Origin: Antedon mediterranea
Lineage: Eukaryota > Animalia > Echinodermata
Length of the DNA stretch: 64,000 nucleotides
Assembly (NCBI RefSeq): GCF_964355755.1
Contig: NC_092679.1
Span: forward strand, 18,025,432 to 18,089,431
Reading direction: 5' to 3'
The position numbers and the translations under genes are program-made. Position 1 is the first letter of the stretch; every line of letters starts with the position of its first letter. A model generated the notes under the pieces. The model ran no database searches and was not told the origin of the DNA. It worked only from the letters and a program-made list of their open reading frames with translations. Below, piece by piece: positions 1-64,000 of this stretch.

Positions 1-211
1 AAAAGAAAGGTCCTTGTTCTGAAAATGGATGCTCCTCCTCCTATCTTAACATCTATTCCAAAATGTAAATATGGATGGCTCAAGCTATGCATGACCAGCC
101 TAGGCCTAGCTAGCCCTAGCTAGAGTATAACTATTACTATTACTATTAGTAAATAGTTTAGGTACTTCACTGTAGGTATAGCCTAGATAGTAAAATACAG
201 TATATTCTTAC

Positions 212-240
212 CAGTACAACACTTTAACTGCGATTGGCAT
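212..240 (-). CDS. SELENOW: Probable first coding exon of a selenoprotein W-like (Rdx family) gene; the rest lies left of the window
   Basis: Minus strand reads ATG CCA ATC GCA GTT AAA GTG TTG TAC TG|gtaaga = MPIAVKVLY(C), compare vertebrate SelW MALAVRVVYC-GAU. It is a 29-nt exon ending in phase 2 within the presumed Cys codon, as I recall for human SELENOW. The UGA codon and SECIS are not visible. Confidence 0.6.
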
Positions 241-3200
241 GGTTATTTTGAGACAGTTCTATTTGAAGGTGCTGTAATGTGTATTGTTGCTGCAAACGTC
301 CGCTTGGCTGGGCCAAGCATACATAAATAAATAAACGTTAAAATCAAAAACGTGGTGTGTGCAATGGACCGTGAAAACTATGAAATTATTATAGGGGGCG
401 CCTCGGTCGTAAGGTAAAAAAACCGCGCGAAACAGGCAAACAGTTCGTTCAGGCCAATTCAGTAAATATGTGTACATAATATGTATATTAATAGGGTCTC
501 AAAGATTCATTCTTGCGAATTCAATAATAGATTTTGTACAATAATAAATAGGTTTTTTTCCAGCCAGGCTAACTGGAGCCTACCATACCACCAGCAGTGT
601 AGTAGTACCATCAAGATGAAGTAATCTTTTTGGCAGTGTTTTATAATACAGATCAGGAGAAGAAGCAGATAATCCAGTTAGGCCTACTAGGGCTACTGGT
701 AATAATAATGGTATTTATTACTTTATTAGATTTTAAATGTTACTGCAATAATTATTGGTAATGGAGTATCATCGGGAGTATCATACATTCTCTTAGTCTA
801 TTCAGAAGTCATTATAACAAACTAATCCTCTTTACAGTATTTAAGTCCTAAAACTGGCCTGTATTCTTTATATTCTTTACATATTTTATTCTCTGTTGTG
901 TATATTATGTATTGTACTGCCCTCTGTTGTTGCAAAAACTGCTTTTATATTTTCAGAAAAAAAAAGAAATTATATTAATAATGACTGGCAAAAAATGCAA
1001 CATCAGGATCCTTGTAAATAATGGTTGTTTCGCTGAATATTAATTTATTAGGACTTAATAAATCAAATTAGACGTTCCTAAAAATTAACGTGTTAGTTGA
1101 CAACCCATAAAACCAGTTCAACAAGTTATTATTAATAAACGATAAAAGAATCGTTGCTTTTCAGAACTTTGGTATAGCTTCCATTGAGACTAAAGCACTA
1201 GATAAAACATGTCAAATTGATTTAGTGCTCGAAAACTGAGCAAAAAACACATTTTCCTGAAAATAATAGATGTGGTCTGTTATAAAATGAAATAATAAAA
1301 AAAACATTGAGGAAGAGATATCTTGAAAATTGTGGATGTTATTATGTGCAAACAAAAACATACATATTTTTATTTGTTTTTGTCATTTTTAAATTCGTTA
1401 TGTACAAAGAAAATAAAAGAAATTGTCCTTGTCATACAAACATTTTTTCAAGTGTGAACTATTTATATAGTGAATGCTCCAACACTGAGGAGTATATTAT
1501 GACAATAAAAGAGCTTAATATAGTAGATTTAGAGAAAGACTGGCGATACCATACAATTGTATCATGTTATGAAATGTACAAACATGTTTTTCCGATTGAG
1601 ACTAGAAATAGAACAAGAAAAGATACAGAGGAAGTTAAAAAAGAAATACAGTAGAACCACCCCTATAAGGGGATAACTCGTTAAAAAGTAGGCCTTGCCT
1701 TAATAGGGTTGTCTATGGATAGTGGGTTGCTGCTGGTTAATAGTTATATTCCTCTTGTGTGTTTTCCAATTCTACTGTATAAATAAACAAAATCACAAAA
1801 TCGTTTGAGCACAAATTGTTTGGATAACTGTGCCTTATGATATGATTGTTTATGATAAGTTATTCAAGAACCAATGCACAAAACATTTAATTGTTTTTTA
1901 CAGACACTCTCCTGCAACTGTGATAAAAATAATTATTGGTGGTTTGAATGTGCTCCTGTCTTACGATCTTCCCAAGATCTAAGTAAGAGGTCTTATTACA
2001 TTGAATTTTATATTATATCAAAGTACAGTACAGTAAATAGTTGTGTTGCTCTCTTCAGTGTTTCAAAGTACTGTAGATGTACCTTCTTGTAATACTACCA
2101 CTAAACAGTGATGTAGCCACAAGAAATAAAGTGGTCCGGTTTTCGCAAGAAAAGGGAGCAATCGCTGTTCAAGCCATACTGGTGGCCACAGCCCTGCTGA
2201 AGGTATATTAAGGGGATACCCCCCTACCAAGGGGATTATCCCCTTAATAGGGGGTTCTCTTCTTAGAGAGTTGACAGAGATTTAGACAGAAGTTAACTAA
2301 TAACATTGTCTTTTTTTAATCAGTCACTTCCTTATTTCACATGACTTTCACATATTCTATTTTTGAAAAGGAAATATGGTTGTGATTTCAACATTCATTT
2401 CTGTCTTTATTCAATTTCATGGTTAAAATTACAATGCATACTTCAACAAAATTGCATATTTAATAAGCTTATAAATAATAACTAATTGTTTTGTTGCTCG
2501 TTCCTATCTTCATATTCCCAGATCTGATATTCCTAAATAAATTAGTAGAGTGGCACTTTGGCTTGGTTCAAATCTAGGTTGGTTCAAATCCTGTCATAGT
2601 ATTTGAATAGTTCAGGATTTTTTTTTCTTAGATAAGATAATGTTAATCTATTTAGTCTTCTGTAATGAAAAAAATACATTATTTATGGTTTATAAGACTT
2701 GACATGCAATATACAATTCCAAACTATTCAATATTTAATAACAATAATGCTAAAAACATGAATAACATGATTACACACAAGCAAATACGGATTTTGAGAA
2801 AACATGTGGTTGGTAATTCTTGGAAATTTGCATAAATAATAATTATGTTATTAATTATCTGGTTTGGTATCGTTTTCACTTTTCTGCTGTATTAGAAACA
2901 AATGATATGGTTACCTTATTCTCTGTACTGTATCTCCATATATGGCAATGTTACATTTCCAGTTTCCTAAGCAAATTCTATAATACAGTGTCATATGCAT
3001 CACATGTCTTATGCACTGCATTATTTAAGGTTAAATACAGGCGTCACATGTGATACATATGTGACACTGTTGCATTACATAATTTGCCTACAATCTGTAC
3101 AAATTACATAGATACTGTACAGTACAGAAATTGGCTATTATGGTTGCATATCTAAATTTGATTAATTTCATGTCTTACTTTAACATTAATTAATTAATTA

Positions 3201-4333
3201 AGATAACATGTTGAAGACTACTCCTAAATGAAATAAACCAATGATGATAAAGTTCAAAGTGTTCTTCACTTTTGAAATAGACATTAAAAGATAGCTTTAA
3301 TTAATAAATTTGTTTGTGCTATTTTTTAGTTGATATGTTTGTTGTCGGTGGTTACAATGGTAACGAAGCTCTTAATGGATTGTGTTTGTTTTTAATCTAG
3401 GTATTTGTGTTATTTTCAGATTCAGACTCAATTTTCTTTAAGATGTATAAGCCTACTCATAATTTTCTCATCTTATACTTTAATCACATAATCATGTTAT
3501 CGAATTCTTCTGAAACTAATTAACTTCCTTCGTAATTGGTAACAACATATTTTTTATAAACAGGTGCTGATATAAATTCCTATATTTCCTAATAAACCTA
3601 CCAATTATCAGAACGTATTCATGTTGGCCATGGAGGAAATTTCACCAACTGCGGATTTCGGTGTTGCTTATGAGGGACTTGTGTCATATGACATATGCAG
3701 GTAAGGAGAAGATCCAGAGTAGGGGTGAGGGGAGTGCAAGGGATGCATGCAGCTAAAATGAAATTGGCAAACTACTTTGTACCTAGATTACCTGGATAAA
3801 CTGACATAGGCCTTTTCACCTAACATACAACATAAATACCAGCATCATGTGAGTGGGCCTGGCCATGCATACAGACTCACTGCACTCACCTTTTTACCAC
3901 CAATGTTATAGGTATAGAAATCTTATTGTATAGTGCAGAGCAATTTGCGTGCCATACAGTACACTTCAATTTTGAAACCCCTCCCAAAAAGCAAAATTTC
4001 TTTCCTGTTATGTATGTAATTGTTATGTATGTCGTTTTATTAGATTCTCAAATCTCAGACACTATTCATATTGTGAGGATGTTTCCAGATAATTCTGCTG
4101 TGAAAAACAAGATTAATTTTATTATGAATAAATCATTTTTTACTTACTTAAATTGCAAGTTTTACTTTCAATCATTCTCAAGGACATTCTTAATATTGTG
4201 AATGTGTTGTTTCAAGATATTAATTTATAGATTGGAATTTGTAGAAAATTTTAAAAAATTAATTTATATGTTAATTAGTCACACAAGTTAGTAGAGTTAG
4301 GTTAATGGACTAGTGGCACTGTAGCCAGGGGGA

Positions 4334-4651
4334 GATTTTTTTTTCGTACATAAGTTGGTGCCCTTATGTGAAAGATAGCCGAACTACTTCCTAAATATAA
4401 CTAAACCTAACCCTCTCAATAATATCTCTCTCACTATAAAGTAAAAGAAGCTCATGGGATTTGAACCCCATATATCGACAAGTCCATAGTCTAATCCACT
4501 CGACTACACAGACAGCTTGACAGAAAGCGTTTGCATTAGCGAATTGTAGTTAGCTCAATTCTTACCTCACACCTTATGAATGTATAAATATTCATGTTTA
4601 TTTTGTGACGTTTCATGAGGGGTTCCCAACTTATGTACGAAAGGAAATATC
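4334..4651. mobile_element. MITE-like element with TIRs enclosing a tRNA-like (A/B box) core
   Basis: TIR tttcgtacataagttgg...ccaacttatgtacgaaa. The minus-strand core has tagtcgagtgg (A box) and ggttcaaatcc (B box). A direct repeat agccagggg lies near both ends. Confidence 0.6.
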
Positions 4652-4739
4652 GCAGCCAGGGGAGGGGTGAGGCATGCATGCTCTCACATTGACAGGTAAA
4701 ATCAAATTGGCAGACTACTGAAATTGTATGTCAGTGTCC

Positions 4740-4965
4740 CCTGTTGGTAGCTTGGTGGTTAACATACTTGCTTACGAATTAAGGGCTCTAAGCTCAAATC
4801 CTGTCATAGGTAATCTAGACCCTACTTTGAATTCCCACGATTTTTTTCCGATGAGTTAATCTATTTATAGGAATCTTCTTTAATGAATAAAATAAATTAC
4901 TTATGCTTTCTCAGATTTGACATGCAATATGCAGCAAATTATTCAATATTTATTGCGGATAATGT
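4740..4965 (+). mobile_element. tRNA-derived SINE-like repeat (related copies or fragments at about 2545-2760, 7790-7885 (-), 37640-37686 and 50190-50300 (-))
   Basis: gtagcttggtggttaa (A box) ... tcaaatcctgtcatag (degenerate B box). The downstream body (ttgacatgcaatat...tattcaatattta) is shared with the 2545-2760 copy. Confidence 0.55.
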
Positions 4966-7900
4966 TTAAACCAGAAAGAAAATAACCTAGTATTATACCT
5001 GTCAAATAGATGGGTACCATCTAGTTAGTGATGATATGAGTGTATAAACAAATTGCTGAGAATTACTGAATAAAGAAATTGGCATAAAATACACTTTTTT
5101 GCACTTGTCCTAACATAACCAAATGTTAGAGAGGTAAAAGGTTGCCCAGCTCAAAACGGTACAATTACCGGTCGTGTAGTTTAGGAGAATGAAGGACAAA
5201 GTTTTGGTGTCGTGCTCAAATGTAGATATGGTTTCTCTGGCAATTTGCCTAAATAAATAATAACATTTTATTATGAAATTTATAACCATCAATTATTTAA
5301 ATTCAGTATTACTGTGTATTTGTCCTATACAGTACTAGCAGTTATAATTCATTGTCATCATCGAGGGATTACTGCAGGTTAAAAGTAAAGGAACAATTTG
5401 ACAGTCATTGTAAACAAACATCCTATTATTACAGCATACTATAGGGGAAATGCCAGGGTTTTTAAATAGAAGAACTAATAGTCTGTCAAAAATAGGTATC
5501 ATCAAGTTTTAACTGTCAAAAAAAAAGGAGGGAGGAGGGGGGTAGTTTAACCATACAGTGGTAGTGTTTCAATTGACATACATCAAATATAAAGAATAAT
5601 TTGGCCTTCATTGTAATCAATTACAGTGTAAACTTAATCTTTAACACCACGTTCAGAGCAACTTTACCTTCATCAGCAAATCAATTGACGTCAGGTTAAA
5701 ATAAAAGAAACAATTTGGCCTTTATTGTAAACAAAACATTGTATTGCAAAGACGTCACCTTCCAATGGGAAAATATATCCCTTTGTATTTTAGTATTGTT
5801 CATTATCCTGTTGCTAAAGCCACTTAGTTTGGTTTTGAATACAAGTTTAATCTGTTGAAATTCAAGTACAATTGTCACTGTGTTATTTGGTTGTTCAGTC
5901 TGAAGAATTCTGTACAACAACGTGACTGTCATATAATGTGACCTTCACAAGACCGTAATGACACTGTAATTATTATAGTTTTTTTAAAAATATGGCCTTA
6001 ATTCCCTGCAGTTAAATTAGATGATACACTTACTGAATTTAAAACCTTAAACATTTTTAAGAAGTGCATAAAGTATTATTATTATTTGTCAAAATATCAT
6101 TCAGGATTCATTCAACATTTATTTAGAAACAGTTCAAGAAATGAAAGCAGCATACATTTACCAAAATAAGAAAAGGGGAATAAATATTACAAAAACAAAC
6201 AAACAAATTGTATACAGTACAATATCCTCTCTTTCCTGTTGGTTTTATTAATGTCTGAATGTAGTGTGGTGGGCCACTGGTTGGCATTAGTGTTTTCTAG
6301 AAGAAGATGACAGTCATCAATGAAGTAGGCCGCTAATAGTATCTAACTAATATACACCCCCCACCGCCCCCTCCCAATTTAGGGGCAAGGTCAAATATGG
6401 TAAATTTGTGGTGAATTTTTGATAATAATGATTTGATAACATTATTTAGATTAGAAATTAATACCAGTAAATTTTTGTTGGTTTATGTTGGTTTCTACTA
6501 TGAATATTGTTAGTTTAATATTACACTTATTATTATGAGTAATATAAATATTTGGATTATGACAGCAAAACTGCATTTTCACTTTCAAAATTATGGCTTT
6601 ATTGCTAGACATGCTTGTTACAGTATACACACACTACATTTTAGCAGTAGACCTGTTCGGTACACACTGTACATAGTTCAAGGCTGGTTTATGTTGGTCG
6701 AAAATGGAACATTCTTCCTGCGTTTCATCTTGAAAATATGATTAATATTATTTTTTTTTAAACATTTTTTTCTTTATACCTCTTCAGTACAAATCTGTCT
6801 GTTGCTGACGTACCCCGGATCGCTTGTTGTCAAAAAAATAAAAGTCAAGCCTTTATTTATCTCGCGTGGGAAAATTTCAAGAACGGGACTAAATAATATA
6901 ATTATAATTATTATAATTATAATTATAATTAATAAATAGAAAAAGAGAAAAAATTAAAAACACATACTGAATCCCTCAACATACATTCATTCTATTACAC
7001 TCTGAGTCTTGTATGTACCATTAATTAATATAATTATTGATTTACCATATTAATTGGTCAAGTGTTGAAAATACCATGCATACTTCTTAGCCTTGTAGTA
7101 TTGATTATAATCAATTGACGTAGACAGACACACATGATGGCATCCAAAAATAGATACAATCTATGTTTTAATTAAACACATGTCGATTTATCAAAAGAAG
7201 AGCAAATTTGTTTTAGTTGATTGGTTTGAGCAATGTGAAGGTGAAATATCAATGGGGAAGTTGTAACAAGAGATTAGGATCTTTGGGAGGATGTAGGGTC
7301 TTCAGCCCTGACCTTGCTCTTTTCTAGGCTACTCATTTTCAAATGTGTTAAATAAAGGAAAACATTCACACAAATGGTTAGGGGATGGTGTTATATATTG
7401 ACTATCAACTTCTGTAGGATGTAAAAGTGTTGAACCAGGTGACGAGTAAATTGTACCAGGTTGAACAAATACTAGTAAATTGGATACTATTTCGTTTCCA
7501 TTGATAATTTTAATGTTTACAAACAAAATTTGTTAATAGTAAGTTCGGTATCCCACTTCGCAGAATTCAATCTTCAAATAAAAGAAATTAAAATCAAAAG
7601 GAAAAGAGACAAAAATAATATTTTATTATTTTTTATTTAATTATATTTATTTTTTTTAAACATATTTAATGAGGGTGATCCATCCAGAAATTGCTGATCA
7701 TTAGGGACCCTCAGAGATAAGTTCAAAAGACAAACATATACAGAAGATGCTTTACATAAACAAAGTCTTCGAGAGGAGTTGTAATTTTGTCCTTAGAAAA
7801 AATTCTGACCTGTGACAAGATTGAACCCAGGACATTTGGAGTGGTAGCCAAGCATCATAACCACCAAGCCACAACTGAACTCCAAATAGTATTATATAGT

Positions 7901-8966
7901 AAGCACAGGACTAAGCACCACCAGTACGTTTTCGCTAAATGCATACGTTTTGCATAGCCAAATACTACAAAATAACGCTGTATTGCTACAAATTGGACAA
8001 AAATGCAATGCAACACTTAATTGTTTCCTACTCCAAACTGGCTAATCACCCATTTTAATGAAAATGTTGGTTGACCACAGTGAAGTAAGTACCAGACAAT
8101 AATTGACATCTTACGCTAAGCCGCTCTTGAGTTGCAACACTCGTGGGCATAAAGATATTTTATTATTTCATTATTTATTCGATCTATTTCAGTATACATA
8201 ACAAAAAAAAAACTGAAATTGTGGAGATCAGAGTCAACCTAAGTGAACTTAATCACTGTAGCTGAGCCAACCACAAAGTCAATTTACACATAAAAAAAAG
8301 ACACAAAATACAGTTAAAGTGAATCAATGAATGTGAACTTTTCTAATGAAGGCTGATGGGCTTTCTAGGACTGCAACATCTGTCAATGGTCTGGGAAGAT
8401 GGTTCCAGACACGGGGTATTCCAGAGCCACTTTTGATTTGCCACAGTGGGCATAAAGATATTTTCTATTTATTAATTAATTTGAGAATTCTTTCATTATA
8501 TTCTATTACTGTGTTCAATTGAAAGTTGTAAGTACAATTATCTAACATGATGGTACCAATGTACTGTATTCCATAAATCAAATTAACCTCCTTTACTGAA
8601 AATGTCAGTGTGTTAACAGATTGATGTTTTAAAAGTACCTGGTTGAACATTCTAATCTGTAATTTAATTCGTTAGTGACGCCACAATTAACCAGGTAATA
8701 GTTTTTATGAAAACATGGAAAATGTGGTTGACATCATAATTTTATCTTAAAGAAGTTCTCATTTATATATTTTATTTTCATGCCTATATTCAGCTTTTAA
8801 AAGGTGTAGTTTAATTTACAATTATGTTGATTAACTATATGTTTAGGCTAAACATTATTTTCACATTGTGAAAACACAAAATCTGTTTCACAAGTTACTG
8901 ATGATCGAATTGGTGCATTTATATCATTGAAAAAACGCTATTCCTTTTTATATTCAATGGACCAAT

Positions 8967-11820
8967 TTTTTTATTTCAACTTTATTTATAGAGGGTAACC
9001 CTTCCAGCTGAACCCGCAGGCCAGCTGATATTCAGGGGCCCTCTTGAAAATGACAAAATATATAAAACTATACTTAACTAATACGAATCTACTATATACA
9101 TTTAAATTTAAAACTATTATATAAAAAAATAATTATCCAAAAAAATTCAATTAAACAATTACGATAAAATGTGTTTTTTAAAATTGAATTTAAACGAGTT
9201 AATATTGGTACATTCTTTCAAAACAGAAGGTAATACATTATATAAAATACAAGCAGAATAAATAAAAGAGCGCCGGAAACATTCCAATTTAACTTTGGGT
9301 ACCAGCAAGTCTCCCCTGGAAGCAGCCCTAGTCCTCATAGAGTGTATCGGAACAGTGGAAAATCGTTGGGTGATGTATCGAGGGGCAATATTGTTCATGG
9401 CTTTAAAAGCTAGGCAGCCTACCTGGTACTGCACCCTCTGTGACACATTCATGATGTGGAGAGATGTTAGAAGAATGTGAGTGCTGGTGCGAGGCGGAGC
9501 TTGAAGAACAACACGCATAGCGCGATTTTGAAGTTTTTGAATCTTATTAATGTTTGTTTTACTTCCGGTGCCCCAGAGAAGAGCACCGTAGTCAATGTGT
9601 GGTAAAATTAATGTGTTGTAAAATAAATGTGCTGTACGTTTGTCAAGATATTTTCTAATTCGTGCAAGTGTGTGGATTTTGAAAGAAAGTGTAGAGCTCA
9701 ACTTACTGACATGGGTATGCCAGTTAAGTTGATTGTCAATGTGCACACCTAAGTGTTTGTGGTTAGTTACAACTTTGATCGGTTGTGCAGCAATCGATAC
9801 GTCTATTGTTTTGTGTTTAAGCCGCTGAGGGACGCCAATTAACATCGCCTCAGTTTTGTCAGTGTGTAATGATAATCGGTTAGAGGTGAGCCATGTGTTA
9901 ATTAGTGAGAGGTCAGAATTTACTCCAAGCGACGTTCCACAGTCCAATCGACTAAGCTGCTCCAGGACAGACTCACAAGATACCCTCTGAAAATCAAATT
10001 GAGAATCAAATAAAGGTAAATAAGAACATGGATCAACATTATTAGCTGCAAGTGCATTGTCAAGATGAGTAGCTATATTTACAAAATAATCATTATATGC
10101 ATTACTAATTTCATTTTCATTACAAGAAGCATGACCATTGATCCTAACAGAAGATGGCAACCAGTTAGACTTTGATGAGATCAAATGTTTCATTCCTTTC
10201 CACATCTTGCTGGTGTCATTCGCAGATTCAATTAAAAAGTTCCTATAATAATTAACTTTTGACTTTCTACACATTTTATTAATCTGATTTCTTAATTTTT
10301 TAATTTGTAACCATAGTTCAGCTTGACCGTTTGGTTTTGCCTTTGACTTTAATCTATCACGTTCGTGCATCAGAATCAATATGTCATCACAACCTTTTAA
10401 CCACAAGGGCAAACTTTTTTTAAAACGTTTCGTTTTTTCTGGAGCATGGACATTAATTACTCCACCAAGGAAATTGTGAAGAACTTTTAAACAGACGTTC
10501 ACGTCATCAAGTTGAGGAATTATGTTCCAAGGTAGTTTTTTCAGGTCATTAATGAAGTTATCCTCGTTGAAATTTCGGAAGTCCCTGAAGGTCCGCTGAT
10601 CATGTACATTCTTGGGAGGTTTGATACGTATTGATGTAAAAATAAAGTCATGATCACTTATGTCTGAAGACAACGTTGTATTGTTGTCGTGTAATTCCTT
10701 GTTGGTTGTGAGTATAACATCAATTAACGTTTGAGAGTCTCTGGTCGTACGCGTTGCATTCGGGATAATCTGTGTCAGATTGAATAAGTCCATGATATGC
10801 ATGAGACTGTTTCTATTCGTGTGTGGTTTCAGCATGTCCACATTAAGATCGCCTAGCATGATAAAATCCTTGGAATCACAATAGTCTTCCAGGAAACTCT
10901 CAAGATGAGTAAAATATATCGCAGGCGAGTTTGGGGGTCTGTAGACAACTGATGCCCGTATTACGACTGAAGCCATATGAATTTCTACAAGAAGGGATTC
11001 GATACTAGCATGTTTAGGATCCACGATTAACTGGGTAAAAGACAATGAGCTGGCAATAAACATTGCCACCCCTCCTCCATGTCTATTCCTATCACGGCGA
11101 AGGAGAGTATACCCAGGTAGTGATACTTCATTATCGTGAATTATATCCGAGAGTTTAGTCTCCGAAATTGCCAAAATATGTAGTTGAGTACGATGCAATA
11201 ACAGTCGGAGTTGATCGATTTTGTCCGTTAAACTGTTTATATTGATGTGCGCAATTCGTAATCCCTTGCATTGATTTATAAAATCAAACGTTGGGGATCT
11301 CCGGCTGCCACCTGCATTCGAATCAAGCTGGGTATTCCTTCGAAGTACTTGAGCTTGATTGTTGTTGTTGCAAACAATGGTATTCGTTCCGGGTTGATGA
11401 TTACTATTTCCGTAATGTCTGCCATTTTGTGGACCAGGGTTTAATTCAATATCTCCACACATGCATAATTCTGACATGTTAAATGTACTTTGAGAGTTAT
11501 GATAGTATCGGATGGGCGCATTGAAAAATTTGCGTTTGAAAGTCCCGCTATACATATTTATACGCTTCAGATCGTGTAGAGCATTATATGTATCCGGCCT
11601 TGCTATCGCCTGCGACAACTCGACGTAGGAGAGCGATAATGAAATTGATATAGGCTTACCGATAAAATCACTGTCGTATGTCCAATTTAGTCCATTAAAA
11701 CGGTCATTGTTCGCCAATCCATAAACAATATCATAATCATACTTCTTGTATCGGTAGGATCCATAATATATGAACCCAGATACAGCAATTAATGAATTAA
11801 TGAACCAAAGCATCCCTCTG
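8967..11820 (-). mobile_element. L2/CR1-group non-LTR retrotransposon with an internal deletion of the RT core
   Basis: Contains the 884-aa ORF. The 3' UTR has a stem-loop-like gagggcccc...ttaccctct segment and an A-rich tail at about 8967-8990. Related 3'-end fragments occur at about 7670-7715 and 25970-26015. Confidence 0.9.
9159..11813 (-). CDS. LINE ORF2-like protein: 2A-like motif, APE endonuclease, linker and C-terminal region, with the RT catalytic core missing
   Basis: APE motifs HININSL, LAISETKL, RRDR..GGGVA, VYRPP, GDLNVD, TLIDVI, SDHD. C-terminal motifs WLTSNRLSL..KTE, KHLGVHID, IQKLQNRAMR. No YADD or GVPQG motif. GDIELNPGP at aa 120-128. Confidence 0.88.
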   Translation of the reverse strand: MLWFINSLIAVSGFIYYGSYRYKKYDYDIVYGLANNDRFNGLNWTYDSDFIGKPISISLSLSYVELSQAIARPDTYNALHDLKRINMYSGTFKRKFFNAPIRYYHNSQSTFNMSELCMCGDIELNPGPQNGRHYGNSNHQPGTNTIVCNNNNQAQVLRRNTQLDSNAGGSRRSPTFDFINQCKGLRIAHININSLTDKIDQLRLLLHRTQLHILAISETKLSDIIHDNEVSLPGYTLLRRDRNRHGGGVAMFIASSLSFTQLIVDPKHASIESLLVEIHMASVVIRASVVYRPPNSPAIYFTHLESFLEDYCDSKDFIMLGDLNVDMLKPHTNRNSLMHIMDLFNLTQIIPNATRTTRDSQTLIDVILTTNKELHDNNTTLSSDISDHDFIFTSIRIKPPKNVHDQRTFRDFRNFNEDNFINDLKKLPWNIIPQLDDVNVCLKVLHNFLGGVINVHAPEKTKRFKKSLPLWLKGCDDILILMHERDRLKSKAKPNGQAELWLQIKKLRNQINKMCRKSKVNYYRNFLIESANDTSKMWKGMKHLISSKSNWLPSSVRINGHASCNENEISNAYNDYFVNIATHLDNALAANNVDPCSYLPLFDSQFDFQRVSCESVLEQLSRLDCGTSLGVNSDLSLINTWLTSNRLSLHTDKTEAMLIGVPQRLKHKTIDVSIAAQPIKVVTNHKHLGVHIDNQLNWHTHVSKLSSTLSFKIHTLARIRKYLDKRTAHLFYNTLILPHIDYGALLWGTGSKTNINKIQKLQNRAMRVVLQAPPRTSTHILLTSLHIMNVSQRVQYQVGCLAFKAMNNIAPRYITQRFSTVPIHSMRTRAASRGDLLVPKVKLECFRRSFIYSACILYNVLPSVLKECTNINSFKFNFKKHILS

Positions 11821-14130
11821 CAATGAACTTTTTTTTAAAGTTGAAATTAATACAGGTTTTTTGATTAATTATTTTTGTTCATCCATCCGTTATGGTTGTA
11901 ATTGCAATTAGTTCTTATCTTGTTGTTTTTGATTACCTGCCTCAGGTTGGATTTCATCAAGTAATTTAGTATTCATTGATTTCATCCTTATACAGATACA
12001 CAAATTAGAGTAATTGAGTTTATCTAGACTATTGGGTTTATCTAACTTTGTTAAAGATACTGAAGAAGGCTCTGAGTGCTGGAGACCCAGGATTTTTAAA
12101 TAGGAGGAAGAGGTTAAAGGGGGCCTAAAAAGTGAGATGAAATTTTGAACTATAACCTAATGTCCAATCTTTTGCGTTGTATTTAAGGTACGTGTATGTT
12201 GGACAATTTGGGTTGTATTTTTTGTCCAACCCACTGAAACCTGACTTCGGTCATTTGCTTGATATGCAGATGCACACAACAATGGGATTTTTATTTTCCT
12301 AATTCAATAGTACTGTTTAAAGCGCTAATTTGTTTACACACGCGCAAGAGATTAACAGTAAACTGTCATCGCAAAAGCTGTAACTCAGAAAAAATGTACC
12401 AATTTGAGTATGTTTGCTTATTTATTAATTGTAATAATAATAATATATGGACACGTTATCCAAATAAAAGTTGATTATTGTAGGTCTATAAAACTCCTCT
12501 TGAAAAATTCAAGGTTCAAAACATATTTGGCATAATATATTCAGTGTTGTTCTTGAGCCCAAGTACTTACTATGGTTATCACATATTTACTAGAAAAGCG
12601 AACATATGTACTGTACCATTGGCAGATTTCCAACAGTAACGAACACCCGTTAGATTATTGATTTATTCAAAAACATTTTCATTTAGAATATTTTACGAAT
12701 GTGACGCAAATACGTTGTATTTTGAATTGTAAATTATTGATTATTGAAAGCTGGTATATTTCTGTACAGAGCTCTTTAATGGCTTGATAATTTCAACGCT
12801 TTGACATCACTGTTACCATGGTAATACTAGTAACCAGGGGCATTTACATTATAGATAAGTTGATCGATATTACTGATGGACGTATATTGCAATTGTTAAT
12901 TAGTTTCAGCTCGAGAAATTATCATAGTATCATGTATTTTAAATTAATATAAATATTAATATTACACTTTTTACATTATTGTATTAAGGGATCATGTCAA
13001 AATGATTCTGCTGCAGTTACTGCAGTAACATGGATTTATTTAGATTGTTTCAAAGTGGAAGTTTATGAAGCAGTCACTGCAATAAAGTGATTATTCCAAA
13101 AAAGCTTGCTTGCTCTTTTAAAGAGTGAACAAAATGTAGGTACTGCAGTAACTGCAGTAAAATATTTTTAACATATTGGGCTCTAAAACCAGACTGCTAT
13201 TATGGTGCAAATATAATAGTGAATTAGTGTTTATGTCAAAATTGACACTTTGTGCAAAGAGTTGAATCCGGGACATTCACACGAAATGTGGGAATTAACT
13301 TTTGGAAGCCAGGTTGTATTTGGGGCCATGCAAGGTTTTAGTAGTAATAGTAACTTGGCTCCCTTTGGCTCATGTATAGCATCTTCATTACAGATCTTGG
13401 CATGGGGTCTAGAACAGGTTATTTACGTTGCCGAAACAAATAAATAAATCCTGTTAGGATATACTTCTAACTACAGTATTGACACTGGTTGCCAAATATC
13501 AAATACTAGCAAATAAATTTATTCATGATTTTAAATTTCTTGCCAAAATTTAGAGGCACATTCGGGATGTACAGTTAGCAAAACATACTTAGGGCCAACA
13601 AATAAGGTTTTCTGAAAATACTGTAGTACTAAGGCTGTTTTGTGATAAATTGTCACAAAAAATGCTTGTTCAACGTGATTTACTGTAATTCAAGCCTTAT
13701 TCATATTGGATTCTCCGGCATAGAAAATCTCAATACTTATGAATACCAAATAAGTTGCTAAGGGATAGTGTTAACGCAAGTTATATATTTTTACTTCATT
13801 GTAAGATTCTCAGACATGATACCTAATACGAACCGAGATGCTAACTTATATTTACATAGAAAATAAAGTCTAGTAGGCTGTATATGCATGTGTGCCTATA
13901 TCAAATGCAATGAATAAATTGGCTATTTACACTTCAGTCATGACCTAAAGGCACTTATTACTACTGTACATTTTTATGAAATAAAGTAAGGGCCTCATTC
14001 ACATTGCCTAGAAAAACTCTAGAGTTTGCCCATACTGCAGTGCACACCATACAAAACACTGGTGTTGATACTCCGGTTTTTCTGCTAGGTGATGATAGAG
14101 AGAGAGGTATTTAAGAGAGAGGTATAAGAG

Positions 14131-14390
14131 TGAATTCATTTTGAGAAATTGTTTAAATTTTTCATTTCATTTCATTTATGTTTTTTATCTACTGGAAAAC
14201 CAACATTGACATACTAACAAATAGGAAGACAATTAAAAGGTACCTAGATGTCTACTATATTGTAGTAGTAGTGAATTCATTTTGAGAAATTGTTTAAATC
14301 TTTTTTTTATCTTCTGGAAGACCAACATTGACATACTAACAAATATGAATACAATCAAAAGGTACCTAGATGTCTACTACTATATTGTCA
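14131..14390. repeat. Tandem duplication of a unit of about 140 bp
   Basis: gtgaattcattttgagaaattgtttaaat...ccaacattgacatactaacaaata...aggtacctagatgtctacta occurs twice in tandem. Confidence 0.8.
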
Positions 14391-16267
14391 TGCTAGTATT
14401 TCAATGTAAACACTAACTAAACTGTAGAGCCACACAATAGCAAGAATTTCAAGTGTCATAAATACTATTGTTAAACTTTTATTGTTCAAAGTCTGCTGCT
14501 GATTGGTTAAGAGTGATGGGGTGACACTGACATGAGGCCCTAGGGGAGATTTACCTTTAGTACCGACTTTTATGCTGGTTAAGTTAAATTACCCGATACA
14601 ATTATTCTAGATTATGTAAAGTGTTTTTGTTTGCTTTGTTTGTTTTTTTTTAACTTTTTTGCACTTAGAAGAACTTATTTAAAGTGCATATCTTGTATTG
14701 TTTTTCTTCTTGTTTATATCAGTCATCGCCATATTTATTGTTGTTTTATCTGGAGGTTCAAACCTAAAGTACAAATGTATATATATAGTGTAATATGTTG
14801 TGTGAAATAAAACTGAAACAGTAACAGAAAGCCCAGCTGTAGTCCAGTCCCATATTTGACAGCAAAATTATGAACTAGGCCTATTTTTTACATCTATTGA
14901 CACCATTTATGAAATAATCAATAACACTAAAACTTTTTCCCGAAACTGAACTTTCTTCAGAAGTAAGTTTTGAGGACCACAACCTCTCCTGAAACCAGAA
15001 TTTCCTAGGGTCTCAAAACCTGACTTAAAAAAATCAAGCACAAAGTTTGTATAAATTAAACATTGAATCAGTGTTCATTATATCAGAGGGGCAGAGAGTA
15101 ATAACACAATAAAATGTTATTTTGTATGGTTTCAAGAAAAGTAAGTATAGATTGACCATTGTCATAACACAGGTGTAATTAACTAATGTTGTATTGTGAG
15201 TGAATGAAGCCTTTTTAATTAAAACAAGTACAAGGTCCGCGATCCCTTGCAACAGTACTTGTTTAATCCCACCAGTGTGTCGGACATTTTGAGTGTGTCG
15301 CACATTTTGAATGTGGCGGACATTTTGAGTGACAATGGTTTTTGGCTCCAGACAAACCCCTTTTAAATGTTAGATCCCTATATTATATTCCATGTTTTGC
15401 ATCCAAGAAATTTACATAAAATGTGGGGATTAACTTTTTGGCAGGCCTGTATTATTATTATGTGGGCCTTATTGTTGTAGGTCTATTGTGAGTGAATGAA
15501 ACCTTTTCAATTTATAGGAAGTACAAGATGAAACCATATTTTTGGTTGTGTTTCTCATAATTTCCACATAAAACAGTTTAGTACTATAACAGTGATTCAT
15601 TTAGTCCCACCAGTGGATTGGACATTTTGGAGAATTAGACCCCCTTTTTTATGTCCACCCCCTGACATTACACAAACTACTTTTAAATGTCAATATATTT
15701 TTGCGCATTTCACATGTTTGTGGTGACTGGTTTGAGTATACATACATTGCCGTTTTTACCTTTACAAAACTATGGTATTGAGTACAGCAAAACTAACTGC
15801 TATGTAATGCTAAAAGTGTGTCAATTTCACACAAGCTAGACCCCATGCAACTTTGATGACATCATTTGTTGAAGTCTGGTTATTCTTTCAGTGTGTCCCC
15901 CCTCTCCAATTAATTTATAATATGCTGTCTTATCTCCAGCTGGTTTAAAATCTTTTGAACTTTACTCCATAAAGTTATAATTAACAATTATAAGTTATAT
16001 GGTTGATTGACGTCATATGGTTCACAGTATACCCATGATTTGTACATGTGATATCTAGTGCATGCTACTGTACTAAACACAATCAACTTTATATATTTAC
16101 TATCTCTATTTGAAGTTTGACCGTTTATTGTGTGATTGTCACTGTCCTTGAAAACCAGAGAAGAATAGATATAATGTAAACAAGTTTTATTTTTATATAT
16201 TTAATTTATAACTTTCAAATTTTACGGTGGAATCCCTTCTTTAGGACACACCTTATATTCATATTAA

Positions 16268-16509
16268 GGTAACACTTTCTTGCGCTATGCAATTTGTTTG
16301 GTAAATCAAATGATTTTTCTAATTTGTTTTACACACTATGAACCATTTCTTTAACAAAGTAAAAATAGCAAATTGTTATAAGGAATCATCAAAAAAATTT
16401 GATGGCGGCTATTTTTTGTTAAAGAAATGGTTTATATTGTGTAAAACAAATAAGAAAAATCATTTGATTTACCAAAAAAAAAATTGCGTATCACAAGGAA
16501 AGTGTTACC
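16268..16509. mobile_element. Foldback MITE with TTAA target duplication (Kolobok-like)
   Basis: ttaa|ggtaacactttc...gaaagtgttacc|ttaa, with inverted arms of about 100 bp. Confidence 0.8.
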
Positions 16510-17499
16510 TTAAACAAAAAATGTTTTTTTGCCTAATAATAATAATCTAATAATTTTAATGAATCTTTATTTAGGAATTCATTTAAATTTTTTTTTTTTT
16601 ACAGGAAAAAAACTTGGACTTCCTGTACTGGGAATTGCCAAGGCCACACCTACCAAGAAAATATATCCGGCAACTGCATGATTATGTTTGGTGGCAGAGG
16701 TGATATTGTAAAATAACACACTTTAAATGTGAATTATTCATTTAACACAAAATATATTTAAAATATATTAGACATTGTATTGATGAGACCTGCTTGTAAT
16801 AAACTTTACATTCAATCATCAGTTATACCTCCATGATTGAAGTTAGATGCAACTGCCTTTGAACCAGAAAAAGTATATCTTCTGAGAGAACTATAAATTA
16901 TACAATAAACTCGTTTTCACTACAGTAAGGAAAGTATTGTATGGTGGCCTGCTTATCAGTCATAGGCTCTTGGATTCAAATCCTGCCATTTTTTTATGGC
17001 CAATGTTGTCTCTCCTATCTTGTTTTTTATTGTACAAAATTTAAATATTCTGCCAAATGTAAATTTTACACTGTATGTTACAGATTTTAAATTAATTTAC
17101 TCTACAAGTTTATGAGTCTATTAAAAATGAAAGACCCCGGCCCTGAGAATACATTGATCATTATAATTACATAGTGCGTTGATAGATAATGCCTTTTTCA
17201 AATGTCGTCTGCAGCTGTAACCACGCCAACTATTACTAGCTTCTACAGAGTTATTGGATGTGTTGAATTACATTACAATGTAGTAGACCTCTATATACTG
17301 TATATATTTCTAAACCTGAGCTGCACTGACGAGATCTAAGAAGATCGAAACAGACTGTCTGTCGGTTTAGAATTAACTTTCAATGCCTAATGTGTTTATA
17401 AATATAAAAGTATCTCTCCGGAGATGCCGCTTCGTGAATAAAAATACTGATAGATGAGGGCGTATCAATTTGATCTCTGGTGCGCGTGCGTACAATTGA

Positions 17500-17765
17500 G
17501 GGACTAGTGCTGTTCCGTCATACCACGCCGAGAATGTTAAAGAATCGCTATCCAATTGAGTTTGAACAATACCATTAAAACCCCAGTAGACTAATGGTTA
17601 GGACATCTGCATATCAAGCAGAAAGTTCCGGGTTTGAGTCTCGGTTGGGGCGACTTTTTCTCATTCTCACAGATTTCCTCATCTTATCGTTTCAAATTAA
17701 TTAAATTTCAGTATATCACCGGGCGGTTTAGAATTACTGTTCTATGCCTGATGTGTATATATATA
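17500..17765 (+). mobile_element. Interspersed repeat with an internal tRNA-like segment and a (TA)n end; inverted copy at 46681-46907 plus 48520-48570
   Basis: gtagactaatggttaggacatctgc...ccgggtttgagtctcgg. The reverse complement matches the copy that the Kolobok-like element splits. Confidence 0.7.
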
Positions 17766-19410
17766 TACAGTATATAGGCTATAAATTAAATATCAAGAAA
17801 GAAATAGGTGAAATGACCTATGGTCGAAACTACTAGTGCAATAAATATTTTGAGGGAGAAACAAGAACTTTGTCTGTTTTATTTTTGTATATATAAATGA
17901 TATGGATTAGAGACCAAATGTGTTTGATTAGATTTTTGTCAGAAAATATTTGTAATAAATAATTGTGTGTGTTTTTAAATAATAAATGAAAATCAAACAT
18001 GAGATAGCAGTATTGTTTCCTTGTTTCCTGTGATTTATGAAACCAGATTAGATAGAATAAATATTTGATTTGGTTTATTATCTTAAATTGATAGTCATGC
18101 TATGATATCATGTTAAATGTGTACAGTATGAGAGTGATGTGACACTTTGTAATTGTTTTTTATTTGTTTTTGAGCAAACAAAATGTCTAAATGGAAGTAA
18201 TTTTCCACTGATGAATGAATTATTGAATTATATTTGGATAAACATTTTGACACATTTAAGATTCAATTTGTCACATAAATTTACAGGAAATTTATTTTCC
18301 AGATCCAAAAAAAAAAAAATGAAAAACAATTATACAGTAGTAATAACAAAAATCTATCAACACTTTATAAAAGCATACCATATGATCACTTCAATTTCAC
18401 TGATGACAAAACACTCAGGATTCCCCAACTAACCCCTAACCTCTATAAGAAAAAAAAAAGTGTAGTCCCCCAAAAATTCCAGCTAAGAACTATTTATGTT
18501 CTGTACTTAATTGCCTCCTGCTCCACACCCTTATTATTTTCACAGCTTTTTTCGAAAAAAGGGCTGAACTGATGACAGAGAGTGGGAGGAGAATTACAAA
18601 GTAACAAAGTCTATCCATACAACAACAGTAGTTGTGTCGCAGTCAGACATAAGATCAAAGGACTATCTTGGTTAGGCGAGCTCAGTGTACAATATTGCCT
18701 TGGTCTATCGGATTAGGCCAAGTTGAGCCGCCGACAAGTTGAGCCGCCACCAGAAAAACGTTATTTTTTATGGAACGCCAAATGCTAACTTTCGCCGATG
18801 CTCGTTCAATTTATATTAGGGATCGATGTACATTCAAAAGTTTATATATCATGGTTTTTAGTATATATATTATTAAATTTCTAATTTCCTTTTGAACGAT
18901 TTTGGATTAAATGTGAGTTAATCTGAAACCGAACTATTTGAATCATATTTATATTTTTATTTAGCATTGATAGTCGCGGTTGTCAGATATAGGCCGATGA
19001 TTTATGATAAATACTGTATTTTACTTTTGGGTACTACACCGGTGTTAACGATGGAAATTTCCACTCTTTCAATTTCTGCATGCTTAATATCATGCTTGAA
19101 TAATTATTCCGCCCATTTTGTCATGCTTGAGTGACTACCACTCGGATATCCAATCACATCCTTAATTCCATCTCTATTTAACCAATCAAGTTCATGAATT
19201 TCAATGAATGAATTTTTACAACTCGTCCATGGAATCTTTTTGGGAATTTGCGCCACATTTTGTGAACAGTCATTACGCTACTGACGTGTCTCCAGAGTGA
19301 GTAGGTGAACACTCGATACTGGTTAAAGTTGATTCATATTCACTCTTCTGATATAGATATTATATTGAATATATTAGTATTACATTTATATATTGTAATA
19401 CTGTTACATT

Positions 19411-20265
19411 ATGACTGGAGGGAACGCTAAATCGACAATTAAACCAAAACATACGCCTGTAAATGTTGAAGATGTGTTGTTGAATCAAGGTTTTGAGGTT
19501 GGCAAAACCATCGGCGAGGGTGCCTATTCCAAGGTCAAGGATGGCTGGTCTAATTTACACAATAAGCAGATAGCGATAAAGATAATCAGCCTAAAAGATG
19601 CACCCGGTAGGTACCAGGAAAAGTATCTTCCAAGAGAACTTGATATCATCCGAAGGGTGAAACATAAAAGAGTGGTTGAAGTGTTGTCGGTTATTGAATG
19701 TGAGGCGCATGTTTATATTGTGATGGAAAAAGCAGTGCATGGTGATCTGCTTGGACGCATTGAACTTTTTGGCACTGAGACGGAAAAGGGAGCAATGAGA
19801 TTCTTCAAGGAAATTATTGAGGTGTTAGAATACTTCCACGAAGAGGGGATAGCTCACAGAGATTTAAAATGTGAAAATATACTTCTCGACCAGAATAACC
19901 ATGTAAAATTGTCAGACTTTACCTTTGCTAGAGATTTTGTATCTGGCGATAAGTGCAGTACTTTCTGCGGGACATTAGAATACATTGCTCCTGAGGTGCT
20001 ACGAGAAGACGAGTACGACCCAAAGATTGCAGATATTTGGAGTCTGGGTGTGATTTTGTACTTATTGTTGGTTGGTAAAGGTCCGTTCAATACCGAGAGT
20101 ATACCAAAGTTATTAAAAGAACAAACTGAAGAAGTAACATTTCCAGAAACGTGCAATTTGTCCAAAGAAGTGAAAGACTTGATAAAATCAATGTTGACAG
20201 TGGATGTTGAAAAGCGGGCAACTCTTACAGACATTCTCAATTCTGATTGGATGAACCATTTATGA
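19411..20265 (+). CDS. TSSK: Testis-specific serine/threonine kinase (TSSK family, CAMK group), intronless CDS
   Basis: GKTIGEGAYSKVK, AIKII, KYLPRELDI, HRDLKCENILL (TSSK hallmark), STFCG..YIAPE, DIWSLGVILY. DFG is replaced by DFT. Confidence 0.88.
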   Translation: MTGGNAKSTIKPKHTPVNVEDVLLNQGFEVGKTIGEGAYSKVKDGWSNLHNKQIAIKIISLKDAPGRYQEKYLPRELDIIRRVKHKRVVEVLSVIECEAHVYIVMEKAVHGDLLGRIELFGTETEKGAMRFFKEIIEVLEYFHEEGIAHRDLKCENILLDQNNHVKLSDFTFARDFVSGDKCSTFCGTLEYIAPEVLREDEYDPKIADIWSLGVILYLLLVGKGPFNTESIPKLLKEQTEEVTFPETCNLSKEVKDLIKSMLTVDVEKRATLTDILNSDWMNHL

Positions 20266-20817
20266 TAATTGTTTTAAACAAAAATCCTTGCCAGTACCAT
20301 AGGGCCTAGCTAGTAATAGTACTACCACAGGTAGTAAGAAGCCCATTCAAACGTTAAATTGTTTTTTAAAAAAAGGGGTGGAGATGCGGGGCTTAATATT
20401 TAAACAAACACAATTAAGTACTAGGCCTATCTACAGTAAATAAATAACACAACATGCATGGATGCATGAAAATTGTTAATTTAAGGGTAGGCTTTAATTA
20501 TCTGTGGGTTTATCATGGATAATTGATAACAATATTCACATTTTAATAAATAATTATATTTATAAATATTTTATTTATGCACAAACTCACCTGGTATAAT
20601 TTGTGCAATACTGCCAGGGTTACTTTTGAAAACTTTATCCAATCACCAGAGGCGATTTAAAAATGACACTACTAGGCCTACTACAACTAGGCGAAGTATT
20701 GATAACAAAACACAATCAATTAAACTAAATATTTATTTTTCTATTTTGAGACTATTTGAACATATGGGGGTTGATGCTATATATTCCCATTATTGCTGTT
20801 ATTAATACATACTGTAC

Positions 20818-20991
20818 AGGGAATAATTTCGCCAGTGTAGCATAGCAAAAAGCTATACAAAACAACCTTATTGCTACACATTTCGCAAATTGTGTAGCAA
20901 AAAATGCAATACAAAACTATGTTTCTCGACTCAACAATCAGTTTGATTAGCAATTTTGCTAAACAAAATTTTTTAATGAAATTTTTCCCTG
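20818..20991. mobile_element. MITE family with cagggaa(a/t)aatttc TIRs; other copies at 24263-24418 (inverted) and about 34436-34605
   Basis: Three near-identical copies share gccagtgtagcatagca.aaagctatac...gattagcaattttgctaaacaaaattt...gaaatttttccctg. Confidence 0.8.
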
Positions 20992-21982
20992 CTGTACTGT
21001 ATTATTTTAAACATTAAAACCTTAATTTACTGTCAAACATAACTTACAGTTGAAGTATATGATATTAATTATTAATATCTAATAGAAGATGCAATTGTAA
21101 ATTTTAAAGGGTAAACATCTATGCATTTTATTTTATGTTTAAACAAATCATAACTTATATTTTTAAAATACTACTTAAATTATAGAGAAAAACACTCGCA
21201 GCACAATGGTTATATTAACCGTGGGTGTTTGGTTGTATTATTTACTAATATGAAATATTGTGAAGTTATTATTTTTCATCTATGAAGAAGGATGAATAAA
21301 GTTTGAAACTCAAAATTAAATTGTGCACGTATTATGCATTGTTTTATTATTGTATTGACTTGTTAAAAGTTGGTGTGAAATTGTATGAAGAGAAATAATT
21401 GTTAGAGATGTTTGCTGTTTTAATTTGCTGGATTCAAGATTTTTTTGAATGACACATAATTCGAGCCATCGATAGAGGGTGGTAGTAGGCATCAGTTAAA
21501 AAACGTCACGAAGAAAAGTTTACCCTAGCGCCCTCTTTTTTGTACAACAGCTTAGCAGACGACAAAGTTGGGGATAAACGATAGAGGGTGGTAGACAAGA
21601 ATTAAGCAACGTCACTGGAGAAGTCATCAGATGTTTTATTAATGTAATGTCCTTCATTGAATTTACATTTCTGCTTTTTTAAACGTAAGGATAGTTGCTT
21701 TTTAATTCTATGTGTGCTACCACTGGTGCAAAAATGAAAGTCAATAAATATATTTATTAATATGATCGTCAATATTTCTATCATAGCGCCCTCTTATTTT
21801 GTATTACTTGAAAAACAAACAAGAGAAGCAGACGACAAAATGGTGGACACCATGTATCGTTGTTGTGCGATCTTGTCAAACGTTTTTATCTTGTTTTAAG
21901 GCTTTTTATTGAAATATTGACAACAAAAATAATATATAACTAATCTGAATATATTATTACTCATGAATGGTCAAGTCTGGTT

Positions 21983-23957
21983 ATGTCTAATAATATCCTT
22001 AATGCACACGGGAGAAAAATAAATGTGCTCCCGAAAAACTCATTTCACCGAGATAAACAACAGTTTGATAGGCCTACAGTTACACCTCAGCGAAGAAGTG
22101 GCGACGGATGCCGTTGGTCAGGAGTATGTGAGCCTGTGAAATTCGTGGACCTTAGTCAGTCGATTTTCAATCCATGTTTGATCATGTCGCTTGTAATATG
22201 TTTTTTGTGTGCAGCATATTTGTTATCTGATTTGTTTTTATTAAAAAAGGTAGGCATACTTATTACTAAGCAACTACATACGGAAGAACTTAATATTATT
22301 CATTATTAATGATTGTCAAATTGTACATTGGGGTGTATTTCCCTAGTTCCATGGCCAGTCTGATAGCTTATTCATAAATCATAGCATAGCATATGCGCAA
22401 ACTCAATTCTTACATATTATATAAGTCACTACCATGCCAATGGTGTCTTAAGAATGATATTGTCTCATATAACAGTAGTAAAAAAAGTAATGAAAAAGTG
22501 TTTGTGGATTGTAATTTGATTAAAGATGCGATAAGTTTTATACAGCATTATGTGCTATTCATCATCATGAACAATGTACTGTACTATATACCATGGAGAA
22601 ATTAGCTCAATGAAAAACATATACTTCCAGAATTATACACTGTGGTATGTAATAATTCTTTTTATTTCATTACAGACTTTTGTAATTTTCTACTATCTAC
22701 CAGCAGTTCTACTCACTATATCCTCATTATACATTGTATATGTGCTGTGTTTTAAGGTTAAAAATGGTAAGTATTTTGCAAATGAGGAAGAAAATGACCC
22801 TTTTGACTGCAAAACAACTCCTATCCTAAACATTAAATGTGTTCATTCCTTTTTTCAGAAACTATTATTTTAATACCATCGTTTGGAATTCAGTTAGAGA
22901 GGTGCTATGCATTTGGTAGAATTTCAACTCAATTTATTCCGTATGATACTGTTAAAGATGTTGTAATTAATGAAGCCATATCTATGGTAAGACCATTATT
23001 AATTCAATGTGAATCTTTTTTATAAACCAGTTGAAATAAAAATATAACTTGGATTAAAAAAAAAAATCTTAATTCATAAACTGTGGCAGATCCAATATTT
23101 TGAAGTAGGAGGAGGGGATAGGGCCTAAAAAGTGTAAAGTTGTAATGCTGAACTTAATCCAATTTCCTATCTTTTGCATCCAAATTTTTTAATTCAGAAG
23201 GGTCTGGGCCGGTTAGGAAAAACTACATTTTAAACCTGCCATTGGGTAGGTTAGGTATCTTTCCGATTATTAAATAATTTCTATTTTCTTTTATAGTACA
23301 AAGTCATTTACTACTTAGTTATACTTGTTAAGTACTCACCTGTTGAAGACTTATCTGTTATACCACTTTTTACTGTAAGTATAATCAGGGAAGAGTTAAA
23401 TTAAATAATTAATGTAATTTAACTCTTTCCTGGTATAATATAAATATCTGGATACAACATCTAATTAAATAATAATACAGTATATGGTATTTTTAAGGCT
23501 CCCTTCCAAAAAATTGACATACCTCAAATACATAAACAGTGGTGTGACAAACAGGGCAAAGGCCCCTAGTTTAGCACTCCTAAGGGGTCCCTCTAATACT
23601 GGGTAGTTGCATTGGACTGCTCATGCTCTGGGGCCCTTGAACTCTAGGGCCCCTGGGTTTAGCCAGTGTGAGCGCTCATAGATGTTACGCCACTGTACTG
23701 TACATAAAATGATAAATATGGCTTAAAAAAACCCAATAAAGCGTTGCCTGATGATTTATCATGATCAATTTGAGAGTTAACAACCTGTGTACAAAGACAA
23801 CACTGTGTCATTCCTTATAATATTATGACAACTCTTTCTCATTTTCTGTGTGGTTTTTATCTTGCAGAATTGCTGGCCTAGGCTAGACACCTTATGTGAA
23901 ATTTACAATATATGTCAGGAAGGGTTACTAACCTACCAACAAGAAAATACGGATTGA
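21983..23957 (+). CDS. PIGH: Phosphatidylinositol N-acetylglucosaminyltransferase subunit H (GPI anchor biosynthesis), 5 exons
   Basis: Exons 21983-22249, 22676-22766, 22859-22986, 23297-23374 and 23868-23957 are all GT-AG and in frame. Two hydrophobic segments precede ETIILIPSFGIQL..VKDVVINEAISM|YKVIYYLVILVK..VIPLFT|NCWPRLDTLCEIYNICQE, matching PIG-H (ETLLIIDSLGIQ..VKDIVINEAIYMQKVIYYL..PRLDCLIEVYRSCQE). The start codon is less certain. Confidence 0.88.
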
Positions 23958-25193
23958 AGCCGTTTTTATATTTACTACATCTATTTTTATAATTTGTTCA
24001 TGCGTTGAACTGTACATATTTTTTAATTTTACAGTTATTTTATATCATTTATTTTTTTAATGTATAGTTTGTATTTTTGTATGAATACACTGTATTTTAC
24101 ATTGTTTTTAGGTGATGTCAATCGATAAGTTTTTATCGCAGATAGAGATGTCAATTATCTCATACCCTATTAATACGTTGTTACCCCAATTCCTTCCCAC
24201 CAAGGACAATTTCTCGTAAAATCAAGCTATCTGCGATAAACCTTATGGCCTTCAGACCACTACAGGGAAAAATTTCATTTGAAAATTTTGTTTAGCAAAA
24301 TTGCTAATCAAACTGATTTTTTAGTCAAGAAACATAGTTTTGTATTGTATTTTTTGCTACACAATTGTAGAAATGTGTATAGCTTTTTGCTATGCTACAC
24401 TGGCGAAATTATTCCCTGCACTAGCTTTGAAAGGAAAACAATAAACAATATGCCTCCATAGATAAATTAATACTACTGTTGTATAAATTGTATTAAATAA
24501 AAACCACACACAATAGTACAATAAAATTGTCATGTTTTATTTTCATTTATATTTGCTTTAATAACTTTGAAATCGAATATTAATAATACTAATAGAATAT
24601 TTAGAAGTTTTCAGAAAATAAACATCTGGCAAATATTATCGCTTTTGGTTCAGTCAAGGACCATTGTAGCAAGTACAATAACTATACAAAAATATAATAA
24701 ATACTGTATGTTATAAAAAACTGTGACATTCACAAATTCTAAAATCCAGTAGAATAAAAGGATTACCTAGTGATATGCAACTGTTTATAAAATCTCACAT
24801 CTTATCAAAGTGTAAAAATGGTAAAGACAAAAACAAAATCTAAAACCCTCTTCTGAATGACATACAGTAGTGTAAAATATTACAGTAGAACCAATGCCCC
24901 CCCCCCCTCTCCTTTTGGGGAACCCCTTTTCACAGGACACCCCTAGTAAGTGGCAGTGTATTGATAGTATGTTTTTATGCTGATCAAGAACACTGGGTAC
25001 CAACTCATTCACTCTCAATTGTATTCCCATGGGATTAGTGTATCTTCACCTATGACATTACATGTACAGTACCACATGTGTTGCCTGTATTATATATAAA
25101 TAGGCTTATAACTTATGATACAGGCATCATATGTGATCATACCAAATAATGTTAAAATGTATTCTCTTGATGCAGCAAATATTGCCATTATTT

Positions 25194-27214
25194 TTATAAT
25201 GTATCTGCATTTAAACGCTGTTTAATGTGTTTATAAACAACAAAGATGACACCATTAACAGGTATGCCCCTAAACATAGTCACTGACACCCCTTTAAATA
25301 AAATACCCCAGCCTTCTTTCTTGGTACATTGCATAAAACAATCAACATAGCTCGAATAAAGTCTTGTAGAACCCACGCCATCTGCTTGCCAGCGAGACTT
25401 AATCACGTCCAAAGGGTATATAACGAACCAAGATAACGTACCAGCGAGGCCCCCTGCTACAAACAAACCTGCTGTCGATGCTTTATTCCCCGTCGAATAC
25501 GAAGCTATTTTATTCGATAAGTAGTGATCAAGGCTAAAATACACACCGGTAGACGGAACATCCCGTACGATGTTGATTCCCAATCCATGATAACAGCCTC
25601 GTAATCCTTCCTTTTTAAAAATCGTATATATTGCTTCTATTGAGTTATTGTAGTGTTTCTGCGCTTTTGCTACATGTTTTGTTCCAATGCCTTGCATCTG
25701 GAGCCTAATTTTTGTTAAGTCTAATGGACACATGAATGACGTACCTAAGAGTCCTACTCCAGCTCCAGCAATATAGTGATTTCTAGTACTAGCGCCACCA
25801 AGATATGCCAAAAAGGTTTCTTCAACACCAAAGTAAAAAGAGTTTTGAATAAGAGATGCGACGACAGGTGAAAGAAGACCTTTATATAACCCTGTTACCT
25901 ATATGAATAAATAAAAATTTAATTTACAGAACCAATTCTCATTTAACATTTTTATTTCAACAGTATTTTACGAGGGTGGTCCATCCAGTCGAAGCTGATC
26001 ATTAGGGATCCTCACAAAGATACAATATGACAAGAACATGCAACAATTAAAATTAATAGAATTTATAAAGATAAACAAAATAAAATAATGAACAAAATAA
26101 TTAGAATCAAAATGGAAATAAAATAAACAGAATTTAAATTAAATTTAAAATGTTGATTATGGTTCAATTAAACAAGCCAGTCATTTTATGTGAAAACCTA
26201 AAATGATCAAAATATCATCAAATGACGGATGTACTTTGATACCCTTTTCAGCAAAAAAGTAATGAAAAAATGCACTTACGGACTCCTGTTTTAGAATACG
26301 CAGAAAACATTCAAAACCACTTTTGTATCGTGTTACTGTGCCCTGATTCTGTAAGCGAACTAAATACAAAAATAACAGTCAAATTGAATATTCTGAAGTA
26401 TATCTTGAAAATTTATATTTTGATGGTGGGACTTGTAATTTAAATGATTTTTAGGAGTCTTAAAAATGATGGAACAGGCAAATCTCTTTCTTTGAGACAT
26501 CCCTATTTAGAGGTCGTTCCTATTAAAGTGACAGTTTTCTGTGAAATGAACAGGGTAAATTTAGGGGGCATCCCTAGCGTTTTAGGTCCCAAATGTATCC
26601 CTTTAATAGGGGTTCTACTGTATGGTGGCACAGGGTGTAGGCCTACTTACTTTTAATTGTGTCAAGTGGATGACCAACAACTGTTCCAGCAACACCTAGC
26701 ATCATTTAAAAAAAGGAGTTTAGTATTTTAATGTTATTACAGTATACAGATAGAAAGAGTGCAGTTTGTATCCAATTGTGAATAAAAAGCATACATATTT
26801 TATTTAGTGTTTTATTTCTGGGAAAATAAAAAAAGGTTAGTTAGGTTATGAAATTTTGGAACCATATTACCTCTTTTGTTATTATAGGTATTTTCATTAC
26901 TTTTTTTGGGAAAAGAAAGATTGTATTCTATAAAAAAAATTGTAGGAATCACTCAAAATTCTTAACAAAATTACATTATTACGGCAGCCAATCATAGTGA
27001 TTTGGGTAAATGACATTTGGGACAATCAATTCTCATGATTGGTAAATCACAGTTAGCAAATACTGTAGATAAAGAAATACAAATCTTTGGCCTGCGTGGA
27101 AAATAGCAATCTTTCTTTTTTTGTTGGTTGGCCTCAAACAGAATCGTGAAAAGTCAAAAGATATTTCTTACCAGCAGTGCCACCAGCAATGAACTCCGGC
27201 AGATTAAATGCCAT
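25194..27214 (-). CDS. SLC25A29: Mitochondrial carrier, SLC25A29/45/48 (basic amino acid carrier-like) subfamily, 4 coding exons
   Basis: Exons (-) 27214-27172, 26695-26651, 26359-26280 and 25898-25194 give [46 protein letters not shown]. Three Px[DE]xxKxR signatures: [24 protein letters not shown]. The exact paralog is uncertain. Confidence 0.85.
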
Positions 27215-27900
27215 CTAAGAGATAGAAAGAATTTTAATATCTGTGAAACAATTATTTATCTCACTAATTTATTTTTGATAACTTACAAGAGTAACTAATT
27301 AAGAGGACACTTTCAGGACCCCTTAGTAGGGGTATCCTTTTCAGGGGGCCTGAAGAATATACGTTTAAAAATTTAAATGCTATAGTTGAAGCATAACTAT
27401 TGACCAATCAGAACATGGAACTATATGATCAGAACAACGTCAATTGGAGGACAGGGAGGCACGTGTTGCATATGCACACTGCTGGCTGCTCTAACCAGTG
27501 TCATAATTAATACTAAATAGCACTAACTGATCATCACGACGTTTTTGTTTGTTTACCCGTTTGTTTACCTTTATTCAAAACGTCATAACTAGGTTAAACT
27601 AAACGTTATCGGCCTATCCAATGTATAGGTCCAGATTATAGAATGGATGCAAAAAAAGGCCATTCCCCGAAAACCGGGCTTTGCGATAGGCCTATAATAG
27701 GCCTAGGCCTAGCTAGGCCTAAACTGAACGACGAGAGAATAAATAGCGAATCATTTTAGGCATACCGACCGTGTACCGTGCACACACTAGGCCTAGCTAA
27801 AACAAACATACGGTTGGCCGGCATATCAGTTGGTCTAGATATCTAAAAATCAGGACCTCCCTGGTAAAACTTACTACCAACAGCAGAAGTTACTACTTAC

Positions 27901-28471
27901 AGTTAATTTTCACATTTAAAGCATTGTAGTGGTCGTCGCCATCATGTTCAGTGATGCATAGCATAGCATGCAGCATGCTGCAATCAATCAAGCATGAAGA
28001 AAACTGAAAAGTTGGTGCTTGTTTTGATTATTAATTATTAGTTTAGTTATAATGTTAGTGCTATTAATTTGTTTTGTCTTTCGGATATAATTTGGATTTA
28101 AATTTATTGACTTTCATTCATAATTTTTAAAATTGAGTTTAAATATAAAAAATAAAACCTTGAGATGAAAGTATAATTCCCCAGTTATGACCAGTTTAGT
28201 TATATTATAATAATGTCTGATGAGGATATGAAATAGAAGAATTAAATAATATAATTAATAATAATATGATGCAAAAAAGTAATTTCCATTTTATGTATTT
28301 AACTATAGTAACTGTATTTATTATTAATTTATAAATTAAAATCGAATACAACTTTTTTTTTGTAAAAAGACACTGACAAAATATTAGAATATAGAGGGCG
28401 CTAACTTTGTAACTCAGGACGCTTCCTTCTAAAAAAAACAGCAGACGATCAAATGTTTTCTCCACCACAAA
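27901..28471. promoter_or_regulatory. Probable bidirectional promoter region between the SLC25 5' exon (-) and NPHP1 (+)
   Basis: Minus-strand donor gtaagt at 27900, with the acceptor directly before the SLC25 ATG. NPHP1 ATG is at 28472. A CTCF-core-like agagggcgcta lies at 28393-28403. Confidence 0.5.
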
Positions 28472-31400
28472 ATGTCTAAAAAAAGCCCACTACAACAAGT
28501 GCAACATGAAGGAGATGTACTAAAGAGAGATGTTAGCATAAATAAATAAATACATTTTAGAATAATATTAGAATAATAGTACTACTACTAGGCCTACCTA
28601 GTAGCTAGTAGGCTAGTAGGCCTAGCCTAGCCTATAGTTAGTTAGGCTCTAGCTAGCCTATCCATGTATTACTAGGCCTACCTAACCCTGGCCATACCTA
28701 GCTAGGCCTAGTCTGCCTACTACCTAGCTAGAGACTGAGAGAGGGTATTCTAGGGTATACTAAGACTAGGCCCTAAGCCTAGCTAGGTTAGCTAGACACA
28801 ACTTGTTTGATGAATCTGACTACAGAAATGATACCCGGACTGATTTTTGCAGTTAACAAATTTAGAGCCAAAACTGGTCCGGCCAACCGATTTTGGCCCG
28901 GACCATACTTGTCATGACCGGCCTATAGTAGCCTAGTGCTAGATCTAAAAATCATTTTAAACTGTACAATTAGGCCTATAATATTACTGTACAACTAATT
29001 ATATTTTAGGTTGATAAGTTGGTGAAGGAATGTCAACAATTTATAGACGATACAACAGAATCTAACAGTAAAGACAAGAAACTAAAAACTTTAATTAAAA
29101 AGTATGTATTCATTTACGATTTTAAATACAATCATTTCATGATAATTTATAATATAAATTGAGAATTAAAAGCTATATGATGATACATTGGAAATAACTA
29201 TGGCGAGAAAAAGTAAATACAATAAGATTCCAACTGAAAAGCAAGACAGGCAGTATATTTAAAAGGAGGGTCCAGGGTATAAAATTATAATATAATGGTA
29301 AAATAACCTAATGTTCTCTTGTTTGCTTGGTAATTTAAAAGGGTACCTAAAATCCTTCCTATCTTTTGCATTGTCATATTTTAAATGGTTAAATAATACA
29401 TAAAGGTATAATATTTTTTTCTTATTTCATAGATGCCAAGATTATGAAAAGAAGATCAACAGTTTATTAAAGAAAGCACAAAAACTTGATAGAGTAAATG
29501 AACCATCTTCAACAAGCAAATTTGAGGAAAATAAACAACAGGAAATCAAGCGATTAGAAACATTCAAGGTACAGATTAAAATATAGTGCCCTCTATGGTT
29601 TGTCCACGCTTTCAAGTGCAACATCATCATTTTTTTCTGTGACTATGATTAATTTTTATTTTTAATCTTTTAGGTACAGCTTGAAAGAATTTCGTCAAAA
29701 CTTGAGCCAGATGAAATAGAGGAAGAATATCTAAGGTTAGAGGTCAAATCACTATTCTTTGCATGTTGGTCTTCCCCAGTCTATATCTGCTTGCAGTCTA
29801 TGAAAAAAAAAAAATGTAGTTTATAATATCATTTGAAGGGAGGCTGCAAATTAGTCAGAGTCATTAAACTGATGACATCATCATTTTAGAGGCCTCTAAA
29901 GAGGGAACATTAGGGTACCAATAAAAGGATAATTTTCCACAGGGTGCCCTCTCAATCATTTCCTTGTATGTTGTCTCTTGTGTATTGACATAATATAAAA
30001 AGCCACAATTTTCTTTACTTTGTATAAACGTGTACAGAGAAATGAGTCAGGAATTAGAGGAAGATTTTTCAGTGAAGAAAAATGAGAAAGAGGATGAAGG
30101 AGTTGAATCAGAACTATCAGAAGATGAGGAGGATGATGAAAGTGATGTAGAAGAGGAACCAGAAGATGATGATGGGGAAAATGATGTAACCCCAGAAACA
30201 AACTCTAAAGGCGAGGCAGATCTAAAAGAAGACACTAAAACATCTTCAAGTAAATCTGGCGATGGAAAACTAAGCCGTTTTTCAATCTTCAGAAGATCAT
30301 CAAAAAAGAAAGAGGTGTCAATGGTAGTAGAAGAAGAGGGTGAGACAGGAAAAAAGAAAGAAACTAAAGATCTTGATAAAGAGAAGAAGGATGAAAAAAC
30401 AAAGAAGAAAAAAACAGAAAAGGAGAACAAAGAAACTGAGATAATGACTAAAAAAAAGAAACAAAGTAAGAAAGACCAAGTAACCGAAAAATCTACCAAA
30501 AAAGATAAAAAATCTGTAAACAAACCAGAGATAAAAGTGCACAATGCGTCTGAAGATGGGGAAGTAGAAGAATCTGAGGAAGCACCAAAAGTGGACACCA
30601 AAAAAGGATGGCGTTTGTTTGGCAAGCAAGACAGGTGATATAATGGATGTTTCTGCTTGGTTTATGGTTTATTAACATTGCAAACGTTTTCGTTGGTGTT
30701 TGGTATTTAATGCTGCTTTTCTTATGTTTTTTTTTAACTCAATGTTTGCTGCAATTATTTTTAATTTTAAAATATAATCAGCTGCAAAAATGGTATTTAT
30801 CATAATATAAAACATGTGATAATCTATTTCCTATTTATAAAATTAGTGACTTGATCTAATAAGAAATATAGCTAATATCGTTGTGTTATTATGGTATTAT
30901 TGGTTTTCTTAATTTGTATTGAATGTACATTTGATAAATTTATTATTTAAAGGTAAGTATAAATTGTAGAATTCTGGGATTCTTTAGTACTGTACTGGCT
31001 TATTTGTGTACATGTTGCTATAGTGACTGCATGGTTTCACTTTTGGTCTGTGTTTTGTGTTATAATTGCACTTTTTTTCTAATTTCTATGAAAAGAGAAT
31101 ATCTATTCATGATCACATGATCCTTTCGGTTTTCTCAGAAATTGATCAAGGCCTGTGTAGAGTTATATAAATAATATAAAATAATTTTTTCAATTATCGT
31201 AAAATATTTTATGTTATTTGTCTTTTAAATAATTTTCTCTTTGATTTGAATTTATTAGGAAAATCATCATAAAATATACATACAAAGTGGTAACATAAAT
31301 TACTGACATTACAAATAATACATTTATAAAGGATTTTCCAGGATAACCCAAAAAGCTTATTAGCTTATTTCCATTGGGATCCTCTTTATCAACAAAATGC

Positions 31401-34400
31401 CACTGTTGTCAATCAATAATAAAAGAAATATCAATAACTGTAATTTGCTTTGTAAAAACAAACTTTGATTGATTGTAGATTGGAAAGGATACAAATCTGT
31501 ATATCTATATAATTTAAATAATAATAATAAAAAGTTGTTTTTTAAATAATGTTTTTTTTTATTGTATATTTCTTTGTGCAATTCTTCTGTTATGGGAAGC
31601 AAGATTGCATCATGTTTAATTTAATCAGCAATGTTAATCCTCAATACAACAACTAGTTATCCCAAAAAGCTGGCTCTCATCAAACAAAAAATACAGTGCT
31701 CTCAAAAGAAGGCATTCAGCTCTCTCCAAAAGATTAAAGTCTGAAACAAGGAACTCTCCATACCAGATTTGTTTAGAACCCAAATTCTTGAATTTTCAAT
31801 AATTACATTTTAAACATTTTCTTTATTAGGAAAATGAAACAGGAGAATGCACCAACTAACACAAAGGAAAAGGATGACAAAAGTAGTAAAAGAAAAGGTG
31901 CAGATGTACAAATAAAAACATCGGACATCAAGAAAGGAAAAATTGATGAAGAGGTGGATGAAGATTCCTATGATGAGGATGAAGAAGATGATGAAGAATA
32001 TGAGGTAAAATTATTATATTATATATAATATAAGATTATATATATATAATATAAGCTAACAAGCATGGTTGTACCCTTTCAGTTCATTTCTAGGTCTTTA
32101 ATTGGATAATGACACAACAGTATTAAAGGGGAAAAAAACCAGAATTTTTAAATTGGATTGATTTATGTGTTACAATGAATGTTTTTTTGTTTTATGCTTT
32201 GTTTGCTTCTAGCGTGGACCCTATATTACTGAATACTATTTTAACTGAATTTATAATGATACTTGATACTAGATTTTATTTTCATATTTAAAATCGGTTT
32301 TCAGGATGAATATGAAGAAGAAGCGAGCGACGAAGAATTGACTGAAGAAGGGGATGAGGAGGAGTACGAAGAAGAAAGGTTTGCACAAATAAACTTTTCA
32401 AAAAATGTTTTCTTAAAATGTAAAACCACCTTTAAAAACTTAAACTGTTTGTTGTTTATCAGATTATTATAGTTAAACTTTTAACTGTGGTCCTTCTTGT
32501 TTCAATGTTGATATAGCCACATCCTTTAGGATGTTTTATTTGTCAGTGATTAGTTCAGTTTGGGGATATTGTCTGTTGGGTTGAGGTGGGAATATCGGTA
32601 AGGGTGATAGGGATAGAATAGACAGGTTGGTGAGGAGGGCAGGGAGGATGGTTGGATGTGAATTACCTGTGGTGGACTCGGTCTATCATGAAAGGTGGCG
32701 CAATATGTTTAGAGTGATATGGAATGATGTTAGTCATCCCCTTAACTCGGACATTGCCGACTGCCTTATTGAACGTAGTGGTAGACTGCTGAGGCCGCCA
32801 CGGGGATCCACTGAACGCCATCGTCTCTCCATCGTCTCTCCCAAGACTATAATGAAAGGTATCAAAGATAGAATTTATTACGATACACTTTTATTGTTAT
32901 TATTATTATTATCACACTTATGTATTAGGCCTATCATTTCTCTTTTAAATACGGCATTGTTATTAGACAGCAACATAATTTCCCAAGTTGGTATGAATAA
33001 AGTTTTCTTGTATGTATCTTGTATCTTGTATCAATGTGGTTTGCATCAATAAGCTTTCAAAATGTTCTCTTAAAATGTAAAATGTTGCTAAAAATTTAAA
33101 CCACCTTCAAAAAATTTCCTCTTTTTGCCAAAAGTTTTTTTTACCTTATTCCTCCATTTCATTATTACTATTGATCAGATTATGTGAGTGATCTCGGATG
33201 CAATTTTAAGGCCAAAAAAACACTTTAAGATAGTGTTTTTTCTTGCGTTTTTTGTTAATAAATATTTGTTTTATAGCGAGGAAGAAGAGTTAGAAGAGGG
33301 AGATGAAGAAGAGGAATCAGAATTTGAGGAAGAATTAGGAGGAAAACCAGATGAAATTGAGGAGGATGACGATGAGACAACGTTTGAAAGAGAAGAAGTA
33401 AGCTTATACTATTACTCAGTTTTGATGCATAACACTAGTTTAATAGAGTTTAGTTTTAGACTTTACCATAATTAATTTTTCAGATGGACCTGTTTGAAGC
33501 AGTATGTGATTACAGAGCAGAACAAGAGGGTGACCTAAGTTTCAAAGTTGGAGATGTCTTAACAATTATCAAAACTAGGTAGAGTCACTGTTGTTCATTT
33601 ATAATAAGATTTGTTTGATTATCTGCTGCACACTGAGAAACATACCAGGATGACCTAAAAAGGTCAAACAGCTGAATGAAGTCATAATAACAAGCAAGCA
33701 TCACTTATAGAAATAGAAAATTTTAAAGGCCAAAATCTTGAAATGATCTTTATCTAATGTTGCAGGGAGGATGGTTGGTGGACTGCAGAAGATGAAGAAG
33801 GTAACAGAGGACTTGTTCCAAGCACATACCTTAAGGTTGGAGTTTACAATTTTTTCATTAATAGTGTTCAGATGATCAAAGTCCTTGATTTGTATTCTTA
33901 TTATAAAACTCCTTTCTATTTATAGCTCAAGAAAGATCCAGGAGATCATAGAGACATTCAGTCTCCAGAAGGTTAGTGATTGGTGACATAGAAATTGAGG
34001 TTAAACAAGAGATGGCTTACAATTAAGAGCTAGGTCGAAGTTGAAATCTTTAACACCACAAGCCCTGCTAGTTTTGTAACGTATACCAAAGCACCTAATA
34101 GCCAGAAGTCTTGATTTGAGGAATACTTAAAACTTTTATTGCATCTGATTTATAAATTGGTATTTTGAATAGACCAAGGTACATTTAATTAATATTGAGT
34201 TTATTTTTTATGACTTGAATTACAAATTCTGATCTTATATTAAGCTGCAGAAATTGACATTCTGAGGGTAATCTTATTAACTATTATGTTGTGTATAAAA
34301 ATATAAAATATTTTCAGATGAGCAAGAGCCACAGCTATCCCGCAGGTAAATTGCAATTGTGAAACAGCGTTTTCTAGTTCTGGAGGCATATTTTATAAAG

Positions 34401-37400
34401 TATTGTTTGTATTTCAGTATTAATATTTAATTCGCAAAAAATTTCGCCAGTGTAGCATAGCAGAAAGCTATACAAAACAACCTTTTTGCTACACATTTCT
34501 ACAATTGTGTAGCAAAAAATACAATACAAAACTATCTTTCTTGACTAAAAAATCAGTTTGATTAGCAATTTTGCTAAACAAAATTTTCAAATGAAATTTT
34601 TCCCTGACAGTTCCATAAATTGATTTATTATTTATATTGATAAATTATCATAATAAATAAATACATCTGTGCCAAATTGTTTTAAATTAAACAATATAAC
34701 ATGTGCCTCTAAAACTAGAAACTAATTCTTATTCTCTAATAATATAATGATTTTGTTTTCATTTTCTTCTTTCTTTCTTTGAACGGACCATAAACAGATG
34801 ACCCGGGGTATTGTAAATTTGTTTAAAAAAATGTCATTTCAAGATTTAACAAAAACAGAATTCGCTGCTATCCCTCTCCGCTTTTAATGTACAGTAGATG
34901 CTTTTATATTTCAAGTGTAGTCTCATGGGCATGTTATGCTATTTAAAAAAAAAAATTCCACAAGATATGATGATACGTTTGTCATTATGTCCGCATGAAT
35001 CAGCACATGTGTCATCCATGTTTTTACTGATTGTGATTTTGTATCATGCATGTCATATGGTTCTGTTTTAATCATAAAGAGTTCTTGAATAATGACACCA
35101 TTTTAAGTGCTCCATTTAATTTCCAAGCTTTTCTGTAAATCGATTTCATAAGTAAATTATGTGCAAGAACAGTGAATGAACTAGTAGTCCCTGCGATGCC
35201 ATTTTATTACAGCATGCGTTTTTGTGGCATAATTCTAATTTTACAGAATGTTGTGTAGTTTACTTCTGTTATGCTCGGTTCTGAAATTTTTGTCAAGCAA
35301 GTATTAATTATTATTAAACCGTATTTAAATCATTATTTTATAAATTTGGTCCCATTTTTGTTGACAGTGGGAAAGTACTTTGGAGAGGTCTTAAAAAAGC
35401 TGTAAGAGAGGTAAGTTAATCTCCACATATCATATGCTAAAAACCTCTATCCCCATCGGAGATCTGGTTTCCTTCATCCGTCATCATTACTTATTTTGTA
35501 CATGCATTATGACATAAAATATGTAAAGCTCTGTCTAAACTATCAAACTAATTTGACAACAAAATATGTGTCTATATATGGACATCATGATGTCATATCA
35601 CTACCATATTTGGACATATCACTACCATATTGCAGTTTCTTGTAAAGCATCCTCAATAATTGGTGCCATGTGTCATATAAAAAAATTAGTATCTACTGAA
35701 GTGTTACTTACCATATACAAGACACTTATATTACCAGTGTTGACATATGGTATTATTGTATGGGGTGCGGGGAACAAAGACAATTTGGATCGCCTTCTAT
35801 TGCTTCAGAAAAAAGCTCTTAGGATCATTTGTAAGGTAGACTTTCATCATCCCTCTTCTCAGCTCTTTGTGAAAACGGGCACACTTAATATATTTGATTT
35901 GTATAAAAACAGTGTTTTAAATTTTATGTTTAAATACCAAAAAGGACAACTTCCAAAATGTTTTAATTCTTTATTCAGTTTATTTGATAATTATCATACA
36001 TATAACACTCGAAATAAAGACAATTATTGTATAAAATTAAAATCAACTAATATGGGTCAGCAAAGTATAGCATATAGAGGACCTAAGCTATGGAATCAAC
36101 TTATAAGAAATATAAGAGAGAGTGAAAATATATCAATATTTAAAAAACTATTACTAAATAAATACATTAATAGTTATAAAGAAACAATATATCTATGCGA
36201 AAACAACATTTGTAAAATATGTCTAACTTTAACTTAATTAATTACATTCTCGTATATATTCTGAGACTGATGTATATATATATGTTATATTATAGTACGT
36301 TGTATTTTCCTTCATTTATTTACTACATGAAAACATTTTTTTGTAATATATTTGTAAATTTATATTTTAAGTTAGGGTGCCACAGATTAAAAGCTTTGCT
36401 TGCTTGTGGTTATCCTGTTTTTCACACTTTATTGTACTTAATCTTTTATTTATATTTTTAAGAATGTTGTGTGAAAAATAAAAGAATCAATCAATCAATC
36501 AATCAATCAATATTAGGGCACATCACATGCTAACCAAGTTTGTATAGTTCCCAGTACTGATACTCCATATTTTCTTTTTTTAAGACAAGTGCCACTGATG
36601 TCTTGTCAGCAATGGGTGCAATTCCATCTGGTTTTCGTCCATCGACTACTGCGAAACTTCTTAGAGAAGGTAATTGAATTTAAATTTCTTATAATCATGA
36701 TTCTATCATTAATATCATTGTAATTATTATCACAATGGAAGACTAAGCTTGCTGTATTGTTATCCTGTATGTTGATAAATATATATTGATAATGAATAAT
36801 TATTTTTTTTTTGTTGTTGGCACATTTAGACCAACATTAATGAGGCAAATGTACCAAAAGAATTTTTGCTTAAATGTGCGTAGTTATAGTCTACCTACCT
36901 TGTCATCTGCTAGAAGGTCCATGAATGTCTTGTTTCTCCATACTTCTCTATTTAGTGCTTCTTCTTTTAGTTCCGATAGTATCATCATACTCATCATCTT
37001 TTTTAGTGTTGCAAATATTCCTAACTTAATCATTATCATCATTATAATTATTCCTAATACTGTATCACCATTGTCATTCCATTCATTATTTTCCAATGGC
37101 TGTATTCACCGATCACACTGAGATATTTCCCTTCGATATTAAGTATTTCACTTAACAAACTCAATAAACATTTAAGTATTATTTATAGTTTTTAATTTTA
37201 AGGATGTTTTCCTTAGCCTAAGCGTGAATGGTGCATATGGCCATGTGCTCCTAACATTTTTGAAGTCTTTATTATCATCATCATTGTCATCATCACGTCA
37301 CCATTTCATCTGTTCACCATTTGTTTTTATCCATCTTTGAATAAAACAACCATCATGTTAAATGTTCATTTTGCACTTTCTTTACAGATGAGTACACTCT

Positions 37401-40400
37401 GCAATATTGTCTTACACCTAAACTCAGCAAGTCCAACCTATTCTTTAAAGATTTATTTTGGGACCCAGCAACAAATGAGGTGAGGCTCCTATATATCATG
37501 TTGATTCACCAAGTTTTTGACAAATTTGTTGAATGAATAAGTTTGATTTATTTTTATACCGTACCGTACACGAACAAAAACAGATAAAAAAGAAACAAAA
37601 ACGCAATCATTTTGTATGGTACCAAAGATAGCCCTCTAAATGTGTGGAGTTGTGGCTTGGTGGTTATGATGCTTGGCTACCACTCTAATACCCCTTTCAG
37701 ACCAAAACTTCGGAGTGATTGCCGGAGACACCGTGGGTTTATGACCATTCAAAATGTTGAGAAACTCCGGAGATACCCCTTTCACACCAACCTAGCAACG
37801 TCGTGAGGTGGTTTCCCGAATGATCGTAAAATCAAAACGGTACTGTGTATGACCAACTAGCGTTATTGTCACCGACTAGTCATCCATTCATAGAAGTACT
37901 GATGTAGTAGCCTACCTGTACGGTGACCATAGAATGTGACCCGAGGCATGACTAACTACGACTTTTAGTTGATAGAAGATTGAAAAAATTGTTAAGAAGA
38001 GTTGTACTGTATGTGGATGTTTAATGAAATTATTTCAATAATGTTTACACACTAGGCATATAAATAGTAATGTTTGTTAGTAAAAATAATTTTGAGTTAA
38101 TAAGAATAAGATATAAGGAAGAAAAGCAAAGAGACTATGGAGCGGCTATTCCTGAATATACAATACTAAGTATCGTAGATTTAAATTATAAATTTTAGGC
38201 GATCTTGTCAAAGGTCAAGCGCCATATAGCCTGCCACGTTTCGATATTCAATATTGAACTTGACCTGACGTGGTTCCATGGTATCTTTATATGAAAATGG
38301 TAGAGTGGATAGAAAATAATTAATTAAAAATTTACCTTAAAATGGTTTTGAACTGAACCGGTGGATGTCTTGTTGTTAATAATAATAATAATAATAATAA
38401 GATTTTTATAGCGCACATACCACTCCAGAGTGCTCAAGGCGCATTTAAAAATAAAAAAGAAATAAATCATACAAATTCCTGACAAATAAAATGCAATTTC
38501 TTTGGAGGGTCCCCATCATTTTGTATACCTTTTCCTGGCCAGCATTATCTTTGGGGTGCCTCTGTCTTGGTTGTTGTCTCTAAGCACCCGGTCGTCTGTG
38601 GCAAGGCAAATGTGTATCCTGCTCCTTTGTTTGGTCACCTAGGTAGGGGTCCGGGACCGCGACAGAACGAAATACTCTATGTTCGATATTAGTGCGTGTG
38701 CGTAATAGAATGAAATGCTTGCGTATGATGTGCGTGATACAGAGTTGTACAATAGTGTATGCTTATAAGTGTATCGTATAGGTATATAATATGGTAGAAT
38801 ATGAAAAAGTAGTATAGAATGTAGAAATTAGGAAATGTTTGTTAATAAAAAGAATAGATTTTGAATGTGAGGAATGACTTATGACGGTTAGATCCCACTA
38901 GAGATCTATGTCAGCTCCTAGGCCTGTTTAACATATTAGATAAAAATACAATACTACCATCACATTTTTCCTGAGGAAACGTCTAAAATCTTATAATATA
39001 AAATTTATAAACTGTATAAAAAATATTAAAATGTTTTGGCCTATGTACAGAGAATTGGCACATTTACATCTACCTCCAATCATACAGTAAATGTACAGCA
39101 TAATGAGACCCTCAAACAGGAATATCCTCAGCCCAGATGAAAGTTGTTGTCTGTGTTGATCATACCTGTGTGAAATTCTGCCCAGTAGGCTGCAAGTCAG
39201 ATTTTTCTCACAAATAGATCAATTAACCAGGGAGACATATTTTTTACCACTCCCTGATTTAACATGAAGAGGGCATTCGGAGTGTTATAACATACATAGT
39301 AACTTTAGATCATGCAATATTATATTACTTTAACAAGTATTATTGCTATTTCATTTGTTTTCTACAAACAGAGTTCTACTCTATTAGTATTATTTAATTT
39401 TCGCGCCGCGGCTCTAGCCAGCTATGTCCCAGGAGGACACATTCATTAATAAGCTGTTTCATAGCGGTAGCTTTAGTATCTAAGGCTGACAGTTTTGTGA
39501 ATTTGGAAACTCGACTATAATTTATAGGTAGCTGCTGGACCCAAAAAACGTCTGGGAGAAGAGAGTCTATATGAAAGCCTTTGCTGATAATACAGTATTA
39601 TTGAGATGTAGACGGAAATCTGTAAAATCTTGTTTAATAAATAATAACTTCGTTTTTGCTGTCAACCAGGCCGGTATTATAATAAGTCACTGTCAAATAA
39701 TCATTCGATAATGGTCAAAACTTTATTTTGGCTCTGTCAACATGAAGGGAAGTATTTACAATGACTTTCTTTTTTATGACTGTCAATCTAGGCCAATGTT
39801 ATAATAATACGCCGTCAGATATTAAATCATTGAAACAGTCCTGGTAAATTTTTTTTTGGTTATCAGATGCCGTGGGGGGGGGGGGGGGTAGGTCCAATCA
39901 ATTATTGTCAGAAGGTGAACAATCAGTCTAGGTAGCAGCAGCAGATTATTAGGAACGCCTGCTCCATTAATTAATCCAGAAAAAGGTTTGTACATTATCT
40001 ATTTGTTTATTAGCCTTCTCCTAGCACAATTATATTTTCTTTAAAAAAAGGTTTTATAAGTTGTTTCAACATTTATGATAGTAATGTTACAGTTCTGTGT
40101 CTGGACGCAAGTTCATAGACCTACTAGTTATATTATTCATATTAACTGATACTTACTCTTCATTTACCGTAAAGTTCAGTTTTAATGAAATATATAATAT
40201 AAATTGGCTTCGTAACAATTAATTAGTGTTGAAAAGGTTAGTTTTTTGGTGATAGGTGAAAATGGCATGTAACTTCGTAATCAATTTTTTTTTTTGTATA
40301 AAGGCCCAATTACACTATGACGATAACGACGGACGATAATATATAAGCATGCATTTCTTTTACATAAACCAAAAGAAATTAGAAAGGTTTTCGTTCTAGA

Positions 40401-43400
40401 CCTATAGGATAATCATTTATGCTGTCTTTGATAAAAATAATGTTTTTCAAATTCCAATCAAATGACGTCATGATAAATAAAAACAATAAAATCGCTGTAT
40501 TGTCACGATATTATTGGTCTTACTAATCATGACGTCATTTGATTGGACGTGTGAAAATATAATTTTCATCAAAGGAATTGTTTATATTTCTTTTGGTTTA
40601 TGTATTAAAAATGCACATTTGTCTATTTATCGTCGATCGTTATTGTCCTAGTGTATGGGCCTTATGCTGTAAATGTTCAATTAATTGATCATTCCGATTT
40701 TATTAGTTGGACTCTTGCACAGTTGCTGTCTAATTGTTGTTGTGTAATATCATTTCGAACCATATTAAAATCATAAAGAGATTCATATTCCTTAACATGT
40801 GGCTGTGCATGGAAGTCTGGTCTACACAAACTCGGGCCCGGGCCTGAAAGTGTTGGTGAATTCATAATTATACTTAATATTATATTTATATATATATATA
40901 TAATTATATTATTATACAATTGAAAGCAAAACCCGTTGAATCTCAAATCATTAGGACTAGAAATTTGGCTTATCAATCAAATAAATACTTTCGTTCAAAA
41001 TGAAACTCCAACCTCTCTAATCAAAAGATTGAACTCGAAAACGGACCGTTTTTTTGAATTGGGTATGTTGAAACATTTCAATATTCATTTAAAAAAGTAC
41101 ATTAATTACGGTATTGATCAGTGGCTATAGAGGCGTAAAAACCCTCGGTCAATATCATGTAAAACGCACTGTGGAAGGGTCATTATTAAGACTGCAAAAT
41201 TGGGCTTATCAACAAATAAATACTTTCGTTCAAAATGTAAAATCAAGGCTGAAAAATTGGGCTTATCAACAACAAAATATTTTATTATTAGACGCGATAA
41301 CATCAAGGATAATCAGTATAATTATTAATATAGCCACTGTTAATAGTTTTATTCTACATGCTAAAGTAAATAAAAATCCACTAGAAAACAAGCAAGTCTG
41401 AATGTTATGCTTATTAGCCATTCTATGTTTGTTACTGTAGGCCTATGATTGTTTGCAATGTCCACATATTATTTCCGTGGGCATATCCATAGTGTATCAC
41501 TCACAAAAAAGACGTGTGAGGTTCTTTCTTTAGATTTTGAAGAATGATTTGTGTTACAGGTTCACACAAGAGTCAAATGCTCAAGATATCAGCTAACGCC
41601 ATGGGACCCTTGGCTTATCAATGAATAATAAATACAGTACTACTTTCGTTCAATTGAAATCGGAATCTGACCGTTTCATTAAATTGGGTGTGATTAGGCC
41701 TAAACATATAATAATTTATTAAAAAGGTACAATAAAAACAAATGCATCAGAGGCGTAAAGAACCCACGGTCAATATCATGTAAAATGTATATGGTATAAG
41801 CACTGTGGAAGGGGTCATTATTATTAAACTGGAAAATTCGGCTTATCAACAAATAAATACTTTCATTTAAAATGTAAAATAAGAATGCAAAATTGGGCTT
41901 ATCAACAAATAAATACTTTCGTTCAAAATGTAAAATAAGACTGCACAATTGGGCTTATCAACAAATAAAATACTTTTTTTTCAAAATGTAAAATTAAGAC
42001 TGGAAAATTGGGCTTATAAACAAATAAATACTTTTTTTCAAAATGTAAAATTAAGACTGGAAAATTGGGCTTATAAACAAATAAATACTTCCGTTCAAAA
42101 TGTAAGAAAACATTTTTTAAATATAATCCTTAAGCTCTGTCTATACTATCAAACTAAATATGATGTGCCCATATTATATAGACATGACGATGTCATATCA
42201 CTACGATATTCGGGCATATCACTACCATATTTGGGCACATCACACTTTTTTTGTTAAACTAGTTGGGACAGTGTAGACAGAGAACTATGCGATCGAAACA
42301 TAAGTCGGAATTGGACTGACGCGATTGATTTAATTGGGTATTTTTATTAATGTAATGATTCATTAAAAACTATAATACCGATACGCGTTTGGTATTGATC
42401 AATGGTGCAAAAAACCCTGAGAAATAATGTTATAACGCGATTTGGTGATAGCTTAGCAATAATACAACCCATATACTATTATTATAAATACCTATTACAA
42501 ATCCATTCATATAACTTTTCATCGCGAACCGAAAATGTATTAATGTTATTCTACAGACAGTAATTATATATTCAAAAGCCATATTATTATTATTATCAAT
42601 ACCTAAATGCGATAGTAAATAACCACATACATTATTCCCAATACAAGTTTGTGCGTTTAATTCTAGAAAGAAACGACTGTGCTGACAGGCCAATGACATA
42701 AATCACAATTAGTAAAGTCCCAATTGTTCACTTGCGTTTTGATTGGCCGACCTATTATATTAGATTAATGAAGACTGTTCTTACAACTGTCCAGTCAAAA
42801 AGTTACGCGGCGTTTTTTGTAAGAAATATTTCTTGTTCAATATTATTTTATATGCTAGCCCAAATTTGCATAACAAGACTACACATATTGCCTGGTGCAT
42901 GTCTTGTTGAGTAAGCCTAGATGTGGTCAGCCAATTAAACTTGATAGATGATATTAAGTTGGCTAGTTTGGTGTTTAGATAAGCTAGTACAGTAATAATC
43001 TGATTTCTGATAAAGGAAACAGAATAGGGGAATCTTTTTTATTTAACCATCTAATAAAAATTTAGAAAGATGAGAACCGGCCAATAGTTTGATAGTGTTT
43101 CAGTTTTAATTTCTGGTTACAAATGACTTTTGATGGAATGAATTGCGTGACTTGTATGACATGATTAAATAATAACTTTCACAATCTGACTTTCTCATTT
43201 GATTCTACTTTCAGATTCGGGCCAGGAATGTCAAAATGCAAAAAATTGTTGTTTTAACCATGATTAGAAACATTCCAACAGTTGGTGTTGGTAAGTTTGA
43301 ATTATCAATTAATCAAGAATAAGACAATTATGCAAACAATAAAAATCAAACAATAATAAGTTCGAAGAATTAAAAAAACATATGAAAAGTGCATCTTCAT

Positions 43401-46400
43401 ACTTTCATACTGTCCCAAAAAATAATTCTTAAATATTGTTATTCACATTTACTAAATTCATTAAGGCATTTTGTCAAAATGTTTAGCACTGACACTAACT
43501 GAAATTAAAATGTTATGTTTTCATCCATTTCGTAAGGCTATTTATTAAGATAATTTTTTTTTTAAATTTTTTTTTGTTTTATTAGTCTTTATTTTTGAAG
43601 TTTTTGGGGAAAATACATCTTTAAAGATTAATTGTTTTTTTTTTAGGTTTAGAAGTTAAAAGCCGACATGTAAGGATATGTTTATTTGATGGAGAAAAGG
43701 TTAGTTTTAGTAGTAGTAGTTTTTAGTACAATAATCAAATTTTGAAAGATCCATATTTTGCTCCTTAGTACTCTACTGTGTATTGTTTTAAATGGGAAAA
43801 ATTCGACCCTTTTTTTTATAACGTAACTTGTTACTATGACACTACAAGATTATCAAAATAATAGTCCATATTTTGCCCATTTAAAAAAAAAGATGAGTGG
43901 GATTGGAGATGTGGATGGCTTGACCACTTGAGCCACTATTATTATAATGGTTTTTTTTTTTGTTTAGGTTCTTAGTAATATCCATACAATACAGGCAACT
44001 TGGACGGAGGTAGATGAAAAGTCTTGGAGGTTTTCACCTAAGGTAAAATCTACATTGAAATTTAATAGAAACTGATACAAACAATAAGAATGTTACATAC
44101 TGTGGAACTAAGGCGTGGAAAAAGATTAAGTATGCTACACACTGCAACTAAGGTGTGGAAGAAGATAAAGAATGTTACACACTGTGCAACTAAGGCGTGG
44201 AAAAAGATTAAGTATGCTACACACTGCAACTAAGGTGTGGAAGAAGATAAAGAATGTTACACACTGTGCAACTAAGGGTATGTTCAGACCTACGGAGTTA
44301 TGCTTTCGTATCACAGCCAAGGTCATATTTTAATGAGCGTCGTAAGAGCAAAGTGTTCAGATTCATTGCAACGAAGTTGCGTTACAAACGGATATGATGT
44401 CACTCGCTGGCGATTAACCAAACTCTAACGCACGTATAGACCTAGGCCTACCTTCGTTGTTATTAAAAGTAGTAGTGGTTGGGGTAAGAGTTACAGGCCT
44501 AGACCGAACACTTGGGCTCGGCATTATCGATGGGTTGTCAGGCATACCAACCAGCCGATCGTTTTGGGGTTTGTTTTTATATTTGGTCTAGGCCTAAAAT
44601 ATCATTTATGGCAGAAAAATGTTCAAATCCCGTACTTGCACCGGCTCCAGACTTATTTACTCGGTCTTTCGCTGCTTTATACGACGACCCCTTCAATTTC
44701 GTTTGGATATAATTTAAATCCTTCTTTATTATGAGGATGGCCCATCTGCTATCTAACGTGTCCGCCATCTCGTTGAACACAGACATCTTGTTGCCGGTGC
44801 TTTTACGCCAGTTTTTCACTTCCAACCGATCTCTAAACTCAGGGCTTCCCACTAATGAAATAAGGTATTTTACTTCGGTTTCTCGCCAATGCGCACGCTT
44901 CGATGACATTTTAAATTAATTAATATAATAATATTAATAATAATAATACTGTATACCTAGTGTAACAACAAACAAAAGGTATGATTTTTTCGCACGTTCA
45001 CCGATCACAACAAATGGATCAGCTTGGCTGTACGATGAGGAGCACATGTCACGATGTGATGTGGCGAATATTGTAATTTGATTGGCTAGATATCAAACCT
45101 AGGTCATATTCATCGATGCGTGACTTTCGTATTGTAAGCGACGTCCACTAAACTCATACCTTGAGCTTTCGTAGCGTACGAAATATCAGTGTCGTACGAG
45201 GTGGCTTCCACTAATCTTTTCCTGGTTCAGACCTATGGACTTGTACGCCGCGTACAATACGAAAGCATAACTCCGTAGGTCTGAACAGGCCCTAAGGCGT
45301 GGAAAAAGATTAAGTATGCTACACACTGCAACTAAGGTGTGGAAGAAGATAAAGAATGTTACACACTGTGCAACTAAGGCGTGAAAGAAGATTCCAAACA
45401 TGATAATAAAGTACTTTCTGTACAAACTAGATAAACAACACTTTCTAAACTCAAACTGATTATTCTCTTTTGTCCAAGAATTTATTTATTATTTATATAT
45501 ATTATTTATTTATCATTTACCATTTATTAATTTTTTACAAATTTAATTTGTAATAAACAAATAGTTACTTTTCCAAGATAGGGTTTGTGAATGTGTGTAA
45601 ACAATGAAATATCTTGAAAATACTTGTTGAAGCTGCAGCACTCATGTGTCCCTTTTTACTCCATTATAACAATAAATTAAATTTATCATAGGTAATTGGT
45701 CAGATGTTTTGCCCGTCTCTGATGTAATTTGTACTTGATACAGTTAGTAGTACATTGAGAACACTTAATTTTCGGGTGGGTCTTGAACCCACAACCTCCA
45801 GATCACTAGGCTAGTGTCCATACCTCTATACCACCGAGCTTGCACTGATGGCTTTTCAATCTACTTAGTATAAAGTACAAATTATGTCAGAGTAGGGGAA
45901 AACATCTGACCAATTACTTAACACCCTGATGCGAAGCTATTCCACAGTCATTTTTCAATTCAATTACAATCCTATAATCATAGGTAACTGGAGTTCTTCC
46001 AAGTATTCTGGATGGAGAATGCTTTATTAGGACAAATAAAACAGATGAGAATTTAGGTAAGACTAATACAGTATATATTTTTATTGTTTGTCTGCAACAT
46101 GAATAACACTGACTTATCTGTTTACACACACGTCCTTACCATGTATCAGGATCCCCTATTATTTTAGGTTGACTTATCCTGTTTTCTTAAATTAAATGGA
46201 TATATTTTGTTGATGTACAAGAGTTCTGTTATGTACATGTTATCTAGATTGGTCATGTGATCAAATTTCAAATTTTTTTTTAGGTTTATTGATTGAGGTG
46301 TGTTTATCCTATGTCAGAACGGTAAGTTTAATTTTTAATCTCAATCTTTCATTGTGTGGTCCAAATCTCTCCATATTATGCATATTTTGAAATGAATAAA

Positions 46401-49400
46401 AGTAAAGTTGAATTAATACACTTTATTAATTATAGTAAGATATACCACAGTAAAGATAAATAACTAAGCACTTGCTTTATCTGCCTTTTTCGAGTAAAAT
46501 TTTTCTATAGATATAATATGTTTAATTATTTTGACTGAATACAGAAAACGGGTGAAAAGGGCGAATTTAGTTGTGGATGGGTAAATCTACCATTATTTGA
46601 ACCAACCACTGGAGCTCCTATCCTGAACAAGTAAGTTACTTGTAATTATTGGTTTACAGTCGCTACTGTTGAGAGATCCTATATATATATATATAAACAC
46701 CACAGGCACAGAACAATTATTCTAAACCGCCCGGTGATATACTGAAATGTATGAATTTATTTGAAACGATAAGATGAGGAACTATGTGAGAATGAGAAAA
46801 AGAAGCCCAACCGAGATTCGAACCCGGAACTAATATGCAGATGTCCTAACCATTAGATCACTGAGGCTTTCATGTGTTGTTCAAATTCGATTGGACACTC
46901 TCTTTAAAGGGGGATTCTGGGTTTAAAATTGCTTTTAAATATCGTTTATTTATTAAATAAAAAATATTATAACAATATAGACATGTCAGAATGAAGAAGT
47001 AATAACGAGAAATAATAAAAATTAAATTTCATATACATTTTAGGGTAAATTCATGGAAAGTTTGTTTTTCAGCAGCTTAGGGAAGCTCATTAATATTCAT
47101 GAGATATTCACAGAATCACGTCATCAGTGGATTCCAAACTCGCGACGTCAAGCTTGTACAGTACGTTGTGTTCTCTCTCCTCTGTCAAACGACGACCACC
47201 CGATCATTGTGAAATACATTTTTTGTAGATTTGCTAAGCTAGGCCTAAAGTGTAATAATAACAGTAGTAGCTGCTAGCATATATTTATTTGACATTTAAT
47301 GAAATACAAAATTTAGTACAGATTACGGAGTCATACCTCGAATTAATAGTACAGATCGTATATCGGCTTCACGTACTAGGCTAGGCCTAGCCTAAATCAT
47401 TTTATTCATGCCAGGGTGAGAGCCATTTCTGACTAGGGATTCCATGCCACGATGGCTACGTTAAAACATTGATTGGGGCCATCATTCATGGGCCTAGCTA
47501 GCCTATTACTAAATGATTGGCCCATAAATAACAAAACTCAGTGGATTCCAAACCCATCCTATCAACCAAACTCCTAAACAATCTAAATCTAAAACGTTCT
47601 ATAAAAATCGGCTGTAAATATTGAGGCAAAACAAGGTCCGATCGCCGTCCGCACGTATGGTGTCCCGATCGTCTAATAAGTAGGCCCAGTTACTCTCCAA
47701 AAAAGCGGATACTGCATCAAGCAAGTAGACCGGTAGTAGGAAGGAGACCTAGCCTAGCCTAGCCGATCCGGCCCAGTTAAAAATTGAGCTAGCTAGTGTA
47801 GTAGACCCTATGCGAATTGATACTACCAAGCCTTTTACTATAGGCTACACTTGTTAAAATTAGCAATACTGTAGTTATGTTTACAAATATTCCAACTCTC
47901 TCATTCGAGCTATATTATCTATACCATTCCGGTAGGTTGAGTCGACCTTCAATCAAATACTGTACATCGTTCATGTTGTGATTATAGACGGGGTATACTC
48001 GATCCGACCAGTTTGGTATTGTATACTGTATCTGCTTATCACGTGACGATGCCAGGCATGGGCAGAGAGAGCACGTGTATCGTCGTCTCGCTCTCCTCGC
48101 TCAGTAGGAATGTATACGTTACGCTTCATTGATTTTGAAGGCTTTCCCTAAGTCAGTGCGAAAATCGGCAAACGTAAAGTGCAAACTTATCTAATTTTTC
48201 TCTGTTTTGATGGATTTTCATAGAAAATTGACTTTATAAATGGGAAGACCGACTAAAATTACATCAAATAAGTATAATTTTACAAAAGTAATTGATATGG
48301 TTAATGATAACGAGTCGTCGGAAGATTGACCATTTCACGAATTTCCTATTCTGTAACCACAGTGTGATTTTGCCGTAGCTGCACTTGTAATCTGGCCTCA
48401 TTTCACAGCCTTCGTTCTGCTTCACTGGGCGCTTATATAAATTGAAACTTTTACCGTTCAAGAGACAAACAAATATATTTTACATTTTTTACTATTCATT
48501 TTAAACCCGGAACCCCCCTTTAACTCTTCAACACTTTCGGCATGGTACGGCAGAACAGCACTACATATATATTTTTTATAGTTTCCTATGGATAAAAATT
48601 AATTGTTTATAATTACAGCGTGTATGTGTTTGGGAAATTTCCAATTTTCTTCTGTGTTTTTTTGATTGGCTTTATGTTATAATAATTAATGTAATAGTTG
48701 TTTCCTCATGTTTACATGTAGTAAACTATAGCTGTATGATAATAATGATAATACATAACTAGTTACCAAACTACATGTATGATGTATAAATTATTATCGT
48801 TAGTACGTAAATAAGTTTTCATTACATCTTTCTTTCATTTTCATTGCCTTTTATCTGATTATGTACTTGTTTCCCTTATTATTATGTTGTTATCAGTATA
48901 ATAATATTTTCATATACTTCCTAACATCTTTCACTCAAATTTCACTTTATTTTGAACTCATTTTGAATCTGTATTAATAGTATTCAAACCTTACCCCCTT
49001 TCAACCATTTTTTCCCCAACACATTAAAATTTCAATCTTCACAGGTCATATTCAGTGTTAAAGTTCATATTTTAGTATTGTTTCAAAATAAACTGTATAT
49101 TGTACTGTTATTTTGCCTGATACAGTAGAACCCCTATTTAAGGAGTCATCTTCAGAACCCAATTAAGTATCTCCTTAATAGGATGTACCCTGAATAGGGG
49201 TGACCAAAGGAAGCAGTTCTATTACAGTATAAAATTTACAGTCAATTCTCCCAATACCGGACACCTTTGGGCTGGCCCAATATGTCTGTTTTTCCGGAAA
49301 GTCTAGTATTCGGAATGTGTTTATAATCGTAAAAATTAATTTGAGACTGTTTGGACTTCAATAAGAGTATGGTATTGGGAGAGTTTCCGGTTTTCAGAGA

Positions 49401-49731
49401 GTCCGGTATTGGGAGAGTTGACTGTAGTAATATAATATTAATGATATATAAATATTGTGTTCTAACAGGGCTTATGAATTAGATGTTAAAGGTGGGACAC
49501 CTTATGAACAAGATGTAGACGTTGATCCTTCAATAAGTCGAAAAGGTAATAATCATACTCTAATGCTCAATTATCAAAATATTTTGTGCCCCAAAGCACT
49601 ACTCATTGACATTATTATATTTAATTTACAGCTTCTACCAGTAAACTGCGTTCTATGTTGTCGGCTAACAAACAACCGCGATTATCGCTCAAGTTAGTAA
49701 CACCAACTAAAGAACAAAAGACGTTCATGGA
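28472..49731 (+). CDS. NPHP1: Nephrocystin-1 (ciliary transition-zone protein: coiled coil, acidic region, SH3, NPHP1 homology domain); 3' part not found in the window
   Basis: In-frame GT-AG exons: 28472-28531, 29010-29101, 29433-29568, 29674-29735, 30038-30634, 31830-32004, 32305-32378, 33277-33397, 33484-33578, 33766-33835, 33926-33971, 34318-34345, 35368-35410, 36585-36669, 37388-37479, 43215-43290, 43647-43699, 43968-44042, 45984-46056, 46284-46321, 46545-46630, 49469-49545, 49632-49731. SH3: [33 protein letters not shown]1-specific: [66 protein letters not shown]. Confidence 0.93.
32530..33035 (+). mobile_element. 5'-truncated LINE 3' end (Rex/Babar-like C-terminus) in an NPHP1 intron
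   Basis: [31 protein letters not shown], followed by aataaa and a (atcttgt)n tail. Confidence 0.6.
35631..36510 (+). mobile_element. 5'-truncated CR1/L2-group LINE with an (AATC)n tail, inserted into a MITE (35525-35630 and 36511-36547)
   Basis: [43 protein letters not shown], an (aatc)n tail at about 36485-36510, and atatt repeated at both junctions. Confidence 0.85.
40303..40661. mobile_element. Degenerate foldback MITE (ggccc termini, Harbinger/PIF-like)
   Basis: ggccca..tacactatgacgataacga ... tcgttattgtcctagtgtatgggcc, with internal inverted blocks ccaatcaaatgacgtcatgat / atcatgacgtcatttgattgg. Confidence 0.7.
41825..42105. repeat. Minisatellite of about 57 bp (5 units), with further units at about 40955-41000, 41190-41275 and 41610-41655
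   Basis: Unit ctg(g/c)aaaattgggcttat(c/a)aacaaataaatactttcgttcaaaatgtaaaat(t)aaga. It produces spurious repetitive ORFs. Confidence 0.85.
42133..42283. mobile_element. MITE with agctctgtctacactatcaaact-type TIRs; family also at 49981-50131 and 35525-36547 (split)
   Basis: Shared termini and internal atatcactaccatatttgg.ca subrepeats. The 49981-50131 copy has clean TIRs with TA/TAA flanks. Confidence 0.75.
44276..45292 (-). mobile_element. Non-autonomous PIF/Harbinger DNA transposon carrying only a Myb/SANT-like ORF
   Basis: 36-bp TIRs ggg(ta/cc)tgttcagacctacggagttatgctttcgtat, TAA target duplication at 44273-44275 and 45293-45295, and no DDE nuclease ORF. Confidence 0.88.
44577..44909 (-). 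CDS. Myb/SANT-like (trihelix) DNA-binding protein of Harbinger type, possibly truncated
   Basis: [51 protein letters not shown]. Confidence 0.7.
   Translation of the reverse strand: MSSKRAHWRETEVKYLISLVGSPEFRDRLEVKNWRKSTGNKMSVFNEMADTLDSRWAILIIKKDLNYIQTKLKGSSYKAAKDRVNKSGAGASTGFEHFSAINDILGLDQI
45692..45917. mobile_element. MITE with TIRs of about 55 bp enclosing a tRNA-like core
   Basis: gtaattggtcagatgtttt..ctctga..taatttgtactt / aagtacaaatta..tcagag..aaaacatctgaccaattac. The minus-strand core has tggtatagagg (A box) and ggttcaagacc (B box). Confidence 0.7.
46908..48519. mobile_element. Non-autonomous Kolobok-like DNA transposon (1.6 kb) inserted in a tRNA-derived repeat
   Basis: TTAA duplication at 46904-46907 and 48520-48523. 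Imperfect TIRs agggggattctggggtttaaaat / attttaaacccggaacccccct. The host repeat resumes after the insertion. Confidence 0.8.
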
Positions 49732-50772
49732 GTAAGTTAATCTTCTTTTTGTTTCTGTAGGGTAATAAATTTAAAGTAACATTTTTCAGCAGCTTATTGA
49801 AAGATCACACAGAAGACAGTGGACAGTAGTCTAGTAAGTCATTCTTAGCCTGTTGTATCGTCATACTGTCCTGTTTAACATTTCATAAAGGTAAAAAAAA
49901 AACAGACAATTGTTTCTGCAAATGTTTGATAAATTTATTATTTAAAATACACTCATATTGCATAGTATGTACAATACTAAAGCTCTGTCTACACTATCAA
50001 ACTAGTGTGAAGTGTGAAGTTGCCCAAATTTGGTAGCGATATTCTCAAATATGTGACATCATCATGTCCATATATGGGCACATCATTTTTTTGGTCACAT
50101 AATGATAAAGTTTGATAGTGTAGACAGAGCTTTAGGTCCGTATCTTTGATATTTAAAAAAAATTAGTTTAACGGTTTCTCAAGTTTTTTTTTATACTTGT
50201 GACCTAGTTTTTAATGTAAAAACTCCTAGTACTATGACAAGATTTGAACTCGGTACCCTCAGATTTGTAAGCAAGAATGTCAACCACTGAGCTACAGTAC
50301 ATGCTACTTATTACATTGCATCTTATTTTATTCAGGTATAAAACAAATATTGGATCATATAAAATTTAAACAAGAAACATCAAAAGACATAAATACAAGA
50401 AACATCAGCATTTTGCATCATTTGTTATCTGAGTAAAATTTCCATTAAATATTACAAACACTTTTTTTAATTCTATATTACTTTGTTATGTCATGTCAAG
50501 TGCAAAAATCTACAATAATAATTTTGAAATGTTTTAATATACCAAGTTATTACGTTTTTTTCATTGTATTAAGCACTATTTTCATAGCGCTTTGACATAT
50601 ATACATATATATTACATAAAAACAACAAAATAAAAAGTATGGAAAAACAACAAAATCCAGGTCCCCCCACAACTGTTACCATGCCAGGCGGGGAAACGGA
50701 ATATTATTATTATTATTATTAATTAAAGAAATGATTAGGTTTTTTACAATATAGTTTAGACATTTTGTTTTT

Positions 50773-52857
50773 TCAGTCATGTGGGTCTTTAATATTAGTA
50801 TAAGGCGTGTAAGCATAGCATGTAAGATTATTAATCTTTGATGTTTCAATAGGAATCTCACAGTACAGGTGTGAGTCATTACTACTGATACCTTCAAAGT
50901 CCAAATTTAATGAGCCTGGTTGTGGTGGTGGTGATGCTTCTTTTGCAGTAGTTGGCAAAGGATATGATAGTGTAATGATAGTGTCATTACCTTGTTGTCT
51001 GTTTTCCGTGTTACAGAATTTCGGAGTTGGTTCGTTGCGAAAAATCATACTTTCTTCCAATTTTTGCATTAGGTCTAATCTAGAAATTCCAGATGACAGA
51101 TTTCCTGAAGGGATTTCTGAAGGAAGAATCTTTGTTGACATCCTTGAGTCCAAAGTAGCAATTCCAGGTTCCTTTGAAGGTATTCTTGAGGCATGAGCTC
51201 TAGAAGATCTTGCATCTATAGTTTTTGACCCATTCAGAATTGGTTTCTTAGCCGTTAGTGGTTTTTGCTTTAATGTATTGAAGTGAACACCCAATTCTTG
51301 AAACTTTAGTGGTTGATTGTCAGTGGGAAGTACATTGTTATTGAAAGACAATTTCGTGTCATCATCCATCTTTTCTTTCTGTTTCTCGCTTTCCATACCT
51401 TGAAAAAAATCATCATTGATTTGGTTGTAGACATTTTCTTCATTACAGTTCACAGGTGTTTTTGACAGTATTGTATCTGACTGTTGGATGTTTTGTATTT
51501 CATTATCAATTGAAACTTCTTGGTTTTGGTATTCATCATCTGTGTCTTGAATGCATTCACTACCTTCTGTTTTTTCAATGTCCAGCTTATTGGTGTTTTG
51601 CCCCTTATCATTATCAGCAGCAGCAAAATCGTCATTGATTTGGTTGTAGACATTTTCCTCATCACAGGTTGTAGATGTCTTTGACAGTTTGAGATCTGAT
51701 TTTTGGATGTTTTGAATTTCATTATCATTAAATGCTTGGTTTTCATATTCATCATCTGCATGTTGATTGCATTCTTGCTCATTTTGTGTTTTTTCAATGT
51801 CTAGCTTGATGGGATTTTTCAGCTCAACATTATCAGCACTTGGATCAAATGAATCATTGGTTACATCTGTGGAGTTGTTTGACGATGTTCTAAATTTATA
51901 ACACAGAATTAAAATAACTAGAATCAGTAAGAGGATGCCTACTACTGTAACTACTATGATTTTTATGTAATTTTGTGTAGATTTTTGTGAATTTTCTTCA
52001 ACTTTATCATCTTCTGGTTGAAGAATCTTGTATTCTGCAAATCCATGTACGTCATTAGAAGATGTCACATGACATGTCAACTCACTGTCACTCATTTCAT
52101 CAGTGATGTTCAAGTTGAAATGTGATGTGTTGACAAGTAGATTGGTATTGTCTATTGTCCAGTTGTAAATGCATTCAGAACAATTATGTCCAGTCTTGCA
52201 TTGGAAAACTACCAACTGTCCGATTTTAAGATCATCATTAACAACAATTGTCACTATAATTTTGACTTCAATGGCCTCTAAATAACAACTTTCATCTCTC
52301 TCATTACCATTTAGTGCCATTTGACAGCGAAATATTTTTTTGTTATCCTCCTCCTTGATCAACCATGTGTTTTTACGAGTAATATGAGTACTATTTCTGA
52401 AGTCCACTCCATCCTCTAAAAAGCCTTTCCATCGTAGTGTAGGGTTTAGGTTCATGTGCTCAACTTGGCAAACAGCAGTCATATATTCACCAACAGTATA
52501 ATTGTATCGCTTTGAAAAACAAGACTCTTTTGGAAGAACAGTTAAGTAAGCAATGTTTGATTCCTGGATTAATTCTGTTCCAGAATATACTTCACATTTG
52601 TACTTGCCTGAGTGTGATGTATTTACTTTTGAAAATTGCAACTTAAACACGAATTGTTGTCCTTGTTGTTCTTTTACTAAACTGTCGTCATTCTTTATCC
52701 ATTTAACGTTGTAATCAAGTTCTTTGTCAATGTGACATTTCAATGTGGCATCACCATCTTCAAAAATTGTCACATTCGATAAAGTAACTGTAGTCCCTGA
52801 GGCATTTCCCAACGTAATTGTAGTTATGATGATAAGAGTGATTATAAGGAAAGACAT
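50773..52857 (-). CDS. Ig receptor A: single-exon type I membrane protein with 3 Ig-like domains and a long Tyr-motif cytoplasmic tail
   Basis: Signal peptide MSFLIITLIIITTITLGNA (likely ATG 52857, after an acceptor-like ag). Ig1 ATLKC..VKW..HSGKYKC; Ig2 AVC..LRW..FRC; Ig3 FQC..YNW..LTCHV. TM IIVVTVVGILLLILVILILCY. Tail of about 370 aa. Confidence 0.85.
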   Translation of the reverse strand: MSFLIITLIIITTITLGNASGTTVTLSNVTIFEDGDATLKCHIDKELDYNVKWIKNDDSLVKEQQGQQFVFKLQFSKVNTSHSGKYKCEVYSGTELIQESNIAYLTVLPKESCFSKRYNYTVGEYMTAVCQVEHMNLNPTLRWKGFLEDGVDFRNSTHITRKNTWLIKEEDNKKIFRCQMALNGNERDESCYLEAIEVKIIVTIVVNDDLKIGQLVVFQCKTGHNCSECIYNWTIDNTNLLVNTSHFNLNITDEMSDSELTCHVTSSNDVHGFAEYKILQPEDDKVEENSQKSTQNYIKIIVVTVVGILLLILVILILCYKFRTSSNNSTDVTNDSFDPSADNVELKNPIKLDIEKTQNEQECNQHADDEYENQAFNDNEIQNIQKSDLKLSKTSTTCDEENVYNQINDDFAAADNDKGQNTNKLDIEKTEGSECIQDTDDEYQNQEVSIDNEIQNIQQSDTILSKTPVNCNEENVYNQINDDFFQGMESEKQKEKMDDDTKLSFNNNVLPTDNQPLKFQELGVHFNTLKQKPLTAKKPILNGSKTIDARSSRAHASRIPSKEPGIATLDSRMSTKILPSEIPSGNLSSGISRLDLMQKLEESMIFRNEPTPKFCNTENRQQGNDTIITLSYPLPTTAKEASPPPQPGSLNLDFEGISSNDSHLYCEIPIETSKINNLTCYAYTPYTNIKDPHD

Positions 52858-53584
52858 CTTTATTGCTGCCATGAACCAGATGCACACAATAGTGTGTCAC
52901 ATTATTACAGAATGGAAAGAATAAAGTAAAGTGGATTATATGATAGAGGGTGCTATTTATGCAATCATAATAAACATGATTATACTTAAACGACATATGA
53001 AACCAGTTTTATTGAAACATTTACTTTACCTTAATTACAAGATGTATATTTAAGTTTGTTACCATTTTCTGTTCATAATTCACCAAATCTACTTTCCTTT
53101 AAAGTCAACTTAAAATCACACCTTTTCAGATTTTTTATTTACCTTGCTTTATTCTTAAGTGCCCTTTGCTAAATTGTTGAATTAGCGCTATATAAATTTT
53201 TGTTATTATTATTTCAATAAATTGTTTTTGATCATTTTGTAATATGTCAGTTTCCATTTGCTACTATTGGGATGTGATTCCTCGCTCCCCACCCATACAC
53301 AGAATTAATGGTTTCTAGTTCAAGGCAAAGACTGATGACACATCAATTGGCATGACCTACAGTAGTGAGGGCGTCAGTCTTTTTTGTCACAGGTTGTGGT
53401 ACGATTATGAGTTTTTTATTGTGTTTTAGTAGTGGAATTCCCGGGCTTCATACCACTCAAGAGTACACAAGGCGCTTTAAAAAAATGAAATTCAATATAC
53501 AATATCTGGCTTAATAATACGCAATGTCTTTGGAAGGTCACCCCTTGTTGCATCAGATGGTCAGATGTTGCATATTTAAGCTAA

Positions 53585-53760
53585 CATTTGATATTGTTGT
53601 CTCTGAAGGTTTCCCCAGTCTAATTGTAGTTTTTTTATTTATTATAACTTTTATTTTGATACGTATGTACTGTGCACTGTTGTTCATTCAACTGTAATAA
53701 GCATCTCTTTTGGTTATAATGGTACACCTTAAAAGGTAGCATCATCATATTCAAGAACTG
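53585..53760 (-). pseudogene. Degenerate fragments of an A/D-type Ig receptor 5' end
   Basis: Minus strand TTIRLGKPSETTISNVS (about 53585-53635) versus D TTIRLGKTSTTTISNVT. VLEYDDATF (about 53730-53760) versus VLEDEEETL / IFEDGDATL. Disrupted and out of order. Confidence 0.5.
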
Positions 53761-53765
53761 ATATA

Positions 53766-54300
53766 ATCAATCAATCAATCAATCAAATTAACATTTATTT
53801 CTTCCGCAGTAAAATAACAACAAATATCCAATGTAAATTGTAATATGAAGAAAGAGGGAAAAACTCAAAAAGTAACGCCAGATGAAAAATAGAAAACTAT
53901 TAATCAAAAGACCTTGTGACAAGCAAGCCCTAAATGATAAATATAAATAAGAATTACAAATTAATTTACGTACACAAACACACAGACAGGGCAAGAAAAA
54001 AGAAGAAAAAAGGAACAAACGAACATGGGATATAATATAAAAGCTGAGGATGGTATAAGCAACATTTTATAAATCATATTTTGACAAAAGAAATTTTTTG
54101 GCTTTATAAGAGAAAATTTTCCTGGAGGGGGTTGCAATGATTTCAGGAGGAAGGTCATTATATAATTTAACACCGCTATAACGGACGTTGTGTTGGATCA
54201 ACGTAAGTTTGGGCTGAGGAAGATGAAGTTCTAGTAGAATAGGAGTGAAAATCTGAGGAAGAAGCATAAATTGGAGGGAAGAAGAGAATGCAAAGCTTCG
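53766..54300 (-). mobile_element. LINE (CR1/L2 group) 3' fragment with a (TTGA)n tail
   Basis: LHLPQPKLTLIQHNVRYSGVKLYNDLPPEI..FSYKAKKFLL, then a 3' UTR and microsatellite tail at 53766-53787. Confidence 0.7.
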
Positions 54301-54561
54301 TAAACAAAGATATAAAAATGGAACAATCTCTGTGCAGGCCACTGAGTTGTCAAATGCATCTTTAAAAAACCTTACCAACCGTACTGGTGGCTATGGCCCT
54401 GATATTACTTCAGCATATTTGTGCCCTAGCCCTTATTTTGTCCTCAAATCATACAGTTAAAGTTAAACTGACATTAAGGCTTTAGAATGTTCGTGAAGAA
54501 GTCAACACTAAAAATCATTCCTATAAATATTTAACATAATCAACAATAGCACAGCTAATTA

Positions 54562-55952
54562 TCAGAATTTGTTGTTATACATTGCTTCAGACTTCTTCTC
54601 TTTTACATGTCCATAGGCATATGCATATTCAGGGATAGCTTCAAATGTGGTTTGTGTTTTTTCAGTAGTTTCTTGTGCATCTTTTATTGGTAGAGATGTT
54701 TGGTAGAAAGGGGATTCTTCCACCTCTAAATATATTGCAGTTTGGGCTGGTTGGTTAAAATTTGCATATGCATATTCAGGATCTTTATTCAACATGGCAC
54801 TGTGTTGACACCGAATCATATTCTGGTGGGAAAGAGTTTGTAATAAGATTTGACATGTCTTTACTTGTACACATTTTTTTCTTTTAGTTTTAGACATTCT
54901 ATAGATAATTATTGTTATAATGATAATGAGTATTAAAGCACATGCAACAATGATGCATAAATATATGGTATCCACTTTACTCCTTTCATATGGCTCATGT
55001 GTAACTGTAGATATAGAAGTAGCTTCTTCACCTGTTTCATTGTTTTCACTGTTATCAACTAGTATCACATATGAATCTGATCCATGTACATCATTAGAAG
55101 ATGTCACATGACATGTCAGCACACTGTTAATCATTCTATCAGTGATGTTCAAGTTTAGTTGTGATGTGTTACCCAGGTGTATTTGCATTCTGGACAACTG
55201 TGTCCAGTTTTGCAGTTGAATGAGGATAACTTTCCAACTTTAGAATTGCCACATGTAACAATTGTCACTTTTATCTGAACATTTATTAATACTTCACAGT
55301 TTCCCTTTTCTAGGTCTTCAAGGTGGTGATGTGTCCCCTGATTTGTCACATTTAAGATACATGCAAAATGCAATAGATTAAACATTTCTTTAACCAAAAA
55401 CTCATTTTCTAAACTCAAGTGGGTTGCATTGTTGTTTCTTTTCAAAGAAATATTTGTGTTAACATTCCATTGCAGTCTTTGAGAATCAGTAGAAAATCCT
55501 TCAATGATCTTTGAGGCACAGTACAAAATCAGCACATCTCCAACTATGTAGAATGCTTTGTTTGATTGACAAGTTGGTGTAGGAAAGGCAACCACATTAA
55601 GTACAGCAGGCTTAGAAGAATTTAGAATGATGTTGGAACTATTGATGGCATGGCAGCTGTACTCTCCAGAATCTAACAATGTGACTTCTGGTATACTGAG
55701 TTTACATGAGTCATTCTCCTCATCAAAATCTACTTGAATCTTACTTGTTCCAGGATGTAGCGTGTTGCTGTCATGTTTCCAAAAACAAGTAAAATCTCGT
55801 TTCCAATCTGAAAACACACAAAGGAATTCAGCTGTTCCTTCTTCTAGAATATTCTTATCTGTTGGTTGATAAAAAAGATGAAGATCAAAGCTAATTACTG
55901 AACTTAACAGTAAAAAGATCGTGGAAGATGTTGATACAAATTTTAAATTCAT
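54562..55952 (-). pseudogene. Ig receptor B: 3-Ig/TM/Tyr-tail gene frameshifted in Ig3; could encode a 265-aa secreted 2-Ig protein
   Basis: ORFs 55952-55155 and 55197-54562 overlap out of frame. Relative to paralog C, 25 nt are missing at about 55177. The tail is also shortened in frame. Confidence 0.8.
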
Positions 55953-56735
55953 TTTTTAATATAGCAGAGCAATAATACAGTGGACAACAGTTTCCTTTTG
56001 TATACACTGGTTATTTGAATCTATTTTATTTGATTTATAGCCTTGATTTACATCTAAGAACACAACTGAATTTTGTAGGCATTTTCAACCAAAGTTGGTT
56101 TCATTTTCATTTTGCAATCCGCTGAAATAATAATGTTAATGGCCAGCCATAAGCTTGAAAAAAAGTAAATAACTAAACCAAAATTTCCATTAATGCTGAA
56201 TCAATTTCAGCCACTGTGAATGCAAAATTAAGCAAATATAGTTTTTATTAGAATGATATTCTATTCTAATTTTAATGTATTTGTTTATTTTGTATGAATC
56301 AGTCATTTTTAAACACAAATTAATTTGTTCTGATCTTTTTTGACAGTGCCATGAGCAATGATTGATACAAGTGATTTTTTATGTAATCCTTATTAAAAGA
56401 CAAAGTGTTTTTACAAATATCAGATCAACTAAATTACACTTGATTCAAAATGTCACAGGTCACTATAAGACGTTCGTCGGCTTTTTTAGAGGAACCATTC
56501 AATTATTTTTTTAAATTGCATTACATTTACAACCAGATTTGTTGTGCACAAAATCTTATTGAAACATTATATTCCTATAGCATTATTTAAAAAAATTGAG
56601 GCCAATAATTATTTTAGATATGTTGATTTGAAAGTGAGTTAGCCTTTTTATTTTTAATAATATTACAAGAAATTATTGAGAGTCACAATTTAATTTGGTC
56701 ATAAAAGTTTTTTCAACAAAATTCAACCTTGCATC

Positions 56736-57810
56736 TTCAGCTACAGACTTCTTCTCTTTTACGTGATCATATGCATACTATATTACATAGCCTATGTAAA
56801 TACGTGAACGTGATTGGTTTAAACTGCATCACATGACTACCGCTGCGAGGATCGTAAATCGTATATATCCTCGTGTACGATGATATTGACTGGGTAATTG
56901 TCGCGTAATTATCGTGTCCCTGTCATTAAACATAAAATCCAGCAAATTTTCGAGTACGATGATATTGACTGTGTAATTTTCGTGTGGCAACACTCGCATT
57001 TGGGGATGAATAAACAAAAGTTATCTACTGGGTCTTGAAATCGCGATGAAATTTTCACTCCATCACAAGACAACGCTTCATGCGCTGTGCCACAGAACTT
57101 GCTTAAAGAAATTAATCAACTAAACTATTTAAACTATGCATACATAGCGCCCTTATTTGTTATTAGTCCTCCCTAGATGTGATGAAAGACCGTTTGTGAT
57201 TGGTTAATACTCACGGTAGTAGTTAGTTATGCGCGACGTGGCGAACATCCGGTGATTCGGCTCGAAGAAGACGAATTATTCGGCCTACCTGATTATAATA
57301 TTATTGTTAATGTAGGCTTATTGATGGAAATTCTTCTGTTAATTTAAACGACCTAGACCTAAGTGAATATTTTATTGCCAAGGAATCATTTAATTAGTAA
57401 TTATCTGTATATTATTCTTCACAACGTAAGGTGAATTCAACGCCTAACTACTGTAGGCAGGCTTATTACAATACAAAGGAGGCCTAGCTACACCCGACCC
57501 AGCAGTAGATATTCAACTTGTTGTTGGCAATGTAATATCACATTAACAGATATCGCCTTTTATATCGGTAAAATATAAGATTTGACATCCCCTTGGGAAT
57601 GATATTTTTTTCGATGGAATATATTTCCCGAAATGTTAAGGGAAATATATTCTATCGAACAAAATATCATTCCTAAGGGGATGTCAAATCTTATATTTAA
57701 CCTCTAAGTCTAAGCAGGCAAAATCTGTATAATATTCAGGGATATGTAGTTTCTTGTGCATCTTTTATTGGTAGAGATATTTGGTAGGTTGCATATGCAT
57801 ATGAATATTC
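56736..57810 (-). pseudogene. Remnant Ig-receptor cytoplasmic tail split by an insertion of about 950 bp
   Basis: 56736-56778 (ttcagctacagacttcttctcttttac..) and 57732-57810 (atattcagggata..gtagtttcttgtgcatcttttattggtagaga) match the B/C/D tail sequence. Confidence 0.6.
56780..57733. mobile_element. Non-coding insertion with a subterminal near-perfect hairpin (possibly a non-autonomous Crypton-like element)
   Basis: It interrupts the receptor remnant and has short imperfect ends attacatag/ctgtataat. Hairpin arms of 59 bp at 57571-57629 and 57640-57698. The superfamily call is tentative. Confidence 0.55.
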
Positions 57811-58155
57811 ATAACATTGAAACTACATAAATGACATACGAAACCAAATTTTTGTTTTATGAACATTTTTATTTATATACAATAAAACAAGTGTTTTTGA
57901 ACAAATACAAAGCAACAAAGAGAGTAATATTAAATAGGAACATTATGAAAATAATTATGACTAATAACTATTTCTGATTTGTACTATAGCTATATTGCTT
58001 CAAAATGTTTGTGACCTAGCCCTTATTTTGACCTCAAATCGTACAGTTAAAGTTCAACTGACACTAAAAGTTTTAGAATGTTCTTGAAAAAGTCAACAGT
58101 AGAAATCAGTCCTCTATATATTTAACATCATCATTAACAATGGCACAGCTAATTA

Positions 58156-59695
58156 TCAGAATTTGTTATTATACATTGCTTCAGACTTCTTCTCTTTTAC
58201 ATGTCCATAGGCATATGCATATTCAGGGATAGCTTCAAATGTGGTTTGTGTTTTTTCAGTAGTTTCTTGTGCATCTTTTATTGGTAGAGATGTTTGGTAG
58301 ACAGGGGATTCTCCCACCTCTAAATATATTTCAGTTTGGGCTGGTTGGTTACAATTTGTATATGTATCATTATCTTTATTCAATATGGCACTGTGTTGAC
58401 AACGAATCATATTCTGGTGTGAAAGTGTTTGTAATGAGATTTGTTCTGTGGATGAAACATTTGGTACTAGATATTCTGATGACATTGAATCTTGTTTTAC
58501 CACTTCATCTGTTGTGGTGAAATCATCTGGACTACACTGAGTTGAGATGTCTTTATTTCTACACCTTTTTTTCACTTTCTTTCGTTTAGTTTTAGACATT
58601 CTATAGTTAATTATTGCTATAATGATAATGAGTATTAAAGCACATGCACTGATGATGTATACATAGATTGTGGCGATAGAATTAACTTCTTCATCTGTCT
58701 CTTTTTGTTTACCACTGTTTGTCTGGCTGCAGTTATTGTCATTAGTGTTATCAGGTTGCATCACATATGAATCTGATCCGTGTACATCATTAGGAGATGT
58801 CACATGACATGTCAGTAGGCTGCCAATCATTCCATCAGTGATGTTCAAGTTGAGTTGTGATGTGTTGCCCAGTTGACCTGTAATGTTCATTGTCCAGTTG
58901 TATTTGCATTCTGGACAACTGTGTCCAGTCTTGCAGTTGAATGAGGATAACTTTCCAACTGTAGAATTGCCACATGCAACAATTGTCACTTTTATCTGAA
59001 CATTTATTAATACTTGGCAGTTTTCCTTTTCTAGGTCTTCAATGTGGTGTTTCCCCTGATTTGTCACATTTAAGTTACAAACAAAATGCAATATTAAACA
59101 TTTCTTTAACTAAAAACTCGTTTTCTAAACTCAAGTGGGTTGCATTGTTGTTTCTTTTCATATTTATAGAAGAAATATTTTTGTAAACATTCCATTGCAG
59201 TCTTTGAGAATCAGTAGAAAATCCTTCACTAATCTTTGAGGTACAGTACAAAATCAACACATCTCCAACCATGTAAAATGCTTTGTTTGATTGACAAGTT
59301 GATGTAGGAAAGGCAACCACATTAAGTACAGCAGGCTTGGAAGACTTTAGAATGATGTTTGAACTATTGATGGCATGGCAGCTGTACTCTCCAGAATCTA
59401 ACAATGTCACTTCTGGTATACTGAGTTTACATGTGTGTCTCTCCTCATCAAAATCTACTTGAATCTTACTTGTTCCAGGATGTAGTGTCTTGCTGTTATG
59501 TTTCCAAAAACAAGTCAAATCTGGTTTCCAATCTGAAAACACACAAAGGAATTCAGCTGTTTCTTCTTCTAGTGTATTTTTATCTTTTGGTTCATAAAGA
59601 AGATGAAGGTCAAAGCTAGTTGCAAAACTCAGCAATAAAACTATGGTTAAACTTAAAAGATGTTTTGATGCAGTTTTCTGAAACATGTTGATCAT
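58156..59695 (-). pseudogene. Ig receptor C: paralog of B, frameshifted in Ig2 by a 2-nt deletion
   Basis: B reads caatagattaaacatttc and C reads caatattaaacatttc (about 59092). ORFs 59695-59075 and 59091-58156 otherwise give signal, 3 Ig, TM and Tyr tail without stops. Confidence 0.8.
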
Positions 59696-61584
59696 GCAAT
59701 CAATTTATAAATTGATTGTTTTCCAGTTATACAATTAATTTACTTTTGAGTTTTATAATGTTTAATGAAGCAGTAATTATATTTTCTGTTTCAATTTCAT
59801 AGATTGGCGGCCAATAAATCATTGAACTAATTGTCACTGATTGATTGATAGGTGAATGTGAAATGTGATGATACATTATTTCAAGTTCAAGTAATTAAAA
59901 AATAATGTGTTACGTATAGGGCATACTAAATTTCTCTGTGTGTGTGGGATTATATTATTTGTGGAGGGTGTGAAGATTGTTTGTTGTTTCAATGATTAAC
60001 CCCACACCACATAAAACCCATGAGTTGTAATGCCTACAATTTTGTTTTACTTTATCTGCTAGCTTTGTCACCTCAGTTTAGCAATTTGGTTTTTGTAATT
60101 AAAACGTTGTCAATAATTATTGACATATTTTTCTCTAATTGAAGTACTGTACCACGTTTATTCAAGGAAGGTGTTTAATTTTGGGTATTAGTCAAACTTC
60201 CTTGACCTGAAAAAAAAAACACAATATCAAGAAATTATAAAATACAGTACAAATTATTAAAAAACCTGCCACACAATATTGTAGTACTGTATAAAATAAC
60301 ACATTTCTATTTATAGTAGAATTTTACAATATGTCTCCGAACAATAAACGCCTGGGCACTTATTCGAATAAATACGGTATAGTTTCATACCTTTTTTCTG
60401 AGTGGTGGATCAATGAATTTTAAATAGAAAGATTTACTATTTATAAAGTAATAGTAAGTGCTAATGAACCGTGTAGGTAAGGTTTCGGTGAAATATCTTG
60501 TCAACTAATTGTCTGTCAGCCAATTGTCTGTTGCGAAATCATTTTCGACGAAATGTCCTGTTAGTGAAATGTCCAGTCGGCGATTTGTCCGGTTGCCTAA
60601 ATGTCTGTCAACTAAATGGCTTTTGACAAAATGTCTAAGAGTACCGTTTATTCAAGGAGGTCCCGGGCATTTATTTAAAGTGGGGTGTTTATTCAAATAA
60701 ATATGGTATATGGTACTTATTCAAGAACAATGGATGTAGGTAAAGGGTCACTATTGTACATCTCGCATTTAAATATTGTCTCTAGTTTCAGAATAATGAC
60801 TCAATTTATTGAAACAATAACTATGGTATTAAAATACATACATATTTATTTATTACGTTTTTAATACAAAAAGGTTACTTAAACTCGAACACAGTAAAAC
60901 AAAAGTTTAATTTGGGTCAGTGATTAAGTATGGACTTATACTGTTATAGCTTCTCCTGCATTTAAATGATTTCCACTTATTCCTATTGTGTTTGTAACTG
61001 TCATAATAATAATAATAATAATAATATGTATTTATTTAGCACGTACACAAGGCATGTTAACATGACTGTACATTGGTTTTGGTATGGTCGCCTGTGCGTT
61101 GTCTAAATTAGGTCTGTACCATTTATTAGTGTATGTACTACATATACTAATAAAATAATGATACTCGTAAAGTTTTTTGGAGGATTAAAAATAGCTCCTT
61201 GCCAAGTAGATGGGGGTTTTCCCTTTTATTACGCACCAAGTATCCCAGCATCATGTGCAAAGTTACGTGCAATGATACGATACAATGAGAAAATTTAAGA
61301 AATTTACACCTCTAGATGGCTGGAAATTGCACTCATCATAATCAACACTTCAGAAAATACATATTCCATAAAATATTGAGGGGACCATGACCCCATAAAA
61401 AATAACATTGAAACTACAGAAATGACATACAAAACCAAATTTTTGTTTTATGAACAATTTTATTATATACGAAACAAGTGTTTGTATACGAAAACTACAA
61501 CGCAACAAAAGTATTTAAAATAAATTAAGATAGCATAAAAGTAGTACATCTAATCATCAATTTCATAATTTATGTAAAATTTGA

Positions 61585-62994
61585 CTAGTTAATATACATA
61601 GTGTCAGAGATTGCTTCAGCTATAGACTTCTTTTCTTTTACATGTCCATAGGCATATGCATATTCAGGGATATCTTCAAATGTGGCTTGTGTTTTTCCAG
61701 TAGTTTCTTGTGCATCATTTATTGGTAGAGAGGTTTGGTAGACAGGGGATTCTTCCATCTGTAAGTGTATTGCAGTTTGGGCTGGTTGGTTAAAATTTGC
61801 ATATGAATATTCATGATCTTTATTCAACATGGCACTATGATGACAACGAATCATATTCTGGTGTGAAAGAGTTTGTAATGAGATTTGTTCTGTAGATGAA
61901 ACATTTGGTACTAGATATTCTGATGGCATTAGCTCCACCACTTCATCTGTTTTGGTGAAATCATCTGGACTACATTGGGTTGACATGTCTTTATTTCTAT
62001 ACCCCTTTTTCTCTTTATTTCTTTTAGTTTTAAACTTTTTGTAGATAATAATTTTTATAATAATAATGACTATTAAAGCACACGTACCAATGATGTATAG
62101 AAAGGCATCATCCAGTTTTTCACCTATTTTTTTGTTTTTATTATCAGTATTATCTTCTGGTTGAATCTTGTATTTTGAAAATCCATGTACATCATTAGAA
62201 GATGTCACATGACATTGCAACACACTGTCAGTCATTTCATCAGTGATGTTCAAATTGAGTTGTGATGTGTTGCCCAGTAGATTGGTATTGTCTTTTGTCC
62301 AGTTGTATTTGCATTCAGAACAATTATGTCCAGTTTTACATTGAAAAACAGATATCTCTCCAATTTGAAGATTATCATTGGCAACAATTGTCACGTTGAT
62401 TACGACTTCAATGGCCTTAAAATCACAGATTTCATCTATCTTATGAACATGTAGTGTCATTTGACATGAAAATTCCCCCTTATCATCTTCTTCTGTAATC
62501 AACCATGTGTTTTTGCGAGTAATATGAGTACTATTTCTGAAGTCTTCCCCGTCCTCTGAAAAGCCTATCCATCGTAGTGTAGGGTTTAGGTTCATGTGTT
62601 CAACTTGACAGACAGCAGTCATATATTCACCAACAGTATAAGTGGGTATTTTTGAAAAACAAGACTGTTTTGGAAGAACAGTCAGGTAGGCGATGTCAGA
62701 TTCCTGGATTAATTCTGTTTCAAAGTAAACTTTACATTTGTACTTGCCCGAGTGTGTTGGCTTCACTTTTGAAAATTCCAATTTAAACTGTATTTGTCGC
62801 CCTTCTTGTTCTTTGAATACGCTGTCTTCATTTTTTATCCATTCAACCTTGTAATATTGTACTTTGCCATTAATAATACATTTTAATGTTTCTTCTTCAT
62901 CTTCAAGAACTGTGACATTTGATATTGTAGTCGTTGATGTTTTTCCCAGTCTAATTGTAGTCATGATGATAATGGTAATTATAAGGAAAGACAT
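61585..62994 (-). CDS. Ig receptor D: intact single-exon 3-Ig type I membrane protein with an A-type ectodomain and B/C-type tail
   Basis: Signal MSFLIITIIIMTTIRLG (likely ATG 62994). Ig1-3 are colinear with A. TM AFLYIIGTCALIVIIIIKIIIY. Tail EYLVP..EYSYANF..VYQTSL..EYAYAYGHV. Confidence 0.87.
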   Translation of the reverse strand: MSFLIITIIIMTTIRLGKTSTTTISNVTVLEDEEETLKCIINGKVQYYKVEWIKNEDSVFKEQEGRQIQFKLEFSKVKPTHSGKYKCKVYFETELIQESDIAYLTVLPKQSCFSKIPTYTVGEYMTAVCQVEHMNLNPTLRWIGFSEDGEDFRNSTHITRKNTWLITEEDDKGEFSCQMTLHVHKIDEICDFKAIEVVINVTIVANDNLQIGEISVFQCKTGHNCSECKYNWTKDNTNLLGNTSQLNLNITDEMTDSVLQCHVTSSNDVHGFSKYKIQPEDNTDNKNKKIGEKLDDAFLYIIGTCALIVIIIIKIIIYKKFKTKRNKEKKGYRNKDMSTQCSPDDFTKTDEVVELMPSEYLVPNVSSTEQISLQTLSHQNMIRCHHSAMLNKDHEYSYANFNQPAQTAIHLQMEESPVYQTSLPINDAQETTGKTQATFEDIPEYAYAYGHVKEKKSIAEAISDTMYIN

Positions 62995-63024
62995 CTTTTT
63001 AGCTACCATGAAAAAGGTGCACAC

Positions 63025-64000
63025 AGCAGTGTGTCACATAACAGAATGGAAAGCAAAAAAGTAAAGTAGATACTGTAGATAGAGGGTGCTATTTACACTG
63101 GCTATAATAATGGACATTGTAATATATTCATATTAGCAATTTAACGACTGGATTAGAGACGAATAAAGGAGTTCTACAAGATGGCTGAACATCAGCACAT
63201 GGTCTAATTTTTTTCTTAGTAAAATACTTAGTGTTATCATTCATTCTAAGAGCACAATATATAACAGACATGTTGATACCTGTTGTTGATGAAATATGAA
63301 ACCAGATTTATTGAAACATTTATTTCCTTAATTACAAGACGTATATTTAAGTTCTAGGTACAAAAAGCAATATAAAAACGGTATTGACAAATGTTACAAC
63401 TTGCAAATGACTACTCATCAGCTTTGTGCATCCTCTAAACATCTATTGACAGTTCCATCTATTCAGCATAAAACCAATACACCAATACATGGTCAACATG
63501 CCTTTCAAGCCCCTCTTGTGTGGAACTCATTACCATTTTATGTTTGTAACCTACTTTTCTTTAAAGTCAATTTAAAATCACATCTTTTTCAGGTTTTTTA
63601 TTTAGAAGCTTGCGTTATTTTCAAGTGCCTTGCTAAGTTTTTGAATTTGATATATACATTTCTGTTATTATTATTATTATTATTCCAATAAATTTGTTTT
63701 TGATCATTTTGTAATATGTCAGTTTCCATTTGCTACTATTGGGATGAGATTCCTCGCTTTCCACCCATACACAGAATTAATGGTTTCTAATTCAAGGCGC
63801 TGACTGACGACACATTGATTGACCTGACATAGTTTGGCCGTCCGTCGTTTTTTTTGTCACTTTTATTTATTACGTAATATGCAATACTACTGCATACACA
63901 GACTTAGTAAATTGTAAATTTTTCTGTTAAACCTGTACTGCAACTACTGTATATTCAATGGCGCAGATCTGTTTCGAAAGGTGAGGTTGTGGTACGATTA
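63025..64000. repeat. Upstream flank of D duplicated with that of A (52888-53410), including a shared L2 3' fragment
   Basis: Shared blocks: gtgtgtcacat..acagaatggaaag, atagagggtgctattt, tttattgaaacattta, ttaaaatcaca, gatcattttgtaatatgtcagtttccatttgctactattgggatg, aggttgtggtacgatta. Confidence 0.85.

Follow-up and report, generated by a model that had tools for sequence, protein, structure and literature searches.

The stretch of Antedon mediterranea DNA analysed here (64,000 nucleotides, hereafter the window) contains part of the ciliary gene NPHP1. Residues 1-585 of the species' own NPHP1 protein (P0001, XP_071962380.1) are encoded letter for letter by plus-strand exons between 28472 and 49731. 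The last exon within the window (49632-49731, plus strand) is followed by a GTAAGT splice donor at 49732, as the initial annotation had noted, and the next exon, which it could not locate, is indeed not there: nothing in the 64 kb credibly matches the final 167 residues (586-752), the best match having an E value of 0.23 on the wrong strand. Because these residues are missing from the window, termination of NPHP1 before the cluster of receptor genes described below is ruled out, and the cluster very likely lies, as had been proposed, inside an NPHP1 intron of at least 14 kb. This intron (49732 to 64000, plus strand) measures at least 14.2 kb, a lower bound, as its far end probably falls outside the window; the largest earlier NPHP1 intron is about 5.7 kb. 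The Anneissia model P0002 ends at the exon bordering this intron. The cluster genes run antisense to NPHP1 and have upstream DNA of their own. The window also holds a single-frame kinase at 19411-20265, which we take to be TSSK-like.

Four gene copies, A to D, and several remnants make up the cluster, all on the minus strand. Gene A (50773-52872) is a single stop-free frame of 699 amino acids comprising a signal peptide (52795-52872), three immunoglobulin domains (Ig1, 52534-52788; Ig2, 52273-52533; Ig3, 52024-52272), a membrane helix (51901-51960) and a tail of about 370 amino acids, designated type alpha, in which a 72-amino-acid unit is duplicated (51406-51838), each unit containing DDEY(E/Q)NQ and EENVYNQI. 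Gene D (61585-63009), with Ig1-3 at 62931-62164 and a helix at 62103-62041 followed by its tail, is likewise intact, with one stop-free frame of 474 amino acids; the longest such frame seen in 100 base shuffles of the region is 160 amino acids. Genes B (54562-55952) and C (58156-59695), which have a type-2 ectodomain and a tail of type beta, are both frameshifted. Relative to C, gene B lacks 25 nt near 55179, in Ig3 and with short direct repeats on either side, and owing to this deletion its first frame of 265 amino acids stops before the helix. Gene C lacks 2 nt relative to B near 59093, in Ig2, and its first frame is about 206 amino acids long. The state of all four genes was thus read correctly at the outset, whereas the remnants, counted then as two, number three: a D-like N-terminus (53584-53630, 87% alike to 62915-62961), the end of a beta-type tail (56735-56777) and a beta-type tail with an internal deletion (57746-57787). 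The intron-free coding sequence is a mark of a retrogene, in line with the retroposed founder suggested initially as a possibility. No poly-A remnant is found near the stops, the only run of at least eight A residues lying 581 nt past the stop of A. The DNA upstream of D (63010-63860, minus strand) is homologous in blocks to that upstream of A (52873-53390), and since some 800 bp are shared in this way, the copies arose by DNA duplication.

The products of A to D are predicted to be type I membrane proteins of the immunoglobulin superfamily. Ig1 exceeds the Pfam cut-offs in all four copies; Ig2 and Ig3 match weakly (best E values 3.6e-4 and 0.009, both in D). Cys-Trp-Cys cores are present in the Ig domains, and by hydropathy, the sole basis here, A and D each begin with a hydrophobic segment and have a single membrane helix. 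An AlphaFold model of D, based on an alignment seeded with generic Ig proteins, contains three beta-sandwiches (mean pLDDT 77, Ig2 weakest), with Z scores of 11-13 to Ig domains in fold comparison; an earlier model from five sequences (pLDDT 33) was unusable. Each of the four tails has 8-9 tyrosines. The tail motifs are YxN, YxxI/V and, in A, one ITSM, and no canonical ITIM or ITAM occurs in any of the four by the consensus patterns. The anatomy first described, with signal peptide, three Ig domains, helix and tyrosine tail, therefore stands, except that 'intronless' applies to the coding sequence only, which is intron-free in A and D.

Although four tandem paralogs are present as originally reported, they are not uniform: their ectodomains are of two types, and so are their tails, the two kinds of tail being unrelated. 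The ectodomains of A and D differ from those of B and C, being 21-27% alike in Ig1-2. Those of A and D are 73% alike at the protein level, and the tails of these two genes have no BLAST match to each other (best E 0.79); the tails of D and C are 80% alike (113/142). At three-way informative sites, the resemblance of D changes within the stalk (62105-62150, minus strand) from A to C, which marks D, by sequence, as a chimera of an A-type ectodomain with a helix and tail of the B/C type. Between the two types, four-fold sites are identical at 16/19 and 18/22 positions in Ig3, compared with 1/8 in Ig1 and 2/6 and 2/7 in Ig2, and a patch of Ig3 (62190-62310, minus strand) with 72-95% DNA likeness among copies is a putative conversion tract. 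These values indicate that Ig3 has been homogenised between the A/D and B/C types and shares a recent ancestry. The types themselves appear to be old. Both are present in one relative, probably on one contig of 6,725 bases, and in a tree that includes the relative Ig2 clusters by type (100/99) and the start of Ig3 by organism (87/96). The two-type structure, the chimeric nature of D and the homogenisation of Ig3 had all been missed in the initial annotation.

Turnover of the cluster is apparently fast: two of the four copies are frameshifted, remnants lie between them, and the relative's domains are 43-62% alike, the conserved part of NPHP1 being 87% alike between two crinoid families in a comparison not scaled by the relative's distance. 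The local birth-and-death evolution suggested earlier is borne out as tandem duplication and gene death. The ectodomains of A and D nevertheless give a dN/dS of 0.38 (95% range 0.25-0.55), and the recommended per-domain calculation returned 0.34, 0.33 and 0.49, which points to purifying selection, or coding constraint, on both genes; none of the domains exceeds 1 between A and D, pairwise averages being blind to a few selected sites. Of five runs, none is listed as an RNA holder. Another sample, X1, guessed to be RNA but covering repeats and non-coding DNA as well, differs from D at 12 of 960 bases. One X1 contig, which contains gaps, is compatible with, and a candidate for, an in-frame copy of the B/C type, and a second has 14 mismatches to the A tail in 282 bases (5%); summed read depth is not usable as copy number. 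A and D are absent from the protein collection that contains the species' NPHP1 (0/4 exact look-ups, no near match). As the neighbouring kinase frame is also unmatched there by exact look-up, this absence is weak evidence.

Homology searches placed the cluster in no named family. D alone matched none of 3,512 candidates, and a family profile matched three of 7,992 scored, one of them closely. A full HMMER search returned 3,106 matches, of which the best 150 are 148 generic multi-Ig proteins and two close relatives, a count that rests on these 150, so that weaker true relatives may rank lower. Pattern matches in JGI metagenome contigs numbered 62, with none confirmed. The neighbours in sequence and fold are generic and led by adhesion molecules (titin, contactin, Robo, Otk, PECAM-1), and the fold searches singled out no single family. 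The profile search and structure prediction called for at the outset thus yielded generic Ig matches and the three-sandwich model of D, and the earlier failure to recognise an orthologous named family agrees with the lack of a one-to-one orthologue for D, for the profile and among the best 150 of the 3,106 HMMER matches. A match to PirB (E 2e-6) is at the generic Ig level and ranked behind adhesion proteins. FGFR and FGFRL1 were rejected, with no kinase domain and an hhalign comparison to an FGFR of 63% probability and 22% identity, as was the IL-1 receptor family, neither A nor D matching TIR at E values up to 1. By Atlas feature scores, a chordate 'histocompatibility ligand transmembrane form' cluster ranks second and third (0.93 and 0.91), without an alignment, but scores of 0.90-0.94 were given alike to many unrelated Ig proteins.

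Among known systems, the vertebrate paired Ig receptors (PIR/LILR, KIR, CEACAM1/3) share with the cluster tandem copies with pseudogenes, homogenisation confined to part of the gene, and a near-common ectodomain joined to different tails, as seen in A and D. Unlike them, the cluster has no canonical ITIM or ITAM and no coding introns, and its sequence matches to such receptors are of the generic Ig level. Against the strict form of the KIR/LILR-type analogy drawn initially stand the lack of canonical ITIM/ITAM motifs and of any domain with dN/dS above 1. In the available portion of PMC3210942, it is the ligand-binding domains of paired receptors that are homogenised, whereas here it is the membrane-proximal Ig3 between types. 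The Hydractinia Alr genes, in the accessible text of bioRxiv 10.1101/2022.03.04.482883, likewise form a cluster of Ig-TM-Tyr-tail genes that includes pseudogenes and shows domain shuffling; in Alr each domain has its own exon, the core disulfide is often missing and an Fn3-like region follows, in contrast to the single frame, Cys-Trp-Cys cores, short stalk and lack of an Fn3 match in the cluster. Botryllus offers fuhc-tm, with three tandem Ig domains and a helix, and the FcoRs, whose long tails contain YxxI/L/V core motifs akin to the YxxI/V type here (excerpts of PMC12065747). The tail of fuhc-tm is short, however, the FcoRs combine IgV with sushi domains and bear ITIM/hemITAM motifs, and only language-model resemblance links these proteins to the cluster. 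Within echinoderms, sea-urchin TLRs are single-exon and tandem with about a quarter pseudogenes (PMC3367398, in part), but they are of the LRR-TIR kind, number in the hundreds and show positive selection, whereas the cluster has Ig domains, no TIR and four visible copies. The sea-cucumber membrane receptor AjNLRC4 has an Ig domain that binds bacteria (PMC8699970, in part), but this Ig-TM-NACHT protein signals through its NACHT domain, and a Pfam scan found none in the cluster.

We judge the chances about even that the cluster encodes lineage-specific, phosphotyrosine-signalling receptors for non-self recognition that resemble paired receptors and belong to no named family. Ig1-2 would bind a microbial or cell-surface ligand, and clustering of the receptors would allow Src-type kinases to phosphorylate the acid-flanked tyrosines. 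YxN motifs are docking sites for Grb2-type SH2 adaptors, and YxxI and ITSM motifs for those of the SHP/SAP type, so that the former might dock at YxN and the latter at YxxI and ITSM in the tail of A. A and D would then see similar ligands and send different signals, in paired-receptor fashion. Crossovers in the shared, intron-free Ig3 and stalk may attach an ectodomain to a new tail, and may also be the source of the deletions and remnants, with diversification proceeding by recombination between copies. Against a recognition role, the tails have no canonical ITIM or ITAM, no domain shows a dN/dS above 1 between A and D, the four copies visible in the window are far below typical immune expansions, tandem arrays of every function undergo mosaicism and conversion, and the matches in sequence and fold are generic, with adhesion molecules first.

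This last point suits a fairly unlikely alternative, in which the genes encode lineage-specific adhesion or guidance molecules acting in the manner of nectins, IgLONs or Robo, with tyrosine tails that connect cell contact with the cytoskeleton and with duplication and decay as incidental events. Contactin, Robo, NCAM, IgLON, Otk and PECAM-1 are among the best neighbours, and purifying selection and the retention of both types in a relative would be expected of such molecules, but the searches above gave no orthologue among named proteins, and it is unusual for core adhesion genes to be frameshifted, to swap tails and to diverge rapidly. The probable presence of both types on one contig in the relative, the Atlas ranking and the 5% difference in the A tail in X1 would also accord with an allorecognition locus in which type 1 and type 2 form a linked ligand-receptor or co-receptor pair, like Botryllus fester/FcoR or Hydractinia Alr. 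We consider this clearly improbable, as the Atlas scores span many unrelated Ig proteins, the difference between X1 and D is low for an allorecognition ectodomain, and feather stars are solitary. Little probability attaches to gamete-surface recognition proteins co-expressed with a ciliary or flagellar host locus: the host gene, the nearby kinase and the fast, lineage-specific evolution would fit, whereas the long multi-tyrosine signalling tails, the lack of a positive-selection signal and the antisense orientation with separate upstream DNA argue otherwise. A silent, decaying array without current function is just as improbable; although half of the copies are frameshifted and A and D are missing from the protein collection, the constraint between A and D and the still-open 699-codon frame of A speak against it, and the kinase frame is equally missing from that collection.

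A more specific form of the recognition reading, which we advance only tentatively, is a crinoid paired-receptor system in which two ancient ligand-binding heads, retained across species, and alternative phosphotyrosine tails are recombined in intron-free genes through a repeatedly homogenised Ig3 hinge and individuals vary in the intact combinations that they carry. What is new here is the two ectodomain types, the homogenisation of Ig3, the chimeric D, the dN/dS between A and D and the candidate in-frame B/C copy. The locus also exposes a blind spot, with antisense genes very likely in a large intron and both intact proteins missing from a collection that contains the host gene. Should the genes turn out to be silent, or to encode ordinary adhesion molecules, their value would shrink to a tidy case of tandem gene mosaicism. 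Among living echinoderms, crinoids branch earliest, and no description of crinoid cell-surface immune receptors was found in the literature searched; if the crinoid paired-receptor reading is true, the class would gain its first variable Ig recognition locus. The cluster, small and intron-free with its ectodomain-tail swap in plain view, is easily amplified and genotyped, and one can ask of it directly whether a deuterostome outside the chordates evolved paired-receptor logic anew.

The receptor cluster is a real feature, and its structure is more interesting than first described. Genes A (52872-50773) and D (63009-61585), both on the minus strand, each form one open frame, of 699 and 474 aa, respectively, compared with 160 aa for the longest frame among 100 shuffles. 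The product of each starts with a hydrophobic N-terminus, followed by three Cys-Trp-Cys domains, a single membrane helix, and a nine-tyrosine tail. In Pfam, Ig1 scores above the cut-offs and Ig2 and Ig3 match weakly, while the predicted structure of the D ectodomain comprises three beta-sandwiches (mean pLDDT 77), a model that is supportive rather than independent, as its alignment was seeded with generic Ig proteins. The other minus-strand genes are frameshifted: B (55952-54562) is short of 25 nt in Ig3, judged against C, and C (59695-58156) is short of 2 nt in Ig2, judged against B, so that their products, if translated, would end ahead of the helix. Between the genes lie three short remnants, not the two counted in the initial annotation. 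Its term ‘intronless’ holds for the single open frames of A and D, and introns may still occur in their untranslated parts.

The four genes combine two ectodomain types with two tails. In Ig1 and Ig2, A and D are 65% and 74% alike, and B and C 87% in Ig1; the two types are only 21–27% alike. The tails group differently: B, C, and D have a common tail (113 of 142 residues identical between D and C), and that of A, which contains a duplicated 72-aa unit, is unrelated. Because informative sites in the D stalk turn from A-like to C-like near 62150-62105, either D is a chimera or A gained a new tail; the event could have run in either direction. A and D also have blocks of upstream DNA in common, spanning about 800 bp, and thus arose by DNA duplication.

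Ig3, in contrast to Ig1 and Ig2, appears to have been homogenised between the types. Four-fold degenerate sites in Ig3 are identical at 16/19 (A-C) and 18/22 (D-C), compared with 1/8 in Ig1 and 2/6 and 2/7 in Ig2. The only close relatives among the best-ranked matches listed are two ENA fragments, P0039, of A/D type, and P0088, of B/C type; both come from a contig of 6,725 bases, probably one and the same. Ig2 is 20% alike between the two and sorts by type in the tree (support 100/99), whereas the opening 34 residues of Ig3 are 79% alike and cluster together, with support of 87/96, below the tool's star threshold, and quartet sites of 7 to 1. Both ectodomain types are thus older than the split from the relative's lineage, and Ig3 has apparently been exchanged within each genome. 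Both fragments read in one frame from domain to domain, suggesting that introns are missing at these borders in the relative as well; both also break off abruptly, so either gene damage or misassembly may be involved. Similarity to P0088 is lost just past the CxxC of Ig3, nearly at the B frameshift site (near 55179), which could reflect chance, assembly error, or a recurrent secreted-decoy route.

The cluster very likely lies within NPHP1, as initially proposed. Two crinoid NPHP1 proteins were retrieved with a 43-residue exon as query: that of A. mediterranea (P0001, XP_071962380.1, 752 residues) and an Anneissia model (P0002). Plus-strand exons between 28472 and 49731 encode P0001 residues 1-585 with zero mismatches, as expected if the window derives from this feather star or from an animal that cannot be told apart from it. 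The last of these exons has GA as its final bases, the donor GTAAGT follows at 49732, and the next P0001 residue is Asp. Across the window, residues 586-752 gave no credible match, which argues that the cluster very likely occupies an intron 14.2 kb or more in length, the largest earlier NPHP1 intron being about 5.7 kb. P0002 likewise ends with the exon before this intron and reads on to the same stop, which hints that this intron is difficult in Anneissia too; there it may be large or carry a similar cluster. Isoform X1 (P0153) includes a large, acidic, Lys-rich NPHP1 exon (29994-30638, plus strand) that X2 (P0001) skips.

Just inside the intron that follows the 49732 donor is a short repeat of very high copy number and inverted structure (49978-50135), with related copies at 35524-35631 and 42128-42282. 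Another NPHP1 intron holds, within a repeat, a minus-strand Myb/SANT-like frame (44577-44915; E 1e-5), presumably a Harbinger-type transposon piece. Head-to-head with NPHP1 is a minus-strand mitochondrial carrier (SLC25) gene (25194-25898), of which one large exon, 233 codons long and preceded by a splice acceptor, was found and the first exon was not located. Farther away are a Ser/Thr kinase encoded in a single frame, about 284 aa long (19411-20265, plus strand; Pfam Pkinase, E 2e-67), which we take to be TSSK-like and whose exact sequence was not found in the protein collection, and an 891-aa minus-strand frame (9159-11834) with an APE-type endonuclease domain match, likely a non-LTR retroelement ORF.

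The cluster is under constraint. The dN/dS ratio was 0.38 for the A and D ectodomains (bootstrap 0.25–0.55) and 0.51 for B and C (0.26–1.05), and therefore shows coding constraint rather than diversifying selection. Taken per domain, the scale on which the initial annotation had raised the matter, A versus D gave 0.34, 0.33, and 0.49, again constraint rather than a sign of diversifying selection. Variation was also compared in sequencing runs aligned to the window. Runs X2-X4 are one sample, whose listed cluster pieces show 0–2 differences from the window and which may be its source rather than independent. X1, another sample, offers minor clues; of the eight X1 pieces listed, five fall on the cluster and three in repeats. 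Along 58824-59256 in C, one X1 contig sets 438 letters against 433 bases, its differences being 5 gap letters and 41 other letters; the net surplus of 5 is the sum of the 2 and 3 bases missing from C against B, and it covers the site of the 25-nt loss in B without such a gap. This agrees with a B/C-type copy that keeps its frame over the span, by arithmetic from the net gap count of one contig at depth 5.5. Since B and C themselves differ at only 23 positions there, the copy would count as a third allele or paralogue. X1 differs from the A tail at 14/282 bases and from D with its upstream DNA at 16/1,292 (Fisher p 0.0002), an excess that a paralogue could explain. The fifth cluster piece, on B, has 12 other letters and 9 gap letters.

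None of the four tails contains a canonical ITIM or ITAM. The A tail carries one ITSM (TPYTNI), three YxN, and four YxxI motifs, two of the latter being EENVYNQI; the B, C, and D tails have two or three YxN each and an EYAYAY cluster. Acidic residues precede most tail tyrosines. Close to the inner helix end, a Thr or Ala in B and C is replaced in D by a lysine, which might recruit an adaptor. Given SH2 specificities, we take these motifs to form a docking-protein pattern (Grb2-type, Src-type substrates). An amphioxus receptor that promotes phagocytosis via Grb2 is a loose precedent (PMC10199209).

Sequence, Atlas, and fold searches returned only generic Ig proteins as neighbours, adhesion and immune alike. 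On the tested features, membership of LILR/KIR-type receptors, Hydractinia Alr, FGFR, and the IL-1R family was rejected. Paired receptors (PMC3210942), the Hydractinia Alr cluster (bioRxiv 10.1101/2022.03.04.482883), and Botryllus FcoRs (PMC12065747) have a similar working arrangement; unlike them, the Antedon cluster is intron-free and homogenises its membrane-proximal domain. The intron-free coding sequence, initially regarded as unusual, is less exotic in this phylum, since echinoderm TLRs form single-exon tandem arrays with pseudogenes (PMC3367398). Echinoderm membrane receptors with Ig domains for microbes are on record (PMC8699970, PMC13673367), and a term search of an invertebrate IgSF review found no mention of crinoids (PMC11999971). 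Among the listed results of full-text literature searches, this receptor family is not described.

A role of the receptors as adhesion molecules is unlikely, though it is the strongest of the alternatives. Allorecognition proteins, for which the Alr and FcoR arrangements are the parallels, are less probable still. We give little credence to gamete recognition and just as little to an array in silent decay. Expanded families of Ig receptors that bear tyrosine motifs are reportedly described in the sea-urchin genome papers. The significance of the cluster is tempered by the few copies visible and by constraint without a diversifying-selection signal; a role of its receptors in non-self recognition stands at about even chances.
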